From: Limnothrix sp. BL-A-16
Lineage (GTDB): Bacteria; Cyanobacteriota; Cyanobacteriia; CACIAM-69d
NCBI GenBank assembly: GCA_041937175.2
Contig: CP166615.1
Span: 1,696,001-1,760,000, forward strand
Direction: 5' to 3'
DNA: 64,000 bases
Both the position numbers and the translations under genes were made by a program. The notes under the pieces were generated by a model that was not told the origin of the DNA, searched no databases, and worked only from the letters and a program-made list of their open reading frames with translations. Below, piece after piece: positions 1-64,000 of this stretch (position 1 is its first letter; every line of letters starts with the position of its first letter).

Positions 1-204
1 GCCCACCTGAACTTGGTGGTTGGGGTGCAGGCGGTCTTGCTGCCCCAAACTTCCCAGGAGTTTGATTATTTGCAAAGTCAGGTGGGAGGCGTGGCGATCG
101 AGCTGGATCCGGTGCTGGGCGATCGGGCCCGGCAGCAGGTGGAAGCCATTTTGAATCACTATGCCGATCGGTTTGGCCCCTGGCGATCGCTCCCCACGAC
201 CTAA
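1..204 (+). CDS. 3' end of a hypothetical protein (starts before the window)
   Basis: Open frame from the window edge to TAA at 202-204; no family recognised. Confidence 0.5.
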   Translation, partial: AHLNLVVGVQAVLLPQTSQEFDYLQSQVGGVAIELDPVLGDRARQQVEAILNHYADRFGPWRSLPTT

Positions 205-364
205 GAGGATGTCTGCAAAGTCGAAACAGCAACCTTTTGGCTCTCATCAACCAGCGCTCTCATCAACCAGCAAGGACAAGCAACCAAGACAAGGGGCTTA
301 AGCCCCTTGCCCCAACGATGACCAGTGCTTTGTAAGTACCCCAATTTGCTTCTCAGACATTCCC
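205..364. mobile_element. MITE with IS1031(IS5)-like ends carrying a REP-like palindrome
   Basis: Left end GAGGATGTCTGCAAAG (205-220), right end CTTCTCAGACATTCCC (349-364); TAA flanks both sides (202-204, 365-367). Confidence 0.7.
287..313. repeat. REP-like palindrome AGACAAGGGGCTTAAGCCCCTTGCCCC
   Basis: Perfect palindrome CAAGGGGCTTAAGCCCCTTG; same family recurs at 41529, 48679, 58513, 58590 and 59305. Confidence 0.8.
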
Positions 365-486
365 TAACAAGTTGCGGGGATTAATCAACAGAATTTGCAG
401 GATCTCGGGGCCCCAACCGCTCTAGGATATTGAACGCTTCACCGCCATTTCAATTCGATTTTTTTACCTCGACTCGATCGCCTGCC

Positions 487-1770
487 ATGACTGCCATTCA
501 AGCCCTACGCGGAACCAAAGACATTTTGCCGACCGAAATCGGCTATTGGCAGCATGTGGAAGCCACCGCCCGCCAAGTGCTGGGCCGCGCCGCATTTCGG
601 GAAATTCGTACCCCCATCTTTGAGCAAACGGAGCTGTTTGCCCGGGGCATTGGGGAAGCAACGGATGTGGTGGGTAAGGAAATGTATACCTTCACTGATC
701 GGGGCGATCGCTCCTTGACCCTGCGGCCGGAAGGCACGGCGGGCGCAGTACGGGCCTTTGTGGAGCACAAGCTCTTTGCGGCTGGCGGCCCCCAGCGACT
801 GTGGTATTGCGGCCCCATGTTCCGGTACGAGCGGCCCCAGGCGGGTCGGCAGCGGCAGTTTCACCAAATTGGCGCGGAACTGTTGGGCAGTGGGGATGCG
901 CGGGCGGATGTGGAAGCGATCGCGGTGGCCGTGGAGCTGCTGAATTGCTTGGGGTTGAAATCCTTGCGGATGTTGCTGAATTCCGTGGGCGATCGGGTCG
1001 ATCGCGCCACCTACCGGGCCCAACTGGTGGACTACCTCACCCCCTATTTTGCGGATTTGGATCCGGATTCCCAAGATCGCCTCAATCGCAATCCCCTGCG
1101 AATCTTGGATAGCAAAGTGGCCAAAACCCAGGAAATTTGCCGGGAAGCCCCCAGCATTTTAGATGCCCTCTCGCCCGAGTCGGCCGCACGGTTCGCCAAG
1201 GTGCAACAGGCCCTGACGGATTTGGGCATTGCTTATCAGGTGGATTCACGACTGGTGCGGGGATTGGACTACTACAGCCACACGGCCTTTGAAATCCAGT
1301 CCGATGACTTGGGCGCACAGGCCACCGTTTGCGGCGGTGGTCGCTACGATGGCTTGGTGAGCGAGCTGGGGGGCCCGGAAACGCCGGCCGTGGGCTGGGC
1401 GATCGGGATGGAACGGTTGATTTTGCTGTTGCAGCAGTTGCAACCCTTGACGGGCGATCGGGTGGATTTTTACGTGGTTTCCCGGGGCGAACAGGCGGAA
1501 CAACAGGCCTTAAAAGTGGCCCAAGTGCTGCGTCAGGGAGGCTTTGCGGTGGAAATGGACTTGAGCGCCAGTGCTTTTGGGAAGCAATTCAAACGGGCCG
1601 ATCGTGCGGGAGCCGCCGCTTGCGTCATTTTGGGTGATGCGGAGGCCGAAAACGGCACGGTGCAGCTCAAATGGCTGGCTTCTGGGAATCAGGAGGCGAT
1701 CGCCCAAACGGACTTGGCGGCCAAGGCTGAACAGCTTCGTCAGCAGATCACCCAGCAAATTTCCCAGTAA
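487..1770 (+). CDS. hisS: Histidyl-tRNA synthetase
   Basis: RGTKD, LRPEGTAG, FRYERPQAGRQRQFHQ, VRGLDYY and GGGRYDGL motifs; ATG at 487. Confidence 0.97.
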   Translation: MTAIQALRGTKDILPTEIGYWQHVEATARQVLGRAAFREIRTPIFEQTELFARGIGEATDVVGKEMYTFTDRGDRSLTLRPEGTAGAVRAFVEHKLFAAGGPQRLWYCGPMFRYERPQAGRQRQFHQIGAELLGSGDARADVEAIAVAVELLNCLGLKSLRMLLNSVGDRVDRATYRAQLVDYLTPYFADLDPDSQDRLNRNPLRILDSKVAKTQEICREAPSILDALSPESAARFAKVQQALTDLGIAYQVDSRLVRGLDYYSHTAFEIQSDDLGAQATVCGGGRYDGLVSELGGPETPAVGWAIGMERLILLLQQLQPLTGDRVDFYVVSRGEQAEQQALKVAQVLRQGGFAVEMDLSASAFGKQFKRADRAGAAACVILGDAEAENGTVQLKWLASGNQEAIAQTDLAAKAEQLRQQITQQISQ

Positions 1771-1833
1771 ATTCCCCAATAAATCTGCAAAAGCACTGCA
1801 ACTGAGCCAAATCAGTGCTTATGTCTGATCTGC

Positions 1834-2667
1834 TTATGGCTGATCTTCAGGGGTGCGATCGGGAATGCGAGCCGCCGTGCGCAGGATTTGGCCCGCCAGG
1901 ATCGCCGCCCCGAAGCCATTGTCAATGTTCACCACTCCCACGCCCGCCGCGCAGGAGTTGAGCATCGTCAGCAGCGGGGCCAATCCGTCGAAGTTGGCCC
2001 CATAGCCCACGCTGGTGGGCACGGCCACCACCGGCACATCCACCAGCCCCGCCACCACACTGGGCAAGGCCCCTTCCATCCCCGCCACCACAATCAACAC
2101 GTCCGCCTGGGCCAGGCGATCGCGGTGGGCAAACAGCCGATGAATGCCCGCAATGCCCACATCCCAGAGCCGATCGACCCGAAATCCCATTAACTCAGCG
2201 GTCACCGCCGCCTCTTCCGCCACGGGTAAATCAGCCGTCCCCGCCGACACCAGGGCGATCGTGCCGGGTCGAAGTGGGCGACGCAGGGCGGCCGGCGACT
2301 GCCAAGCACAAATCCTCGCCAAGGCGTGGTAGTACAAATCCGGCACGATCGCGGCAATTTGGTCATAGGCCGCGCGATCGACCCGCGTCGCCAAAATCAC
2401 CGACGCGCCCCGATCGCGCATCGCCAACATAATTGCTGCAATCTGCTCCGGGGTCTTGTTTTGGCCCCAAATCGCCTCCGGGAACCCCGTGCGCCGTTCC
2501 CGTTGCCAGTCCACCTTGGCAAACCCTTCCACCGCAAAAAAACCCTGGTCTTGCAGGTTGGCCATGGCCTGGTCAGGAGCCACCCGCCCTGCGGCGACCG
2601 CCTCCAGCAACCGTTTCAAGTCCTCCATGGGTTCGCCCTGCTCCATCCTTGCCTTAACGTTTCCCAA
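1834..2667 (-). CDS. larB: LarB/CpmA family PurE-like protein
   Basis: RTGFPEAIWGQNKT, AGTADLPVAEEA, AGMEGALPSVV, VPTSVGYGA and VVNIDNGFGAA motifs; start codon uncertain. Confidence 0.88.
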   Translation of the reverse strand: MGNVKARMEQGEPMEDLKRLLEAVAAGRVAPDQAMANLQDQGFFAVEGFAKVDWQRERRTGFPEAIWGQNKTPEQIAAIMLAMRDRGASVILATRVDRAAYDQIAAIVPDLYYHALARICAWQSPAALRRPLRPGTIALVSAGTADLPVAEEAAVTAELMGFRVDRLWDVGIAGIHRLFAHRDRLAQADVLIVVAGMEGALPSVVAGLVDVPVVAVPTSVGYGANFDGLAPLLTMLNSCAAGVGVVNIDNGFGAAILAGQILRTAARIPDRTPEDQP

Positions 2668-2697
2668 ACTGCCCAGATTGTGCGGCCATCTTGGCTC

Positions 2698-3465
2698 CTA
2701 GAGATCCAGTTGCAAAATGGGCGATCGGGGATTGGCAATCGTTCTGGCGATCATTTCCGCCACCAATTCCGGTGCTTCCTGAATGCGTTGCCCCCCTTCC
2801 AGGGGCAAAAAAGCCTGTCGAGTGCGGGCCAGCCAAGCCGCGTGGGGCCCCTTGGCCGAACGCTCCCGATCGCGCCCGGTTTCGCGCACAGCCCGCAACG
2901 TCCAAACCGGACAAACCAGGCTATCCCAATTCTTCGTTTCCAGAATTTCGGCCCGAACCGTGCCCCATTCCAGATTGATCGGTAATTCAGGCGATCGAAC
3001 CGCTCGCTTCAGCAAGGATGGGGCCGCCGTTTGTCGCCTGCGACGGGGGGAACCCAACTGCGGCCACCGGAATCGTAATTGAGCGCCTTTCAGGGGTTGC
3101 TCCGGATCCACCAGCAACACCCCCAACACACGCTGGGGACGATAAAGGGCGTAGCTGATGGCAATCCAAGCGCCCAAGTCGGCTCCCAACAGCCACAGTC
3201 GATCAACCCGCAGCGCGTCCAACCACTCATCGATCGCCGCCAGCAACCCCGGCAACGACTCCCAGCGTGGCCGCCCCGACTCCCCCACTCCGGGCAAGTC
3301 CGGCGCAAGGCAATGGGTCGATCGCCCCAAGGCTTCCAAAAGTCCCTGCCATTGGCCGCCGTCATGGGCCGCCCCGTGCAAACAAACCACCGCCAGCGAG
3401 TTCGGCTTTCCCGCCTCTCGCCAAAACCAATCCCCTCGCGGCAGCCGCATTCGGGCATTACGCAC
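2698..3465 (-). CDS. Alpha/beta-fold hydrolase
   Basis: VVCLHG, APDLPGVGES and GADLGAWIA motifs (nucleophile elbow degenerate); start inferred at GTG 3465. Confidence 0.75.
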   Translation of the reverse strand: MRNARMRLPRGDWFWREAGKPNSLAVVCLHGAAHDGGQWQGLLEALGRSTHCLAPDLPGVGESGRPRWESLPGLLAAIDEWLDALRVDRLWLLGADLGAWIAISYALYRPQRVLGVLLVDPEQPLKGAQLRFRWPQLGSPRRRRQTAAPSLLKRAVRSPELPINLEWGTVRAEILETKNWDSLVCPVWTLRAVRETGRDRERSAKGPHAAWLARTRQAFLPLEGGQRIQEAPELVAEMIARTIANPRSPILQLDL

Positions 3466-3487
3466 CAGTTGAGCCGTTTCCTGGGGC

Positions 3488-3967
3488 TTAATCCACAACG
3501 GCTTGGCCTCTGAAATAATCCTGGACTTGTCTCGCATGATCGTGCGCCAACAACATCCCCCCGATCGAACCTGGCGCAAACAAGCCCACTTCTGCGATTT
3601 CCAGTTGATCCACCGGGGCGATCGCCCCGGTTACCTGCACTTCCACGGAAATGTTCACGGCATGGATTCGAGGGTCGCGGTCAAATGCCGAATAAACCCC
3701 CACTAACCGCCCCACTGCCACAACGGTGAGGCCCGTTTCCTCCGCCAACTCACGGTGAATGGTCGAAGCGATCGTGTCGCCCCAATCCACCAAACCACCG
3801 GGCAGCGACCAAAGGCCGTTATCTCGCCGCTTCACCAGCACGAACCGGCCATCCGGCATCACCGGAATCATCGTCACACCCACCAGGGGATGGCGAAACA
3901 CCACACCCAGAACTGTTTTGACATAGCGCCAAACTTGGGCCCAAGGACGAAAACCGGTCACGGCCAA
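3488..3967 (-). CDS. NUDIX hydrolase
   Basis: Nudix box GGLVDWGDTIASTIHRELAEETG. Confidence 0.9.
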   Translation of the reverse strand: MAVTGFRPWAQVWRYVKTVLGVVFRHPLVGVTMIPVMPDGRFVLVKRRDNGLWSLPGGLVDWGDTIASTIHRELAEETGLTVVAVGRLVGVYSAFDRDPRIHAVNISVEVQVTGAIAPVDQLEIAEVGLFAPGSIGGMLLAHDHARQVQDYFRGQAVVD

Positions 3968-3977
3968 ACTTCCCAGT

Positions 3978-4457
3978 TCATTCAGGGGATGCCAACGAGG
4001 TTGAGAGGTCAGCGAGAACCTGAGTTGGATGAATTTCAGGCTTCACTTTCCGATAGATTTGCTCAATCCTACCATCTACCCCAATAACGAAAGTCTGTCG
4101 GAAAACTCCGATATATTCTTTGCCCATGAATTTTTTCGGGCCATAGCTCTCATAGGCTGTGGCGACGGAACCGTCGAGATCACAGAGTAACGGAAAGGGA
4201 AGTGAAAATTTTTGAGTGAATTTCTGGTGAGCTTTTGCGTCATCTGTGCTGATACCCAGAATCACAGTGTTTGCTGCTTGAAATTCAGCGTGATGGTCGC
4301 GGAAACCGCAGGCCTCTTTGGTGCAACCGGGCGTGTTGTCCCGGGGATAAAAATAGAGCACCACCCGCTGGCCCCGCAGCGCCGACAGTTGCACAAGGTT
4401 GCCCTCGCCATCGGGCAAGGTGAAATCGGGGGCGAGATCGCCAACTGAAAGGGTCAT
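3978..4457 (-). CDS. bcp: Peroxiredoxin BCP/PrxQ
   Basis: YFYPRDNTPGCTKEACGFRD motif. Confidence 0.95.
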   Translation of the reverse strand: MTLSVGDLAPDFTLPDGEGNLVQLSALRGQRVVLYFYPRDNTPGCTKEACGFRDHHAEFQAANTVILGISTDDAKAHQKFTQKFSLPFPLLCDLDGSVATAYESYGPKKFMGKEYIGVFRQTFVIGVDGRIEQIYRKVKPEIHPTQVLADLSTSLASPE

Positions 4458-4500
4458 AGGCCAAAAAACTCACTGCAAGATGGATTTGGAAGCAACGGAG

Positions 4501-4554
4501 CTGAACTCAACCTGAATTCAACCTGAATTCAACCGAAATTCAACCGAAATTCAA
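4501..4554. repeat. 11-bp tandem repeat, about 5 copies
   Basis: CTGAATTCAAC / CGAAATTCAAC units in the intergenic region. Confidence 0.7.
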
Positions 4555-4659
4555 ATAGCCAATTCCATCGCAAAACAGCAAAACCCGATCGAGTCAGGCC
4601 AATCCCACAGCAGGGCAGCACCTGAACGAGATCGGGTTGCCAATTCGTTCATCAAGCCT

Positions 4660-5995
<1,336 letters not shown>

Positions 5996-6239
5996 TCAGC
6001 TTGCCTGAAGGGGCTGCCGCACGACCCTTGGGCGATCGGGCGATCAATAGCAGCAGTCTATTCGGGCCATTTTTGTAAGCTTTCTAAAAAAACCATTAAA
6101 CTCTTTATGGCTATCCAGTTATACTTATCGGGTCACCATTGGGCCATGACGCGCCAATGCTGCATCGCCCTCGCCCACGGTTTGTTTGCGCCCAACCGCT
6201 TGTTGATTCTCCAACGCCATTGCTTGGCCCCCTTCTGGC

Positions 6240-6635
6240 ATGACTGATCAAGATTGCAACCCGCTGACCCCTGAAGTTTTGACCTCGATCGCTGACTACT
6301 TCAAGGTGCTTTCGGAAGTGAGCCGCTTGCAGATTTTGTGTTGTTTGCGATCGGGGCCCATGAACGTGATGGAACTGACGGAAGCAACGGGTTTCAGTCA
6401 AGCCAACTTGTCCAAACACCTGAAGATTATGACCCAGGCGGGCATCTTGTCTCGGCAGCCCAAGGGCGTTAGCGCCTATTACGAAGTGGCGGATCCCAAG
6501 GTGTTTGTGCTTTGTCAGAGTGTTTGCGATGGCATTGGCGATCGACTGCGGCAACAGGCTCAACAATTCCAATTGGGCCCGACGGGAATGGGCGATCGAG
6601 CAGGGCGATCGGCCGCCCAAAGCCACCCCGGATGA
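6240..6635 (+). CDS. ArsR/SmtB family transcriptional regulator
   Basis: FKVLSEVSRLQIL...SQANLSKHLK winged HTH. Confidence 0.88.
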   Translation: MTDQDCNPLTPEVLTSIADYFKVLSEVSRLQILCCLRSGPMNVMELTEATGFSQANLSKHLKIMTQAGILSRQPKGVSAYYEVADPKVFVLCQSVCDGIGDRLRQQAQQFQLGPTGMGDRAGRSAAQSHPG

Positions 6636-6730
6636 TCGCGGCAATTGCGCCAGAGCAACTATTCAAGCGGCCATGAGTAGCGATTAAACAGGCCGTTAAC
6701 CGAATTCATCGATAGGAAATCACGGACTTT

Positions 6731-7450
6731 ATGGACGTGCAAGAACTGATTCAGCGCGGTGCAGCGGGTGAACAAAAATTCCATCTCATCCAAATGCGGG
6801 ATGTGGAATTAACCGCCATGAATTTCCAGGGCTTTGATTTTAAGCAAGCGGATTTTCGGCAAGCAAGATTAGGCAAAAGTAACCTCAGCCATTGCAATCT
6901 ACAACAGGCGGATCTCAGTGAATCCTTACTTTGGGGAACGAATTTACATGGAGCAAATTTGAGCGAGGCAACGCTGCGAGAGGCAGATTTAACGGGGGCA
7001 ATTTTGACGCAAACTTGCTTGAAGTTCGCCAACTTTTGCAAGGCAATTTTAAGCGGCGCGGATTTGGCGCGGGCAGATTTGCAAGGGGCCGTTTTATATG
7101 AAGCGGATTTTCGATCGACCCCCAATCACCACACCAATTTGCAGCACGCCAACTTTGCAGAAGCGGACTTGAGCTATGGCCAGCTCAGTGGGGCCCTGTT
7201 GCGCTATGTATCTTTGGAGGGGGCGAAGCTCTGTCGCGCCAATTTACGCCGTATTTCCGGCGCAACCCCTCTGATTACGGATCTAACCGGGGCCAATCTG
7301 AAGCGTGCTGACCTCAGCTATGCGGATCTGACGGGAGCGATTTTGCGGGATGCGGATTTGCGCGGGGCAGACTTGACAGGAACCCTGTTGGGACAAGCGG
7401 ATTTGCAGGGGGCAGCCCTACCGGATGGATTTGCGTTGCAGATGTCCTAG
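6731..7450 (+). CDS. Pentapeptide repeat protein
   Basis: Repeated A(D/N)Lxx units. Confidence 0.92.
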   Translation: MDVQELIQRGAAGEQKFHLIQMRDVELTAMNFQGFDFKQADFRQARLGKSNLSHCNLQQADLSESLLWGTNLHGANLSEATLREADLTGAILTQTCLKFANFCKAILSGADLARADLQGAVLYEADFRSTPNHHTNLQHANFAEADLSYGQLSGALLRYVSLEGAKLCRANLRRISGATPLITDLTGANLKRADLSYADLTGAILRDADLRGADLTGTLLGQADLQGAALPDGFALQMS

Positions 7451-7568
7451 GGGCGATCGCCTGATCAGGTCAATAGCTCGATCGGCTCCCTATCGTTCTG
7501 GCTGTTAAAGCCGCTCAAGATTGCCACCCACTGCCAGCGCTCATCTTTCAGCTATTGCTTCGGGAAAA

Positions 7569-8654
7569 TTAGAGATCATCCGTTTCCTCGATCGCCTGGT
7601 GCTGCAATCGGCGAGAGGTGCGGCGAAATCGTTTGCTATTCAACCGGGGTTCCAGGGCTTCGCGCCCGTCCCGCTGGATTTTGCGCTTAAAGGAGCTTTC
7701 GGTTTGGCGTTGGCGCTCTTGGGCCGCTTCGTAGGCGATCGCCTCCTCAAGCAACTCCAGGTAGAAAGGATATCGTTCCCAGTCGCCACGCACGGCACAG
7801 TCCGGCTCATTGCGGTGGCGACAATCCCCATAGCGACAGGGGGCGATCGCCAACCGTTGCTGAATTTCGGGAAATAGGGCCGGAATGGCGGCGGGGCCAC
7901 AGGTCAGTTGAGGCTGGTTGAATCCCGGCGTATCCGCCAGCAGGCCGCCACCCGGCAGCTCAAATAGCTCCACGTGGCGGGTGGTGTGGCGGCCGCGGGC
8001 TAATTTGCCAGAAACGGCAGCCGTTCGCAGATCTGTGCCAATTAAGGCCCCGATCGTGCTGGATTTGCCAACGCCGGACGGGCCCGCCACAACGGTTGTT
8101 TGCCCCGAAAGGGCCGCGTGCAGGGTTTGAAGCCCCTGTTGTTGATAAACACTAATCAGCAATGGGTCATAGCCCCAACTTCGCAGCCGATCGCGCCATT
8201 GTTGGCAGTCCGCCGCCGACAGCAAATCCCGTTTGTTCAAACAAAGGGTGACGGCTAAGCCCGTAGACTCCGCTTTCGCTAAGAATCGACTCAGTTGATG
8301 GGGATCCAAGGCGGGTTCCGCCAGGGCAAACACCAACAACACCCGATCCACATTGGCCACGGGCGGCCGATCGAGCCAACTGCGACGGGGTAAGACTTCT
8401 TCGATCGCCCCCCGTTGGCCTTGCCAGTCCGGTTCCACCACCACCACTCGATCGCCCACGGCCACTTGCTGACCCACCTTTTTCAGGCGGGCCCGCCGCA
8501 AACACAGCAACCGTTGAGTGGCGCAGGTGTCGGGAATGGGGGAGCCAGGGTCAAGCTGCACCCAGTAATAGTTGGCTTGCACGGCCAACACCGTGCCCGT
8601 TAACCGCTCGATCGCGATCGGCTCTGGGGTGGGAGTCGTCGCTGGCCCGGTCAT
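7569..8654 (-). CDS. rsgA: Ribosome small subunit-dependent GTPase A
   Basis: Circularly permuted NKRDL / GPSGVGKS / RHTTR / DTPGF motifs; C-terminal CxxxDCxHxxEPDC zinc site. Confidence 0.95.
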   Translation of the reverse strand: MTGPATTPTPEPIAIERLTGTVLAVQANYYWVQLDPGSPIPDTCATQRLLCLRRARLKKVGQQVAVGDRVVVVEPDWQGQRGAIEEVLPRRSWLDRPPVANVDRVLLVFALAEPALDPHQLSRFLAKAESTGLAVTLCLNKRDLLSAADCQQWRDRLRSWGYDPLLISVYQQQGLQTLHAALSGQTTVVAGPSGVGKSSTIGALIGTDLRTAAVSGKLARGRHTTRHVELFELPGGGLLADTPGFNQPQLTCGPAAIPALFPEIQQRLAIAPCRYGDCRHRNEPDCAVRGDWERYPFYLELLEEAIAYEAAQERQRQTESSFKRKIQRDGREALEPRLNSKRFRRTSRRLQHQAIEETDDL

Positions 8655-8935
8655 GACTCCGCAGCAGCAGCGGCCGGCTTGCGCACTTGCAGCACAAAGT
8701 GACCATCCGCCGCCTCGGGTTGGGGGCCCAAAAACTCGATCGCGTAGCCCGCCATGGTTAAACTATCGGGCACTTGCTCGATCGGCTCCCCCGCATCCAA
8801 CCACACCTCCAGTAGCGATCCAGCCGCCATCTGTTGCAGTTTCAACTTGGTGCGCACAAAGTTGATGGGGCAGGGTGTTCCCCGTAGATCAAGCCGTTCA
8901 TCCGGTTCCAGGGCGATCGCCGCCATCCTGTCCAC
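8651..8935 (-). CDS. TusA/SirA family sulfur carrier
   Basis: LDLRGTPCPINFVRTK motif. Confidence 0.9.
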   Translation of the reverse strand: MDRMAAIALEPDERLDLRGTPCPINFVRTKLKLQQMAAGSLLEVWLDAGEPIEQVPDSLTMAGYAIEFLGPQPEAADGHFVLQVRKPAAAAAES

Positions 8936-8950
8936 TCCCCTTCAAATCCT

Positions 8951-10089
8951 CTAATGGAACAAATTACCTAAAAAACCGCGGCCCCCCTTATGGGTTGAGT
9001 CGCCACGCAGGGCCGCCAGCTTTTCGAGAATTTCCCGTTCCTCATTGCTGATCCGCGTGGGAATTTCAATTTGCACCGTAATCAGATGATCGCCCCGCTG
9101 GCTGGGGTTCCCCAGGCGAGGCACGCCCTTGCCTTCCAGGGTTAACACCGTGCTGGGTTGGGTTCCGGCCGGAATTTCCAGCGCCTCCGTGCCATCGATC
9201 GTTTCCACCTCGATCGTGGCCCCCAAAATAGCCTGCAAATAGCTCACGGACAGTTCCGACAGAATATTGATGCCATCCCGTTGGAACTGTTCTTCCTCAT
9301 TCACAAACAGGTAAACGTAAAGATCCCCAGGCGGGCCGCCGGCCTTGCCTGCGTCGCCTTCGTTGGAAACCCGCAGTCGCGTGCCGTTGTCTACCCCTGC
9401 CGGGATGGAGATTTTAAGCTTTTTGGTAACCTGTTTGGTGCCGCGGCCGCCGCAGTCGGTGCATTTGTCCTCAATCACCTGACCCGTACCGTTACAGGTC
9501 GGGCAAACGGACACTTGTGCAAAACTGCCGAAGGGCGTGCGGGTGGCTCGGCGCACCTGGCCCGAACCGCCACAGGTGCCACAGGTTTTGGGGCTGGTTC
9601 CCGGCTTGGCTCCAGAACCGTTGCAGGTGTTGCAGGTTTCCAGATGGCTAATCCGGATTTCCTTTTCCCCTCCAAAGATGGCTTCCTTGAAGTCCAGGCG
9701 CAAATCTAGGCGGAGATCATCCCCACGCACCGGCCCGCTGCGTCGTCGGCCACCCCCTGGCCCCCGACCCCGCCGGTTCCGGCAAACCCCCCAAAGAAGG
9801 TCTCGAAAATGTCGGCGAAGCCCCCCATATCGCCCACACCAAAATCGCTGAAGCCTGGCCCCCCGGCGGCTCCCGACACACCGGCTTCACCAAAGCGATC
9901 ATACCGGGCCCGCATTTCTGGCTCCGAGAGCACTTCGTAGGCTCGGTTAATTTCCTTAAACCGCTCTTCTGCCCCCGCCTCTTTGTTCACGTCGGGGTGA
10001 TACTTCCGAGCTAACCGACGGTAGGCTCGCTTAATTTCGTCCTTATCTGCGTCGCGAGATACGCCGAGAGTCTCGTAGTAATCAGCCAT
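8951..10089 (-). CDS. dnaJ: Chaperone DnaJ, split by a 1-nt frameshift at about 9753-9757
   Basis: J domain (YHPD) in ORF 9706-10089; CxxCxGxG repeats and C-terminal domain in ORF 8951-9730; adding one G to the G5 run joins them as [18 protein letters not shown]. Confidence 0.93.
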
Positions 10090-10308
10090 AGCGCGATTTC
10101 AATCGGTGTGTGGGTGGTTAGGGGCAACTCCAACAGACGAAACTTAACAAAAGGGGGTGTAACGCTGCAACTGGCGAGGGGGCGTAATTGCCGTCTATGG
10201 ATCAGGGGGGTTACGAAGGCCCGTTTTTGCAGGTTGGCCTTGACGGTTGACTGTTGGAATAGGTCGGAGCTTGATCGGAAATTGATCGAGACTGGCGTGA
10301 TCGGGCGC

Positions 10309-12510
10309 TTAGTCCTCGATCGCCTCGTAGTCGGCCGCGATCGTGGAGTCATCGTATTCCGAATCGTCATCGTCCGGTAACTCAATGCCCAAATCCGTGA
10401 GGGCGATCGAGGCGATCGGGGACGGCGGATCCACACTCAATTCCGGCATCGCCAGGCTATTCCCATCCCCGTTGGCCAACAGGTTCACCGCAGGCGCAGC
10501 AGGGGTGACCGCCGGAACTGGGCTGGGGCTGGGGACGCTGACAGGCGCGGGACTGGCGGCCACGGGAGTCACGGGCGGCGGCGTGACCGGGGTGGGGGCA
10601 ATCGGGGGGGAGCTGAATGCTGAACTGGTCGGCCCCGTCACGGAAGGAGCGGGAGCGGGGGATGGGAATTGTGGGGAAGATGGGGGCTTGTTGGCAGCTT
10701 CCGAACTCTGATAAGCCCGTTTACCCACCGAGAGCAGGGATTCCTGAAGTGCATTGAACGCCGATTGCAAATCCTCAAAGCGTGCTTCTGGATCGCTATC
10801 CAATCGCCCAAGGGTGTCGGCCTGGGTTTTCAGCACTTGGCGCAACGAATCATCGATCAGATCGGCATTACTTTGGAGCGCCGATTCATAGCTATACATC
10901 AGGCCATCAATCTGGTTTTTCAGATCCACGCGCTGCCGTCGGCTGCGATCGAGATCTGCAAATCTTTCCGCATCCTGCCGCATCCGCTCCACTTCTTCCG
11001 TGGACAGGCCACCAGTATTGGTGATGCGAATACTTTGCCTTTGGCCCGTGCCCTTGTCCACGGCGGAGACCTTGAGGATCCCGTCAGCGTCGATTTCAAA
11101 GGAGACTTCGATTTGTGGCAGGCCGCGGGGGGCGGGGGGAATGCCGGTCAGCAGGAACCGGCCAAGGCTCTTGTTGTCGGCAACCATGGCCCGCTCCCCT
11201 TGGGCCACATGGATTTCCACGGAGGTTTGACCATCGATCGCGGTGGAAAAGACTTGCGATCGGCAGGTGGGAATCGGGGTGTTGCGATCGACAATCCGCG
11301 TAAACATGCCCCCCAGCGTTTCCAACCCCAAGGACAGGGGAGTCACATCTAGCAACAGCAGGTTTTGCACCTCGCCGCCCAAGACCCCCGCTTGGATGGC
11401 GGCCCCCAGGGCCACGGCCTCATCGGGGTTCACGGAGCGATCGGGCTGACGACCCGCAAACCGGGCACTGACAGCCTGTTGAACGGCGGGAATGCGGGTG
11501 GAACCACCGACCAAAATGATGCGATCGATCTGATCGGGCGAAAGACCCGAGTCCCGCATGGCTTGATCCACCGGGTCGAGCGTGGCCTGCACCAAGTGTG
11601 CCACCAGTTCTTCAAACTTGGTGCGGGTCAGCTCCATTTCCAAATTCTTCGGCCCCGTTTCGTCGGCGGTGATGAACGGCAGGTTCAGGGAGGTGGTGGG
11701 GGAGCCGGACAGTTCAATTTTGGCCCGCTCTGCCGCTTCTCGCAGGCGCTGGAGGGCCATCTTGTCTTCGAGCAGGTCAATGCCCTCGATCGCTTTGAAC
11801 TCTTCGATCGCCCAGCTAATGATGCAGTTATCAAAGTCATCGCCCCCCAGGTGGTTATTCCCGGCCGTGGCCTTCACTTCAAAAACCCCATCCCCCAGTT
11901 GCAGCACCGACACATCAAACGTGCCGCCGCCCAGGTCAAACACCAGCACCGCCCGATCGACATCCTGCTTATCCACGCCGTAGGCCAAAGCCGCCGCCGT
12001 TGGTTCATTCACGATCCGCAGCACTTCCAGCCCCGCAATCTGGCCCGCGTCTTTCGTGGCCTGGCGCTGGGCATCGGTGAAATAGGCAGGAACCGTAATC
12101 ACCGCTTGGGTGACCGCCTCCCCCAGGTAGGACTCCGCGTCCTGCTTCAGCTTGTTCAGCACCATGGCAGAAATCTGCTGGGGCGTGTAGGACTGGTCGC
12201 GAATTTTCACATCCACGGTCTCATCCCGTCCGGCCACGCAGGTGTAGGGCATGACGCGCCGCTCGGAATCGGTTTCGTTCCAGCGACGACCGATAAAGCG
12301 CTTAATGCTGAAAACCGTATTTTCGGCGTTGGTGACCGCTTGCCGTTTCGCCATTTCCCCTACAAGTCGTTCGCCTCCCTTGCCAAACCCGACGATGCTG
12401 GGCGTGGTGCGGGCCCCCTCCGAGTTGGGAATGACGATCGCTTGGCCGCCTTCCAGAACGGCGACGCAGCTATTGGTTGTGCCAAGATCGATCCCGATAA
12501 CTTTTCCCAT
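10309..12510 (-). CDS. dnaK: Chaperone DnaK with a Pro-rich, acidic C-terminal extension
   Basis: [17 protein letters not shown] and LVGGSTRIP motifs; ATG at 12510. Confidence 0.97.
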
Positions 12511-12663
12511 AGTTTTCAACTCAATGGCAGCAGCGGTTCGATCATCCCCAATAATTGCAAGATTGATCGATACCTGATCAATACCCAGGCAGTTTCCATC
12601 GGCCTTCATATTGACCGGTTTTTGGAACAAACGCACCGCAACCAGGCGATGGATGGTTCAAAA

Positions 12664-12753
12664 CTCAATTTCTAGAACTTAAATTTTTAGAACTTAACTT
12701 TCTAGAACTCAAATTTTTGAGAACCCCAACGGTCAGAACCCAAATTTCTAGAA
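12664..12753. repeat. Degenerate ~15-bp tandem repeat (AAATTTCTAGAACTY)
   Basis: Repeated TTT(C/T)TAGAACT units between grpE and dnaK. Confidence 0.6.
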
Positions 12754-12982
12754 CAAGCTGCTAGAACGAATTGCCAGGTAGAGTCAATGACGAAGCTAGG
12801 CTGAAGAGGAGGCCACCACATCAGCACTGAACCCGGAACCATACCCAGAGTCGTTGGGCCAGGGCCTGGGACGATCGATTCACCGATCACTAACCGATCA
12901 CCGAGGCGATCGCCCCATGGCCATCGCTGAATCATCATTGACCCCGGGCCCAACGGGTGCGCCATTGCTCATCCGGCGGCCC

Positions 12983-13717
12983 TTAGGACTCAGAGGCGGC
13001 CTGGTCGTTGTCCTCAGACGCTACCACAGGCTCACCGGGAGCGGCAACTTTCACCATGGCATGGCGCAACACCCGATCGCCCAACAGATAACCATCCTGC
13101 AACTGCTCCAGCACCGTGCCTTCCGGGTGCTCATTGGACGGCTCCCGCATCACCGCCTCATGCAGATTCGGGTCAAATTCTTGGCCTTCGGGGCGCATTT
13201 TCACCACCCCTAGCCGCTTCAGGCTGTCCACCAATTGGCGATAGATGCCTTGATAGCTCTTGTGCAGATTCAATTCCCCATCGGTTTGGGGCTTGATGAA
13301 CGATCGGGCCCGCTCAAAGTTATCAATAACGGACAACAGCTCGCGGATCGTATCGCAGCGAATCCGCAACTCCAATTCCTCGCGCTCTTTGGCGGTGCGG
13401 CGGCGGAAGTTCTCAAAGTCAGCCGTTAAACGCATGTGCTGGCTGGTGCGATCGTCCAGTTGCCCCTTCAAGCCCTCAATTTCCCGCAACAAATCCGCCA
13501 CCTGTGGCCCATGGGTTCCTTCGGCTGCCGGTTCTTCCAACTCAGACAAGTCCAGGTCATCCAGGGTGGCCGGTGCTTCCTCGGTGGCGCTGGTTTCGGG
13601 GGTAGCGGCTTCGGTGGGCGGGGTTTCGGTGGCCGGGGTTTCGACTGCCGCTTCGGGGGCCGGGGCATTCACCGAGGCATTGTCTTCCGCCAGGTTTTCT
13701 TCAGGGCTGTAGGTCAT
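12983..13717 (-). CDS. grpE: Nucleotide exchange factor GrpE
   Basis: ADFENFRRR, FDPNLHEAV and GYLLGDRVLRHAMVKV motifs. Confidence 0.96.
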   Translation of the reverse strand: MTYSPEENLAEDNASVNAPAPEAAVETPATETPPTEAATPETSATEEAPATLDDLDLSELEEPAAEGTHGPQVADLLREIEGLKGQLDDRTSQHMRLTADFENFRRRTAKEREELELRIRCDTIRELLSVIDNFERARSFIKPQTDGELNLHKSYQGIYRQLVDSLKRLGVVKMRPEGQEFDPNLHEAVMREPSNEHPEGTVLEQLQDGYLLGDRVLRHAMVKVAAPGEPVVASEDNDQAASES

Positions 13718-14373
13718 TGGTTCCTCGCTAGCAGTGATCACAGTTGAGTTTTTGTTGAGTTCTTGTTGAGTTTTGACAATCAACAGTCCAACAACGGTCA
13801 AATTTCCTGACCTGTGCAAATTGGCCAAATCGGGGCGATCACCCGTGGGTAGACCTCACCACTCCAGTGCTCGCTGGAGTGCAGATGGCCCATCACCCAC
13901 TTGTCCCGCAGGGCTGCCCGGACAGTGACCCGCACAGGCTCAACCTATGTTAGAACGCCACCCGACCGAATCGAACATTTCCCGCCCTGGCCCCTGCCTC
14001 CGATGCGAGCTTTCCCGAGACCTTTAGCTTAGGATTGATTTGGTTTTGATCCATTGGCTTTGCCTGACCCGCCAACCAACCCTGAAACCGGCCCGAGAAC
14101 AGGCTCGAAACCATGGCCCAAAACTCAAAACCATGGTCCAAAAACCAATCAGTGTCAATGCCTTCTATTTCTAAGGATCCAGCTTCAGGATCCAGCTTCG
14201 ATCCTGAAGCTGCATGGCTGTGGGCTGTTGTTTTAGGGAGGTAGACCGGGGTATACCTTGGTCATGCTGGAGCTGAGTTAGACCCTGTAGCTGAATTGAT
14301 TGCCCGTCCGTTTCGCTTCTCGCGCCCGATCGCCCGATCGATGCGCCTTCGATCCCGCTAGGTGTCACCTGCT

Positions 14374-16404
14374 ATGACAAACTCCATAAACCGGCGCGCC
14401 CTGGTTGTCCAAAGCAATTTTTCGCCCTTCGGTAACAAACTTGTGCAGTCGGGCTATGTGGATCCCGACCAAATGAGCCGCGCTTTGGCTGAACACCGCC
14501 AGTCGGGCCGGCCGCTGATGGAAGTGCTGGCAGCGATCGCCGGCAAAGAAGTGCCACCGGAATTGGTGCGCCAGTACAAAAAGCAACTGCTGTTTGAACT
14601 CAAAATTCTCCACGGGGTTGAGGCGATCGACCCGGAAATTGAAGAGGTGTCCGCAGCCCAGGTGGAGCAATGCATTGAAACCCTGATTCCGGTGGATGTT
14701 TGCCGTCGCTATCGGTTGCTGCCCCTGGGGCGGGCCCAACGGGGCGACTCGCCGGCCATGATGGTGGCCATGGCTGACCCGGACAACCTGGACGCGCTGG
14801 ACGATTTGAATCGCATCCTGCGGCCCCAAAACCTGGCCCTGATTCGGCGGGTGATTGCCCCCGAAGATTACCAGGCGATCATTAGCCAATACCTAGACGA
14901 AGCGGCTCGCAAGTCCCAACAGGCTTCCCGCCAAACTTCCGCCGCCGTCAGTTTCGATGAGTCGGATTTGCAGAACCTCGAAGCCATGCAAATGGAAGAG
15001 GCTTCCGACGAATTGGAGACGGACGACCTGGCCAGCTCCATGAACGATGCGGAGTCGGGGCCGATCGTCAACCTGGTGAATAAGGTCTTGATTAAGGCCC
15101 TGCAAGACGGCGTTTCGGATATTCACGTGGAACCCCAAGAGGAAGAAATGCGGATTCGGTTCCGCAAAGATGGGGTGCTGCAAGAGGTGTTCCGGCTCCC
15201 GAAAAAGGTGGTTCCGGCCGTAACTTCCCGGTTCAAGATCATTTCCAACCTGGACATTGCCGAACGACGGGACACCCAGGATGGGCGGATTCGCCGGGTC
15301 TTTGAAGGGCGGAAAGTGGACTTTCGGGTCAATGTGCTGCCCAGTCGCTACGGCGAAAAGATCGTGTTGCGGATTTTGGATAACTCCTCAACACAACTGG
15401 GGCTGGATAAGCTGATTGGTCGGCCAGAATCGTTGCAGTTGGTGCGGGAGATGGCCAGCCGCCCCTTTGGGTTGATTTTGGTGACGGGGCCGACGGGTTC
15501 CGGGAAGTCCACCACGCTCTATTCAATTTTGGCGGAACGGAACGACCCGGGCATCAACATCAGTACCGCTGAAGACCCGATCGAATATGCCTTGCCCGGG
15601 ATTACCCAGGTGCAGGTGATTCGGGAGAAGGGGCTGGACTTTTCGCGGATCCTGCGAGCATTCCTGCGCCAAGACCCGGATGTGATTCTGGTGGGTGAGA
15701 CGCGGGACAAGGAAACAGCCAAAACAGCGATCGAGGCGGCCCTCACGGGTCACTTGGTGTTAACCACCCTGCACACCAACGACGCATCCGGGGCGATCGC
15801 CCGTTTGGATGAAATGGGCGTGGAGCCTTTCATGGTGGCGGGGGCCCTGTTGGGCGTGGTGGCCCAGCGGCTGATGCGGCGCGTGTGTAGCGAATGCCGC
15901 GTTCCCTACACCCCCACTCCCGAAGAGTTGGCCCGCTATGGCATGAGCGCCAACCAAGAATCCCATCTGACCTTCTACAAAGCCAATGTGGTGTCGCCCG
16001 ATGAGCGCAAGGCCCTGGGCGAAATGGGCAAACTTTGTCCCAAGTGTGGCGGTGTGGGCTACAAGGGCCGTTGCGGGGTTTATGAGGTGTTGCAAGTGAC
16101 GGAAACCTTGCAAAATCTGATTACCCAAGGGGCCCCGACCGATCGCATCAAAGAAGCCGCCGTTGAAGAAGGGATGGTCACTCTGTTGGCCTACAGTTTG
16201 GATCTGGTGCGGGAAGGGCTGACCACCTTTGAGGAGGTGGAACGGGTCACCTTCACCGACACCGGGCTAGAAGCAGAACTGAAGGCCAAACGCAAGAGCG
16301 CCCTCACCTGTCGCACCTGCGCGGCAGAACTCCAGCCAGATTGGATGGACTGTCCCTATTGCCTCACGCCTCGGTTTGAAGAGCCGTTGGTGACTGGTCG
16401 CTAG
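14374..16404 (+). CDS. pilB: Type IV pilus assembly ATPase with a C-terminal Cys ribbon
   Basis: GPTGSGKSTT, EDPIEY, LRQDPDVILVGE and TLHTND motifs; C-terminal CxxC...CPYC. Confidence 0.95.
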   Translation: MTNSINRRALVVQSNFSPFGNKLVQSGYVDPDQMSRALAEHRQSGRPLMEVLAAIAGKEVPPELVRQYKKQLLFELKILHGVEAIDPEIEEVSAAQVEQCIETLIPVDVCRRYRLLPLGRAQRGDSPAMMVAMADPDNLDALDDLNRILRPQNLALIRRVIAPEDYQAIISQYLDEAARKSQQASRQTSAAVSFDESDLQNLEAMQMEEASDELETDDLASSMNDAESGPIVNLVNKVLIKALQDGVSDIHVEPQEEEMRIRFRKDGVLQEVFRLPKKVVPAVTSRFKIISNLDIAERRDTQDGRIRRVFEGRKVDFRVNVLPSRYGEKIVLRILDNSSTQLGLDKLIGRPESLQLVREMASRPFGLILVTGPTGSGKSTTLYSILAERNDPGINISTAEDPIEYALPGITQVQVIREKGLDFSRILRAFLRQDPDVILVGETRDKETAKTAIEAALTGHLVLTTLHTNDASGAIARLDEMGVEPFMVAGALLGVVAQRLMRRVCSECRVPYTPTPEELARYGMSANQESHLTFYKANVVSPDERKALGEMGKLCPKCGGVGYKGRCGVYEVLQVTETLQNLITQGAPTDRIKEAAVEEGMVTLLAYSLDLVREGLTTFEEVERVTFTDTGLEAELKAKRKSALTCRTCAAELQPDWMDCPYCLTPRFEEPLVTGR

Positions 16405-16685
16405 CTTTTGGCGATCGCCCATGAATGGCGTGCAGGTGGGCAGGGCATCCAGTCTTGATACGATCGCCCACACAATTGGGCATCCTCAGGCCAAATTCAT
16501 GGCTGAACTCACGGCTAACCGTATCCCCAGTTCCGATGGTTCGCGCTGGTTTGCCCCGTTTAGACTCTTCAAACCCCGCCAGCCTTTCGGGTTCTTCAAG
16601 CGTTGTGATTGCGATCGAACCCCATTCGATCAAACCCTCATTCAACCCCTATTCGACCTAACCTCACTCGACAGGAGTAGCGACC

Positions 16686-17774
16686 ATGCCACTGGATTAC
16701 ATGATCGAAGACGTGATGGAATCGCTGATCGAACAAGGCGGCTCCGACATGCATATCCAAGCCGGTGCGCCCATCTATTTTCGGATTAGCGGCAAACTGA
16801 CCCCCCAACCGCAATTTGGCGAAGTCCTCGACTCCCAGGACTGCCAAAAGCTGATTTTCAGTATGCTCAACAACAACCAGCGGAAAGACCTGGAGCAAAA
16901 CTGGGAATTGGACTGCGCCTATGGGGTGAAGGGCCTGTCGCGGTTTCGGGTGAATGTCTATCGCGAGCGGGGCTGCTGGGCCGCCTGTTTGCGGGCCCTG
17001 GCTTCCCAAATTCCCAACTTTGAAAAACTCGGTTTGCCCCAGGTGCTGCTGGAGATGGCGGAGCGGCCCCGGGGCATGGTGCTGATCACGGGACAAACGG
17101 GATCCGGCAAAACCACCACCCTGGCCGCCTGCCTGGACTACATCAACCGCACCCGCGCGGAGCATGTCCTAACGGTGGAAGACCCGATCGAGTATGTGTT
17201 CCCGAACATGAAAAGCCTGTTCCACCAGCGGCAAAAGGGCGAAGACACCAAGAGTTTTGCCAACGCCCTAAAGGCAGCGCTGCGGGAAGACCCGGATATC
17301 ATCCTGGTGGGGGAAATGCGGGACTTGGAAACCATTTCCTTGGCCATCTCCGCCGCTGAAACCGGTCACTTGGTTTTCGGAACCCTGCACACCAACTCCG
17401 CCGCCGGGACGATCGACCGGATTTTGGACGTGTTTCCCCCCATCCAACAGCCCCAAGTCCGAGCCCAGATGGCCAACTCCCTCGTGGGGGTTTGCTCACA
17501 AAACTTGGTCAAGAAAGTTGGGGGCGGTCGCTGTGCAGCACACGAAATTATGCTGAATACCCCCGCTGTGGCGAACCTGATTCGGGAGGGCAAAACCTCG
17601 CAAATCTATTCCACCATTCAAATGGGTGGTAAGCAGGGGATGCAAACCATGGAATCTTGCCTGGCCAAGCTGTACCAAGAAAACAAGATCACCTACGAAG
17701 ATGCCCTGGGTAAAAGCTCCAAACCCGACGAGCTACAGCGGTTGCTGGGGGGCAAGGTCGGCGCTGGTCGCTAG
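16686..17774 (+). CDS. pilT: Type IV pilus retraction ATPase
   Basis: GQTGSGKTT, ALREDPDIILVGEMRD and AVANLIRE motifs. Confidence 0.95.
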   Translation: MPLDYMIEDVMESLIEQGGSDMHIQAGAPIYFRISGKLTPQPQFGEVLDSQDCQKLIFSMLNNNQRKDLEQNWELDCAYGVKGLSRFRVNVYRERGCWAACLRALASQIPNFEKLGLPQVLLEMAERPRGMVLITGQTGSGKTTTLAACLDYINRTRAEHVLTVEDPIEYVFPNMKSLFHQRQKGEDTKSFANALKAALREDPDIILVGEMRDLETISLAISAAETGHLVFGTLHTNSAAGTIDRILDVFPPIQQPQVRAQMANSLVGVCSQNLVKKVGGGRCAAHEIMLNTPAVANLIREGKTSQIYSTIQMGGKQGMQTMESCLAKLYQENKITYEDALGKSSKPDELQRLLGGKVGAGR

Positions 17775-17986
17775 GAACGCCGCATCACTGCGACATCACT
17801 AATGCGACACAACCGATCGGGTGGATAACCGATCGACCCATGGCAACGGACGGGGCGCGATCGCTCGGTAAACCCCCAGGGCGATCGCCCCCATCCCCAG
17901 CCCGATTGCCTCCCACCCCTGCCGCCACCCCTGGCCACAGACCCTCGACAGAATTCTTAGGACTCACGTAGTTTGAGCAGCGCCCT

Positions 17987-19246
17987 ATGGCTAAATTCAT
18001 CGCCACCATCGCTGGCCCCGACGGCAAAGGCAAGCGCGAAGTTGTTGAAGCAGAAAGCATCAACGGGGCGCGTAATAAACTGATTGCCGCTGGGTTTAGC
18101 CAAGCCCAAATCCGCGATCTCAAGGAACAGAAAAGCGGCCTAGACATTGACCTCGCTAGCCTCACGGCCAGCGTGACCGTAAAGGATTTGGCTGTGTTTT
18201 CTCGGCAATTTTCCGCCATGTTCAATGCGGGCATTGCCATGGTGAAATGTTTGGATATTTTGAGCAATCAATGTGAAAATCCCAAACTGAAAAAAGCCCT
18301 ATTTAAAATCAATGCTGATGTGCAAGAAGGGGAAACCCTGTCTTCTTCGCTGAAACGACACGGCGACATCTTCAGTAAGCTCTATTGCGCCATGGTGGAA
18401 GCGGGTGAAATTGGGGGGGTGCTCGATGAAGTGCTCACCCGACTGGCAACCCTGCTGGAAAATGCCGCCCGGCTACAAAACCAAATTAAGTCCGCCATGT
18501 CCTATCCCTCAACGGTGGGATCTTTGGCGGTCATTATCTTTTTGGGAATGACCATTTTCCTGCTGCCAACCTTTACGGGAATTTTCGATAAGTTGGGAGC
18601 TGAATTGCCGGCGTTCACGCAAATCATGATTAATATCAGTGAATTTTTGCGTGGCCCCACCTTCCCCGACGATGATCCCAAGGGGCGCAAGAATTTCTAT
18701 GTGGTGTTTTTGGTCATTGCTTTGGTTGCCGGCAAAGTTGTCTATGACCTGTGGTATAAAACACCGGCTGGCAAGCGCCAAATGGATGCCGTTTTTCTGA
18801 AGTTGCCGATTTTTGGAGACATCATTCAGAAAAGCTCGGTGGCTAGTTTTTGCCGCACCTTTGGAACGTTGACGCGATCGGGTGTGCCGATTATTCAAGC
18901 CCTCGAAATTTGTAAAGATACCGCCGATAACCAGGTGGTTTCGGATGCGGTGGCTTCCTCCATTACCGAAATTCAAGGTGGGGGAACAATCAGTGCGGCG
19001 ATCGAGCGATATAAAGTCTTCCCGGCCATGGCCATTCAGATGATGATGATTGGTGAGGAAACCGGGGAACTCGACAAAATGTTGATGAAGGTGGCGGACT
19101 TCTATGAAGATGAAGTGGAGCAAGCGATCAAGGGTCTAACCAGTATGTTGGAGCCGTTGATGATTGTGGTGATTGGGGGGATGGTTGGTTCGATTCTGTT
19201 GGCGATGTATTTGCCCATCTTTGCGGTAATGGATGCGATTAAGTAG
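17987..19246 (+). CDS. pilC: Type IV pilus platform protein
   Basis: FSRQFSAMFNAG, MVEAGEIGG and GEETGELDKML motifs; pilBTC order. Confidence 0.95.
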   Translation: MAKFIATIAGPDGKGKREVVEAESINGARNKLIAAGFSQAQIRDLKEQKSGLDIDLASLTASVTVKDLAVFSRQFSAMFNAGIAMVKCLDILSNQCENPKLKKALFKINADVQEGETLSSSLKRHGDIFSKLYCAMVEAGEIGGVLDEVLTRLATLLENAARLQNQIKSAMSYPSTVGSLAVIIFLGMTIFLLPTFTGIFDKLGAELPAFTQIMINISEFLRGPTFPDDDPKGRKNFYVVFLVIALVAGKVVYDLWYKTPAGKRQMDAVFLKLPIFGDIIQKSSVASFCRTFGTLTRSGVPIIQALEICKDTADNQVVSDAVASSITEIQGGGTISAAIERYKVFPAMAIQMMMIGEETGELDKMLMKVADFYEDEVEQAIKGLTSMLEPLMIVVIGGMVGSILLAMYLPIFAVMDAIK

Positions 19247-19344
19247 TGCTGCAAGGCAATGCTATTAACCATCAAAACTCCAAATACAGCCTTTACCTAA
19301 AAAAGTTGGCACACTACATCGCAAATGCCATGAGGCAATGATTC

Positions 19345-19364
19345 GGTGGGCAATGTCCATCCTA
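19345..19364 (-). repeat. Degenerate GTAG-type REP
   Basis: Minus strand TAGGATGGACATTGCCCACC resembles the copy at 46938. Confidence 0.45.
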
Positions 19365-19495
19365 ACGGGCTACTGTGCTTAGTAAGCGAGGTAAGGGCTG
19401 TATCAACCAGCAAAACCCCAAGGCAAAGCGGTCGATCATCAAAACTTCAGGCGGATTTCTTTCGGGCAAATTCTTCTAGCAGATGGTTCTTGCGA

Positions 19496-19596
19496 CTGGG
19501 TAGGTTAGAGACATGACTAATGGAGTCTGTTGAGTTGATCAATGACAAGCTAACGAAGTTAGCTTTTTTTACTTCTCAAACATTTCAAACATTCTC
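19496..19596 (-). mobile_element. Remnant left end of an IS1031-like (IS5 family) element
   Basis: 38/45 identity with 28527-28571; encodes MSLTYP; end TTTCAAACATTCTC followed by TAA. Confidence 0.65.
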
Positions 19597-19647
19597 TAAC
19601 CTTCAACCCAGCGATCTAACACCGGTTAGCTACATTGGATGCGACCA

Positions 19648-21780
19648 CTACTTAGACACAGCCCACGATCGCACCTTACCAAGAGTGACTGGCATTCGAT
19701 CACTCACATCAATCGTGAATCGAAAAATCCGCTTGGCTCGCCGTCCATTGTCAGGGTCAAAAAACTTCAATTTTACGTCCCAGCACTCGCTGCCATAGCG
19801 ACAGAATGGACTTTTCTCAACTTCAATATCTGCTAACTCCATTCCCTGGGCTACAGCCTCTGAAAAAGTCTGGACAGCTTGGAAGGCATTTGTTGTTGCA
19901 AAGTTCAGTGCCCGATCGCGCGCCAATTGTCCCAAGTTTCGCAGGTCATAGTAAACCCGATTAAGAAAACTAGTCAGTGATCGTCGCATTCGACTCTCAT
20001 CAGCAACTGCTTGATTGGCACTAACCGTCTGCAAGGCCGATTCCACCAATGAATTGACTTTCCAGCCATACATTCCACGCGGACTATTAACCTTCAAAAT
20101 TGGTACTTCCTGACCAGAAAAGAGGCGCACCGTTTCGTTGATCACAATTCCCGGTATACTGACTCGCTCGATATAGTTATCATCATCCTCCGCTAATACT
20201 TGCCCACCCAGCAAGTAGGTCAAAATCTCATAGATCTCTGCCCCAAAAGCTCCTACGGGTTGAATGGCATACACCGGAGTTAGCTCTAGATTAAGTGTCC
20301 AAATCAGTGATTTTGCTTCAAAGAGATTTTCGTCCAGATAGTCCACCATTTGACGGGCATCATAGGGATTGGCAGGAATCTGGACATTCCCTACCGTAGC
20401 GGCCGGCATAAATTGTTTAAAGGTGTCACGCCGGGCCTCAGTGCCAAAATCATATCCAATCGTCCCAAGGGTGTAAGCCAAGTTGGAGCGAGGGCTAGTG
20501 GTGGCAGCAGAAGGCGTGATCGGGGTGGCCGAAATCACATTCGTTGTTGCATTGGCTGTGGTCGCTGCGGATTGAACAGCCGCAGCGACCACTAATTGCT
20601 CCTCCGGCGAAGCGATCGCAGTTTTAGGACTAGGTTCAGAAACTACGGTTAGATGAGATTGGTTATTAACGCCTAAATAGCCTTGGTCAATACCAGTTTC
20701 CGGAGCAATAATTTCCACCCCTGAGTCATCATCCACAGGGCGATTGCTCACCTCAGCCTTCGTCTGCTGGTATTGCAACGGTGTGCCCATAATTAACTCA
20801 TAGGCTCCGGCAATGTTAATTCTGCCCAGTAAGCACCGTTCTGGCTCTTCCGTCGTTTCCGGGTCGCAGGGAATAGCACTATTGAGCAAGGCTGCCCGCA
20901 CCGCTTCTGCATCGGGAGCCAAACCCTGTTCCAATTGCAAACTCATCAGGAGGGCGGCTGTTCCTGTAATGATCGGGGCAGCACAGCTCGTACCTTTTTG
21001 GCGGATGGGGATATCGGTACCCGGTAGCGCACCAAGAACATTTTCGCCAGGGGCTAAAATGCCTTGGCTGGCGTATTTACCGCCAAAGTTACTGAACTTA
21101 AATGGTTCGCCCGTATCTTTCATCGCACCGACCGTCAGCACATGATCGAGGACGGCCGGAATACACCAACATTCACCCTTATCGTTACCGCCTGGGGCAA
21201 TGACTAAAATATTATTTTCCTGCGCTTGTTTAATAGCTTTTTCAATAAATTCGTGGGCGATACCACTTTGGGTAGGATGGCAAGCGGCACAGTGAATAAT
21301 GTTAACGTCCTGCTCGATCGCGGTGCTAATAGCTCGAGATAGATTCAAAGGATTGATGAAATCTTCCCCATTAACCGCAATAGGAATATTAATTACTGTT
21401 GCCCTAGGAGCAATACCTTCGACAGGAGAGCCGGGTTGACCGCAAATGGTGCTGATGATGTGGGCAGCATGACTCTGTAGGTGAATACTTCGGCGAATGT
21501 TTTCATCGGGGATAGCCGCTTCCATTAGCTTCCCCGATTCCTCCTCACTGAGACCTGCTGCTTTGGCATGGAGGTCAATTTCAACAAAGGCTTGAATATC
21601 AGCTGGGTCGATTTCAAATGATTCGATCCAGTAGGGATCAATTCGAGTTAGATTTCCCCCTTGAAAGCAAGCCCGATCAAGATCAACCTTCCCATCAAGC
21701 ACAGCAATTTTGATGCGCGGATCGCCAAGGGTACGCGATCGCAAGGCAGACATTCCAGAAATATCGGCTAGATTCGGCAT
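19648..21780 (-). CDS. patG: Cyanobactin macrocyclase protease (PatG type, no oxidase domain) plus C-terminal DUF
   Basis: Subtilase IAVLDG / HAAHIIS / GTSCAAP with a helical insertion before the catalytic His; PatA/G DUF (GYDFGTEARRDTFKQ...FRFTIDVSD). Confidence 0.93.
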   Translation of the reverse strand: MPNLADISGMSALRSRTLGDPRIKIAVLDGKVDLDRACFQGGNLTRIDPYWIESFEIDPADIQAFVEIDLHAKAAGLSEEESGKLMEAAIPDENIRRSIHLQSHAAHIISTICGQPGSPVEGIAPRATVINIPIAVNGEDFINPLNLSRAISTAIEQDVNIIHCAACHPTQSGIAHEFIEKAIKQAQENNILVIAPGGNDKGECWCIPAVLDHVLTVGAMKDTGEPFKFSNFGGKYASQGILAPGENVLGALPGTDIPIRQKGTSCAAPIITGTAALLMSLQLEQGLAPDAEAVRAALLNSAIPCDPETTEEPERCLLGRINIAGAYELIMGTPLQYQQTKAEVSNRPVDDDSGVEIIAPETGIDQGYLGVNNQSHLTVVSEPSPKTAIASPEEQLVVAAAVQSAATTANATTNVISATPITPSAATTSPRSNLAYTLGTIGYDFGTEARRDTFKQFMPAATVGNVQIPANPYDARQMVDYLDENLFEAKSLIWTLNLELTPVYAIQPVGAFGAEIYEILTYLLGGQVLAEDDDNYIERVSIPGIVINETVRLFSGQEVPILKVNSPRGMYGWKVNSLVESALQTVSANQAVADESRMRRSLTSFLNRVYYDLRNLGQLARDRALNFATTNAFQAVQTFSEAVAQGMELADIEVEKSPFCRYGSECWDVKLKFFDPDNGRRAKRIFRFTIDVSDRMPVTLGKVRSWAVSK

Positions 21781-21964
21781 AATTTTAAGAACTTTATGAA
21801 CAATGCATCAATTACGCACGCATCAATTGCGATTAACCCGTGGGAAGTCAATCGCATTGCTTGCTGTCCAACTGCAACTATTGGGAGTTGATCCTGAAGC
21901 TTGTGGGCTACCTGGCGGCAGTGGCTTTGATTCGACTTAGCAGCCCATGCTTAGTCGCAAATGG

Positions 21965-22180
21965 TTAGCACCAGATTCGGCCGCGCCGAAACGGTTTTTC
22001 GTTCTTTGGGCGCTGGTAGACTTGGTAAAACGTGCGCCAACGACCGTAATCCTCCAAGCCGGTTGTCAAGGGTTGTGGTTCCTTCTTGGTTTTGGGTTCT
22101 GAGGATTGATCGTTGGTTTCAGCCGACTCTGTTTCGGCCACTTGCTCGGCTGATTTTTTTGATTTTTTATCGTTTGCCAT
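21965..22180 (-). CDS. patC: Cyanobactin PatC family protein
   Basis: TTGLEDYGRW...PFRRGRIWC signature. Confidence 0.9.
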   Translation of the reverse strand: MANDKKSKKSAEQVAETESAETNDQSSEPKTKKEPQPLTTGLEDYGRWRTFYQVYQRPKNEKPFRRGRIWC

Positions 22181-22244
22181 GGTGTTGTCTCCCGAAGATC
22201 ACCGATTGCTGTGGCGAGTTTGTCGCATATCTAGACGACTTGAT

Positions 22245-22451
22245 CTAGTAAGAACGCCCTTGTCCTGACATTTTCAAGTAGCCATAGGCCGGATATTGAA
22301 ACTGAGCCGGATCGTTGTAATTAGCGCCGTGCATGATGTCCATGCGAATGCTCAACAGGTCTTCACCACCACCATGAAGGACATCCACACAGTCATGGAT
22401 GTGGACGAAATGAGGGCGTTTGACTGGGGGAGATTGTTTAGGAAGTGCCAT
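22245..22451 (-). CDS. patB: Cyanobactin PatB family protein
   Basis: LPKQSPPVKRPHFV...VDVLHG...MHGANYNDP signature. Confidence 0.9.
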   Translation of the reverse strand: MALPKQSPPVKRPHFVHIHDCVDVLHGGGEDLLSIRMDIMHGANYNDPAQFQYPAYGYLKMSGQGRSY

Positions 22452-22562
22452 CGGAGTTGCCAGAATGATTGTGATGGGACGTGGCGAGAAATGAGATGGG
22501 CAGGCATCCTCTTCACTCCTCGCCTCTAGTTCTTGATGTTTTTTGTGGCTGCGCGGTTGCCC

Positions 22563-24545
22563 TTAGTAAGGCGACGACCAGGAACGCACCTCGCCCAGGG
22601 TGACAGGAATGAGGTCGCTCACATCAATCGTAAAACGGAAGACCTTCTTGGCGCGGCGGCTGTTTTCCGGATCAAAGAACTTCAGTTGCACGTCCCAACA
22701 ATCGCTGTCCATCCGACAGAAGGGACTCTTGGACACATTGATGCTGTCCAGTTCCATCCCCGCGCCAACGGCTTCCGAGAAGGTTTGGGCGGCTTGGAAC
22801 GCATTGGTGGCAGCGAAGTTGAGAGCGCGGTCTTGGGAGGTTTGGCCCAAGTTGCGGAGATCGTAATAAATTCGATTCAGGAAGCTGCTGAGCGTGCGGC
22901 GCATTTGGCTTTCATTGCCGTCCTGTTCGGTACCCACGGCTTCTAGGGCGGTATCTACCAGGGTGTTGACGTGCCAGCCGTACATCCCACGTGGGCTTTG
23001 GGGTTCGATGACGGGGACGACTTGACCAGAGAACAGACGCACGGTGCGACCCGTAATCAGGCCGGGAATGCTGACCCGCTCAATGTAGTCTGGGCTGTCT
23101 TCAGCTTCGACCTGACCTGCCAAGAGGCCTTGGAGGACAGCATAGACTTCACGGGAGAAGGAACCCGTAGGCTCAATTGCATAAATCGGGGTCAATTCCA
23201 GGTTCAGCGTCCAAATCAGCGATTTGGTTTCTGATAGGTTTTCCCCTAGGTAATCGACCATTTGCCGCGCATCGTAGGGGTTGGCGGGAATCTGCGTTCC
23301 TTCAATGGCGTAGGGTGGCATGAGTTGTTTGAAGGTGTCGCGGCGGGCTTCGCTGCCGAAGTCGTAACCGAGAGTACCGATCGCGTAAACCATGCCATTA
23401 GCGGGTTCAGCAGCTTGGCTGGGGGTGATGGGGGCGCTGGTGGTTTCGGGCATAGGGGTTCCTGATGAAGTAATGGCGTTAACAGGGGTTTCGATCGCAC
23501 TGACCGTTACCAGGGCGGGTTGGCGCTCCTGTGGGGGAGAAACAATTTCTTCTGCTTCTTCCACGGGCGGGGAGGAACCGCCGCAACTGCAACCGGAGGC
23601 TTCTATCAGTGCGGTTTCTAAGCTTTGATCTTGGTCGTCAGACATACTGACTCCTATTAATTTTTCTCCGGTTAACTTTTGAACAGCCCCAGGAATATTC
23701 AGAACACCGACCAAACATTTGCGATCGTGTTCGGTGTCGGCAAGGGGACAAGGCAGAGCGGTTGCGAGGATGGCATCCCGCACCGCTTGGGGGTTAGGGT
23801 CGTCGCCCCGTTGCACCTGAAGGCTCAGCAGCAGGGCAGCCACACCCGAGATAATGGGAGCGGCAAAGCTAGTGCCACTGAGCCGAATGATGCCACCACC
23901 GGGACTAGCGCCGGGGATGTTCTCACCGGGGGCGAGAATGCCTTGGCTTTGGTAGGTTTCTCCCCAGTTGCTGAAATCTAGGGGATGACCTCTGGCATCC
24001 ATTGCACCAACCGCGAGGACGGCGGGTAGGGCGGCGGGGACATTCAGGCAGTCGCAACCATCGTTTCCGGCGGCGGCAACGATGAGGATGTTGCGTTCTT
24101 TGCAGGTTTGCACGGCGCGATCGAGCCAGTCTTCTGCTTCGCCAATATCGGTGAGAGCACCACCGCTGATGTTGATGATGTGCGCTCCGGCTTCGGCGGC
24201 TTGTTCTATGGCGCGGGCGAGATCCAGTTGGGAGAGTTTGCGGTTGTCGTCGGAGAAGACGGGGGCGAGGATGCCGCGACAGTGGGGGGCGAGTCCGGGA
24301 ACTTCGGTGTTGGGCTGCCCGAAAATCAGGCTGGCAATGTGGGTGCCGTGGGTGGACATGGCCCCGGTGGTGGCTTTGCCCAGGGCGAGGGTGGGGAGGC
24401 GGCTGAGGGTGGCACCAGCAAAGCAGGGATGGTCGGTATCGACAATGCCATCGAGGACGGCGACACGAATATCGGAAGAGCCTTGGGTGCGGGTTTGTAA
24501 GCTCAGAAGACCAGGAATTAATTCTTTCGCCAAACTCTGACTCAT
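22563..24545 (-). CDS. patA: Cyanobactin leader-cleaving protease (PatA type)
   Basis: VAVLDG / HGTHIAS / SGTSFAAP catalytic triad, SQLDLARAIEQA and C-terminal DUF. Confidence 0.94.
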   Translation of the reverse strand: MSQSLAKELIPGLLSLQTRTQGSSDIRVAVLDGIVDTDHPCFAGATLSRLPTLALGKATTGAMSTHGTHIASLIFGQPNTEVPGLAPHCRGILAPVFSDDNRKLSQLDLARAIEQAAEAGAHIINISGGALTDIGEAEDWLDRAVQTCKERNILIVAAAGNDGCDCLNVPAALPAVLAVGAMDARGHPLDFSNWGETYQSQGILAPGENIPGASPGGGIIRLSGTSFAAPIISGVAALLLSLQVQRGDDPNPQAVRDAILATALPCPLADTEHDRKCLVGVLNIPGAVQKLTGEKLIGVSMSDDQDQSLETALIEASGCSCGGSSPPVEEAEEIVSPPQERQPALVTVSAIETPVNAITSSGTPMPETTSAPITPSQAAEPANGMVYAIGTLGYDFGSEARRDTFKQLMPPYAIEGTQIPANPYDARQMVDYLGENLSETKSLIWTLNLELTPIYAIEPTGSFSREVYAVLQGLLAGQVEAEDSPDYIERVSIPGLITGRTVRLFSGQVVPVIEPQSPRGMYGWHVNTLVDTALEAVGTEQDGNESQMRRTLSSFLNRIYYDLRNLGQTSQDRALNFAATNAFQAAQTFSEAVGAGMELDSINVSKSPFCRMDSDCWDVQLKFFDPENSRRAKKVFRFTIDVSDLIPVTLGEVRSWSSPY

Positions 24546-24558
24546 AACTTCAGTGAGA

Positions 24559-25443
24559 TTAGGGATTTTGGCTCGTAAAAGCTTTGCTGTAATACAGATT
24601 CACGTTGTTAATTCTCCCCGCTTTCATCTCTGATTCTGAAAGGGCAACCCACATTCTTCTAGAACCCTCTTGTTGGAGATAAAAATCGTGAACTCGACGA
24701 GCCGTGTCGTTGATGGGAAAGTAGGATAAAAAATCTTCAATATTTTCTAGATGGTAGTAGAGAACATTGGCTTCATTGGCAGGACTCAAACCGATTCCAA
24801 ACAAACTGCAAAGAGGCAAGGGCTTGAGAGCTTCAGGAGACAGTATTGTTTTTAACTGGTTGTAGATGAAAGGATGATTAAATTCATCTTTTTTTAATTC
24901 AGGATAGAGTTCGATCGCACTACGACCATCTAAATAAAAGTCAAAGCCGATCTGCAAAGTATCTGATCGCAGCATGGCTTCGGACTCTGGAGTGATGTTG
25001 CAGAGGTGCTTGGCCACAGCCATTTTTTCGGGATAGTCACCAATGCGGATAAAGAGTTTGAGTTTGGATTCGCCAAGATTTTGACGCAGATCGATGCCCG
25101 CGAGGACAGTTTGAACTTTGCTGTAGTCAAAGTTGCCTGCCAAAAAGGTGGCAAGAATGTCGAGATTGAGATTGACATCGGTTCTGGATGCAGCGCGTTT
25201 TAGGAAGTCAATAGAGGTGTGAATATTGCGGGAATGTTGTTTATCGGAAAACTGAAGATCGATGCGGGCTGGGTAAAGCTGGTCTTGTTTGATTTTGCCC
25301 GAACATTCGATTAGACAGTCCCCTGTCGTGGCAACAAACTCTTCAAATAGTGCTAGGGGATAGAGCGGTTCGATATCAAAGACTTGTTTGTGGTTGCCAA
25401 TATATCTTAATTTTTCTTCTGGTGCGATCGTTGACTTAAACAC
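24559..25443 (-). CDS. patF: Cyanobactin prenyltransferase (PatF/LynF family, LimF-like)
   Basis: IECSGKI, GIDLR...SKLK, GFDFYLDGRSAIELYP and NLYY motifs; frame extends upstream to 25470 (LIKKRKGSK). Confidence 0.93.
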   Translation of the reverse strand: MFKSTIAPEEKLRYIGNHKQVFDIEPLYPLALFEEFVATTGDCLIECSGKIKQDQLYPARIDLQFSDKQHSRNIHTSIDFLKRAASRTDVNLNLDILATFLAGNFDYSKVQTVLAGIDLRQNLGESKLKLFIRIGDYPEKMAVAKHLCNITPESEAMLRSDTLQIGFDFYLDGRSAIELYPELKKDEFNHPFIYNQLKTILSPEALKPLPLCSLFGIGLSPANEANVLYYHLENIEDFLSYFPINDTARRVHDFYLQQEGSRRMWVALSESEMKAGRINNVNLYYSKAFTSQNP

Positions 25444-25497
25444 TTTGCTGCCCTTTCGTTTTTTGATGAGTCACTCATTCACAATTTGCACAAAGCG

Positions 25498-26283
25498 ATG
25501 CCCAGAAAACCGAGAATTTTCAAGCAGGGATACGCTTATCACATCACAACCCGCTGCAACAATCGGGAGTTTAAACTATCGCGGCGAGAATGTCGGGAGG
25601 TGTTTCTTTATGCCATTCGCAAGGCATTGGATAAGTTCGGGTTCAAGCTGTACGGGCTGTGCATTATGTCGAACCACGTTCATTACCTGCTGGAACCCAC
25701 TCAACCCGAGGATTTGCCGAAAATTATGCACTTCCTCAATTGGTACACGGCGATGTGTTTTAATCGGATGCTCGGAAGAACGGGGCATTTTTGGGAAAAG
25801 CGGTATTTCTGCGATGGGTTTCCGGCGACCGACCGAGACAGAACTTTAAATACCCTGCGTTACATTCACGGCAATCCAAAAGCGGCAAAAATGCGTTCTA
25901 CCTTCTTCTATGAATTCGGTAACTACGGCAGCTACGAACGCTTGACTGATGATGGATTAACCCAGTGGCATCCAGCTTTTCTGCGACTGGGCAGAAGTTT
26001 GGAGGAATGTGCCAAGAAATACAAGGGTTTTTGTCAGCGATATAAGCCGAAGTCTAAAGAGCCAAGGAAATATGCTTGGGGTAGCCGCCTGCTGGCTGAT
26101 GCTCGTTTATCCAGTCGGGGAGGTGGGGAAAAAAGCCAGGTTGAGGGTCGAGAAAGACTCAACCCCAACCGTCTGGCTGACCCCACCCGGTGCCAGGTAT
26201 CGGAATGCCCTGAAGTGACGAGGGTTGCCCGTCAATTCATTGAGGCGAACCAAGCGCCTTGGCACTCAGAAAAAGGGTTTTGA
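25498..26283 (+). CDS. RAYT-like HUH (Y1) tyrosine transposase
   Basis: MPRKPR start, YHITTRCNNR, HUH motif MSNHVHYLL, GHFWEKRY and catalytic YIHGNP; uninterrupted ORF. Confidence 0.88.
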   Translation: MPRKPRIFKQGYAYHITTRCNNREFKLSRRECREVFLYAIRKALDKFGFKLYGLCIMSNHVHYLLEPTQPEDLPKIMHFLNWYTAMCFNRMLGRTGHFWEKRYFCDGFPATDRDRTLNTLRYIHGNPKAAKMRSTFFYEFGNYGSYERLTDDGLTQWHPAFLRLGRSLEECAKKYKGFCQRYKPKSKEPRKYAWGSRLLADARLSSRGGGEKSQVEGRERLNPNRLADPTRCQVSECPEVTRVARQFIEANQAPWHSEKGF

Positions 26284-26316
26284 CCTGTTTTGAGGTGGAT
26301 GATAGAATGAGGCGTG

Positions 26317-26466
26317 TTACTCCGCATCGTCTCCCGCAAAAGGATTGTATTCATGACTACGTCCGTGGGGCGTGATCGCATTCCCATCACGAGAAACAGT
26401 CGCGGAAGTTTCGCGCTGCACGGGAGCCACGGTTTGCGGCATCAGCGCTTTCAGATCTTTCTTCAT
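26317..26466 (-). CDS. patE: Cyanobactin precursor peptide E1, core GRSHEYNP (missing from the ORF track)
   Basis: Manual translation MKKDLKALMPQTVAPVQRETSATVSRDGNAITPH-GRSHEYNP-FAGDDAE*; GAGG 8 nt upstream of ATG. Confidence 0.93.
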   Translation of the reverse strand: MKKDLKALMPQTVAPVQRETSATVSRDGNAITPHGRSHEYNPFAGDDAE

Positions 26467-26519
26467 GGTCTTTGCCTCAAGTTGAGTGAGGGGCATTGTT
26501 CCTATCAGGAACTACAGAG

Positions 26520-26549
26520 AAGCTAGCCCTCTTTATTCAGCATCGTCAA
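26520..26549 (-). promoter_or_regulatory. Putative sigma70 promoter of the precursor gene (repeated in every cassette)
   Basis: Minus strand TTGACG-N18-TAGCTT. Confidence 0.45.
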
Positions 26550-26820
26550 GACTAGGGTATAAAAGATTGCATCTACAATTTCTTTATTTTTGATGCAATC
26601 AAGCTCAGTGAAAAGAGAGCAAAAATGGTCAGGCAACTGCAGTAGAGAAATAATTCAGTTGCCTGTTTTGGAGCCTTGCGATCTAACAACCTAGTGCCAG
26701 GTATCGGAATGCCCTGAAGTGACGAGGGTTGCCCGTCAATTCATTGAGGCGAACCAAGCGCCTTGGCACTCAGAAAAAGGGTTTTGACCTGTTTTGAGGT
26801 GGATGATAGAATGAGGCGTG

Positions 26821-26976
26821 TTACTCCGCATCGTCTCCCGCAAAAGGATCCCAACTCCTAAATGAACCCGAATCGTGGGGCGTGATCGCATTCCCATCAC
26901 GAGAAACAGTCGCGGAAGTTTCGCGCTGCACGGGAGCCACGGTTTGCGGCATCAGCGCTTTCAGATCTTTCTTCAT
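26821..26976 (-). CDS. patE: Cyanobactin precursor peptide E2, core DSGSFRSWDP
   Basis: Same leader and FAGDDAE follower as E1. Confidence 0.93.
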   Translation of the reverse strand: MKKDLKALMPQTVAPVQRETSATVSRDGNAITPHDSGSFRSWDPFAGDDAE

Positions 26977-27330
26977 GGTCTTTGCCTCAAGTTGAGTGAG
27001 GGGCATTGTTCCTATCAGGAACTACAGAGAAGCTAGCCCTCTTTATTCAGCATCGTCAAGACTAGGGTATAAAAGATTGCATCTACAATTTCTTTATTTT
27101 TGATGCAATCAAGCTCAGTGAAAAGAGAGCAAAAATGGTCAGGCAACTGCAGTAGAGAAATAATTCAGTTGCCTGTTTTGGAGCCTTGCGATCTAACAAC
27201 CTAGTGCCAGGTATCGGAATGCCCTGAAGTGACGAGGATTGCCCGTCAATTCATTGAGGCGAACCAAGCGCCTTGGCACTCAGAAAAAGGGTTTTGACCT
27301 GTTTTGAGGTGGATGATAGAATGAGGCGTG

Positions 27331-27554
27331 TTACTCCGCATCGTCTCCCGCAAAAGGATTAAAAGGATTACTCATCACTTCACTTCCGTTCCGCAATTCA
27401 ACCCAACATGATCAAACCAACACAAACCACCCCCGGGGCGTGCAATCCACGCCCGGGGCGTGATCGCATTCCCATCACGAGAAACAGTCGCGGAAGTTTC
27501 GCGCTGCACGGGAGCCACGGTTTGCGGCATCAGCGCTTTCAGATCTTTCTTCAT
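27331..27554 (-). pseudogene. patE: Cyanobactin precursor E3 with an expanded, frameshifted core
   Basis: Leader frame stops at TGA 27375-27377; follower FAGDDAE is in another frame (cassette is +74 nt relative to E1). Confidence 0.8.
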
Positions 27555-27908
27555 GGTCTTTGCCTCAAGTTGAGTGAGGGGCATTGTTCCTATCAGGAAC
27601 TACAGAGAAGCTAGCCCTCTTTATTCAGCATCGTCAAGACTAGGGTATTAAAGATTGCATCTACAATTTCTTTATTTTTGATGCAATCAAGCTCAGTGAA
27701 AAGAGAGCAAAAATGGTCAGGCAACTGCAGTAGAGAAATAATTCAGTTGCCTGTTTTGGAGCCTTGCGATCTAACAACCTAGTGCCAGGTATCGGAATGC
27801 CCTGAAGTGACGAGGGTTGCCCGTCAATTCATTGAGGCGAACCAAGCGCCTTGGCACTCAGAAAAAGGGTTTTGACCTGTTTTGAGGTGGATGATAGAAT
27901 GAGGCGTG

Positions 27909-28064
27909 TTACTCCGCATCGTCTCCCGCAAAAGGATTACTATGAGTAGGATGTAGTAGTCCGTGGGGCGTGATCGCATTCCCATCACGAGAAACAGTCG
28001 CGGAAGTTTCGCGCTGCACGGGAGCCACGGTTTGCGGCATCAGCGCTTTCAGATCTTTCTTCAT
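27909..28064 (-). CDS. patE: Cyanobactin precursor peptide E4, core GLLHPTHSNP
   Basis: Same leader and FAGDDAE follower as E1. Confidence 0.93.
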   Translation of the reverse strand: MKKDLKALMPQTVAPVQRETSATVSRDGNAITPHGLLHPTHSNPFAGDDAE

Positions 28065-28403
28065 GGTCTTTGCCTCAAGTTGAGTGAGGGGCATTGTTCC
28101 TATCAGGAACTACAGAGAAGCTAGCCCTCTTTATTCAGCATCGTCAAGACTAGGGTATAAAAGATTGCATCTACAATTTCTTTATTTTTGATGCAATCAA
28201 GCTCAGTGAAAAGAGAGCAAAAATGGTCAGGCAACTGCAGTAGAGAAATAATTCAGTTGCCTGTTTTGGAGCCTTGCGATCTAACAACCTAGTGCCAGGT
28301 ATCGGAATGCCCTGAAGTGACGAGGGTTGCCCGTCAATTCATTGAGGCGAACCAAGCGCCTTGGCACTCAGAAAAAGGGTTTTGACCTGTTTTGAGGTGG
28401 ATG

Positions 28404-28642
28404 GTAAAGTGCCATCGTCACCAAACGGCGAAGTAGTGATACACCGCTATGCGGGGTCGTCCACCTGCCTTGATGTGACGGGCAACAGGGCTTCCCGGAG
28501 TTGCCATTGGTCATCAGTTAAATCACCTGGGTAGGATAGAGACACGGCTAACGGGGTCTATTGAGTCGATCTGTTGATCTAGTGACAAAATCTAATGACA
28601 ACCGGCTGATATCGTTAGCTTTTTTGCGTTTCAGATATTCCC
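28404..28642 (-). pseudogene. Internally deleted IS1031-like (IS5 family) transposase remnant with left end
   Basis: Fragments SYPGDLTDDQWQLREALLP, AGGRPR and VYHYFAVW/DDGT in shifting frames; end CGTTTCAGATATTCCC followed by TCA. Confidence 0.75.
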
Positions 28643-28695
28643 TCAGGCAAACTTTTCCAGCGATCGAGTGAGCAGTAGCATCAGCGAGGCAGCCT

Positions 28696-29439
28696 ATGTC
28701 CATAAAGTCTGCGGACTATGAGGAAATTCTGGCGACTTATAGTGGGCGGCAGGCGGCGATCGAGCTGCTGCGGGAATATCGGCCCTACTTGGAACTGTTG
28801 CCCAGTATGCGGCGGCCCCTGGACAGCACCGTGGTGATTACGTTGCCGTTGGCGCGGATCGATCCCGACGTGTTGGAAATGACCCAACTGGCCGAGGTGG
28901 CCGATGTGAGCCGATCGCGCCGTCGCCATCCGATCGAGTCCGAGCGATCGACCAACAAGCCGGGCCGACAGGCGGTGCGGTTGCCCTGCGAGATTGCCCT
29001 CCTGATGTGCGATCCCGAGTGGCAGGTAACCACGGGCGTGGCGGTGTTTGTGTTTGTGCATCGGCCCAACGAGGATTTTTATGGGCTGATGAGTCGCTGG
29101 CGACAGACGCAATTGCTGCTCGATCGGGATTATGAATGGGTGATGCCCCTGGCTTACCGCCATGTGGTGGGCGATCGGGCCGATCGGATCTATCCGCTGT
29201 TTTTGCTGTCGGAGCGATCGCCCGAACGATTGCAACGGGGCTTGAAGGGCGCAACCTTACCCTATGTGGTTTGTCCAACCCAGGCGGAACCCCCCGCCCG
29301 ATTCGATCTTCAGGCCGACCATACCCCCGCTCCCACCACCGATCTGACCCGCGAAACGCCCCATCCGGGCCCGGGGCGATCGGCCCGCGATGCCCAACCC
29401 ACCTCTGATCCAGAGCTGGAAGGCGATCTTTGGGTTTAG
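28696..29439 (+). CDS. Hypothetical protein
   Basis: 247-aa ORF, HIP1-rich like host genes; function not recognised. Confidence 0.7.
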   Translation: MSIKSADYEEILATYSGRQAAIELLREYRPYLELLPSMRRPLDSTVVITLPLARIDPDVLEMTQLAEVADVSRSRRRHPIESERSTNKPGRQAVRLPCEIALLMCDPEWQVTTGVAVFVFVHRPNEDFYGLMSRWRQTQLLLDRDYEWVMPLAYRHVVGDRADRIYPLFLLSERSPERLQRGLKGATLPYVVCPTQAEPPARFDLQADHTPAPTTDLTRETPHPGPGRSARDAQPTSDPELEGDLWV

Positions 29440-29643
29440 TGAGGGTCACCGATCGTTTTCTTTGGGGCCAATTCGGTCTTAGGCAACGACTGAGACCCGG
29501 ATTGGGCCCGGTATCCAATCGGTTGCTTTTGTACCTTGAGTGGCATTGGGCGACACAGCGCCGTTTTCAGCGTGATCGTATAATGCCAAAGCCATCCCAC
29601 AAGGCTGGCCATCCCCTCCCCACAGCGTTTAGCTAGGTTAACG

Positions 29644-30987
29644 ATGGACTTGCTGGAGTATCAGGCAAAAGCCCTGTTTGCCGCCATGGGCATTCCGGTG
29701 CTGCCTTCCCAACCAATCGCCAGCTTGCAGGAATTGCGGGAATTGAAGATTCCCTACCCGATCGCCCTGAAATCCCAAGTGCGGGCCGGGGGGCGGGGGC
29801 GTGCTGGTGGGATTCGGTTCGCCAGCAACACGATCGACGCGGTGGCCGCCGCCCAAGCCATTTTCAGCTTGCCGATCGGGGGGGAATGTCCTGCGTTGCT
29901 GTTGGCGGAGGCCAAATACAACGTGGAGCAGGAGTTTTATCTGGCGGTGGCGCTGGATGACAACGCCCGGCGGCCGGTGCTGCTGGGATCCACCCAAGGG
30001 GGGATGGATGGCAAGCTTTCCGCCGGTACGGTGCATCAGGTGTTGGTGGATGGGGAATTTTCGCCCTTCTATGCCCGCCGTTTGGTGCTGAAGATGGGGC
30101 TGCGGGGCGACTTAGTGCCTTCCGTCAGCGAGATTGTGGAGCGGATGTATGCCCTGTTTGTCCAAAATGATTTGGATTTGGTGGAGATTAATCCCCTAGG
30201 GGTCGATCGCGCCGGGGGACTGATGGCCCTGGACGGCAAAGTCACCGTGAACGACAGTGCGATCGATCGCCACACGGAGTTGAAATGCTTGCTCAACGGC
30301 GTAGTGATGCCGCCCAGCCTCAAGCCCGTTTGGATTGAGGGCGGAACCGCGCCCACTCCGGCGGCCAATGCGGCCCATGGTGCTCAGGGGGCCGTGAACG
30401 GTCAGGGCAGCAATTCCACCAATGGCGATCGCAGCAAAAAGAACGCCAGCGCCTCGATCGGGATTGTTTGCAATGGCATGGGGCTAACCCTAGCGGCCTT
30501 GGATCTGGTTTGTCGCTTTGGGGGCAACGTGGCCGGGTTCATCAATGTGGGCTGGACCGTGGGCGGTGGCCGCCCCGAAACCCTAGAAGAGCGCCTCGAA
30601 CAGGCCTTAGCTAGCCTCAGCAGTCCGCACCCCATGCGGGTGGTGCTGCTGGATCTGTTGGGCAGTGCCATCACCCTGGATGGCGTTTTGGCAGTCATTC
30701 ACCAGTATGCCAAGCGCCATGGTTGGTGGCGACAGGAAACCCAACCGATGGAGGAACTACCACAACCCCTCACAACCACCCGCAGTGAAGGGGACTTGGC
30801 TGTGAATAGTTTGGCTAATAATTTGGCCCTGAATAAGGGACGGGGCCCCGCGATCGTGCTGCGGGTGTTGGGAGAACCCAGTGATGAAACGCGCGAGTTA
30901 ATTGAAAGCTTGCCGATTTCCCTAGCTGACAGCCTCGAAGCCGCCGCAAAACTGACGGCCGTTTTAGCCAGTGCTCCTCAGGCTTAG
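29644..30987 (+). CDS. sucC: Succinyl-CoA ligase beta subunit-like ATP-grasp protein
   Basis: MDLLEYQAK, KSQVRAGGRGRAGG, EINPL and ALDGKV motifs. Confidence 0.85.
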   Translation: MDLLEYQAKALFAAMGIPVLPSQPIASLQELRELKIPYPIALKSQVRAGGRGRAGGIRFASNTIDAVAAAQAIFSLPIGGECPALLLAEAKYNVEQEFYLAVALDDNARRPVLLGSTQGGMDGKLSAGTVHQVLVDGEFSPFYARRLVLKMGLRGDLVPSVSEIVERMYALFVQNDLDLVEINPLGVDRAGGLMALDGKVTVNDSAIDRHTELKCLLNGVVMPPSLKPVWIEGGTAPTPAANAAHGAQGAVNGQGSNSTNGDRSKKNASASIGIVCNGMGLTLAALDLVCRFGGNVAGFINVGWTVGGGRPETLEERLEQALASLSSPHPMRVVLLDLLGSAITLDGVLAVIHQYAKRHGWWRQETQPMEELPQPLTTTRSEGDLAVNSLANNLALNKGRGPAIVLRVLGEPSDETRELIESLPISLADSLEAAAKLTAVLASAPQA

Positions 30988-31001
30988 GGAGCTGGTTGAA
31001 A

Positions 31002-31074
31002 TGGAGAATAGCGGACTCGAACCGCTGGCCTCTGCGGTGCGATCGCAGCGCTCTACCAACTGAGCTAATTCCCC
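31002..31074 (-). tRNA. tRNA-Ala(CGC)
   Basis: GGGGAATTAGCTCAGTTGGTAGAGCG-CTGCGATCGCACCGCAG-AGGCCAGCGGTTCGAGTCCGCTATTCTCCA; CCA end not encoded. Confidence 0.96.
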
Positions 31075-31826
31075 GAGGCAATTGGCGTATCGGACATGGT
31101 AGCACCAATCGGCGGTTCGGGCCGTTCCCGACCGGAAAAAAGCCGCTGCACCCGATCGAGATCCAAGGTATTCAAAAAATCCACCACCCAATCGGCCCGG
31201 CGATGCACCATTTGGAATGGGTGACTAGTGGCCACGCCCACCACTTGCATTCCAGCAGCCTTGGCCGCCGCAATCCCCGGATAGGTGTCTTCGATCGCCA
31301 AACAATCTTGGGGTTGTAGATCCGGCCGATCGAGCTGCGATCGCAACTGGGCCACCGCTTGCAAATAACCATCGGGAGCGGGTTTGCTCTCTAGGCCCAG
31401 ATCACCCGTAATCAGCACGCTAAAGAACGATCGCAGCCCCGCTCGACTCAAAACCGTCTCCACCTCCGCCGCCAGGGCCCCGGTCACAATCCCCATGGGC
31501 AAACCCAAGGTGCGCACTCGGCTGCAAAAATCCACCACGCCCGGATAGATCGGCAGTTGGGGCAAGTGGGCCAGGCGATCGAGATACAGTTGCGACTTCC
31601 GGGCCACCAACCGATCGAGCGTGTCATCATCCACCATCCGCCCCCGCCGCGCCAGCAGATCCCGCAAACAGGCCCGATCGCTCCGGCCCAAACAGACCTC
31701 GCGGAATTCCTCCGAATCCGGCCGCAAATTTTCACTCAGCAACATCTCTTGCAGAAGTTGCCCGTGCAGCGGTTCGTCATTAATGATCGTGCCGTTAAAG
31801 TCCAGCAGAATTGCTTTGAGGGTCAT
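31065..31826 (-). CDS. HAD family phosphatase
   Basis: LLDFNGTII, SKPAPDGY and AIEDTYPG motifs. Confidence 0.88.
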   Translation of the reverse strand: MTLKAILLDFNGTIINDEPLHGQLLQEMLLSENLRPDSEEFREVCLGRSDRACLRDLLARRGRMVDDDTLDRLVARKSQLYLDRLAHLPQLPIYPGVVDFCSRVRTLGLPMGIVTGALAAEVETVLSRAGLRSFFSVLITGDLGLESKPAPDGYLQAVAQLRSQLDRPDLQPQDCLAIEDTYPGIAAAKAAGMQVVGVATSHPFQMVHRRADWVVDFLNTLDLDRVQRLFSGRERPEPPIGATMSDTPIASGN

Positions 31827-32003
31827 GGGCAATTGGGCAAACAACGGCCAACGGAGCCATTACCGATTCCCAACCTTGGAGCTGGATCCTCGGTGCGGAT
31901 TTGAGTCCTGAATCTTGGGAACGGGAATTGCGTCCTAAAAGTTTAGCGCCAAACCAGTACCCAACCGTTGAACACCAAAGACCAGGGCCCGATCGCCCGC
32001 CCC

Positions 32004-34298
32004 CTAGCGAGCCGCCGCCCCCAACAGCCGGGGCCGATCGCGCCGTCGCACCCGTTGCCACTGTTCCCGCAAAGCCGCCACATCCGCCGGCCGATCGCCA
32101 TAGCGCCAATCGCTGTAGGCCCCGGCCACCGCCGCCAACAGAGCCAGGCGATCGCCCGCGCCGGGGCCGCCCCCCTGCTGGGCGAGCCACTGTTCATAGG
32201 CGGCCACATATTCCAACGGTGTTTGCCAAGGATAGGCAGGGCAGTCTTCCGCTAGCCAATCGCGCACCTCCTGATACAACGCGGCGATCGGGGCTAACCG
32301 AGCCAATCGCCGTCGCCGTTGCCAATTGTGCCAACCCAACCACCCCAACCACAGGGCCCCGCCCACCACCAAGGCCAGGGCGATCGCCGCCAAAATGCCC
32401 GTCCAGCCCCCCGTTAACAAACCCAGCAACCGACCCACCAGCGCCAGCAGCCCCCCCAACACCCCTGAAATCACCCCATCCAGCCAATTGCGCAGGGGCG
32501 TGGGCAACCAACCGGCCACCCAAGCCCAGAGTTTTTCCAGGGTGCTGAAGGTTTCATTTTTCTCGATCGAGGGCGGAATCAAGGGATGGCCAGGAATCGG
32601 GTCAAAGCTATACCAGCCATACCCGGGAAAATAAACCTCCGTGATCAAATGGGCATCGGTGTTGTAAACCTCGTATAGGCCGGTGAAAGGATTGAACCGA
32701 CCCGGCGCAAACCCGGCCGCCACCCGTGCCGGAATCCCCAAACTCCGCAACATCAGGGTGAGGGTAGTGGGGAAATGGTCGGGATAGCCCCCTTGATACT
32801 GAAACAAAAAGCGATCGACCAAATCTTCACCCGCAGCCGGTGGCGGCAAGTCCGGTTGCACGGTGTAGGTTTGCTTCAGGGCTTGGGCTAAGAACAGCGC
32901 CTGCTCATACGCGTCATTGCGGGCATTGGGAGCCTTCGCGAGTAATTCTTGGGCCCGTTGTTGCAACTTGGGCCGCAGGGCCGCGGGCACATCGAGGTAA
33001 TAGTTCCGAATGAAGGGGGGATAGGTGCGGCGGGCCTGGCGCAGTCGGGTGCGATCGCGGTAGGCCACTTGGGAGATGACCGAGTAGGTTAACCCCTCAT
33101 CCAAAATGCGGGGCGATCGAATGCTGCCTTCCTTGTCGATCGCAATCCCTCGAGTCGGAAAAAACAGCTCCGTCGGTTGGGCCAGGGTGGGAATCAGGTT
33201 CGGCAGGGCCGAAAGCACCGTGTAGCTTTGCACCACCTCTTCAATTTGGGCCCGAGTTGGCTCCGGCGGAATCACAAAGCGATAGGACCAATCGGGCCGC
33301 ACCAGGCTTTGGGTATCGTCATTGCGGGAAATTTCCCACCCGCGGCCGGTGTAGCGATCGAACCCCAACACCCGCCAAAAGCCCGGCGACTGCGATCGCA
33401 CCCGCATCACCAAGGTGGGAACCAGTTGCCCCTGAAGGGTTTGATCGATCGTGCTGCTAAAGCCGTAATAGAACGTGTTGTCCGTTTGGCCGCGGCCTGC
33501 GCCGCTGGTTCCCCCGAGGGCTTGGCCATCTTGCCCATAACCGGGATTGCGAATCGATGCAGACTGATCCCGATTATCAAACATCTGATCCATCAAATTG
33601 GGCGGGGCCGTCACCGGGAACTGGCGCAGTTGGTAGCCCGGAAAACGCGGCAGCAGAGCAAAGACCACCAGCCCCAAAACCGCCACCACCCCAAACAACC
33701 GCGCCATCTGACCGGGCCGAATTAGCCCCGTGAGGGTGCGCCAATCCCGATCGCCCGGTTCCAACCCTAGGCGCGATCGATAGTCCAACACCAACATCGG
33801 CAGCGCCACCCCCACAAAGGCCACCAACACGGGCGCAAACAACATGGTTTGGCTGAGGGTTCCGGCCACCCCCATCAGAATCAGCCCGATCAGCATCGAG
33901 TAGCCCAAATCCTTGCGCCGGGGCAAGTCGAAGCAATGGAGCACTTGCAAATGGATCAGCAGTTCCGCCAAAACCAGGCGCGTATCGCCCAAATTGCCCA
34001 GGAGCGATCGAAAGAAAACGGCCAAGGCCACCAGCATTCCCGCCGCGATCGCCAGTTGCGCCCCCAGGTTGCGCCGCCGCCGTTGTCGCCAACTCCAGTA
34101 GGCCCCGCCAAAGCTGAGGGGAATGGCCCACCAACTGGTTTGGGTGCCAGCGGCCACATCGGTGGCCAAAATCCCGATCGCCACCAAAATTTGCACCAAA
34201 ATTCGCAGGGCGATCGACTCTTCCGGTTGCGGCCGGGGTTGATTTTGCCAAGTTTGCAGCCGTTGCCACCAAGCCTTCCTTGCCGCTTCCGAAACCAT
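32004..34298 (-). CDS. TgpA-like membrane transglutaminase-domain protein
   Basis: N-terminal TM helices, FWRVLGFDRYTG, GIPARVAAGF and EVYFPGYGWYSFDP motifs. Confidence 0.85.
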   Translation of the reverse strand: MVSEAARKAWWQRLQTWQNQPRPQPEESIALRILVQILVAIGILATDVAAGTQTSWWAIPLSFGGAYWSWRQRRRRNLGAQLAIAAGMLVALAVFFRSLLGNLGDTRLVLAELLIHLQVLHCFDLPRRKDLGYSMLIGLILMGVAGTLSQTMLFAPVLVAFVGVALPMLVLDYRSRLGLEPGDRDWRTLTGLIRPGQMARLFGVVAVLGLVVFALLPRFPGYQLRQFPVTAPPNLMDQMFDNRDQSASIRNPGYGQDGQALGGTSGAGRGQTDNTFYYGFSSTIDQTLQGQLVPTLVMRVRSQSPGFWRVLGFDRYTGRGWEISRNDDTQSLVRPDWSYRFVIPPEPTRAQIEEVVQSYTVLSALPNLIPTLAQPTELFFPTRGIAIDKEGSIRSPRILDEGLTYSVISQVAYRDRTRLRQARRTYPPFIRNYYLDVPAALRPKLQQRAQELLAKAPNARNDAYEQALFLAQALKQTYTVQPDLPPPAAGEDLVDRFLFQYQGGYPDHFPTTLTLMLRSLGIPARVAAGFAPGRFNPFTGLYEVYNTDAHLITEVYFPGYGWYSFDPIPGHPLIPPSIEKNETFSTLEKLWAWVAGWLPTPLRNWLDGVISGVLGGLLALVGRLLGLLTGGWTGILAAIALALVVGGALWLGWLGWHNWQRRRRLARLAPIAALYQEVRDWLAEDCPAYPWQTPLEYVAAYEQWLAQQGGGPGAGDRLALLAAVAGAYSDWRYGDRPADVAALREQWQRVRRRDRPRLLGAAAR

Positions 34299-34475
34299 GC
34301 CTGTTCCCCGGTCTTGCTTCAGCTATTCCCAGGATAATAGGTTGGCCAAAGATCCCCAGATCCTCAACCGGTCGATGCTCAAGATCTTCAACCAAAGGGT
34401 TTCGATCGGTCGGGTTTCAATCGGCAATCACAGGCACAATCACGATCGCGATCATGACCACGATCGCAACCCCCA

Positions 34476-35927
34476 TCAAAGGGCAATTTCAGGGGTTGGC
34501 TCGCGCGATCGCAACTCCGACGGCCCCGAGTCGGTTCCAGGGGGCACAGGGGCCGGCGTTTCTTCCGAGGCCGAGTTGGCTTCCGGATTAGGCCAGGGAC
34601 TCGATCGCCGCCGCACATAGAGATAGGCCGTCATTCGGCCGCGTCCCTTCACCGGTAAATTAGACCAACGCTCAAACTCGTAATGATCCTTCAGGTAGGC
34701 ATAGGTTGCCTCGGTCACCTGAATTTTGCCGGGAATCCCCTGGGACTCCATTCGGCTAGCCACATTTACCGTGTCGCCCCAAAGGTCATAGCTAAATTTT
34801 TTGATGCCAATCACGCCGGCCACCACCGCCCCCGTGTTGATGCCAATTCGCAAGGCCAGGGGCAGCCCCGTTTCTCGCCGCAGTTGATTAATTTCCCGAC
34901 GCATGGCGATCGCCATTTCCATGATGGTGAGGGCATGGTCAGGCCGCGGCACGGGAATGCCGCCGGCCACCATGTAGGCATCCCCGATCGTTTTAATTTT
35001 TTCGAGGCCAAATTCTTCAGCTAATCGATCGAACGCCGAAAAAATTCGATTCAACAATTGCACCAACTCCAAAGGCGGCAACTGCACCGAAAGGGGCGTG
35101 AAATCCACAATATCGGCAAATAAAATCGTGGCTTCTTCAAACCGATCGGCGAGGATTTCGTTTTCCATCGCCAGCCCATCCCCCCTTGCCAGGCGATCGA
35201 CAATGGCTTGGGGCAACACATTCAACAGCAACTTTTGCGTGCGGCTTTGCTCCTCGCGCAGGGCCGATTCCATTTGCCGCCGCTCCCGCACTTCCCGATC
35301 GAGCAAAAAGAGCTGATCTTGCAATAACTCCGCCTGTCGTCGCAAACGCTTTTGCAAACTGGCGGCCAACAGGGCGGGCCCCCGAAACAACGTGAGATTG
35401 CGGGCCCGCTCATGGAGTCGATCGAGCCGACTACGATCCAAATGCAACCGAATGCGCGCCAAAGCCTCCGCCGGTTCCAAGGGCAACAGCAAATAGTCCG
35501 CCGCCCCCGCCGCAAACAACGCGCCCCGATCGAGTTGCCCCGCCGCCCCCACGAGCACGATCGGGGTGTTTTGGTAAGGGGCCGCCGATCGCAACTGATG
35601 GCACAGCTCCAAGGCCGCCAACTCCGGCCAAGACCCCACCAACACCAAAAGCGGCTGGAGCCGAGCGGCCGCCGCCATCAACTCATCCAAACTCGCGGGG
35701 CAATGGGCTTCGCACCCTAACTCCACCACCACCTGGGCCAAGGCCTGAGCCAACTCCCGATCGGCAATGCCAATCAGAATTGGGCTACCGGAGGCAACCA
35801 CAGCCGAGCTTGTCGTTGGAGCATTCACAATAATCGCAGCGCCATGCGGCCGAAAACGATGCAGCCTGTCGTAACCATCAGTTACTAGGTAGGGGCTACA
35901 ACTCCGCACAGACCAAATCCGCCTCAA
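34476..35927 (-). CDS. Class III adenylate/guanylate cyclase with a receiver-like domain
   Basis: LFADIVDFT, KIKTIGDAYM and YDLWGDTVNVASRMES motifs; true start probably downstream of 35927. Confidence 0.88.
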   Translation of the reverse strand: MRRIWSVRSCSPYLVTDGYDRLHRFRPHGAAIIVNAPTTSSAVVASGSPILIGIADRELAQALAQVVVELGCEAHCPASLDELMAAAARLQPLLVLVGSWPELAALELCHQLRSAAPYQNTPIVLVGAAGQLDRGALFAAGAADYLLLPLEPAEALARIRLHLDRSRLDRLHERARNLTLFRGPALLAASLQKRLRRQAELLQDQLFLLDREVRERRQMESALREEQSRTQKLLLNVLPQAIVDRLARGDGLAMENEILADRFEEATILFADIVDFTPLSVQLPPLELVQLLNRIFSAFDRLAEEFGLEKIKTIGDAYMVAGGIPVPRPDHALTIMEMAIAMRREINQLRRETGLPLALRIGINTGAVVAGVIGIKKFSYDLWGDTVNVASRMESQGIPGKIQVTEATYAYLKDHYEFERWSNLPVKGRGRMTAYLYVRRRSSPWPNPEANSASEETPAPVPPGTDSGPSELRSREPTPEIAL

Positions 35928-36286
35928 ACCAGAGATTCAGAGGAAATTGCCCCCAAAATCCCGGTATTTCGTGGTCAAAATTCGGTAAATGATGACAACC
36001 GACCGCCACAGCGGCGATCGCCCCCCCAAAAGACAGACTGCGTGACAATACGCCGATTAAAGATGCACCAACGGTTTAGCTCCCTGAGGCCGCACTGTGG
36101 CATCAAGCAACCTTCAGCTCAGGGCTTTGAGCCAAAAGTATCTTGAGCCTTGAGCCAGCAACAAAGCTGCTGCGATCGTATCAAAATTCCCCCGAATCCA
36201 GGTTTCCTAGGCCCCACAAACCCCGGCCGGGCGATCGCAGGCTCCGTTGGCATAATGAGACCAACCGCGATCGTGAGGACTAACCG

Positions 36287-36994
36287 ATGATTGCCCAACC
36301 CACCCCCACTACGATCACGCCAGGGATTCAGCCCCCACCGATCGACTATCCCGACAGCGATGGCCAGCCCATGGCAGATAACACCAAGCAATTTCAATGG
36401 ATTCAGACCATTCAAAGCAATCTCGCCGCCATCTTTACCAACGATCCGCAAGTTTTTGTGGCGGGCGATCTGCTCTGGTATCCGGTGGAAGGGGACAACA
36501 AAACCCGCCAAGCGCCCGATGTGATGGTGGTGTTTGGGGTTTCCAAGGGCGATCGGGGTTCCTACAAGCAATGGTGTGAAAACAACATCGCGCCCCAAGT
36601 GGTATTTGAGATTTTGTCGCCGGGCAATCGCTTTGGGGAAATGCTGAAAAAGCAGGCGTTTTATGACACCTACGGCGTTGAGGAATATTACATCTACGAT
36701 CCGGATCGCCATGATTTGAGCATTTTGGGGCGATCGGAACGAGGCGATTTGCAGCTCCGGGGCGATCGCGCAGACGATTGGGTGAGTCCCCGGCTCGGGA
36801 TTCGGTTCCAAATGGGCGAAGACACCCTCACCCTGTTTCGGCCGGACGGTCAGCCCTTTTCCACCCTGGCGGAAGAAATCCAACGCACCGAACAAGAACG
36901 CCAACGAGCTGAGGAAGCAAACCAACGGGCCGATCGCCTGGCGGCCAAGCTACGGGAGTTGGGCATCGATCCCGAGGCGATCGAGTCGGATTGA
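36287..36994 (+). CDS. Uma2 family endonuclease-like protein
   Basis: YPDSDGQPMADNT, APDVMVV, FEILSP and GVEEYYIYDP motifs. Confidence 0.9.
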   Translation: MIAQPTPTTITPGIQPPPIDYPDSDGQPMADNTKQFQWIQTIQSNLAAIFTNDPQVFVAGDLLWYPVEGDNKTRQAPDVMVVFGVSKGDRGSYKQWCENNIAPQVVFEILSPGNRFGEMLKKQAFYDTYGVEEYYIYDPDRHDLSILGRSERGDLQLRGDRADDWVSPRLGIRFQMGEDTLTLFRPDGQPFSTLAEEIQRTEQERQRAEEANQRADRLAAKLRELGIDPEAIESD

Positions 36995-37008
36995 TTGGGT
37001 TATGGCGA

Positions 37009-37332
37009 TTATCCAGCGGCGAAATCAGTCAGGCGGCGGCGATAGGGCGATTGAAAACCCAACACGATATCGGTTTTGGGAACACCGAGGGCGAGTAATT
37101 CGGTGGCGATACCCAGTTCGGTGCCATCGCGTTCAATCCAGATTTTGCCGTCCTGCAACGTGACGTAGATGATGCAGCCAAATACTCGCTTGGAACCATC
37201 CCAGCCGATGTGCAGCAGTTGGTAGCGATCGCGCTCGGTGTCAAAAATTAGTTGTAGGTCGGTTTCACCCCGGCTCAATCCTTTGGTGGTGTGCCGTTTC
37301 AGCACATCTTGAACCAGTTGGCTGTAGTTCAT
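37009..37332 (-). CDS. xisI: XisI family protein
   Basis: DTERDRYQL, GKIWIERDGTE and GVPKTDIVLGF motifs. Confidence 0.9.
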   Translation of the reverse strand: MNYSQLVQDVLKRHTTKGLSRGETDLQLIFDTERDRYQLLHIGWDGSKRVFGCIIYVTLQDGKIWIERDGTELGIATELLALGVPKTDIVLGFQSPYRRRLTDFAAG

Positions 37333-37361
37333 TCCTTCCATAGCAAGTTGGGCTGATTGGG

Positions 37362-37616
37362 TTACGGCGGGTCGGGGGTGATCCAATCCGTGAGCGATCG
37401 CCCCAGGTAGGCTTCCAAAAAGGCGCGGGCGGCAGCGGGTTCGATCGCCTCTAGGGCTGCCACGATCGCTGGAATTGCATCTGCCTGGGGATCTTGGGTT
37501 TCGTTGAACCAATAATGCACGGTCGATCGGGCAATGCCCATGGTGACGGCGAGCCGGTTTTGGCTGATGCCGTAGTCTTGCAACGTTTGTTTGAGTGCTT
37601 TTCCTGCTCGCGCCAT
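37362..37616 (-). CDS. XRE-family HTH protein
   Basis: MARAGKALKQTLQDYGISQNRLAVTMGIARSTVHYW. Confidence 0.85.
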   Translation of the reverse strand: MARAGKALKQTLQDYGISQNRLAVTMGIARSTVHYWFNETQDPQADAIPAIVAALEAIEPAAARAFLEAYLGRSLTDWITPDPP

Positions 37617-37629
37617 ATCCCTAATGATC

Positions 37630-37935
37630 TCAAAGGGGGGCTGATCGCCGTTGGGCGAGCCATTGATCGAACGATCGGGCGCTTTCGCCGCTGCGTTTGC
37701 CGGCCAGCAGTCCGGTGATGCCGATATGTTCGTCGAGGTCGGGCCATTCGATCGCGTAGCCGTCGCCGAGCAATTGCCAATTTTGGCGTTCGGCGGGGGT
37801 GGCTTGTTGCAGGCGGGGATACCAGTCGAGGGGAATGGTGAGTTGGCGACCGTCGGCGAGGTGAATGGTGAAGGTGCGATCGTCAAAATCGATTTGCTGG
37901 GCTTGGGGTTCAATCTCCAAGATCAAAGTAGTCAT
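37630..37935 (-). CDS. DUF2442 family protein
   Basis: LADGRQLTIPLDWYPRL...IEWPDLDEHI motif. Confidence 0.85.
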   Translation of the reverse strand: MTTLILEIEPQAQQIDFDDRTFTIHLADGRQLTIPLDWYPRLQQATPAERQNWQLLGDGYAIEWPDLDEHIGITGLLAGKRSGESARSFDQWLAQRRSAPL

Positions 37936-38152
37936 GCCAGGCCTCAATCAGCTCGGGTTGGTGTTCTTGAACGAGTTTGAGAATGCGACTGATCTCGTGG
38001 TCAGCAAAGCCGAGGTTTTTGCTGGTTTCCACTGGATCGAGCCAAATCTTAATGAGTTGCCGATCGCGTTTGACGTGAATGTGGGGTGGTTCTCCTCGAT
38101 CGGAGCTGAAGAAGATGAAACTGTAGGGGCCGACTTGCAGAACGGTTGGCAT
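37910..38152 (-). CDS. DUF4160 family protein
   Basis: FFSSDRGEPPHIHV...LIEAWHDYF motif. Confidence 0.85.
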   Translation of the reverse strand: MPTVLQVGPYSFIFFSSDRGEPPHIHVKRDRQLIKIWLDPVETSKNLGFADHEISRILKLVQEHQPELIEAWHDYFDLGD

Positions 38153-38260
38153 TTTTAATCAATTGTCTAACGACTCAAGGGCGATCAGGTAAGGCGCTAT
38201 GGGAGGACGGTCGAATGGTTGCAAAACGGTTGATTGGTTCTCCCACGCACCACCGATCGC

Positions 38261-38575
38261 TCAGAGTTTGGGAATGCTGAAGGCTGAATCCTCAAGGGTG
38301 GATGTGAGGTCAAGGGTGTGGGATGTCGCGGGGCAGGGTGTTCCATTGCGCCAAAGTTCGTATTCACTCAGGTCGATATCTTCATTCCAAACCAGCGCAT
38401 GACCGCCTATTTCAATGTGGAAGCTTTTAAAGAAGGCTGGATTTTTGAGGAGTTGAAACGGGGTTTTGGCTAATAGGGGTGTGATGTCATATTGTTTGAT
38501 CTCGTGATTGGAAAATTGAATAATTAATGTGTGGCTATTGAGAGCTTTGGCGGCGATGATTTTTAGAATAGTCAT
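38261..38575 (-). CDS. Second DUF2442-like protein
   Basis: FSNHEIKQYDITPLL...LVWNEDIDLSEYELW motif. Confidence 0.75.
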   Translation of the reverse strand: MTILKIIAAKALNSHTLIIQFSNHEIKQYDITPLLAKTPFQLLKNPAFFKSFHIEIGGHALVWNEDIDLSEYELWRNGTPCPATSHTLDLTSTLEDSAFSIPKL

Positions 38576-38576
38576 G

Positions 38577-38609
38577 ATCAATGCCGTAAAAACGGTTAAT
38601 TTCGGGCAT
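38577..38609 (-). pseudogene. 10-codon N-terminal remnant of a DUF4160-like gene
   Basis: MPEINRFYGI lies directly upstream of the DUF2442-like gene. Confidence 0.6.
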
Positions 38610-38616
38610 GGATGAG

Positions 38617-41475
38617 CTATGGGGTGAGGTGGGATTGGAGCAGGTCGATCGCCCGGTGCAGGTCGGGGGTTTGGAGGGGCGATCGGGCGATCGCTTGGGA
38701 TGCTTCCAGCACGCCGCCGCGAATCGGCCACATTTCGTTAGGGTTGGGGAGGCTGGCGAGGGTCTGGGTGAGTTGCTCAAAACCGGCTTCGACGTTGCCC
38801 AACAGAATGGACAGGATCGACCAATGGAGTTTTTCTTGATCGTCTGAGTTGGGGCAGAGTTGCAGGCTTTCGGCTAGGAGCGATCGCGCCTGTTCCAAAT
38901 CTGATTGCAGGGCGCGAACGGCGGCCAAGTTAAAGGCCGGCATATAGTAATCGGGTTTGAGTTCTCTGGCTTTCAATAAATAGGCGCTGGCTTCGTCTAG
39001 GAGATCGCTAATTAGGCACAAAAAGCCGAGATTTCCTGGCAAATTGACATCGGTGGGGTCAAGTTCTGCTGCTTTTTGGAAAGTGGCGATCGCCCCAGCA
39101 ATATCCTCTTGCTCGAATTGCAGAATTGCTAAGGTGTAATAGGGCGAAGTAGACGTGTTATCGAGATCGAGATCAATCGCTCGTTGGTAAGCCTCAATTG
39201 CTTCCTCATAGCGTTCTTGGGCTTTTAGAACATCACCCAAATTGCTGAAATCAAAGGCGCGTTCTTCGATGCTGAGAGCTTGTCGATAAGCGGCTTCGGC
39301 TTCGGAATAGCGCTGAAGATTGTTGAGTGCCAAGCCCAGATTGCTGTGGGCATAGACATAGTTTGGGTCAAGCTCGATCGCCCGTTGGTAAGCAGCGATC
39401 ACCTCCTCATGCCGCTTCAGATCGCGATACGCATTACCCAAATTGTAATGATAGTCAGCATCGTTTGGGTCAAGCTCGATCGCCCGTTGGTAAGCAGCGA
39501 TTGCCTCTTCATAGCGCTCTAAATCGCGATACGCAGCACCCAATTCGTTGTGGGCATAGACAAAGTTTGGGTCAAGCTCGATCGCCCGTTGGTAAGCAGC
39601 GATCGCCTCCTCATACCGCTTCAGATTGTAGTACGCAAGACCCAAATTGTAATGGTGACCAGCATTGTTTGAGTCAAGCTCGATCGCCCGTTGAAAAGCA
39701 GAGATCGCCTCCTCATACTGCTTCAGATCGCCATACGCAAGACCCAAATTGTTGTGATAAATAGCTTCATTTGGATCAAGCTCGATCGCCCGTTGGTAAG
39801 CAGCGATCGCCTCCTCATACCGCTTCAGATCGCGATACGCATTACCCAATCTGTTGTGGGAATAGACAAAGTTTGGGTCAAGCTCGATCGCCCGCTGGTA
39901 AGCAGCGATTGCCTCCTCATACCGCTTCAGATCGCGATACGCATTACCCAATCCGTTGTGGGCATAGACAAAGTTTGGGTCAAGCTCGATCGCCCGTTGG
40001 TAAGCAGAGATCGCCTCCTCATACCGCTTCAGATTGTAGTACGCAAGACCCAAATTGTAATGGTGACCAGCATTGTTTGAGTCAAGCTCGATCGCCCGTT
40101 GGTAAGCAGCGATCGCCTCCTCATACCGCTTCAGATCGCGATACGCATTACCCAAATTGCCGTGGGCATAGACATAGTTTGAGTCAAGCTCGATCGCCTG
40201 TTGGTAAGCGGTGATCGCCTCTTCATATTGCTTCAGATCGCGATATATAAGACCCAAAATGTTGTAGCGATTTGCATTTGGCCCGATCTTGATCGCCCGC
40301 TGGAAAGCGTCAATTGCCTCCTCGTACCGCTCAAGATGCCATAGCGCATTGCCTTGGCGTGCCCAAATATAATCGTAGTTAGGCTTACGTTGAACAATAC
40401 GTATGAAGCGGCCAAACATCATTCTATACATTCTTGAGGCAGAAAGAAGATACTTATAACTTTGGAGGTTGGTTATCCGAAAATATTGATAGTAATTAGG
40501 CAGATTTTTGATATATTGAACACTATAGATGATTGCAGTTTTGTACCATTTCAAGTCAAACAAAAACTTATTTCGATTTCTAAAAGCATATTCAAAAACA
40601 TAGTGATACCTAGGTTCAAGCTCAGTGGCTCTTTGATAGATCATCACTGCTTCTTCATATCGACCAAGATGAAACAGTGCATCGCCTTGGGAAAAAGCTG
40701 CAAGATGGTTTTCTGGGTCAAGGTCGAGAACACGAGCAAAATTGATAATTGCTAGTCCATAATTTTGATTATATAAATTCAGTTGACCTGCTTGTAAATA
40801 AAGTTGACTTAACTGATCCGAGTCGCTTGTATTTTTGATTAGATCTTGCAGCTCTAGTAATCTTCTAATACATTCCAACTCTGTTAGTTTTTCATAGCCA
40901 TCTCCTGCCAATGACTCGTCAAGGATCTTTTGATCGATTTCTGATGGTTTTAGGGGAAAACGATAGACTCCCAGCCGCCAATCAAAAAAGTCCGGGGCGC
41001 GTTCGCTCAAATATTGAATCGTAGTGGGCCGACAGCAGACCACAAAGGCACAGGGAAACCGATCGCGCAAGGTTTCCCGCGCCCAATTGAGATGCTGCAA
41101 AATCGGCGGCACACCTCGCCAATCGACATTGTAAATTTGCACCTCGCTCCAGCCCGCCTGCCGCTTTGTGTCTTCATAATCCAACAGGGCTTCATCCAAA
41201 TCCCGCACAAACAACACATCAAATGCCGTCGTTTCTGCGAGAGCTTGCACCCGATCCAGCAATGTTGTGGCCTTGCGATCGAGCACCAATTGAGCAAACC
41301 GTTTTTCGGGAATTTCTCGCCGCAAGCGATCGAATAGCTCCTCATCCTTGTTGCGATCGCCCACTACAAAATGCAGCTCAAACCCCGTTTGCCGCTGGAG
41401 CGATCGCCGCAAATTCTGATAGATTTCCTCCGGTGTTTCCGGTAGCAAATCCTCCTCCTCATCCCAATCCATCAC
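38617..41475 (-). CDS. Large TPR repeat protein with a putative NTPase-partner N-terminal domain
   Basis: Many 34-aa repeats (LGNAYRDLKRYEEAIAAYQRAIELDPN); N-terminal LNWARETL...APDFFDWR. Confidence 0.88.
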   Translation of the reverse strand: MMDWDEEEDLLPETPEEIYQNLRRSLQRQTGFELHFVVGDRNKDEELFDRLRREIPEKRFAQLVLDRKATTLLDRVQALAETTAFDVLFVRDLDEALLDYEDTKRQAGWSEVQIYNVDWRGVPPILQHLNWARETLRDRFPCAFVVCCRPTTIQYLSERAPDFFDWRLGVYRFPLKPSEIDQKILDESLAGDGYEKLTELECIRRLLELQDLIKNTSDSDQLSQLYLQAGQLNLYNQNYGLAIINFARVLDLDPENHLAAFSQGDALFHLGRYEEAVMIYQRATELEPRYHYVFEYAFRNRNKFLFDLKWYKTAIIYSVQYIKNLPNYYQYFRITNLQSYKYLLSASRMYRMMFGRFIRIVQRKPNYDYIWARQGNALWHLERYEEAIDAFQRAIKIGPNANRYNILGLIYRDLKQYEEAITAYQQAIELDSNYVYAHGNLGNAYRDLKRYEEAIAAYQRAIELDSNNAGHHYNLGLAYYNLKRYEEAISAYQRAIELDPNFVYAHNGLGNAYRDLKRYEEAIAAYQRAIELDPNFVYSHNRLGNAYRDLKRYEEAIAAYQRAIELDPNEAIYHNNLGLAYGDLKQYEEAISAFQRAIELDSNNAGHHYNLGLAYYNLKRYEEAIAAYQRAIELDPNFVYAHNELGAAYRDLERYEEAIAAYQRAIELDPNDADYHYNLGNAYRDLKRHEEVIAAYQRAIELDPNYVYAHSNLGLALNNLQRYSEAEAAYRQALSIEERAFDFSNLGDVLKAQERYEEAIEAYQRAIDLDLDNTSTSPYYTLAILQFEQEDIAGAIATFQKAAELDPTDVNLPGNLGFLCLISDLLDEASAYLLKARELKPDYYMPAFNLAAVRALQSDLEQARSLLAESLQLCPNSDDQEKLHWSILSILLGNVEAGFEQLTQTLASLPNPNEMWPIRGGVLEASQAIARSPLQTPDLHRAIDLLQSHLTP
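39340..40250. repeat. Near-identical 102-bp tandem repeats (TPR coding), about 9 copies
   Basis: TCAAGCTCGATCGCC recurs every 102 bp. Confidence 0.9.
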
Positions 41476-41528
41476 CCATTCCCTCCCTCACCATTTGGCC
41501 CAGCCGCCCACGCTACAGACAGCAGCTC

Positions 41529-41556
41529 AGACAAGGGGCTTAAGCCCCTTGCCCCC
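41529..41556. repeat. REP-like palindrome overlapping the ATPase stop codon
   Basis: AGACAAGGGGCTTAAGCCCCTTGCCCCC. Confidence 0.8.
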
Positions 41557-42904
41557 GTGAGTTTGATGCTTGAAACGCATCCCAACGCTGCTTAAATTCC
41601 TTGGAACTCCGAATCAACGGATGCACCGCCGCCCAGGTGATTTTATCGTCGTTTTCCTCATCCCATTCGCGATATTCCAACACACACAATCGAAACAGCA
41701 AATTGCGACAGCGATCTTCACATTCGTTGCGGCTGTCCTTGTGTTGTTCCACAGCCATCAACGCTTCCCAATCCTCAAACCGGATTGCATCCATATAGGT
41801 TTCTCGCGCTTCGGTGATCGCCCGTTGCACCGTCTTCGAGCCGATCGGTAATGCATCCACCCGCTTCAACGATTCCTGCACCAATCGCATCAACTCGCGC
41901 ATGTGGCCACCGCTGGCCAAACACAATCGCTTCACGGCTTCTTCTTCCGCAAAAATATCAGGAACCAGCGATCGCCCGGGAGCCGCTTTGGCCACTCGCC
42001 GCGTCAACACATCGCGCAATTTCCCATAGCCATCGTCCAACATTTGATGATCCCGATCGGCGATCGCCACCATTGGCAACCGCTCCACCCCGTCATATTC
42101 ATCCCGCAACCGCGACGCACTCGCCGAAAAGACAAAGGACACGGGCGCTGTATAAATCATGTGGCAATTCAGGGCTTTTAGGGAATCAGCCCGATCGAGA
42201 AAAATTTCATCATGATTCGTGCGGCCATCGGGGCGATCGACCGGTGAAATCCGATCCAAGTTGTCCGCCATGACGACCAAATCGCGCTTGCCTGCGGGCA
42301 GTTTTTGGCGTGCATTGGCAATCAATTGATTGAGCGCCGCTTCCAAGCTTTCCGTTTGATCGCGCATCAATTTCCGCACTTGATCGCGCTTTTGGGGTTC
42401 CAATCGCACCGCCGTGGTCAGCTTGGCAAACTGACTGAGTTGCAGCTCCACATTGGTTTTCAGCTCATCAATTTTGATATCCGCTGAAAGGATCGTTTTC
42501 AGATCATCCATCGATTTGCTAATCCATTGGGCGATCGGCTGGGAATCGAGTCCTTCTAGGCTCTTGAGTCCGTCAATAATGTTGCGCGCACAGGCCAGCA
42601 AAATATCCGCATATTCCGTATCTTTCAGGTTCAAATCACCCGCATCGTCCGTCGCCGCTGCGAAATACACCACAAAAAAGCCGCGCTCTTCTAGCCACTG
42701 TTTCAGCTTTTTCAGTTCCGTGGATTTGCCGCCGCCGCGATGACCAGAATAGATTTGGCAGGTTTTGCGCTGGGCATCGGTAATCGTGCGGCCCAAGTCC
42801 ACGGTGATGTCATCGTCGCCCCGCACCGAGGTGCAATCCACATAGACCGGATCGCCCGGCTCCAGCGGCCGCGACGGATCGAACTCATGCTTGAGCTGGA
42901 CAAT

Positions 42905-43807
42905 AGACCTCTTGCACGAATCAAATTGGATGTGCCGCTTGGTAGTTGAGCAACCCAGCTAACAGATGGAGCCTCAAGCCAAAACGGCGACGACGATTGC
43001 GATAGCGTTCTGAGAAGATCCGAAATCGCTTCAAGCGACGAATGGCGTGCTCAATCCGAATGCGCACCGCCGCTAACGCCTGATTGCAAGCTTTTTCCTC
43101 GTCAGGCAGGCACTTTCGAGGTGGTTTCCGTTTCGGAAGGATCGTGGCTTCATGGTGACGAGCTAGCCCTTGATACCCACTATCCGCTAGACACAGCCGG
43201 TCTGGGGCTAGGCGAAACGCGCTCTCACGCCAAAGTCGCAGGTCATGGGTGCGACCTCGACCGATTGCCACCGCTAGGAATTGACCGGAGCGCCAATCAA
43301 TCACCAATTGCCCTTTCAACGTATGCCGCTTTTGCTTACCGCTGTAGTAAGCTCGCTGTTTTTTTTGGGCGTTCAATGGCGACTTCGGTCACATCAATCA
43401 CCACCACTGACTCGTCGGTTTCGGGGTCTAAGAGACGGCGTTTGCCGGGCAAGGCAAACCGACCACTTTTGACCAAGACGGTCTCAACACGGTTGATGAT
43501 CCGACAGACGGTGGCTTCTGAGACCCCGAAATCGAGACCGATGTGGAATTGGGTGCGATACTCGCGCCAGTATTGCAGGGTTAGCAGAAGCTGATTCTCA
43601 ACACTCAGACTATTTTGGCCCCCGCGTTTGCCACTCCGGTCTAGGGCGGGGCGGAGGACTTCCAGCATGGCTTGGAAGGTGGAGCGACTGAAGCCACAGG
43701 CACGGCGAAACTGTGATGGGGGCAGCGAGGCGAGGCTTTTGTAGAGCATCTCCCGATCAGGGTGACGACGACTTTCTACACTACTGCTTTATTCGTGCAA
43801 GAGGTCT
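42905..43807 (-). mobile_element. IS5-family (ISL2-like) insertion sequence, 903 bp
   Basis: Perfect 17-bp TIR AGACCTCTTGCACGAAT; AAT target duplication (42902-04, 43808-10). Confidence 0.93.
42921..43749 (-). CDS. IS5 DDE transposase as orfA/orfB joined by a probable -1 frameshift
   Basis: orfA HTH region ending VIDVTE...ERPKK; orfB YYSGKQKRHT, LADSGYQG, RIRIEH; A8 run at 43359-43366. Confidence 0.88.
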
Positions 43808-43885
43808 AATGATCGGAAATTCTGGGCTAAACACGTCAACGGCTACCAACACAACTCGCCCCGATTGTAGCCAAGTCGATCGCCC

Positions 43886-45472
43886 CTAGTGACCACCGGT
43901 TGTTGCTTGGCCCTTGCGGCCCTTGCCCAGCAACAACAACAGCGGCAACGAAGCCAAAAACACCATCCCCACCACCCAAAACGTATCGGCAAACGACAAA
44001 ATCGACGATTGCAAACTGAGAACGCGATCGAGCGAGGCGATCGCCTGTTGGTGCGCCGTGGTGGGGTCAATGCCGCGACCTTGAAACGCGCCGGTCAGGG
44101 CATCGAGCCGCCCTTGGGTTTCGGGGTTATACAGACTCAAGTGCTCACTCAACACACTGCGGTGAAACGCATTGCGCTGATCCAATAGCGTCGTCAAAAT
44201 CGCGATGCCAATGCTGCCGCCCAATTGCCGCGTCAGGTTATAAAACCCCGACCCGGCGGGAATGTCAGCCGGGGGCAACGAACCGAGGGTCGCCAAACTC
44301 AGGGGCAAAAACATCATCACCGTGCCCACCCCCCGAAAAATCAGCGGATAAAACAACGAATCGCTGCTGGAGTCGGGGTTGAGGGTCGCCAGGGAAAACA
44401 TCACGCCGCTGGTCATGACGCTGCCCGCCGCGATCGCCCAGCGGGGATCGATGAAACTGCTGACTTTGCCCAGGAGCATCATCGTGGCGGCGGAGGCCAG
44501 GGCCCCCGGCAACAGCAACAGGCCCGTTTGCTGGGCGGTGTAGTGCAACACGCTCTGGGCAAAAATCGGCACGGCGAACAAGGTTCCATACAGCCCCATG
44601 CCCACCACGGCGGAATAGACACTGCCCGCCGCAAGCGATCGATGGCGCAACACGCGCAAGTCCACGGCCGGGTGGCGCACGGTCAGTTCCCGCCAAATAA
44701 ACAGGGCTAGCCCAACGATCGCGGCGATCGCCAGGACGATGATCGTGGGCGATTCAAACCAGTTGTCCTGCTCCCCTTCTTCCAGGAAGGTTTGCAAGCT
44801 GCCCACGGCGATCGTTAGCAGGGCAATCCCCCACCAATCAACCGATCGACGTGGGCCGGAGCGATCGGGCGGGCGATCGGCGGGCAAAAACAGCAGGGCC
44901 ATCACCACCGCCGCGATGCCGAAGGGAATATTAATGAAGAAAATCCAGCGCCACCCGAGGGTATCGGTCAAATAGCCGCCGAGGGTCGGGCCGATCGCCG
45001 GGCCCGTAATCACGCCGACCCCGAAGACCGCTTGGGCCAGGCCCTGTTCGGCGGGCGGAAAGCTCTGAAACAAAATCGATTGGGCCTTGGCCAGCAAGCC
45101 GCCCCCCAGCAACCCTTGCAAGATTCGGGCGGCCACCAGCTCGGTCAAACTGCCGGACAGGCCGCAGAGGATCGAGGCGATCGTGAAGCCCGCCAGCGAG
45201 AGGACGAAATAGCGCTTTTGGCCAAAGGTTTCGCCCAGCCAAGCCGTCAGGGGAATCACGATCACGTTGGCGATCGCGTAGCCCGTGACGATCCAGCCAA
45301 TTTCGCTGAGGGTGGCCCCGACGCTGGATTGGATATCGGTCAGGGCGACGTTGACGATGCTGGTGTCGATCACTTCCAGGATTGCGCCTAGGGAAGCGGT
45401 GGCGGCGATCGCCCATTTCACCCAGCCGGTGGGATAGGCCGGGGCGATCGCGGGATGGGAGGTTGCACTCAT
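43886..45472 (-). CDS. emrB: DHA2 (EmrB/QacA) MFS efflux permease
   Basis: DTSIVNVAL, GPTLGGYLTD..GWRWIFFINIP and RQLGGSIG motifs. Confidence 0.9.
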   Translation of the reverse strand: MSATSHPAIAPAYPTGWVKWAIAATASLGAILEVIDTSIVNVALTDIQSSVGATLSEIGWIVTGYAIANVIVIPLTAWLGETFGQKRYFVLSLAGFTIASILCGLSGSLTELVAARILQGLLGGGLLAKAQSILFQSFPPAEQGLAQAVFGVGVITGPAIGPTLGGYLTDTLGWRWIFFINIPFGIAAVVMALLFLPADRPPDRSGPRRSVDWWGIALLTIAVGSLQTFLEEGEQDNWFESPTIIVLAIAAIVGLALFIWRELTVRHPAVDLRVLRHRSLAAGSVYSAVVGMGLYGTLFAVPIFAQSVLHYTAQQTGLLLLPGALASAATMMLLGKVSSFIDPRWAIAAGSVMTSGVMFSLATLNPDSSSDSLFYPLIFRGVGTVMMFLPLSLATLGSLPPADIPAGSGFYNLTRQLGGSIGIAILTTLLDQRNAFHRSVLSEHLSLYNPETQGRLDALTGAFQGRGIDPTTAHQQAIASLDRVLSLQSSILSFADTFWVVGMVFLASLPLLLLLGKGRKGQATTGGH

Positions 45473-45484
45473 GGGGCCTGGCTC

Positions 45485-46846
45485 CTAGCGCAAGGCCACG
45501 CTGACATTGGCGGACATGCCCGGCGTGACCTGGGCTTCGTAGCCGCGCAAGCTGTCGGGGTCGATCGCAATCCGCACGGGAATCCGCTGCACCACTTTGG
45601 TGAAATTGCCCGTGGCGTTGTCCGGTGGCAGCAGGGCAAATTGCGCACCGGAGGCGGGGGCCAGGCTTTCCACCCGGCCGTGGAACGGGTGATCAGGAAA
45701 GGCATCGAGCCGAATCTCGACCGCTTCGCCGGGATGCATCCGCTGCACTTGGGTTTCTTTGAAGTTGGCTTCGATCCAGAGTTGATCCCCGACGATCGCC
45801 ATTAGGGGCTGGCCCGCCTGCACCTGTGCGCCCACTTCCACGGATTTGCGGCCAATCCGGCCGCTGACGGGGGCAACGATCGTCGTGTAGGACAACTGCA
45901 ACTGGGCAGCGCGCAGGTCGGCGGCCTGGCGGGCAATTTGGGCCGTGGCGGCGGCGTAGCGATCGCGGTTCACCTGGGTTTGGTTGCCGGTGGCGCGGGC
46001 CTGTTGCACATCCCCCTGGCGCGATTGGCGGGTGGCCTTGGCCCGATCGACCCCTTGGCGGGCCTGGGCCACGCGGGCGATCGCCTGTTGCACCTGTTGG
46101 CGGGCGGCGGCGGTTTGAGCCAGGGCCACATCGTAGGCCGCCTTGGCCGCATCCCGTTGCTGGGCGGCGATCGCCCCGTCTTGGTAGAGCGCATTGTAGC
46201 GATCGAAGTCCGCCTTCGCTTTGGTCAGGGCCGCTTGGGCCTGGGCCAAATTGGCCTGCGCCACCGGTACGCCTGCGCTGGCTTCATTCAAGGCTGCCTC
46301 GGCATTGGCGATCGCGGCGGTGGCATCGTTCAGGTCACCCCGCGCCGTGGTCAGTTGGGCGGCGGTGTTGGCTCCGGCCAGGGCGATCGAAGATTGGGCC
46401 GCCCGGGCATCCTGCTGGGCCGCCACCAGGGCCGCCTGGGATTGCTGCATCTTCACTTGATAGTCCGTCGGGTCGAGGCGCACCAACACTGAACCCGCCG
46501 CCACATGCTGGTTTTCCTCGATCGCCACCGCCGTTACTGTGCCCGGCACGCGGCTGGCCACTTGATAAAGATGGCCCGCCACCTGGGCGTTGTCCGTTTC
46601 CTCGTGAGTGGAGGCGTATTGCCAAAACTGCCAAGCCCAACGACTGCCCGCGATCGCCCCGGCCGCCACCAGCACCAAGACGATCGCCAGGCCGATCGGG
46701 TGACGCTTTTGGGGCGCAGGCTCGGGCGTGGGGTCAATGGTTGGGGCGATCGGGCGATCGGTTTCGGGCGCTTCGATCGGCTCCAGCTTGGTCACGGGCG
46801 GCTGAGAGCCATTGCGATCAATGTCATTCATCAACTGGGGTTTCAC
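45485..46846 (-). CDS. emrA: EmrA/HlyD membrane fusion protein
   Basis: ETDNAQV, ANFKETQ and LLPPDNATGNFTKVVQRIPV motifs. Confidence 0.92.
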   Translation of the reverse strand: MKPQLMNDIDRNGSQPPVTKLEPIEAPETDRPIAPTIDPTPEPAPQKRHPIGLAIVLVLVAAGAIAGSRWAWQFWQYASTHEETDNAQVAGHLYQVASRVPGTVTAVAIEENQHVAAGSVLVRLDPTDYQVKMQQSQAALVAAQQDARAAQSSIALAGANTAAQLTTARGDLNDATAAIANAEAALNEASAGVPVAQANLAQAQAALTKAKADFDRYNALYQDGAIAAQQRDAAKAAYDVALAQTAAARQQVQQAIARVAQARQGVDRAKATRQSRQGDVQQARATGNQTQVNRDRYAAATAQIARQAADLRAAQLQLSYTTIVAPVSGRIGRKSVEVGAQVQAGQPLMAIVGDQLWIEANFKETQVQRMHPGEAVEIRLDAFPDHPFHGRVESLAPASGAQFALLPPDNATGNFTKVVQRIPVRIAIDPDSLRGYEAQVTPGMSANVSVALR

Positions 46847-46937
46847 AATCTCTAACCTCCGTGGAACAGTGAAATGGCGGATTATTACGGGTGTTTTTAT
46901 TTCGTATGCGTATTATTGGGCCGATTAATTAGAGGGC

Positions 46938-46958
46938 GGTGGGTATTGCCCACCCTAC
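46938..46958 (-). repeat. GTAG-type REP
   Basis: Minus strand GTAG-GGTGGGCAATACCCACC: GTAG tetranucleotide followed by a hairpin. Confidence 0.7.
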
Positions 46959-46973
46959 TAGTGGGTTCTGGAT

Positions 46974-47450
46974 TTAGTCGGATCGGATCAAATTGCCGAT
47001 CGCCCGATCGACTAAATCGGACATCAGTTGGCGATCGGGTTCGGAAAATCCATGCAGGGTTTCCTCGCGCATTTGCACCGCGATCGGCGGCAAAATTTCT
47101 CGCATTTGCCAACCCAGATCCGTCAGCCAAATCCGCCAGACGCGCCGATCATGGCAGTCGCGCTCCCGCCGAATCAGGCCGCGCTCTTCCATCCGATCGA
47201 GTGCGCCGGTCATCGTCCCGCCCACCTGCCGCAGCCGATCGCCGATCGCGCAGGTGGCCAGTCCGTCTTGATCCCACAGGCAACAGAGCACCACCCAGTG
47301 AAACGGCGTGAGGCCATGGGGTTCCAGCAGTTCTTGAAACCGCCGTCCCATCAGTTGCGACAGCAGCCGGATCCGATAGCCCAGGCCATTGGGAGCCAAG
47401 ACTTCTCGCCAAGGCGCAGTGGAAAGGGCCGATCGAGCAGTGGCGTTCAT
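46974..47450 (-). CDS. MarR family regulator
   Basis: LDRMEERGLIRRERDCHDRRVWRIWLT motif. Confidence 0.92.
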   Translation of the reverse strand: MNATARSALSTAPWREVLAPNGLGYRIRLLSQLMGRRFQELLEPHGLTPFHWVVLCCLWDQDGLATCAIGDRLRQVGGTMTGALDRMEERGLIRRERDCHDRRVWRIWLTDLGWQMREILPPIAVQMREETLHGFSEPDRQLMSDLVDRAIGNLIRSD

Positions 47451-47469
47451 GGGAAAACCGCAAACATGA

Positions 47470-47506
47470 TTTATTTCGTGTACTAACTATTTAAGCACGA
47501 AATAAA
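47470..47506. promoter_or_regulatory. Putative MarR operator
   Basis: TTTATTTCGTG-N15-CACGAAATAAA just upstream of marR; similar TTTATTTCGT half-site at about 46896 upstream of emrA. Confidence 0.6.
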
Positions 47507-47636
47507 ATTCCGAGTATGACCCGATCTCCGTTGACCATCCGAGCCATGATGAGGTGCTTAGGATCAGGGATGATCACCCCCGATCGCCCCTAAGCCTTGG
47601 CTACAATCCGATCGAGCTGCTCGATCGCCCTGACCT

Positions 47637-48224
47637 ATGCCGCCGATCCTTGCTGAAGCCCTAACCCTGCGACCGCTGCAAGTGCGCGATTATCAATGCC
47701 TGATTGATCAGGGTTGTTTTGGCCCGGAAGAACATATTGAATTGCTCAATGGTCAACTGATTCAAATGGCTGCTAAGGAAACCCGCCATGCCGCCGCTGT
47801 CAGTCGTTTGGCGCGGCTGCTGGGTCGGCAATTGGGCGAAACGGTGCTGATTCGGCTGCAAGACCCGATCGCCCTGAATGATCAGTCCCAACCTGAACCC
47901 GACCTGGCGATCATCCGGCCCCATCCCCTCGACTATGCCGACCATCACCCCACCCCAGCGGAAATCCATTGGCTGATTGAAGTGGCGGATAGCACCCTCA
48001 CCTACAACACCCAAACCAAGGCCCGTGCCTATGCCCAAGCGGGTTTAGGGGATTATTGGGTGCTGGATTTACCGGGCGATCGGCTCTGGGTGTTCCGCAA
48101 TCCGAACCAGGCGGGCTATGGACTGGTTATGCAGCTCGATCGCGCCCAATCGATCGCCCCGATCGCCTTTCCGAATTGCACTTGGCCCCTGGCGGACTTG
48201 CTGCCGATCGCCTCGGACTCTTGA
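47637..48224 (+). CDS. Uma2 family protein
   Basis: IELLNG, QPEPDLAI, LIEVADST and DYWVLDL motifs. Confidence 0.9.
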   Translation: MPPILAEALTLRPLQVRDYQCLIDQGCFGPEEHIELLNGQLIQMAAKETRHAAAVSRLARLLGRQLGETVLIRLQDPIALNDQSQPEPDLAIIRPHPLDYADHHPTPAEIHWLIEVADSTLTYNTQTKARAYAQAGLGDYWVLDLPGDRLWVFRNPNQAGYGLVMQLDRAQSIAPIAFPNCTWPLADLLPIASDS

Positions 48225-48280
48225 GCAACCTGGGCCAAGGGGCGTTAGGCTGGGCAAGAGCGCGGCCAAGGAACCTCAAA

Positions 48281-48616
48281 ATGGCACTGGAATCGATCGA
48301 ACGGGCGGAAACGGTGGAGCGAGCGACCCTGCTGGCGGGGTTCCATGCCCTGGGCGATCCGATTCGGTTGGGGGCGATCGAACATTTGCGGCAGGGCGAA
48401 TTGTGCGTGTGCGACCTCTGCGAACTGCTGGGGGTCAGCCAATCAAAGCTGTCGTTTCACCTGAAAGTGCTTCGGGAAGCGGGCTTGATTGAAGTGCGCC
48501 AGGACGGCCGCTGGAACTATTACCGGCTGAATCCGGCGGGCTTTGAGCGTTTAGAGCAATATTTAACGAGTTTTGCGGGGTTGGTGATTACGGGCGATCG
48601 CGCCGCCTGTTCCTAG
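48281..48616 (+). CDS. arsR: Arsenic-responsive repressor
   Basis: ELCVCDL...SQSKLSFHLKVL motif; ars operon context. Confidence 0.92.
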   Translation: MALESIERAETVERATLLAGFHALGDPIRLGAIEHLRQGELCVCDLCELLGVSQSKLSFHLKVLREAGLIEVRQDGRWNYYRLNPAGFERLEQYLTSFAGLVITGDRAACS

Positions 48617-48678
48617 CGATTCCGCCGCGCCTACCAACTAGCCGCGCCCGCAAACAAGGCTTGCCCCTTCGGTGGGAC

Positions 48679-48706
48679 AGACAAGGGGTTTGAACCCCTT
48701 GCCCCC
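48679..48706. repeat. REP-like palindrome
   Basis: AGACAAGGGGTTTGAACCCCTTGCCCCC. Confidence 0.75.
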
Positions 48707-48732
48707 TCGATGGGATTGCTGGGGGTTGTCAA

Positions 48733-48767
48733 ATCAATTTTTTTTGAATTCATCAAGTTTTTTTGAA
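48733..48767 (+). promoter_or_regulatory. ArsR operator (two ATCAA-N6-TTGAA boxes)
   Basis: ATCAATTTTTTTTGAA and ATCAAGTTTTTTTGAA upstream of acr3, resembling the cyanobacterial ars box. Confidence 0.7.
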
Positions 48768-48830
48768 CTATTCCTGGCACAATGGAGGCGATCGGGGCAA
48801 TCGGTGCGCATTGCCCGATCGCGAGGTGCT

Positions 48831-49970
48831 ATGACCATCAACCCCAGTGCCAAGGCCCCGAAAGTGGGCGGCCAACTCAGTTTTTTTGAACGCTATCTGA
48901 CCGTTTGGGTGCTGGTTTGCATCGGGGTCGGCATTCTGTTGGGGCGGTTGTTTCCCGATGTGGCGATCGCCCTGGATGCCTGGACGGTGCATCAGGTGTC
49001 AATCCCGATCGCGGTCTGCCTGTTTTTCATGATGTATCCCATCATGGTGAAAATCGATTTCACCCAAGCCAAACGGGCCATGCGATCGCCCAAGCCGGTA
49101 TTGCTGACTTTGGTTGTGAATTGGGGGATCAAACCCTTCACGATGATCGCGATCGCCCAGCTATTTTTAGGCCATTGGTTCCGCCCACTGATCCAAGGTT
49201 CCGAGTTATTGCGTGGTGAATCCATTGCTCTCGCGGATTCCTACATTGCCGGGGCAATTTTGTTAGGCATTGCGCCCTGCACGGCCATGGTGTTGATGTG
49301 GGGCTATCTCTGCTATGGCAATCAGGGCCACACCTTGGTGATGGTGGCGGTGAATTCGCTGACCATGCTGCTGCTCTATGCGCCTTTGGGGCGGTGGCTA
49401 TTGGCGGCGAATGATTTGGCGGTTCCTTGGGCCACGATCGCCCTGTCCGTGTTGATCTATGTGGGCTTGCCCTTGGCAGCGGGCATCTACACACGCCACT
49501 GGATTTTTAAATACAAGGGAGCCGATTGGTTTGAGCAAAAATTTTTGCACTACCTCAGCCCGATCGCCACTTCAGCATTGCTCTTAACCCTGATTTTGCT
49601 CTTTGCCTTTAAGGGAGAGTTAATCGTTAACAATCCGCTGCATATTTTCCTAATTGCCGTGCCGTTACTGATTCAAACCCTGGCAATTTTTGGGATCACC
49701 TATGCCTTAGCGAAACCCCTGAAATTGGTCTATGAAGATGCGGCTCCGGCGGCTTTAATTGGCGCGAGCAATCATTTTGAAGTGGCGATCGCCACGGCGG
49801 TGATGTTGTTTGGGTTGAATTCGGGGGCGGCCCTGGCGACGGTGGTGGGCGTGTTGATTGAAGTGCCGGTGATGTTGTTGCTGGTGGAATGCTGTCGGCG
49901 CACGGCCCACTGGTTCCCCCGATCGCCCGAAAAAGCCACCTTGCTCGATCCCCGTTGTGCGCGTCTTTAA
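48831..49970 (+). CDS. acr3: ACR3 arsenite efflux transporter
   Basis: FERYLTVWV, APCTAMV, SNHFEVAIA and GVLIEVPVML motifs. Confidence 0.95.
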   Translation: MTINPSAKAPKVGGQLSFFERYLTVWVLVCIGVGILLGRLFPDVAIALDAWTVHQVSIPIAVCLFFMMYPIMVKIDFTQAKRAMRSPKPVLLTLVVNWGIKPFTMIAIAQLFLGHWFRPLIQGSELLRGESIALADSYIAGAILLGIAPCTAMVLMWGYLCYGNQGHTLVMVAVNSLTMLLLYAPLGRWLLAANDLAVPWATIALSVLIYVGLPLAAGIYTRHWIFKYKGADWFEQKFLHYLSPIATSALLLTLILLFAFKGELIVNNPLHIFLIAVPLLIQTLAIFGITYALAKPLKLVYEDAAPAALIGASNHFEVAIATAVMLFGLNSGAALATVVGVLIEVPVMLLLVECCRRTAHWFPRSPEKATLLDPRCARL

Positions 49971-50029
49971 GTTGTGTGTGTCTTTAAGTTGTTGAGCTTG
50001 GTGCCTTTTGAGATTGGGAGGGCAATGGA

Positions 50030-50446
50030 ATGAAATCGGTGATGTTTGTTTGTCGGCGCAATTCTTGTCGATCGCAGATGGCGGAAGGCTGGGCGAAAAC
50101 CCTGGGGGCGGGCAAAATTCGGGTGGTGAGTTCCGGTCTCGAAGCCAGCCGGGTGCATCCCACGGCGATCGCGGTGATGGCCGAAGCGGGAATTGAGATC
50201 AGCGACCAAACCTCCAACGCCCTGGCGGAGTTCTCGCCGGAGGACTTTGATGGGGTGATTTCCCTCTGTGGCTGTGGGGTGAATTTGCCGGAAGCCTGGG
50301 TGCTGCGGGAACGGTTTGAGGATTGGCAACTGGACGATCCCGATGGCCAACCGATCGAGGTGTTTCGGCGGGTGCGCGACGAAATTCGCGATCGCGTCAC
50401 GGCCTTGATCGATCAGATCAGCCAGATTAGCCAAATCAGCCCTTAA
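50030..50446 (+). CDS. arsC: Arsenate reductase (LMWPTP fold, cyanobacterial type)
   Basis: CRRNSCRSQMAE and SLCGC motifs. Confidence 0.95.
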   Translation: MKSVMFVCRRNSCRSQMAEGWAKTLGAGKIRVVSSGLEASRVHPTAIAVMAEAGIEISDQTSNALAEFSPEDFDGVISLCGCGVNLPEAWVLRERFEDWQLDDPDGQPIEVFRRVRDEIRDRVTALIDQISQISQISP

Positions 50447-51495
50447 TTCAGTGGCACTAAGGCTTCAACCGCCGCCACCAAGCGCGATCGCACCGTGGGC
50501 AAGTCGGCGGCCGGATCCGTGAGCGAAATGACCGATCGGGCTGTTCCCAGCAGCATGGCGTTGAAACCGCCCGCATCGCCGGAGCCGCGAAAATCCGTGC
50601 GCAGCGCCACGATCGGCAACTGACGCGCGAACGCATAGCCACATTCCCAACAGGTTCCCGAATCCGCATCGGCCCCGTCCAACACGGCAATCACGGCGTT
50701 TGCCTGATCCAGCCCCGATCGACAGCGTTCAAAAATCGCTTGCGGATCACTGAGGCCCGCACATTCCGCCTGGGGCAAGAAAACGGCATAGCCCAAGATT
50801 TGTAGTTCCTCGGCCAGGGTTTGGTTTAGCCAGCGTTCTCCCAAGGAAAACAGTGGCCCAGCCCAATAAAGCCGCAAGGGGCGATCGGCCCTTGGGGCGG
50901 CCAAATGGGCGCGGCCGGTTTGCAAAATGGCGTGAAACGGCTCCATCAGGGTTGGCGGCATGGGCCCCAGGGCAGTCACCACCTGTTCAGCCCAGTCGAA
51001 ATAGGCCTGGCGACGGGTGATCGACCAGCGTTCCGGCGGCGACTGATCCACATCCCGCAAGTTGCAAATTTTGTCCGCCAGCTTCACCAGCTTGGCCCGA
51101 TCGCTCAAGGTGGGTGCATGGTCAATTTGCAACTGCTTTCGCTCGGACTGGGGCAATCGCTTATCGTCCGTTACTTCTTGCACCAGGGCGGCAATTTCGG
51201 GGCCAAAGTGGGCGACCAATTCGGCGGCGGTGGTGTCTGTGTCCTCGATCGTGTCGTGGAGCAGGGCTGCCGCCAACACTTGAGGATCTGTGATTTGGGC
51301 CTCATGCACCAGCGCCCGCAACAGGGCGATCGGGTGGTTGATATAGGGCGATCGCTCTCGATCCTTGCGCCGTTGGTGGCGATGCTTTTCCGCTGCAAAG
51401 GCCAAGGCCCGCGCTAACAAATCCAGTTGGGGCCAACCATTGGGGAAATCGATCGGGCGATGGCTTTCCGATTCAGTGATCGGCTGAGGATCCAT
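50443..51495 (-). CDS. Mesh1/SpoT-like HD hydrolase fused to a nucleoside 2-deoxyribosyltransferase domain
   Basis: HRHQRRK..PYINHP, ALLHDTIEDT, VKLADKICN; then YWAGPLFS, DADSGTCWECGYA and FNAM. Confidence 0.85.
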   Translation of the reverse strand: MDPQPITESESHRPIDFPNGWPQLDLLARALAFAAEKHRHQRRKDRERSPYINHPIALLRALVHEAQITDPQVLAAALLHDTIEDTDTTAAELVAHFGPEIAALVQEVTDDKRLPQSERKQLQIDHAPTLSDRAKLVKLADKICNLRDVDQSPPERWSITRRQAYFDWAEQVVTALGPMPPTLMEPFHAILQTGRAHLAAPRADRPLRLYWAGPLFSLGERWLNQTLAEELQILGYAVFLPQAECAGLSDPQAIFERCRSGLDQANAVIAVLDGADADSGTCWECGYAFARQLPIVALRTDFRGSGDAGGFNAMLLGTARSVISLTDPAADLPTVRSRLVAAVEALVPLN

Positions 51496-51519
51496 AGAAC
51501 TAAGGACAAAAAACAGCGG

Positions 51520-52236
51520 TTAAACAGTGGGTGCAGCCGAAAGCGGGAGCACCTCATCCCCCAAGTGCGATCGCAACAGTTGCCAAAGTCGTCGATCGGT
51601 GAAGTTTTCAATCACCAACGAGGCCCCGGCTTGGGTCAGTTCCTCTGGCGCGTGGGTGGTGCTCAGACCCACGGTGAAAATCCCTGCCGCCACCGCCGAT
51701 CGCACCCCGGGGGGTGAATCCTCAAAGGCGATCGCCCCACTGGCCAGCAGGTTCAGCCGTTCCAGCCCCAACCGGTAGGGCGCGGGATCCGGTTTGCCGG
51801 GGGGTGCTTCTTCCGCCAGCACCACCGTTGCGAACCGTTCCCGCAGCCCCAAAGCCGTCAGCATATGGATCGCATTGTCCTTGGGCGCATTGGTCACCAC
51901 CGCCATCGGCAGATTGCAAGGTTCCAGGGTTTTCAGCAGCAAGGGCAACCCCAGCACCGGTTCCAGGTCGGGGGCTAACTGCCGAAATAGCGCTTCCTTG
52001 CGATCGCTCAGGGCTGCTCCCTCGGCCACGGAATAGCTGGGCAACAAATCCACCACAATTTGGGCATTGGTGCGGCCGCTGATGATTTGTTCATAAATCG
52101 TGGGCGTAAGGTCATAGCCCACTTCCGCCAAAACCAGTTCCCAAGCTCGGTAATGCAAGGGATTGGTTTCAGTTAAAGTGCCATCCAAATCGAATAGCAA
52201 GCCGAAGGAATTGGGCAACGAATCAGCGGACAACAT
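51520..52236 (-). CDS. HAD family phosphatase
   Basis: FDLDGTL, KPDPAPY and FEDSPPG motifs. Confidence 0.9.
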   Translation of the reverse strand: MLSADSLPNSFGLLFDLDGTLTETNPLHYRAWELVLAEVGYDLTPTIYEQIISGRTNAQIVVDLLPSYSVAEGAALSDRKEALFRQLAPDLEPVLGLPLLLKTLEPCNLPMAVVTNAPKDNAIHMLTALGLRERFATVVLAEEAPPGKPDPAPYRLGLERLNLLASGAIAFEDSPPGVRSAVAAGIFTVGLSTTHAPEELTQAGASLVIENFTDRRLWQLLRSHLGDEVLPLSAAPTV

Positions 52237-52333
52237 GGCAAACGCAAGGGGAGAAGGGGAAGGAGATGTTATGCAAGTCGATCAATGCAAACCAATTGAT
52301 TGAATTTGATTGATTGAATTTGATCGATCAACC

Positions 52334-52433
52334 ATCGATCGAATCTATGAGTTGGTGTTTGATTTTTGATCGATCGAATCCATAAGTTGGTGTTTGATTT
52401 TTGATCGATTAAATCCATGAGTTAGTGCTTGAT
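52334..52433. repeat. 35-bp tandem repeat, about 3 copies
   Basis: ATCGATCGAATCYATRAGTTGGTGTTTGATTTTTG units, contiguous with no spacers. Confidence 0.8.
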
Positions 52434-52494
52434 CGCGAACGCTTGATCAATCGTGAATGCTTGATCCTCAGTTTCGCAATTCACTCATCGGTCA

Positions 52495-52854
52495 TTAGCC
52501 GCCACTACGTTTGGCCTTATAGCCCTGCTCCACCAGCAACGCCACCAGTCGATCGGCATAGTCCCCTTGAATCTCAAGGTTGTTGTCCTTGACTGTGCCG
52601 CCGGTTCCGCAGCGATTTTTCAGAGTTTTCAGCAGGGCCTGCAACGTCTCGGGCTTGTGCTGAAAGCCGCTGATGACCGTGACGGTTTTGCCGCCGCGGC
52701 CTTTACGGGACAGTTGCACTTTCAGGTTTTGTTGGTTGGGCGGCAGGTCAGGAACCGCCCGGGCGATCGCGTCTGGATTCACCGCATCGCCAAATTCCGA
52801 ATAGACCACACGGCGATCGGGGCGATCGTCAGCAGCACGGCGGGGACTCGGCAT
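52495..52854 (-). CDS. yciH: SUI1/YciH translation initiation factor
   Basis: RKGRGGKTVT...CGTGGTVKD..LEIQGD motif. Confidence 0.93.
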   Translation of the reverse strand: MPSPRRAADDRPDRRVVYSEFGDAVNPDAIARAVPDLPPNQQNLKVQLSRKGRGGKTVTVISGFQHKPETLQALLKTLKNRCGTGGTVKDNNLEIQGDYADRLVALLVEQGYKAKRSGG

Positions 52855-52954
52855 TGGTAGCAACCATTCCTTTGCAGTTGGGATTCGTACATTATGATGA
52901 AACGACGTTAATCCATGCGGGTTTCATGGCCCTGAGTCGGGGTTTAGCGCCATT

Positions 52955-53127
52955 AGACCTCCTGCATCAATCAAGACCCTCACCCTAAATCCCTCTCCCA
53001 AGTCGGGAGAGGGACTTGATCACCAGCCACGAGATCGCTGTAACGCAATGGTTCTGGCTCCCCTTCGCCCCCCTTGGGAGAAGGGGTTGGGGGATGAGGG
53101 CTTCTAGCCGATTCGCGCAAGAGGTCT
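52955..53127. mobile_element. MITE with ends matching the IS at 42905
   Basis: AGACCTCCTGCATCAATC ... GATTCGCGCAAGAGGTCT; ATT target duplication; internal TCCCTCTCCC/GGGAGAGGGA hairpin. Confidence 0.85.
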
Positions 53128-53187
53128 ATTGCCCCGCCGCCGGCCCTGGCCCGCAGGTCGATCGCCCGTTTCGCCCGGAGGAGTTGC

Positions 53188-53631
53188 GTGAACGCCGCCG
53201 AACGTGCCCACTCGATCGCCCTAGCCAGCCAAATCGCGGCTGCGGTGAATTTGTTTCGCATCGCTTTTCCCGATGTGCGCGTGGATCTGAAACCTTGGCT
53301 CAATGATGCAGAAACCCGCGCCACCGTTGATCCTGATTCGATCGACATTGGGTTTCACTTTCCGGGTTACAGCCGCGCCTGTGCCTGCCGCAGTTTGCTG
53401 GTGCAAGTGCGCTTTTTTGCGGATCCGGTGGAAGACACCCAACGGGCGATCGGTGTGGAGGTGGCGGGCTACGACCATCGAGGGCAACAGTGGCGCTTTT
53501 CCACGATCGAGGCCTGGCAGTTTGAGGGCGACAGCCAACCCCGCGCCGAACCGGCCGATCGAATTAAGCATTACTGCCGCGAGGTGATGGAACTGTTCAA
53601 CGGGCGATCGAGCAGCGATTCGGCTGCCTAA
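53188..53631 (+). CDS. Hypothetical protein
   Basis: 147-aa ORF (DLKPWLND..T...DPDSIDIGFHFPG); function unknown. Confidence 0.7.
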   Translation: MNAAERAHSIALASQIAAAVNLFRIAFPDVRVDLKPWLNDAETRATVDPDSIDIGFHFPGYSRACACRSLLVQVRFFADPVEDTQRAIGVEVAGYDHRGQQWRFSTIEAWQFEGDSQPRAEPADRIKHYCREVMELFNGRSSSDSAA

Positions 53632-53720
53632 GTATGGCTCGATCGTATGGCTCGATCGCGCCAACTCAGGTGCAGCCAGTCGAACCGGGAGACGCGAGTA
53701 AATTACGAGCGTAAATTACC

Positions 53721-54383
53721 TTACTCCTGTCCCCAACCATTAGGATTCAGGGTGTTATAGCCACTGATCAGTTTCTTTTGCCCCTTCAACTGATAATAAT
53801 CATCTTCGTAGATTGAGAACATGCAAAGGTCGATCGGGGTCACTTCCGAAGCATTAATCGACCCGATCGCCCCGCTGGCTTCCAAGGCCGCCGCTGCCAA
53901 TTCTGAACAGAAGAACCGTGAAAAATCTTCCGCATTACGGGTTAATTTCCCGGGAATGGGTAAATTGCTGGGCAAATCAAAGGCGGAGCGAATTGCCTGG
54001 GCAATGTCGTAGGAACGGTGCTCGTTATGGAGCAAAAAATTATAAAAAGCCCGTAAGTCCATGCGATCGCGCACATCCTGTCTGAGGGGCAACCACCACA
54101 TATCCCCTGGATAAAACTTCACCCGATCGCTCAACCGATTGGCAATGACCCCGGCTCTCGTGCCGCTGGCCACGGTGGACTCCATCACCTGATTAAAGAA
54201 TCCCTCTTGGGCCTCTCCATAGATAAAAAGTTTGGTTTGAAAAACAATGCCAATGTGGGTGATGTTCGATCGCGTCGCCATCTTAATCAACGATGAAAAT
54301 CCCACATTGCTCGAAAACGCAACAATATCGCCGGGATTCATGGCTTTCCGAACTGATTCGTAGGGGGCAGATTTCCAGGGCAT
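53721..54383 (-). CDS. Permuted papain-like (YiiX/NlpC-P60-like) protein
   Basis: PGDIV...THIGIV followed later by YD...FFCSEL (His before Cys). Confidence 0.7.
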   Translation of the reverse strand: MPWKSAPYESVRKAMNPGDIVAFSSNVGFSSLIKMATRSNITHIGIVFQTKLFIYGEAQEGFFNQVMESTVASGTRAGVIANRLSDRVKFYPGDMWWLPLRQDVRDRMDLRAFYNFLLHNEHRSYDIAQAIRSAFDLPSNLPIPGKLTRNAEDFSRFFCSELAAAALEASGAIGSINASEVTPIDLCMFSIYEDDYYQLKGQKKLISGYNTLNPNGWGQE

Positions 54384-54665
54384 GAAACCTCTCCAAAGTT
54401 TTTGCTGAGATTGAATGAAATAGATAGATGGGAAAATTAGACAGTCGGGAGCCGCCAAAAAAAGGCTAAGGGTGTGTTCTCATATAGCCTATGATGTGCA
54501 TCCCATAGTTGGCGAATCCCTGAGCAGATCATGGGTAGCGTAGCCAGTCGCTCAATCGGTAGCGTAGTCAGTCGCTCAAACAAATTTTGAATGCATAATC
54601 CCAGGCGATCGCATTCTTTCGCGTCCTTGGCCCACGTCCTTGGCACAGTCGTTCCCTAACCCCCT

Positions 54666-55964
54666 ATGGCAGCCTGCTACGAACAACACGATTGGATCAT
54701 TTTGGGCGGAACTGCGGCCGGACGGCTGGCGGCCCAACAGGCGACCCGATCGGGGTTGCGGGTGGCGCTGATTGAGCCGTTGGAGCCGGAAACGCGCCCT
54801 TGGGCTGAGTTGCTGGTGAGCCAAGGGGCGGCCCTGGCGGCCGGAACGATCGATTGGCGATCGCTGCAACGCCAGGCCCAATGGCACGATCGCCTCTGGG
54901 GCGATCAACGGGCTGCCTTGGCGGCGGGTGGGGTGGACTGCCTGGTGGGCGATGGGTTGCTGATGCGACACCGGAACCAGTGGCGGGTGCAATTGGGCGA
55001 TCGCCTGCTGGCGGGGCGGCGTTGCCTGTTGGCGTTGCCGGGCCGATCGACCGTGCCCCTATGGACAGAGCGGGCCCCCGTGGCGGCCTACACCCCGGAC
55101 ACGATCGCCCAATTGGCTCATCGGGGGGTGCGGCCCGGCGAGCGTTGGTTGGTCACCGCCGACAGTCCCATGGCGATCGAGCTGGCCCAGGTGCTCCGGG
55201 GGTTGGGGGCCCAAGTGACCTTGGCGGCGGCGGGCGATCGGGTCTTGGGAGGGTTACCGGCGGCGGCGGCCGAATGGTTGGAGGCGGAACTAGAAGCCCA
55301 GGCGATCGAGGTGATTTTGCGGGCCGCTCCCCAGCAGTGCAAAGTGTTGGAGGGACAAACCTGGATTCAAGTTGGCGATCGGGCCCGGGAAGTGGATTGC
55401 TTGCTCACGGATGGCAACTATCAAGCCCTCTTGCCCAAAGGATTTGAGCAGCTTTGTCCCCGGGCGATCGGGATTGGCGATTGGCCCGCCAATGACCGAT
55501 TGCAACTGCCCCTCGCGCCAGAACTCTATGGCTGCGGGGCCCTGCTCGGAGGCCACCCGATCGGGGCGATCGCCGCCACCGAAGCCCAACTAATCATCCG
55601 CAATAGCCTGCAAAACCCAATCCAACGCCCCCACTGCATCCGCTATGAACAGCAGCCTTGGGCCGTGCGGGGGCCGCTGCCCTTGGCATTGGTGGGCGGC
55701 GGCGAAGGGCCCAAACTGCGCACCGCAACCTTGACCCTAGCGGCCGGCCGTTGCCAAATCCAGCATGATCACCAGGGCCAATTGCAAGGGGCCCTGTTAC
55801 TCGCGCTGGGGGCGATCGAAGCGATCAGCACCGTCGCCGCCCTGATTGCCCGATCGGGAACCATTGCCGACCTGGCCCACCTGCCCGCCACCGAATCCCT
55901 GGCGATCGACCTGCTGCGGCGCACCGCTCAACAGGCCCTGATCGCCGATCGCTTCCGCCAGTAG
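54666..55964 (+). CDS. Degenerate pyridine nucleotide-disulfide oxidoreductase
   Basis: DWIILGGTAAG, IELAQVLRGLGAQVTL and LYGCG motifs; no redox Cys pair. Confidence 0.7.
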   Translation: MAACYEQHDWIILGGTAAGRLAAQQATRSGLRVALIEPLEPETRPWAELLVSQGAALAAGTIDWRSLQRQAQWHDRLWGDQRAALAAGGVDCLVGDGLLMRHRNQWRVQLGDRLLAGRRCLLALPGRSTVPLWTERAPVAAYTPDTIAQLAHRGVRPGERWLVTADSPMAIELAQVLRGLGAQVTLAAAGDRVLGGLPAAAAEWLEAELEAQAIEVILRAAPQQCKVLEGQTWIQVGDRAREVDCLLTDGNYQALLPKGFEQLCPRAIGIGDWPANDRLQLPLAPELYGCGALLGGHPIGAIAATEAQLIIRNSLQNPIQRPHCIRYEQQPWAVRGPLPLALVGGGEGPKLRTATLTLAAGRCQIQHDHQGQLQGALLLALGAIEAISTVAALIARSGTIADLAHLPATESLAIDLLRRTAQQALIADRFRQ

Positions 55965-55969
55965 CGGGC

Positions 55970-56362
55970 CTACTCCTGTCCAGATACCAAGCTCGAGTAG
56001 GTATCCGCCGTCATCGCCCGATCTAATTCCTGCGGATCGCTCATCCGAATTTTCACCAACCAGCCATCCCCGTAGGGATCCTCATTCACCAACTCTGGAG
56101 AACTGTCCACCTCGTTATTGATTGCCACCACGTCCCCGGACACCATGGCATATAGCTCGCTGACGGCCTTCACGGACTCGATCGATCCCACCGATTCGCC
56201 GGCCTCGACTCTTTGTCCCACGGACGGCAGTTCCACAAACACCACATCGCCCAGTTGCTCGGCCGCAAAATTTGTGACCCCCATCGTGGCTTCACTGCCT
56301 TCAACCCGAACATATTCATGGGAATCGCTATATTTCAAATCATGGGGAAATTGGTTAGCCAT
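55970..56362 (-). CDS. gcvH: Glycine cleavage system H protein
   Basis: LGDVVFVELP, IESVKAVSE and VNEDPYGDGW motifs. Confidence 0.96.
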   Translation of the reverse strand: MANQFPHDLKYSDSHEYVRVEGSEATMGVTNFAAEQLGDVVFVELPSVGQRVEAGESVGSIESVKAVSELYAMVSGDVVAINNEVDSSPELVNEDPYGDGWLVKIRMSDPQELDRAMTADTYSSLVSGQE

Positions 56363-56501
56363 TGCTTTGCCATTCCTTGGGATCGTTGGAACTAAAGACT
56401 AAAAATTGCGAATTGCGACCTTGATGGGCCATGAGCCACCGGTCACGAACTGAATGATGAATGACTGAATCGCACGTGAGCGATCGTAAATCGCCCTTGG
56501 C

Positions 56502-56945
56502 CTATTGCACGGGCCCGGCGATCGACTGCAACACAGACACCAACTCCGGCGGCCAGCGACGCATCACCCGCCCCGTTGTTCGATCGACCGGTACTAGGGT
56601 GACACAGGCCGTGGCATAACATTCCCCCGTTGCCGCCGATTCCACTTGGTAGTCAAACATCAAGCGGACTCCCTCGATCGGCTCCAGGGCCACCTTCACC
56701 ACCACCGCTTCGCCCATCCGCGCCGGGCGGTGATATTGAATCCCCAGGTCAACTACCGGCAGCTCGCAGCCCATCTCCACCAGTTGCTCATAGGCCAACC
56801 CACGCGATCGTAAATATTCCACCCGCGCCGACTCCATCCAAGACAGATAAGTGCCGTGCCACACCACCCCGGCATAGTCCGTGTGATGGGGCTGAACCCG
56901 CGCCGGGTAAGCAAAACCCTGAAAATCCGTTGAATTTTGAGTCAT
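56502..56945 (-). CDS. YbgC/FadM-like acyl-CoA thioesterase
   Basis: HTDYAGVVWHGTYLSWMESAR motif; start codon uncertain. Confidence 0.88.
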   Translation of the reverse strand: MTQNSTDFQGFAYPARVQPHHTDYAGVVWHGTYLSWMESARVEYLRSRGLAYEQLVEMGCELPVVDLGIQYHRPARMGEAVVVKVALEPIEGVRLMFDYQVESAATGECYATACVTLVPVDRTTGRVMRRWPPELVSVLQSIAGPVQ

Positions 56946-57616
56946 CGGAGCTGAGGAGGCAGTTACAGAGGCATTCATAGCGCACATTGCAAAACACATT
57001 GCAAAATTGCAGAAGGATTTAATCGGCCAAGGTTCGGGCCGGGCCAATCCCCTTTGTTTGGTCAAACCGCCGATCTCAGGGGGCGATCGAACCGGCGATC
57101 GCATGGATTAAACCAGGATTAAACCAGCGATCGTCATTGGGTCCGAGGTCATTCAGAACGCAATCCTCTGATTAACAAATTAAGCGCATGGCCCTCAGAC
57201 CCACCACCCCCATTTAACACCTCCAGACCCGATCCCGTTGTAATTCTTTAAGGTTTTAATTTTTCCAGCAATTCTTGAAAAATGTAACTATTACAAGGGG
57301 TTCTGGCGGCAACTCAGGAATTCGGTGGTAGGCTTTAAATGAACTGTTGAAGTCTGTTGAATCAGCTCATCAACGGTCAGCAAGTGGTGTGCCTACTGTG
57401 TTTGTGCCACCCCTGACTCGGTTGATTCACACCGTAAAGAGACATCCTTAAAATAATACCAATCCTAACCAATACCAATTTCGGGATATTCGCCAAATAT
57501 CCAATTGGTTAGTATTAGGTTGGTATTAGCAGCTTATCGATCTCTTTTGGGTTCAATTTCAACGTTGTTCTTGAGTAGTTCTTGATCGGTCTAGCAACGC
57601 GACTCCTTCAGAAGCC

Positions 57617-58459
57617 ATGATTAAAAAAATCTTGTTCGCTGACTCGGGCACGGGACAGTCAGAAGAAATGCTGAAATTTCTGATGGAGATCCCCGCGATC
57701 AAAGATGCCCATGTCACCATCTTGCATGTGGTTCCTGGTCGGATTGGGTCTGACCAAATGACCGAAAAGCTAGAAGCGGGTGGCAAGATGCTGGCCAAGG
57801 CGATCGAGTTCTTGGGCTTACCACCGGAGCAAGTGTCACCCATGTTGCAGCAGGGTGAACCCAAAGATTTGGTGCTGCGGGTGGCGGACAGTGTGGACGC
57901 AGACTTGATCGTGATGGGATCGCGGGGTCTGAAGCGGCTGCAATCGATCCTGGAAAACTCGGTGAGTCAGTATGTTTTCCAATTGTCGGGGCGGCCGATG
58001 TTGTTGGTGAAGGATGATATCTACGTCAAGCGGATTAACCGCGTGATGGTGGCGATCGACAAGTCCGATGCCTCTAAGCAAGCGCTGCAATTGGGACTGT
58101 TTTTGACGCGGGATATCAAGGGTAGCCAATTGATCTTGACCCACGTGGATGCTAAGCGGAAGCCGGATGAGGTGATCAGCGGCGAGAGCGATGAGGTGCT
58201 GGCTGGGGCGATCGCGGAAGCGAAGAAGTTTGGGGTTGGCTACAAGGCCATTTCCGCCGGGGGGCGGGCTGGGGAAACCATCTGTCGCCTAGCGGATGAT
58301 AACAACGCGGATCTGTTGCTGTTGGGGTCGCCCGATCGCCGGCCGTCGGTGGCGAAGGGGCTGCCGGATCTCGATCGCCTGTTGGGATCGTCTCTGTCGG
58401 ACTATGTGCGGGTTTATGCCAACTGTCCGGTGTTGCTGACGCGGATTCCGAGTGCGTAA
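57617..58459 (+). CDS. Universal stress protein (tandem USP domains)
   Basis: LIVMGSRG..SVSQYV and LLLLGS..SLSDYVRVYANCPVL motifs. Confidence 0.92.
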   Translation: MIKKILFADSGTGQSEEMLKFLMEIPAIKDAHVTILHVVPGRIGSDQMTEKLEAGGKMLAKAIEFLGLPPEQVSPMLQQGEPKDLVLRVADSVDADLIVMGSRGLKRLQSILENSVSQYVFQLSGRPMLLVKDDIYVKRINRVMVAIDKSDASKQALQLGLFLTRDIKGSQLILTHVDAKRKPDEVISGESDEVLAGAIAEAKKFGVGYKAISAGGRAGETICRLADDNNADLLLLGSPDRRPSVAKGLPDLDRLLGSSLSDYVRVYANCPVLLTRIPSA

Positions 58460-58477
58460 GGTTTTCAGTTTGGGCGC

Positions 58478-58624
58478 TTGAGCTTAGGGCTTTGAGCGCG
58501 AGCCAAGCTTTTGGGGGCAAGGGGTTGAAACCCCTTGTCTATTTGTTTTTAGTGTTTGAGCTTAGGGCTTTGAGCACGCGCCAAGCTTCGGGGGCAAGGG
58601 GTTGAAACCCCTTGTCTATTTGTT
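58478..58624. repeat. ~78-bp direct repeat x2, each copy with a REP-like palindrome
   Basis: TTGAGCTTAGGGCTTTGAGC...GGGGGCAAGGGGTTGAAACCCCTTGTCTATTTGTT occurs twice. Confidence 0.85.
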
Positions 58625-58627
58625 GGT

Positions 58628-59098
58628 CTAGAGAAAACTGCGGCTCAAGGCCAGGTTTTCTCGCAGTTGATCGCGCGTTTCCATCAGCACCTTGCCCAGT
58701 TCATTTTTACCGGTGCGATCGGCTCCACATCCCCAGTAATAATCCGTGGGCGAATCTTCAATGAGTTCTTCGTTACCCGTACTGAGCAACACTTGTGCCA
58801 ATTCGGGATGGCTGGAAAACTTGACCCATACGCCCTGAGCCATGATCGATCGCTTCACCCGATTCCAGTCCGATCGTAACTGATGGGTCGGGTTGCGCCC
58901 CAAGGCGGCCGCTTCTGATGCAGTCAGCGCCGATCGAATTCGATCGATCACCGCCGCCGATTCTGTGCCCACAAACTTCTGTGCCTGATAGAAATGCTCC
59001 ACCGTTGGCCAATCAACGCCATCAACAACAATCCAATGGGGTGAAAAGTTGGAGAAACACCCATAGGGATCGCCAACTTTGTAGAAGTAAATGGTCAT
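58628..59098 (-). CDS. ybiA: NADAR/YbiA family protein
   Basis: FSNFS, WPTVEHFYQAQKF and EDSPTDYYWG..G.GKNELG motifs. Confidence 0.92.
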   Translation of the reverse strand: MTIYFYKVGDPYGCFSNFSPHWIVVDGVDWPTVEHFYQAQKFVGTESAAVIDRIRSALTASEAAALGRNPTHQLRSDWNRVKRSIMAQGVWVKFSSHPELAQVLLSTGNEELIEDSPTDYYWGCGADRTGKNELGKVLMETRDQLRENLALSRSFL

Positions 59099-59251
59099 GG
59101 GAAATCGATCGGGCAACGGCGGACAGCCCATCAAACCCGGCAAGCATTCCAGCCTGGGATCAATGGGCAAAGATGGATGAGGCGATCGCTGTGTTCTCAA
59201 GATTTTTGGGAGCGTGCCTGTTGTTGATCATCGCATAGCAATGATCCCTGA

Positions 59252-59382
59252 GAGGATGTCTGAAAAGCCAAAATCGATACTCTGCACGCCTCATCGATCG
59301 ACGAAGACAAGATGCTCAAGCCCCTTGCCCCCACGACTATTGGTGCATTGCCCGTGCCAAAAGACACTTTTCAGACATCCTC
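59252..59382. mobile_element. MITE with IS1031-like ends carrying a degenerate REP-like palindrome
   Basis: Perfect 16-bp TIR GAGGATGTCTGAAAAG; TGA target duplication. Confidence 0.88.
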
Positions 59383-59408
59383 TGAGGGCAATTTCCCGAT
59401 CGCCCGGC

Positions 59409-60299
59409 CTAAGCCGACAACGGCGACTCGATCGGCAAGTAATCACCCAAGGTTTCCGCCTCCAGCAGTTGCACCTGCTCCACCAACGGCGCACAACCCA
59501 ACCAGCGAGTTGCCAAACTGGCAAAGCGATCGGCCTCACCCGTGACACAAAAGCGAGTGGGTTGCGGTTGATCCAAATGCTTCAGGTTAAGCAGTTCCAA
59601 CTCTTGGGTTGCGGCGGCCACCACGTGGGCGGCCGGGTCGATCGTGACCACTCCCGGCGGCAGCAGCGGTTCAATCACCCCCGCCAAGTGTGGATAGTGG
59701 GTGCAACCATAAACCAATGTGTCGATCGACTGTTCCAGCAGCGGTTCCAGGTACTGTTGCGCGATCGCTCGGGTGTCGGGTTCGTGCAACCGCCCTTGCT
59801 CCACGATCGGCACAAATTCCGGACAGCCCACTTGCCAAACCTGCACCGTCGGGTCAATCTCCACCATGGCCCGGCGATAGGCATCGCTGGCAGCCGTGAT
59901 CGGCGTGGCAATCACCCCCACCCGGGATCCGCGATCGACCGCCACCCGAGCCGCCGGCAAAATCAAGCCCACAATCGGCAAGTCAAACTCCGCCCGCACC
60001 ACCTCCAACGCCAACGCCGAAGAGGTATTGCAGGCCATCACAACCATTTTCACGCCCTGTCGTTCCATCCAGGAGAGGATCTCGCGTGAAAATTGGACAA
60101 TTTCGGCGGGCGATCGCATTCCGTAGGGCAAGCGGGCCGTATCCGCCAAATACAGCAGCGACTCGTTGGGCAGTTGGCGATATAACTCCCGCAAAACCGT
60201 TAGGCCACCCACGCCACTGTCAAACACGCCGATCGGCCGTCTGCGGGCATCCCTCGCGATCGCTCCTGAAATTAGCCCCTTCAAACTCCAGACCTCCAA
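59409..60299 (-). CDS. murI: Glutamate racemase
   Basis: GVFDSGVGGLTV, PYG, ACNTSS and GCTHYP motifs; start codon uncertain. Confidence 0.95.
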   Translation of the reverse strand: MEVWSLKGLISGAIARDARRRPIGVFDSGVGGLTVLRELYRQLPNESLLYLADTARLPYGMRSPAEIVQFSREILSWMERQGVKMVVMACNTSSALALEVVRAEFDLPIVGLILPAARVAVDRGSRVGVIATPITAASDAYRRAMVEIDPTVQVWQVGCPEFVPIVEQGRLHEPDTRAIAQQYLEPLLEQSIDTLVYGCTHYPHLAGVIEPLLPPGVVTIDPAAHVVAAATQELELLNLKHLDQPQPTRFCVTGEADRFASLATRWLGCAPLVEQVQLLEAETLGDYLPIESPLSA

Positions 60300-60333
60300 T
60301 CCTCAAGGATAAGCAACTGCCTTACCAATCACA

Positions 60334-60383
60334 ACCGCACCATTGAACCGCACCATTGAACCGCGCCATTAAACCGCACCATT
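60334..60383. repeat. 13-bp tandem repeat x4
   Basis: ACCGCACCATTGA units. Confidence 0.75.
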
Positions 60384-60659
60384 TTGCAACTCCACATCCG
60401 GAGCGGCATCCGAGATCAGGTTCAGGAAACCCTAGCTTCAGGGAATCCTAGCCTTTGGCAACTCCGGCGATCTCGCATTCATCGCAGTACCAGCGGCAAT
60501 GGATGGCGGGGAATGGATGAAGGCTGCAACAGCGATCAGGGCAAGTTCCCATCAATTACGCTACAGCTTGGCGGGGATGTCAACTCTGGAGCCGATCGGG
60601 AGCTAATGGTGGGTTAATCGCCAGTTCCGGTGAGGGCCCGCAGGCTTTGGCTTAGGACA

Positions 60660-62243
60660 TCAGCGCGATCGGGCCCGCCGCCGCCCTCGGTAGCGTTTGC
60701 GCTTATGAATCACCTTGCCCTTAATTAATTGCCAGGTATGTTCAGAAGGCGGAAACCCTGCCAAAACCGATCGCTGCAAATAGATATGAGTTGCGCGATC
60801 GGTTGGATTCATGCTGAGGCATTCCTCAAACAAAGAAGCGGCTTCCCGATATTGCCGACGATGGAATCGCAGCACACCTTCCTCAAATAAACTACTGGAC
60901 GCACGCTTGAGGGTTTGCAATTCAATCGGATCGGCATTTAGGACTTCATAAACCGCCACAGGTTGAGTTCTTCCGCGCACATACAGCCGATCGATAAACC
61001 GAATGCTGTACTTAGAGGGGTTATGCAGCGCTGCCAACAGACGATGGGAAACCAAAATCGAAACACTATATTGCTTCGTTAATTCCTCTAGGCGAGAAGC
61101 CAAATTCACCGCATCCCCGATCGCGGTGGTTTCCATGCGGTGAACGCCCCCGATCGTGCCCAAAATCAGCGGCCCCGTATCCAAGCCAATGCCAATGCGA
61201 ATGGCCGGTCGCCCTGCTTTCAAGCGCTCCTGGTTATATTCACTCAGCGCCTTGAGCATCGAAATGGCCGCGTCAACTGCCAGGTCAGCATCCCCTTCAA
61301 ACAGGGCCATAATGGCATCGCCAATATACTTGTCAATGAACCCATTATGTTGGGCGATCGCTCGCTCCATCCGACCCAAATAGGCATTCAAAAAACGCAA
61401 ATTTTCCTGAGGGGACATGGTTTCCGAAAGGGTCGTAAAACCCCGAATATCGGCAAACATGACCGCCATGGTTCGCTCTGTATAGTCTCCTAGGCTCACT
61501 TCCGCCAAGGTTGACCGCTGCAACAATTGCAGAAATTGGGTGGGCACAAATCGCCCATCTAAACCATCCCAATCGGCCGGAGCTTCTACCAAATCTGTAA
61601 TATCAATCTCTGCCAAATCCGTTGCTTCAGGATTGGCTTCATCATTCATTTCCTCAACTTCTTGATCATCGGCTGCTTGATCATCAACTTCTTGATCATT
61701 TTGATCATTCACGGGCCCATGAACGAGTTCGTTAACGGGTTCATTCAACCCTTGATGACGATTACTAGGGCTATCTTCTCCCTGGTGATCATTAACAAAT
61801 GCAGAGCCATCCGCTTCAAATTCAGAACTAATCTTGAAATTGGAATGAGGATGTTGATTGGTATCGAAAGAATAATGAGAATGAGAATGGCGATTGGAAG
61901 AATGGCGATCGAAACGATTGACCAGCAGCAAACGGGAATGGGAATCAGAATCCTGAGGAGAACAAGAATGGGCGATCGCTTGGGTGCAGGTTTGGCGGGC
62001 AATCCGCAACCCAATCACACTGGCTGCTGAGGCACTACAGAAAGCCACCACTGCGGCAGTGCTGACGGGGGGAACCATCTGGCTCAATTCTGGGGCAGCC
62101 TCCGAAAAAAGCAGGAGTTGCCACCGCCAGACCATGGCTCCACTGATGACGGCCGCCAAGGCCGGCGAGGCAATGAATAACCATTCCCACGACCAATTGC
62201 GAAATCGCCCACTCAGGGCTTGATAGAACTGAAGTGTTGACAT
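60660..62243 (-). CDS. Membrane-anchored class III adenylate/guanylate cyclase
   Basis: MFADIRGFT, DKYIGDAIMA and IGDAVNLASRLE motifs; two N-terminal hydrophobic segments. Confidence 0.9.
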   Translation of the reverse strand: MSTLQFYQALSGRFRNWSWEWLFIASPALAAVISGAMVWRWQLLLFSEAAPELSQMVPPVSTAAVVAFCSASAASVIGLRIARQTCTQAIAHSCSPQDSDSHSRLLLVNRFDRHSSNRHSHSHYSFDTNQHPHSNFKISSEFEADGSAFVNDHQGEDSPSNRHQGLNEPVNELVHGPVNDQNDQEVDDQAADDQEVEEMNDEANPEATDLAEIDITDLVEAPADWDGLDGRFVPTQFLQLLQRSTLAEVSLGDYTERTMAVMFADIRGFTTLSETMSPQENLRFLNAYLGRMERAIAQHNGFIDKYIGDAIMALFEGDADLAVDAAISMLKALSEYNQERLKAGRPAIRIGIGLDTGPLILGTIGGVHRMETTAIGDAVNLASRLEELTKQYSVSILVSHRLLAALHNPSKYSIRFIDRLYVRGRTQPVAVYEVLNADPIELQTLKRASSSLFEEGVLRFHRRQYREAASLFEECLSMNPTDRATHIYLQRSVLAGFPPSEHTWQLIKGKVIHKRKRYRGRRRARSR

Positions 62244-62764
62244 GACTCCCTGAGTGACAGCTTTGGCTCAGATGCTATTTGCATGATGCACACCTTGAGG
62301 GAAAAAAATCGGGAAGATGCAGGTAAAAAACGTAAACCATGGGCGCAAATAGCGCTGTGCTTACCGTAGCCTGATTCGATTCCCTGTGCCAGGAATCGTC
62401 GTGGATCGTTGGCCTGCCGCGATCGATCCCAGATCTCGCCTCACAGGGCTGGCGAATGGAGAATGGAAAATCACGTGCTCCAAGGGAGCTGAATTGTAAA
62501 TCTCAATTGCAAACCTTTACTTAACCGCTGCTTTAGATTTGGATCAACTTCTATCCCGCCTGTTGATGCTGTGGGGTGGACATAGCAATAGGGTTGTGGG
62601 TTGTCCTCAACTGCTGTTTTGAAACGGCCGAATTGCCCAATGGCTGAATGGGCGACTGAGCTAAGGAGTGGCTGAATGGCTGAATTTTTAATGGATTGCT
62701 ACTGAATTGCCTCTGAGTGGCTGTTGAACTTCTCAAGTGCTGAATTGTTGGGAGACAAAATCGT

Positions 62765-63425
62765 GATGCGTGCAGTCTTAACCTTGCTTTTGTTGGGTGC
62801 TTGTTCAATGGGAGGGCCTGTGACCGGAGCCGATCGCTCGCCGGTTGTGCCGATCGCTCCCCAATCGATCGCGCCGGTTGCCCAAGCCACGCCCACGCCG
62901 CCCGCCCGCATCACCGAGACGATCATGGTTGAAGGGGAATCCGAGTCGATCGAGCTGGAGCGGTTTGCGCCCGATCAATTTCCCGTGGTGACCTATTTGG
63001 CTCGGGAAGATTTTGCCCCGATCCTGAATCGCCAAGGGGGCCGCGCGATCGCCCGGTTTGTGGCCCAGGGGGGAGCAGTCCGCAACGAGGCGGCCTATGT
63101 CAGTGTGATTGTTCCGGAAACACCCACCACGCCGGAACAGTTGTGGCAAAGCTATACGGGCCCCGGTGGCTGGTTGGCCGCGAATCGGGCCAGCATTGTT
63201 CGATCGAGCGACGACCCCCAATTCAAGCGGTTTGGTTGGGTAAAGCGGGCGATCGCCTTCATGCGCACCGACAAAGGCGAGCCGATCGCCGGGGAGCTTT
63301 ATTTAGGGGAAATGGCGGGTCGTCCCTTTGTGGTGCTGGTGCATTTGCCCATGGAATACCTGGAAGGCTATGGCCCTCGGGTGAGCTTGCTGCTGAAGCA
63401 TTTGGCAGTGCAGCCAGTGCCTTAA
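62765..63425 (+). CDS. Putative lipoprotein
   Basis: MRAVLTLLLLGAC lipobox-like signal. Confidence 0.6.
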
Positions 63426-63485
63426 TTCAGGCGCTGATTCAGGTGCTGTTGATTGTGGCCGTCCTGGGAATCGACTTCTGCTGAA

Positions 63486-64000
63486 TTAACCTTGCAAGCA
63501 ACGCAAGGCCTCCAGCACGCCACGCGCCTTATTGAAGGTCTCCTGGTATTCCGTTTCGGGATCCGAGTCCGCCACCAGGCCTGCACCCGCTTGCACCGAC
63601 ACTTCGTGAGTCCCATCGGCACGGTTGCGCACCAAGGCCGTGCGCAGGGTGATAGCGGTGTTGAGTTGTCCCTCAAAGTCGTAGTAGCCATAGGCTCCGG
63701 AATAGGGGCCGCGCCGACAGCCTTCTAGGGCGTGAATGATCTCCATGGCCCGAATTTTGGGCGCACCACTAACGGTTCCGGCGGGAAAGGTGGCGGCTAA
63801 CACATCCCAAGCCGTGCGATCGCCCGCCACTTGCCCGATCGCGTTGCTCACGATGTGCATCACATGGCTGTAGCGCTCGATCGTCATGAGTTGATTAACC
63901 GTGACCGTGCCGCTGTTGCAAACGCGCCCCAAATCATTGCGGCCCAAGTCCACCAACATCACGTGTTCGGCCACTTCTTTGGGATCCGCCAACAGATCCG
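63486..64000 (-). CDS. trpE: Anthranilate synthase component I, C-terminal part
   Basis: [28 protein letters not shown] and AGAGLVADS motifs. Confidence 0.92.

Follow-up and report, generated by a model that had tools for sequence, protein, structure and literature searches.

The cyanobactin locus described here lies in a window of 64,000 nt from Limnothrix sp. BL-A-16 (the whole stretch of DNA analyzed, to which all coordinates refer). It is almost certainly an anacyclamide/piricyclamide-type cluster with four tandem precursor cassettes and a partial fifth. Each unit runs from a 14-nt motif in the 3' end of a convergent Y1/HUH-like gene, through a precursor gene, to that precursor's upstream region, and the intercore blocks of ~480 nt, trailing copy included, have been homogenized recently in this lineage. 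The best single reading of the arrangement, which we favor tentatively, is that of a transposase-linked recombination or diversification module. The features of the locus are the following.

19648..21780, minus strand: PatA/PatG-family protease (Pfam Peptidase_S8, PatG_D, PatG_C; TIGR03895 841.7 bits, cut-off 421)
21965..22180, minus strand: PatC-like small protein, 71 aa (NCBIfam TIGR04447 46.5 bits, cut-off 30)
22245..22451, minus strand: PatB-like small protein, 68 aa (NCBIfam TIGR04220 115.3 bits, cut-off 55)
22563..24545, minus strand: second PatA/PatG-family protease, 660 aa (Pfam S8, PatG_D, PatG_C; TIGR03895 912.3 bits, cut-off 421)
24559..25443, minus strand: PatF/LynF/TruF-family prenyltransferase, 294 aa (Pfam DUF5838 6.3e-89; TIGR04445 307.4 bits, cut-off 140)
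25498-26283, plus strand: intact Y1/HUH transposase-like gene, 261 aa (Pfam Y1_Tnp, residues 11-124, E 2.5e-17, 63.6 bits)
26190..28403, no strand assigned: tandem array, four full cassettes and partial unit 28287-28403
26190..26203, plus strand: 14-nt motif GTGCCAGGTATCGG, left edge of each unit; further starts at 26694, 27204, 27782 and 28292
26280..26308, plus strand: putative promoter-like site TTGACC-17-TAGAAT next to the transposase stop, antisense into the precursor, in every unit
26317..26466 (ORF 26317-26496), minus strand: precursor E1, 49 aa from the MKK start (TIGR04446 70.4 bits, cut-off 35; Pfam DUF5840)
26341-26364, minus strand: E1 core GRSHEYNP, its limits inferred from the constant/variable boundary
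26565..26665, no strand assigned: two intercassette hairpins (26565-26600 and 26630-26665; inverted repeats I1-I12), in every unit
26821..26976 (ORF 26821-27006), minus strand: precursor E2 (TIGR04446 69.2 bits, cut-off 35)
26845-26874, minus strand: E2 core DSGSFRSWDP, within precursor E2
27375..27554 (ORF 27375-27584), minus strand: precursor E3, degenerate (TIGR04446 matches only profile positions 4-32 of 51)
27909..28064 (ORF 27909-28094), minus strand: precursor E4 (TIGR04446 69.5 bits, cut-off 35)
27933-27962, minus strand: E4 core GLLHPTHSNP, within precursor E4
28447..28545, minus strand: N-terminal fragment of another transposase ORF (from the ORF list), 44 nt right of the array edge at 28403

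Membership in the anacyclamide/piricyclamide type follows from the gene content. Two PatA/PatG subtilisin-like proteases with the C-terminal DUF are present, both above the TIGR03895 cut-off, and the PatB, PatC and PatF homologs all exceed their NCBIfam cut-offs. Precursors of this family have a conserved leader and a C-terminal FAGDDAE; E1, E2 and E4 reach 69-70 bits (cut-off 35), and E3 matches with its leader part only. A scan of 13 ORFs between 10309 and 30987 found neither a YcaO-type heterocyclase nor a reverse transcriptase. The PatF protein is only 42% identical to that of the sister species, against 96% for the neighboring protease.

As the preliminary description had proposed, the intact Y1/HUH gene is followed by head-to-tail cassettes. 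The array amounts to 4.2 units, a repeat far beyond chance. Since the repeat starts at 26190, each unit holds the last 94 nt of the Y1/HUH transposase-like ORF; 33 nt then separate the end of that ORF from the stop codon of the antisense anacyclamide/piricyclamide-type precursor, and the precursor's upstream region completes the unit, in agreement with the approximate 94 and 30 nt first estimated. Start-to-start spacings are 504, 510, 578 and 510 nt. A 300-nt repeat recurs in four copies (26367, 26877, 27455 and 27965), all at 100%, and a 162-nt repeat in five (26185, 26689, 27199, 27777 and 28287) at 98-100%; the fifth is partial: it stops at 28403, which lowers its score to 78% when the entire length is counted. 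Constant blocks 1 and 4 show 0 differences in 441 nt and blocks 1 and 2 show 1 in 480. The only two SNPs found among the constant blocks, at 27238 and 27649, both fall in unit 3, which bears out the earlier count of two SNPs in ~480 constant bp. The cores are unrelated between cassettes although their flanks differ by just these 2 SNPs, and those of E1, E2 and E4 vary in sequence and length as had been claimed.

For the third cassette the same account stood in part. The 94-nt segment that it had taken for a core (27361-27454) is real, but the cassette is degenerate: its leader is intact, the ORF ends in ...GTEVK without the FAGDDAE tail, and the frame carrying FAGDDAE is interrupted by an upstream stop. 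The segment contains an inverted duplication (hairpin 27429-27460; predicted DNA fold -15.2 kcal/mol). It has no second copy in the genome, and a blastn search with the unit found no second genomic copy of the cores. The array unit, hairpins included, has no copy elsewhere in the 4.56-Mb genome. Hairpin 26630-26665 is followed by TTTT on the plus strand and hairpin 26565-26600 by TTTTAT on the minus strand; neither was called by the terminator scan, whose loop limit is 8 nt. The transposase fragment beyond the right edge may, judging from its LTDDQW motif, be of the IS5 family; this flank is kept together with the array's right junction in the sister species (G002), at 95% identity.

The cassettes also occur outside the assembled genome. 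One metagenome contig covers 26365-26904, including E2, with 0 differences, and another covers 27755-28294, including E4, with 1 difference. Because other metagenome contigs carry other cores on the flanks of the array, a population pool of cassettes exists.

Comparison with the sister species, in which the corresponding chromosomal site is organized alike, indicates how the array has changed. The G002 gene is internally deleted, and two cassettes with different cores are kept, only 79-82% alike, against four with 0-1 differences per ~480 nt in the gene-intact lineage. The array's five tail copies are 99-100% alike, whereas they are 81-82% alike with their positional counterparts in G002 and 91-96% alike with its middle copy; the unique flank stands at 95.3%. 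Since copies within a genome are closer than positional counterparts between species, the array is a tandem gene array under concerted evolution. The trailing copy, whose G002 counterpart is only 81% alike, was homogenized in the present lineage. Recombination and concerted evolution have shaped the array. Another lineage, G186, retains only remnants of the gene beside three precursors; because G002 and G186 both keep several precursors, the transposase-like gene is dispensable for keeping an array.

The gene itself is single-copy, with no paralog in the 4.56-Mb genome. H60, H62, Y122 and N126-P127 are invariant in 20 homologs of its product, whose predicted N-terminal fold (confident only over residues 1-120) matches IS608, ISDra2 and IS200 TnpA, with Foldseek E values of 1e-5 to 2e-4, and the Escherichia coli REP-associated transposase. 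The 16 intact genes give 120 pairs, and in the 41 of these whose dS is below 2, dN/dS has a median of 0.098; between genera, synonymous sites are saturated. By this measure the intact copies, at a dN/dS of about 0.1, are evidently under purifying selection. No terminal hairpins were found at the gene, and the regions preceding the start codon share no conserved sequence in 20 loci of clade i and 11 of the sister clade. In multi-copy genomes the similarity between homolog copies is limited to the stretch from about -9 to the stop codon, or else takes in the neighboring gene.

Two established identities were considered for this gene and rejected. An IS200/IS605 insertion sequence does not fit a single copy without subterminal hairpins or a conserved left end, and the NCBIfam IS200 score is 22.1 bits against a cut-off of 55. 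As for a RAYT, the family model NF047646 gives 56.1 bits against a cut-off of 80, the genome holds no REP or REPIN family, and the motif occurs just five times, always inside the array.

Across cyanobacteria, 30 of 79 homolog loci are linked to cyanobactin clusters, and the gene stands between PatF and the precursor in many genera. The co-localization anticipated in the preliminary description therefore extends across genera, in the conserved order PatF<- tnp-> <-E, and its further expectation, that the repeat unit includes the gene's 3' end, is true of precursor units in many genomes. Linkage to cyanobactin genes is confined to one clade (SH-aLRT 99), with 22 of its 29 rows linked (21 labelled rows and L016, whose gene adjoins a precursor) and 0 of 40 outside it. 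Because this clade sits between PatF and the precursor in the clusters of so many genera, the gene is not a stray IS. PatF was present in 18 of 401 unselected genomes. In 9 of these the gene, or what remains of it, lies on the same contig no more than about 6 kb from PatF; in 4 there are pieces on other contigs only, and in 5 there is no trace of it.

Detached copies of the gene's 3' end lie beside precursors in Microcoleus, Dolichospermum, Nostoc, Microcystis, Arthrospira, Argonema and others. They contain 16 to 762 nt of the transposase-like gene, a spread from which it follows that cassettes are not excised at one fixed site, and locus L006 has a second near-full copy at 84% identity. Eight of the 30 cluster-linked copies have premature stops, with arrays persisting, and in 7 further ones the C-terminal tail is lost or shifted or the contig end is reached. 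Over these 30 loci, judged by eye, no clear relation emerged between gene intactness and cassette number or similarity. Detached and attached copies share the same pattern of codon-position conservation (position 3: 0.72 versus 0.70).

The part of the gene that accompanies each cassette carries two kinds of conserved sequence. The motif GTGCCAGGTATCGG occurs only at its five array positions in the 4.56-Mb genome, and across 21 lineages GTGCCAGGTA shows little or no variation, even at synonymous positions. Because the motif reads C-Q-V in the cyanobactin clade and V-P-G-I in the sister clade, where it may also lie after the stop codon, what is conserved is a DNA element and not a protein motif. 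In a consensus scan the promoter-like site has 10/12 matches and a TG before the -10 box. Subclades differ in the spacer but retain the site's -35 and -10 boxes, both in attached and in detached copies, and the shortest detached pieces, with 16-74 nt of the gene, still hold them. The same scan, over 25300-26800, found no minus-strand promoter-like site upstream of the precursor. Five breakpoints, assigned by eye and without a null model, coincide with the motif or lie inside it. One is the left edge of the array unit. Two are seen in G002, where the gene deletion has its right end at the motif and the trailing copy has the motif duplicated, and the others are a tandem duplication in L104 that starts at GGTATCGG and the loss of 6 nt in L103.

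A sister clade of homologs has a comparable layout beside a different gene. In 23 of the 79 loci a convergent GUN4-domain gene ends 0-500 nt after the homolog. Among 22 close pairs, 13, which come from only 5 independent groups, lose identity in the GUN4 tails at +120 to +180 from the motif and recover beyond it; core 1 of the present array lies at +147 to +170 from GTGCCAGGTATCGG. By eye, a -10-like TACAAT or TACACT stands about 27 nt before the variable segment. No conserved RNA structure was found in the sister-clade module, and Rfam gave no match. This parallel suggests that the same module may work outside natural-product clusters. Slippage could account for the variation in some of the GUN4 tails, which are low-complexity C/A-rich tracts.

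Taken together, the comparative sequence evidence makes it plausible, at a confidence still somewhat short of even, that the transposase-like gene and its 3'-end module of ~120-150 nt (motif and promoter-like boxes) form a long-resident, selected unit acting on adjacent DNA. The Y1/HUH protein would bind or nick single-stranded DNA at or near GTGCCAGGTATCGG, and because every cassette has a copy of the motif, nicks would provoke recombination between cassettes. Unequal exchange would change the copy number, gene conversion would produce the identical flanks, and the segment starting about 120-180 nt right of the motif would be replaced. We do not claim that the enzyme writes new core sequence. 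The earlier proposal that the transposase amplifies cassettes or rewrites cores gains from the co-localization of the clade, from the inclusion of the gene's 3' end in precursor units of many genomes, from purifying selection and from the similar layout in the sister clade. Amplification and homogenization as such are shown for this lineage; the core-rewriting part of the proposal gained no direct support. Diverse arrays in strains without the gene had been named as evidence against it, and these do in part exist, since G002, G186 and the 8 pseudogene-bearing loci keep arrays. Extended to both clades, the reading becomes one of domesticated Y1/HUH homologs that, with a cis module of GTGCCAGGTATCGG and a putative outward promoter, would constitute a targeted diversification system. 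What it would renew is a short stretch of the convergent gene, close to that gene's 3' end and 120-180 nt away: cyanobactin cores in one clade, and in the other the C-terminal tails of proteins that join a GUN4 domain to TIR, caspase, NACHT or kinase domains. In this full form we regard the reading as doubtful.

It is possible, but less likely than not, that the gene is a passive neighbor. An IS200-like gene would have inserted ancestrally between PatF and the precursor and been co-inherited, with homologous recombination expanding, contracting and homogenizing the array, and with cores of 24-30 nt stopping conversion tracts and being kept different by diversifying selection and interstrain exchange of cassettes. 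Because the stops of the converging genes are only about 33 nt apart, a tandem duplication that keeps the whole precursor must enter the transposase 3' end, and the varied breakpoints within the gene and the near-full second copy in L006 agree with this account. So do the survival of arrays after deletion or decay of the gene, the pool of cassettes in metagenomes, and the shared codon-position pattern, which fits recent copying or conversion from a coding copy. The trailing copy could have been overwritten by ordinary gene conversion, and multiple precursors (1-12 pagE copies) and a transposase in pag, art and sph clusters are already on record in the portions of those papers sampled. Of a dead passenger, however, one would not expect that a single syntenic copy holds dN/dS near 0.1 while synonymous sites are saturated between genera. 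The account also leaves unexplained the 10-nt motif, which is kept at synonymous sites and in another frame in the sister clade, and the sister clade's position beside a different gene that is hypervariable at an equal distance from the motif.

We consider it unlikely that the module is regulatory only, its 3' end being kept for an antisense-RNA promoter and perhaps for a regulator site (the motif), possibly bound by the Y1 protein, so that it would control precursor expression while nuclease chemistry had no part in turnover. The quality of the promoter-like site with its TG extension, the persistence of its boxes across differing spacers and in the shortest detached pieces, and the -10-like sequence of the sister clade all favor such a role. 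An RNA-library contig over 27877-28317 (E4) has a depth of 78.7, against 3.5-7.3 for pieces of the transposase gene; these contigs carry no strand information, and RNA libraries can contain DNA. The invariant HUH and Tyr residues would be needless for purely regulatory work, and neither the breakpoints at the motif nor the hypervariable downstream segment in two unrelated genes would be explained. That the array is a misassembled collapse or expansion of fewer cassettes is exceedingly improbable: no contig compared spans more than one core with both full flanks, but the genome is in 2 contigs at 100% completeness, cores 2 (contig X1) and 4 (contig X6) are joined to constant flanks in independent metagenome contigs, and the arrangement recurs at this site in the sister species.

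We know of no mechanism proposed, since their first description, for wholly different RiPP or cyanobactin cores on identical flanks. The pat cluster, for which such cores are reported, has to our knowledge no transposase gene, and this counts against a need for the enzyme. The present locus offers a handle on the problem, with one conserved enzyme gene, a 14-nt site per cassette, and lineages in which the gene is intact, decayed or deleted. Should cassette turnover be driven by the enzyme, this would be a new cellular use of HUH nucleases and a natural tool for peptide libraries in vivo; were the two-clade diversification system real, it would be a DNA-based counterpart of diversity-generating retroelements and would supply the enzyme behind hypervariable RiPP cores. 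If turnover does not depend on the enzyme, some role must still be found for a conserved transposase homolog that selection maintains within a biosynthetic cluster; the promoter-like site, conserved and directed antisense, would then suggest that precursor supply is regulated.

With IS200/IS605 TnpA and the RAYTs (class 2 TnpA-Y1) the protein shares the HUH motif, the catalytic Tyr in YIHxNP and the TnpA fold, and like domesticated RAYTs it is encoded by a single-copy gene. As far as the published classification was sampled, its NHVH and WE motifs and C-terminally extended length are similar to those of subclass 2.1. The link of a RAYT or TnpA to one specific convergent gene is not described in the parts of the literature sampled. 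Cyanobacterial diversity-generating retroelements resemble the layout seen here in that they, too, pair a dedicated enzyme gene with a neighboring target gene in which hypervariation is directed to the region near the 3' end, and their targets, according to the sections sampled, include multidomain kinase, caspase and TIR proteins. Those retroelements make adenine-specific substitutions, whereas here the variable segments are exchanged in full and are of unequal length.

Among cyanobactins, the pat pathway of Prochloron symbionts has hypervariable patE cores on near-identical flanks among strains, for which the reviews and papers sampled give no mechanism. The same pattern of constant flanks and unrelated cores recurs here among paralogs and in metagenome contigs; the patE variants, as presented in those sources, are alleles between strains in a heterocyclase-type pathway, with the cores inside one gene. 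Closer still are the pag (Planktothrix), art (Arthrospira), pir (Microcystis), sph (Sphaerospermopsis) and acy (Anabaena) clusters, which have the same gene set of two PatA/G proteases, PatB, PatC, PatF and FAGDDAE-ending precursors. These prenylated, heterocycle-free clusters also have several precursor genes differing mainly in the core, so far as their descriptions were sampled. In the excerpts available, a transposase is recorded between E and F in art and sph, pag has a single-copy 'ISpagF' of 702-816 bp with 1 to 12 pagE copies, and those papers treat the transposase as an incidental ORF or IS. Set against those portions of the pag, art and sph descriptions, the transposase here belongs to one conserved clade across genera and is under purifying selection, its gene's 3' end, the DNA motif and the promoter-like boxes accompany each precursor cassette, and the flanks of the present array are identical to within 2 SNPs.

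The cassette array is real and recently homogenised, and it lies within a cyanobactin cluster of known kind.

Features of the cluster and its surroundings (window coordinates)
14362-19246, left flank of the cluster: genes for type IV pili or type II secretion (two T2SSE ATPases, one T2SSF protein)
24559-25443 (-), PatF
25498-26283 (+), Y1/HUH transposase-like ORF, 261 aa
26190-26203, conserved 14-nt DNA element (the motif)
26190-28403, array of four cassettes with antisense precursors E1 to E4, plus a partial unit
28404-28545 (-), segment with an N-terminal fragment of another transposase ORF, 44 nt right of the array edge (ORF reading)
29644-30987, ATP-grasp gene right of the cluster

The preliminary description had recognized an intact Y1/HUH transposase ORF followed by head-to-tail cassettes that carry its 3' end and an antisense precursor. 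ORF reading and a Pfam Y1_Tnp match uphold the gene, and repeat analysis upholds the cassettes. Across 26190-28403 the repeats are spaced by 504, 510, 578, and 510 nt, and each unit consists of the final 94 nt of the transposase-like ORF and the next 33 nt, the antisense precursor ORF, and ∼190 nt of precursor upstream region with two hairpins; the fifth unit is partial, with its right end at 28403. The blocks between the cores are as constant as had been claimed: blocks 1 and 4 differ at 0/441 nt and blocks 1 and 2 at 1/480 nt, and the array holds only two SNPs (27238 and 27649), both in the unit of cassette 3. The claim of hypervariable cores stands for cores 1, 2, and 4 (24, 30, and 30 nt), which are mutually unalignable; the 94-nt "core 3" is part of a cassette that is probably dead. 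The cassette 3 ORF is without the FAGDDAE tail, the frame bearing FAGDDAE is interrupted by a stop, and 27361-27460 contains the last codons of the leader duplicated in inverted and partly tandem form. Right where leader meets core, this duplication folds into a hairpin (∼12 bp stem; DNA fold, -15.2 kcal/mol). A MITE insertion has been reported for a pirE gene; for cassette 3 this origin was rejected, since the segment occurs only once in the genome and looks like the duplicated leader end. No family related to the palindrome was found within the window.

The minus-strand gene set comprises E4-E1, PatF, a PatA/G protease, PatB, PatC, and a second PatA/G protease, all above curated cut-offs, and the profile names the precursor family anacyclamide/piricyclamide. 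The G+C content of 18000-28500 is mostly 0.41-0.53, reaching 0.56-0.63 within the protease gene (22500-24500), and that of the surrounding DNA is 0.55-0.68. The flanking T2SSE/T2SSF and ATP-grasp genes are ordinary chromosomal genes whose synteny is kept in the sister species, G002. The junction right of the array is identical in G002, and truncation of the other transposase fragment is therefore older than the species split.

The G002 cluster (locus L088) occupies the same chromosomal site, with flanks 94-97% identical. When window 24497-26190 is compared with L088 10337-11500, the PatF protein is 42% identical and the adjoining protease 96%, so one of the two lineages has had the segment from the start of the protease gene up to the motif replaced. 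The G002 transposase gene has suffered an internal deletion that left the first codons and a 3' piece, with the right breakpoint inside the motif. In place of its interior (L088 11324-11500) stand ∼150 nt containing a CCCCCCTTGAAAAAGGGGGG hairpin that has the look of a small mobile element; an independent lineage, G186 (L093 9660-9940), likewise kept only the first 20 codons and a 3' piece. G002 retains two cassettes and a trailing copy, and its copies are 79-82% alike. The five window copies are 91-96% identical to the middle copy of G002 and 81-82% to their positional counterparts, the unique flank being 95.3% identical. Homogenisation and expansion of the array in the window lineage thus came after the split.

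The transposase-like gene is a resident of cyanobactin clusters. Among homologue loci sampled as one genome per species, chosen by presence of the gene, cyanobactin genes lie within 10 kb in 29 of the 79 best loci; ORF reading added L016. The prevailing order in linked loci is PatF<- tnp-> <-E, and heterocyclase-type precursors adjoin the gene in L010, L014, and L019 (ORF reading). A tree of 69 rows, from which 11 loci with in-frame stops were omitted (L010, L013, L015, L023, L025, L030, L042, L045, L047, L063, and L066), places 21/21 cyanobactin-labelled rows in one 29-row clade (SH-aLRT 99) and 0/40 outside it. The predicted co-localisation of this transposase clade with precursor genes is thus confirmed. 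An even sample of the phylum (401 genomes) contains PatF in 18 and, at an E value of at most 1e-40, the transposase-like gene in 37; on the PatF contig, the gene or its remnants lie within ∼6 kb in nine of the 18, pieces are on other contigs in four, and there are none in five.

The Y1 homologue is conserved and under selection, and its 3' module accompanies each cassette. Present in one copy in the 4.56-Mb genome, it shares with 20 homologues the invariant HUH histidines and the Tyr and NP of the YIHxNP motif. Conservation in these homologues extends to the C-terminal tail that the repeated 94 nt encode, so the repeat carries the authentic 3' end of the gene and is no product of read-through. 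Fifteen of the 30 cluster-linked copies are intact (median dN/dS among them 0.098), seven have the catalytic core with the tail lost, shifted, or off the contig, and eight have premature stops. Precursor units that include the gene's 3' end had been expected in other genomes, and loci compared with themselves bear this out: detached 3' ends adjoin extra precursor genes in many genera. Detached copies carry 16-762 nt of the gene, clustering at 94-109 nt, and the distance from the left edge of a cassette to the motif is 0 nt in the window and G002, and elsewhere ∼16-21 nt or 40 nt and more; such variable edges and lengths speak against cassette excision at one fixed site. Attached and detached copies have the same conservation profile, with codon position 3 least conserved in both, which indicates that detached copies track the coding copy. 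In Nostocales, a GCGATCGC (HIP1) site ∼16-21 nt ahead of the motif is where detached 3' pieces meet the cassette that precedes them (L007 11330-11357; L013 6630-6654 and 7120-7142; L093 9910-9938), a junction common to several genera.

In 21 lineages the motif, GTGCCAGGTA, shows no or almost no variation, even at synonymous positions; its first base is exactly the window's unit edge, and five breakpoints were found at it by eye. A scan found a promoter-like site, TTGACC-17-TAGAAT, beside the gene's stop codon and directed antisense into the precursor; detached copies and other subclades keep its boxes, with spacers that differ. Homologues at 60-64% identity lie outside cyanobactin clusters. 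In this sister clade the motif is read as V-P-G-I at the ORF end or follows the stop codon, which marks it as a DNA element. In 23/79 loci (L043, L048, L050, L053, L055-L057, L059, L061-L067, L069, L070, L072, and L075-L079) the homologue faces a convergent gene that ends 0-500 nt away and has a GUN4-like C-terminal domain; further such homologues are in L089 (7152-8521) and L099-L103, and G002 also carries a homologue/GUN4 gene pair. The N-terminal domains of the GUN4 genes vary (TIR, caspase, NACHT, kinase, DUF4062, trypsin-like). Among five copies in genomes G098 and G388, similarity is 96-100% across the gene and the following 115 nt, falls to 22-31% over ∼90 columns, and returns to 86-99% across the GUN4 domain. 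The identity dip also occurs between close orthologues: 13/22 close pairs in five groups, few and related as such pairs are and with some variable tails of low complexity, lose identity at +120 to +180 from the motif and regain it farther on, to be compared with core 1 of the window at +147 to +170. The hypervariable GUN4 tail, 120-180 nt from the motif, gives way to a brief constant end, for which the copies use two different reading frames.

We tentatively favour a reading in which the Y1 homologue would act at the motif and provoke recombination, which would expand and homogenise the array and replace the adjacent segment. Against it, inspection of the 30 loci by eye gave no pattern between gene intactness and cassette number or similarity. 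That the array was shaped by routine duplication, conversion, and selection, the gene being a passive neighbour, is a possibility we regard as somewhat doubtful, and a regulatory antisense module is unlikely.

In the cyanobactin clade, small hairpins that follow the motif seemed inconsistent by eye, and RNAalifold on the plus strand of 14 sister-clade modules gave four pairs and no covariation. Rfam gave no match in window 25300-28700 (E up to 1) and only a sub-threshold PsrR1 match in L050, and a terminator scan called none of the inter-cassette hairpins. Contig X7, from an RNA library, covers E4; as it is strandless and may reflect DNA carry-over, it demonstrates transcription in neither the sense nor the antisense direction. 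An assembly artefact is highly improbable. Contigs from four public metagenome and metatranscriptome runs, uninformative on cassette order, RNA strand, and expression level, confirm cores 2 and 4 in their flanks, and contigs X1 and X3 match the constant flanks over window 26266-26904 with 0-1 differences. Those flanks also carry two further cores: X3 has HVSGDFSP, and X1 has one starting TYGGKSVNVE; since they are absent from this genome, related strains hold different cassette sets. X3 also has a 21-nt tandem duplication at window 25443, between the PatF start and the transposase gene, and seven SNPs over ∼800 nt of the transposase gene region.

An insertion sequence with a left end was rejected, there being no conserved left end upstream of the gene, as was a REP/REPIN partner family, because the motif and unit hairpins are restricted to the array in the whole genome. 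The pat cluster is not known to contain such a transposase-like gene. For art and sph, the published accounts, in the text accessible, place "a transposase" between the E and F genes, and for pag they name "ISpagF"; there they present these neither as one family nor as functional. The text seen of papers pairing cyanobactins with IS200 does not discuss a role for the cluster gene, none of the papers listed on Y1/HUH transposases and RAYTs names cyanobactins, and that of papers on GUN4 with caspase, TIR, and NACHT domains mentions no transposase-like neighbour. A sequence search found no solved structure among relatives. The AlphaFold model is confident for residues 1-120 only, and a fold search with these residues matches IS608, ISDra2, IS200 TnpA, and the Escherichia coli REP-associated transposase. 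The protein falls under the NCBIfam cut-offs of both the RAYT and IS200 families, and its motifs resemble subclass 2.1 as defined in the accessible part of the published Y1 classification.
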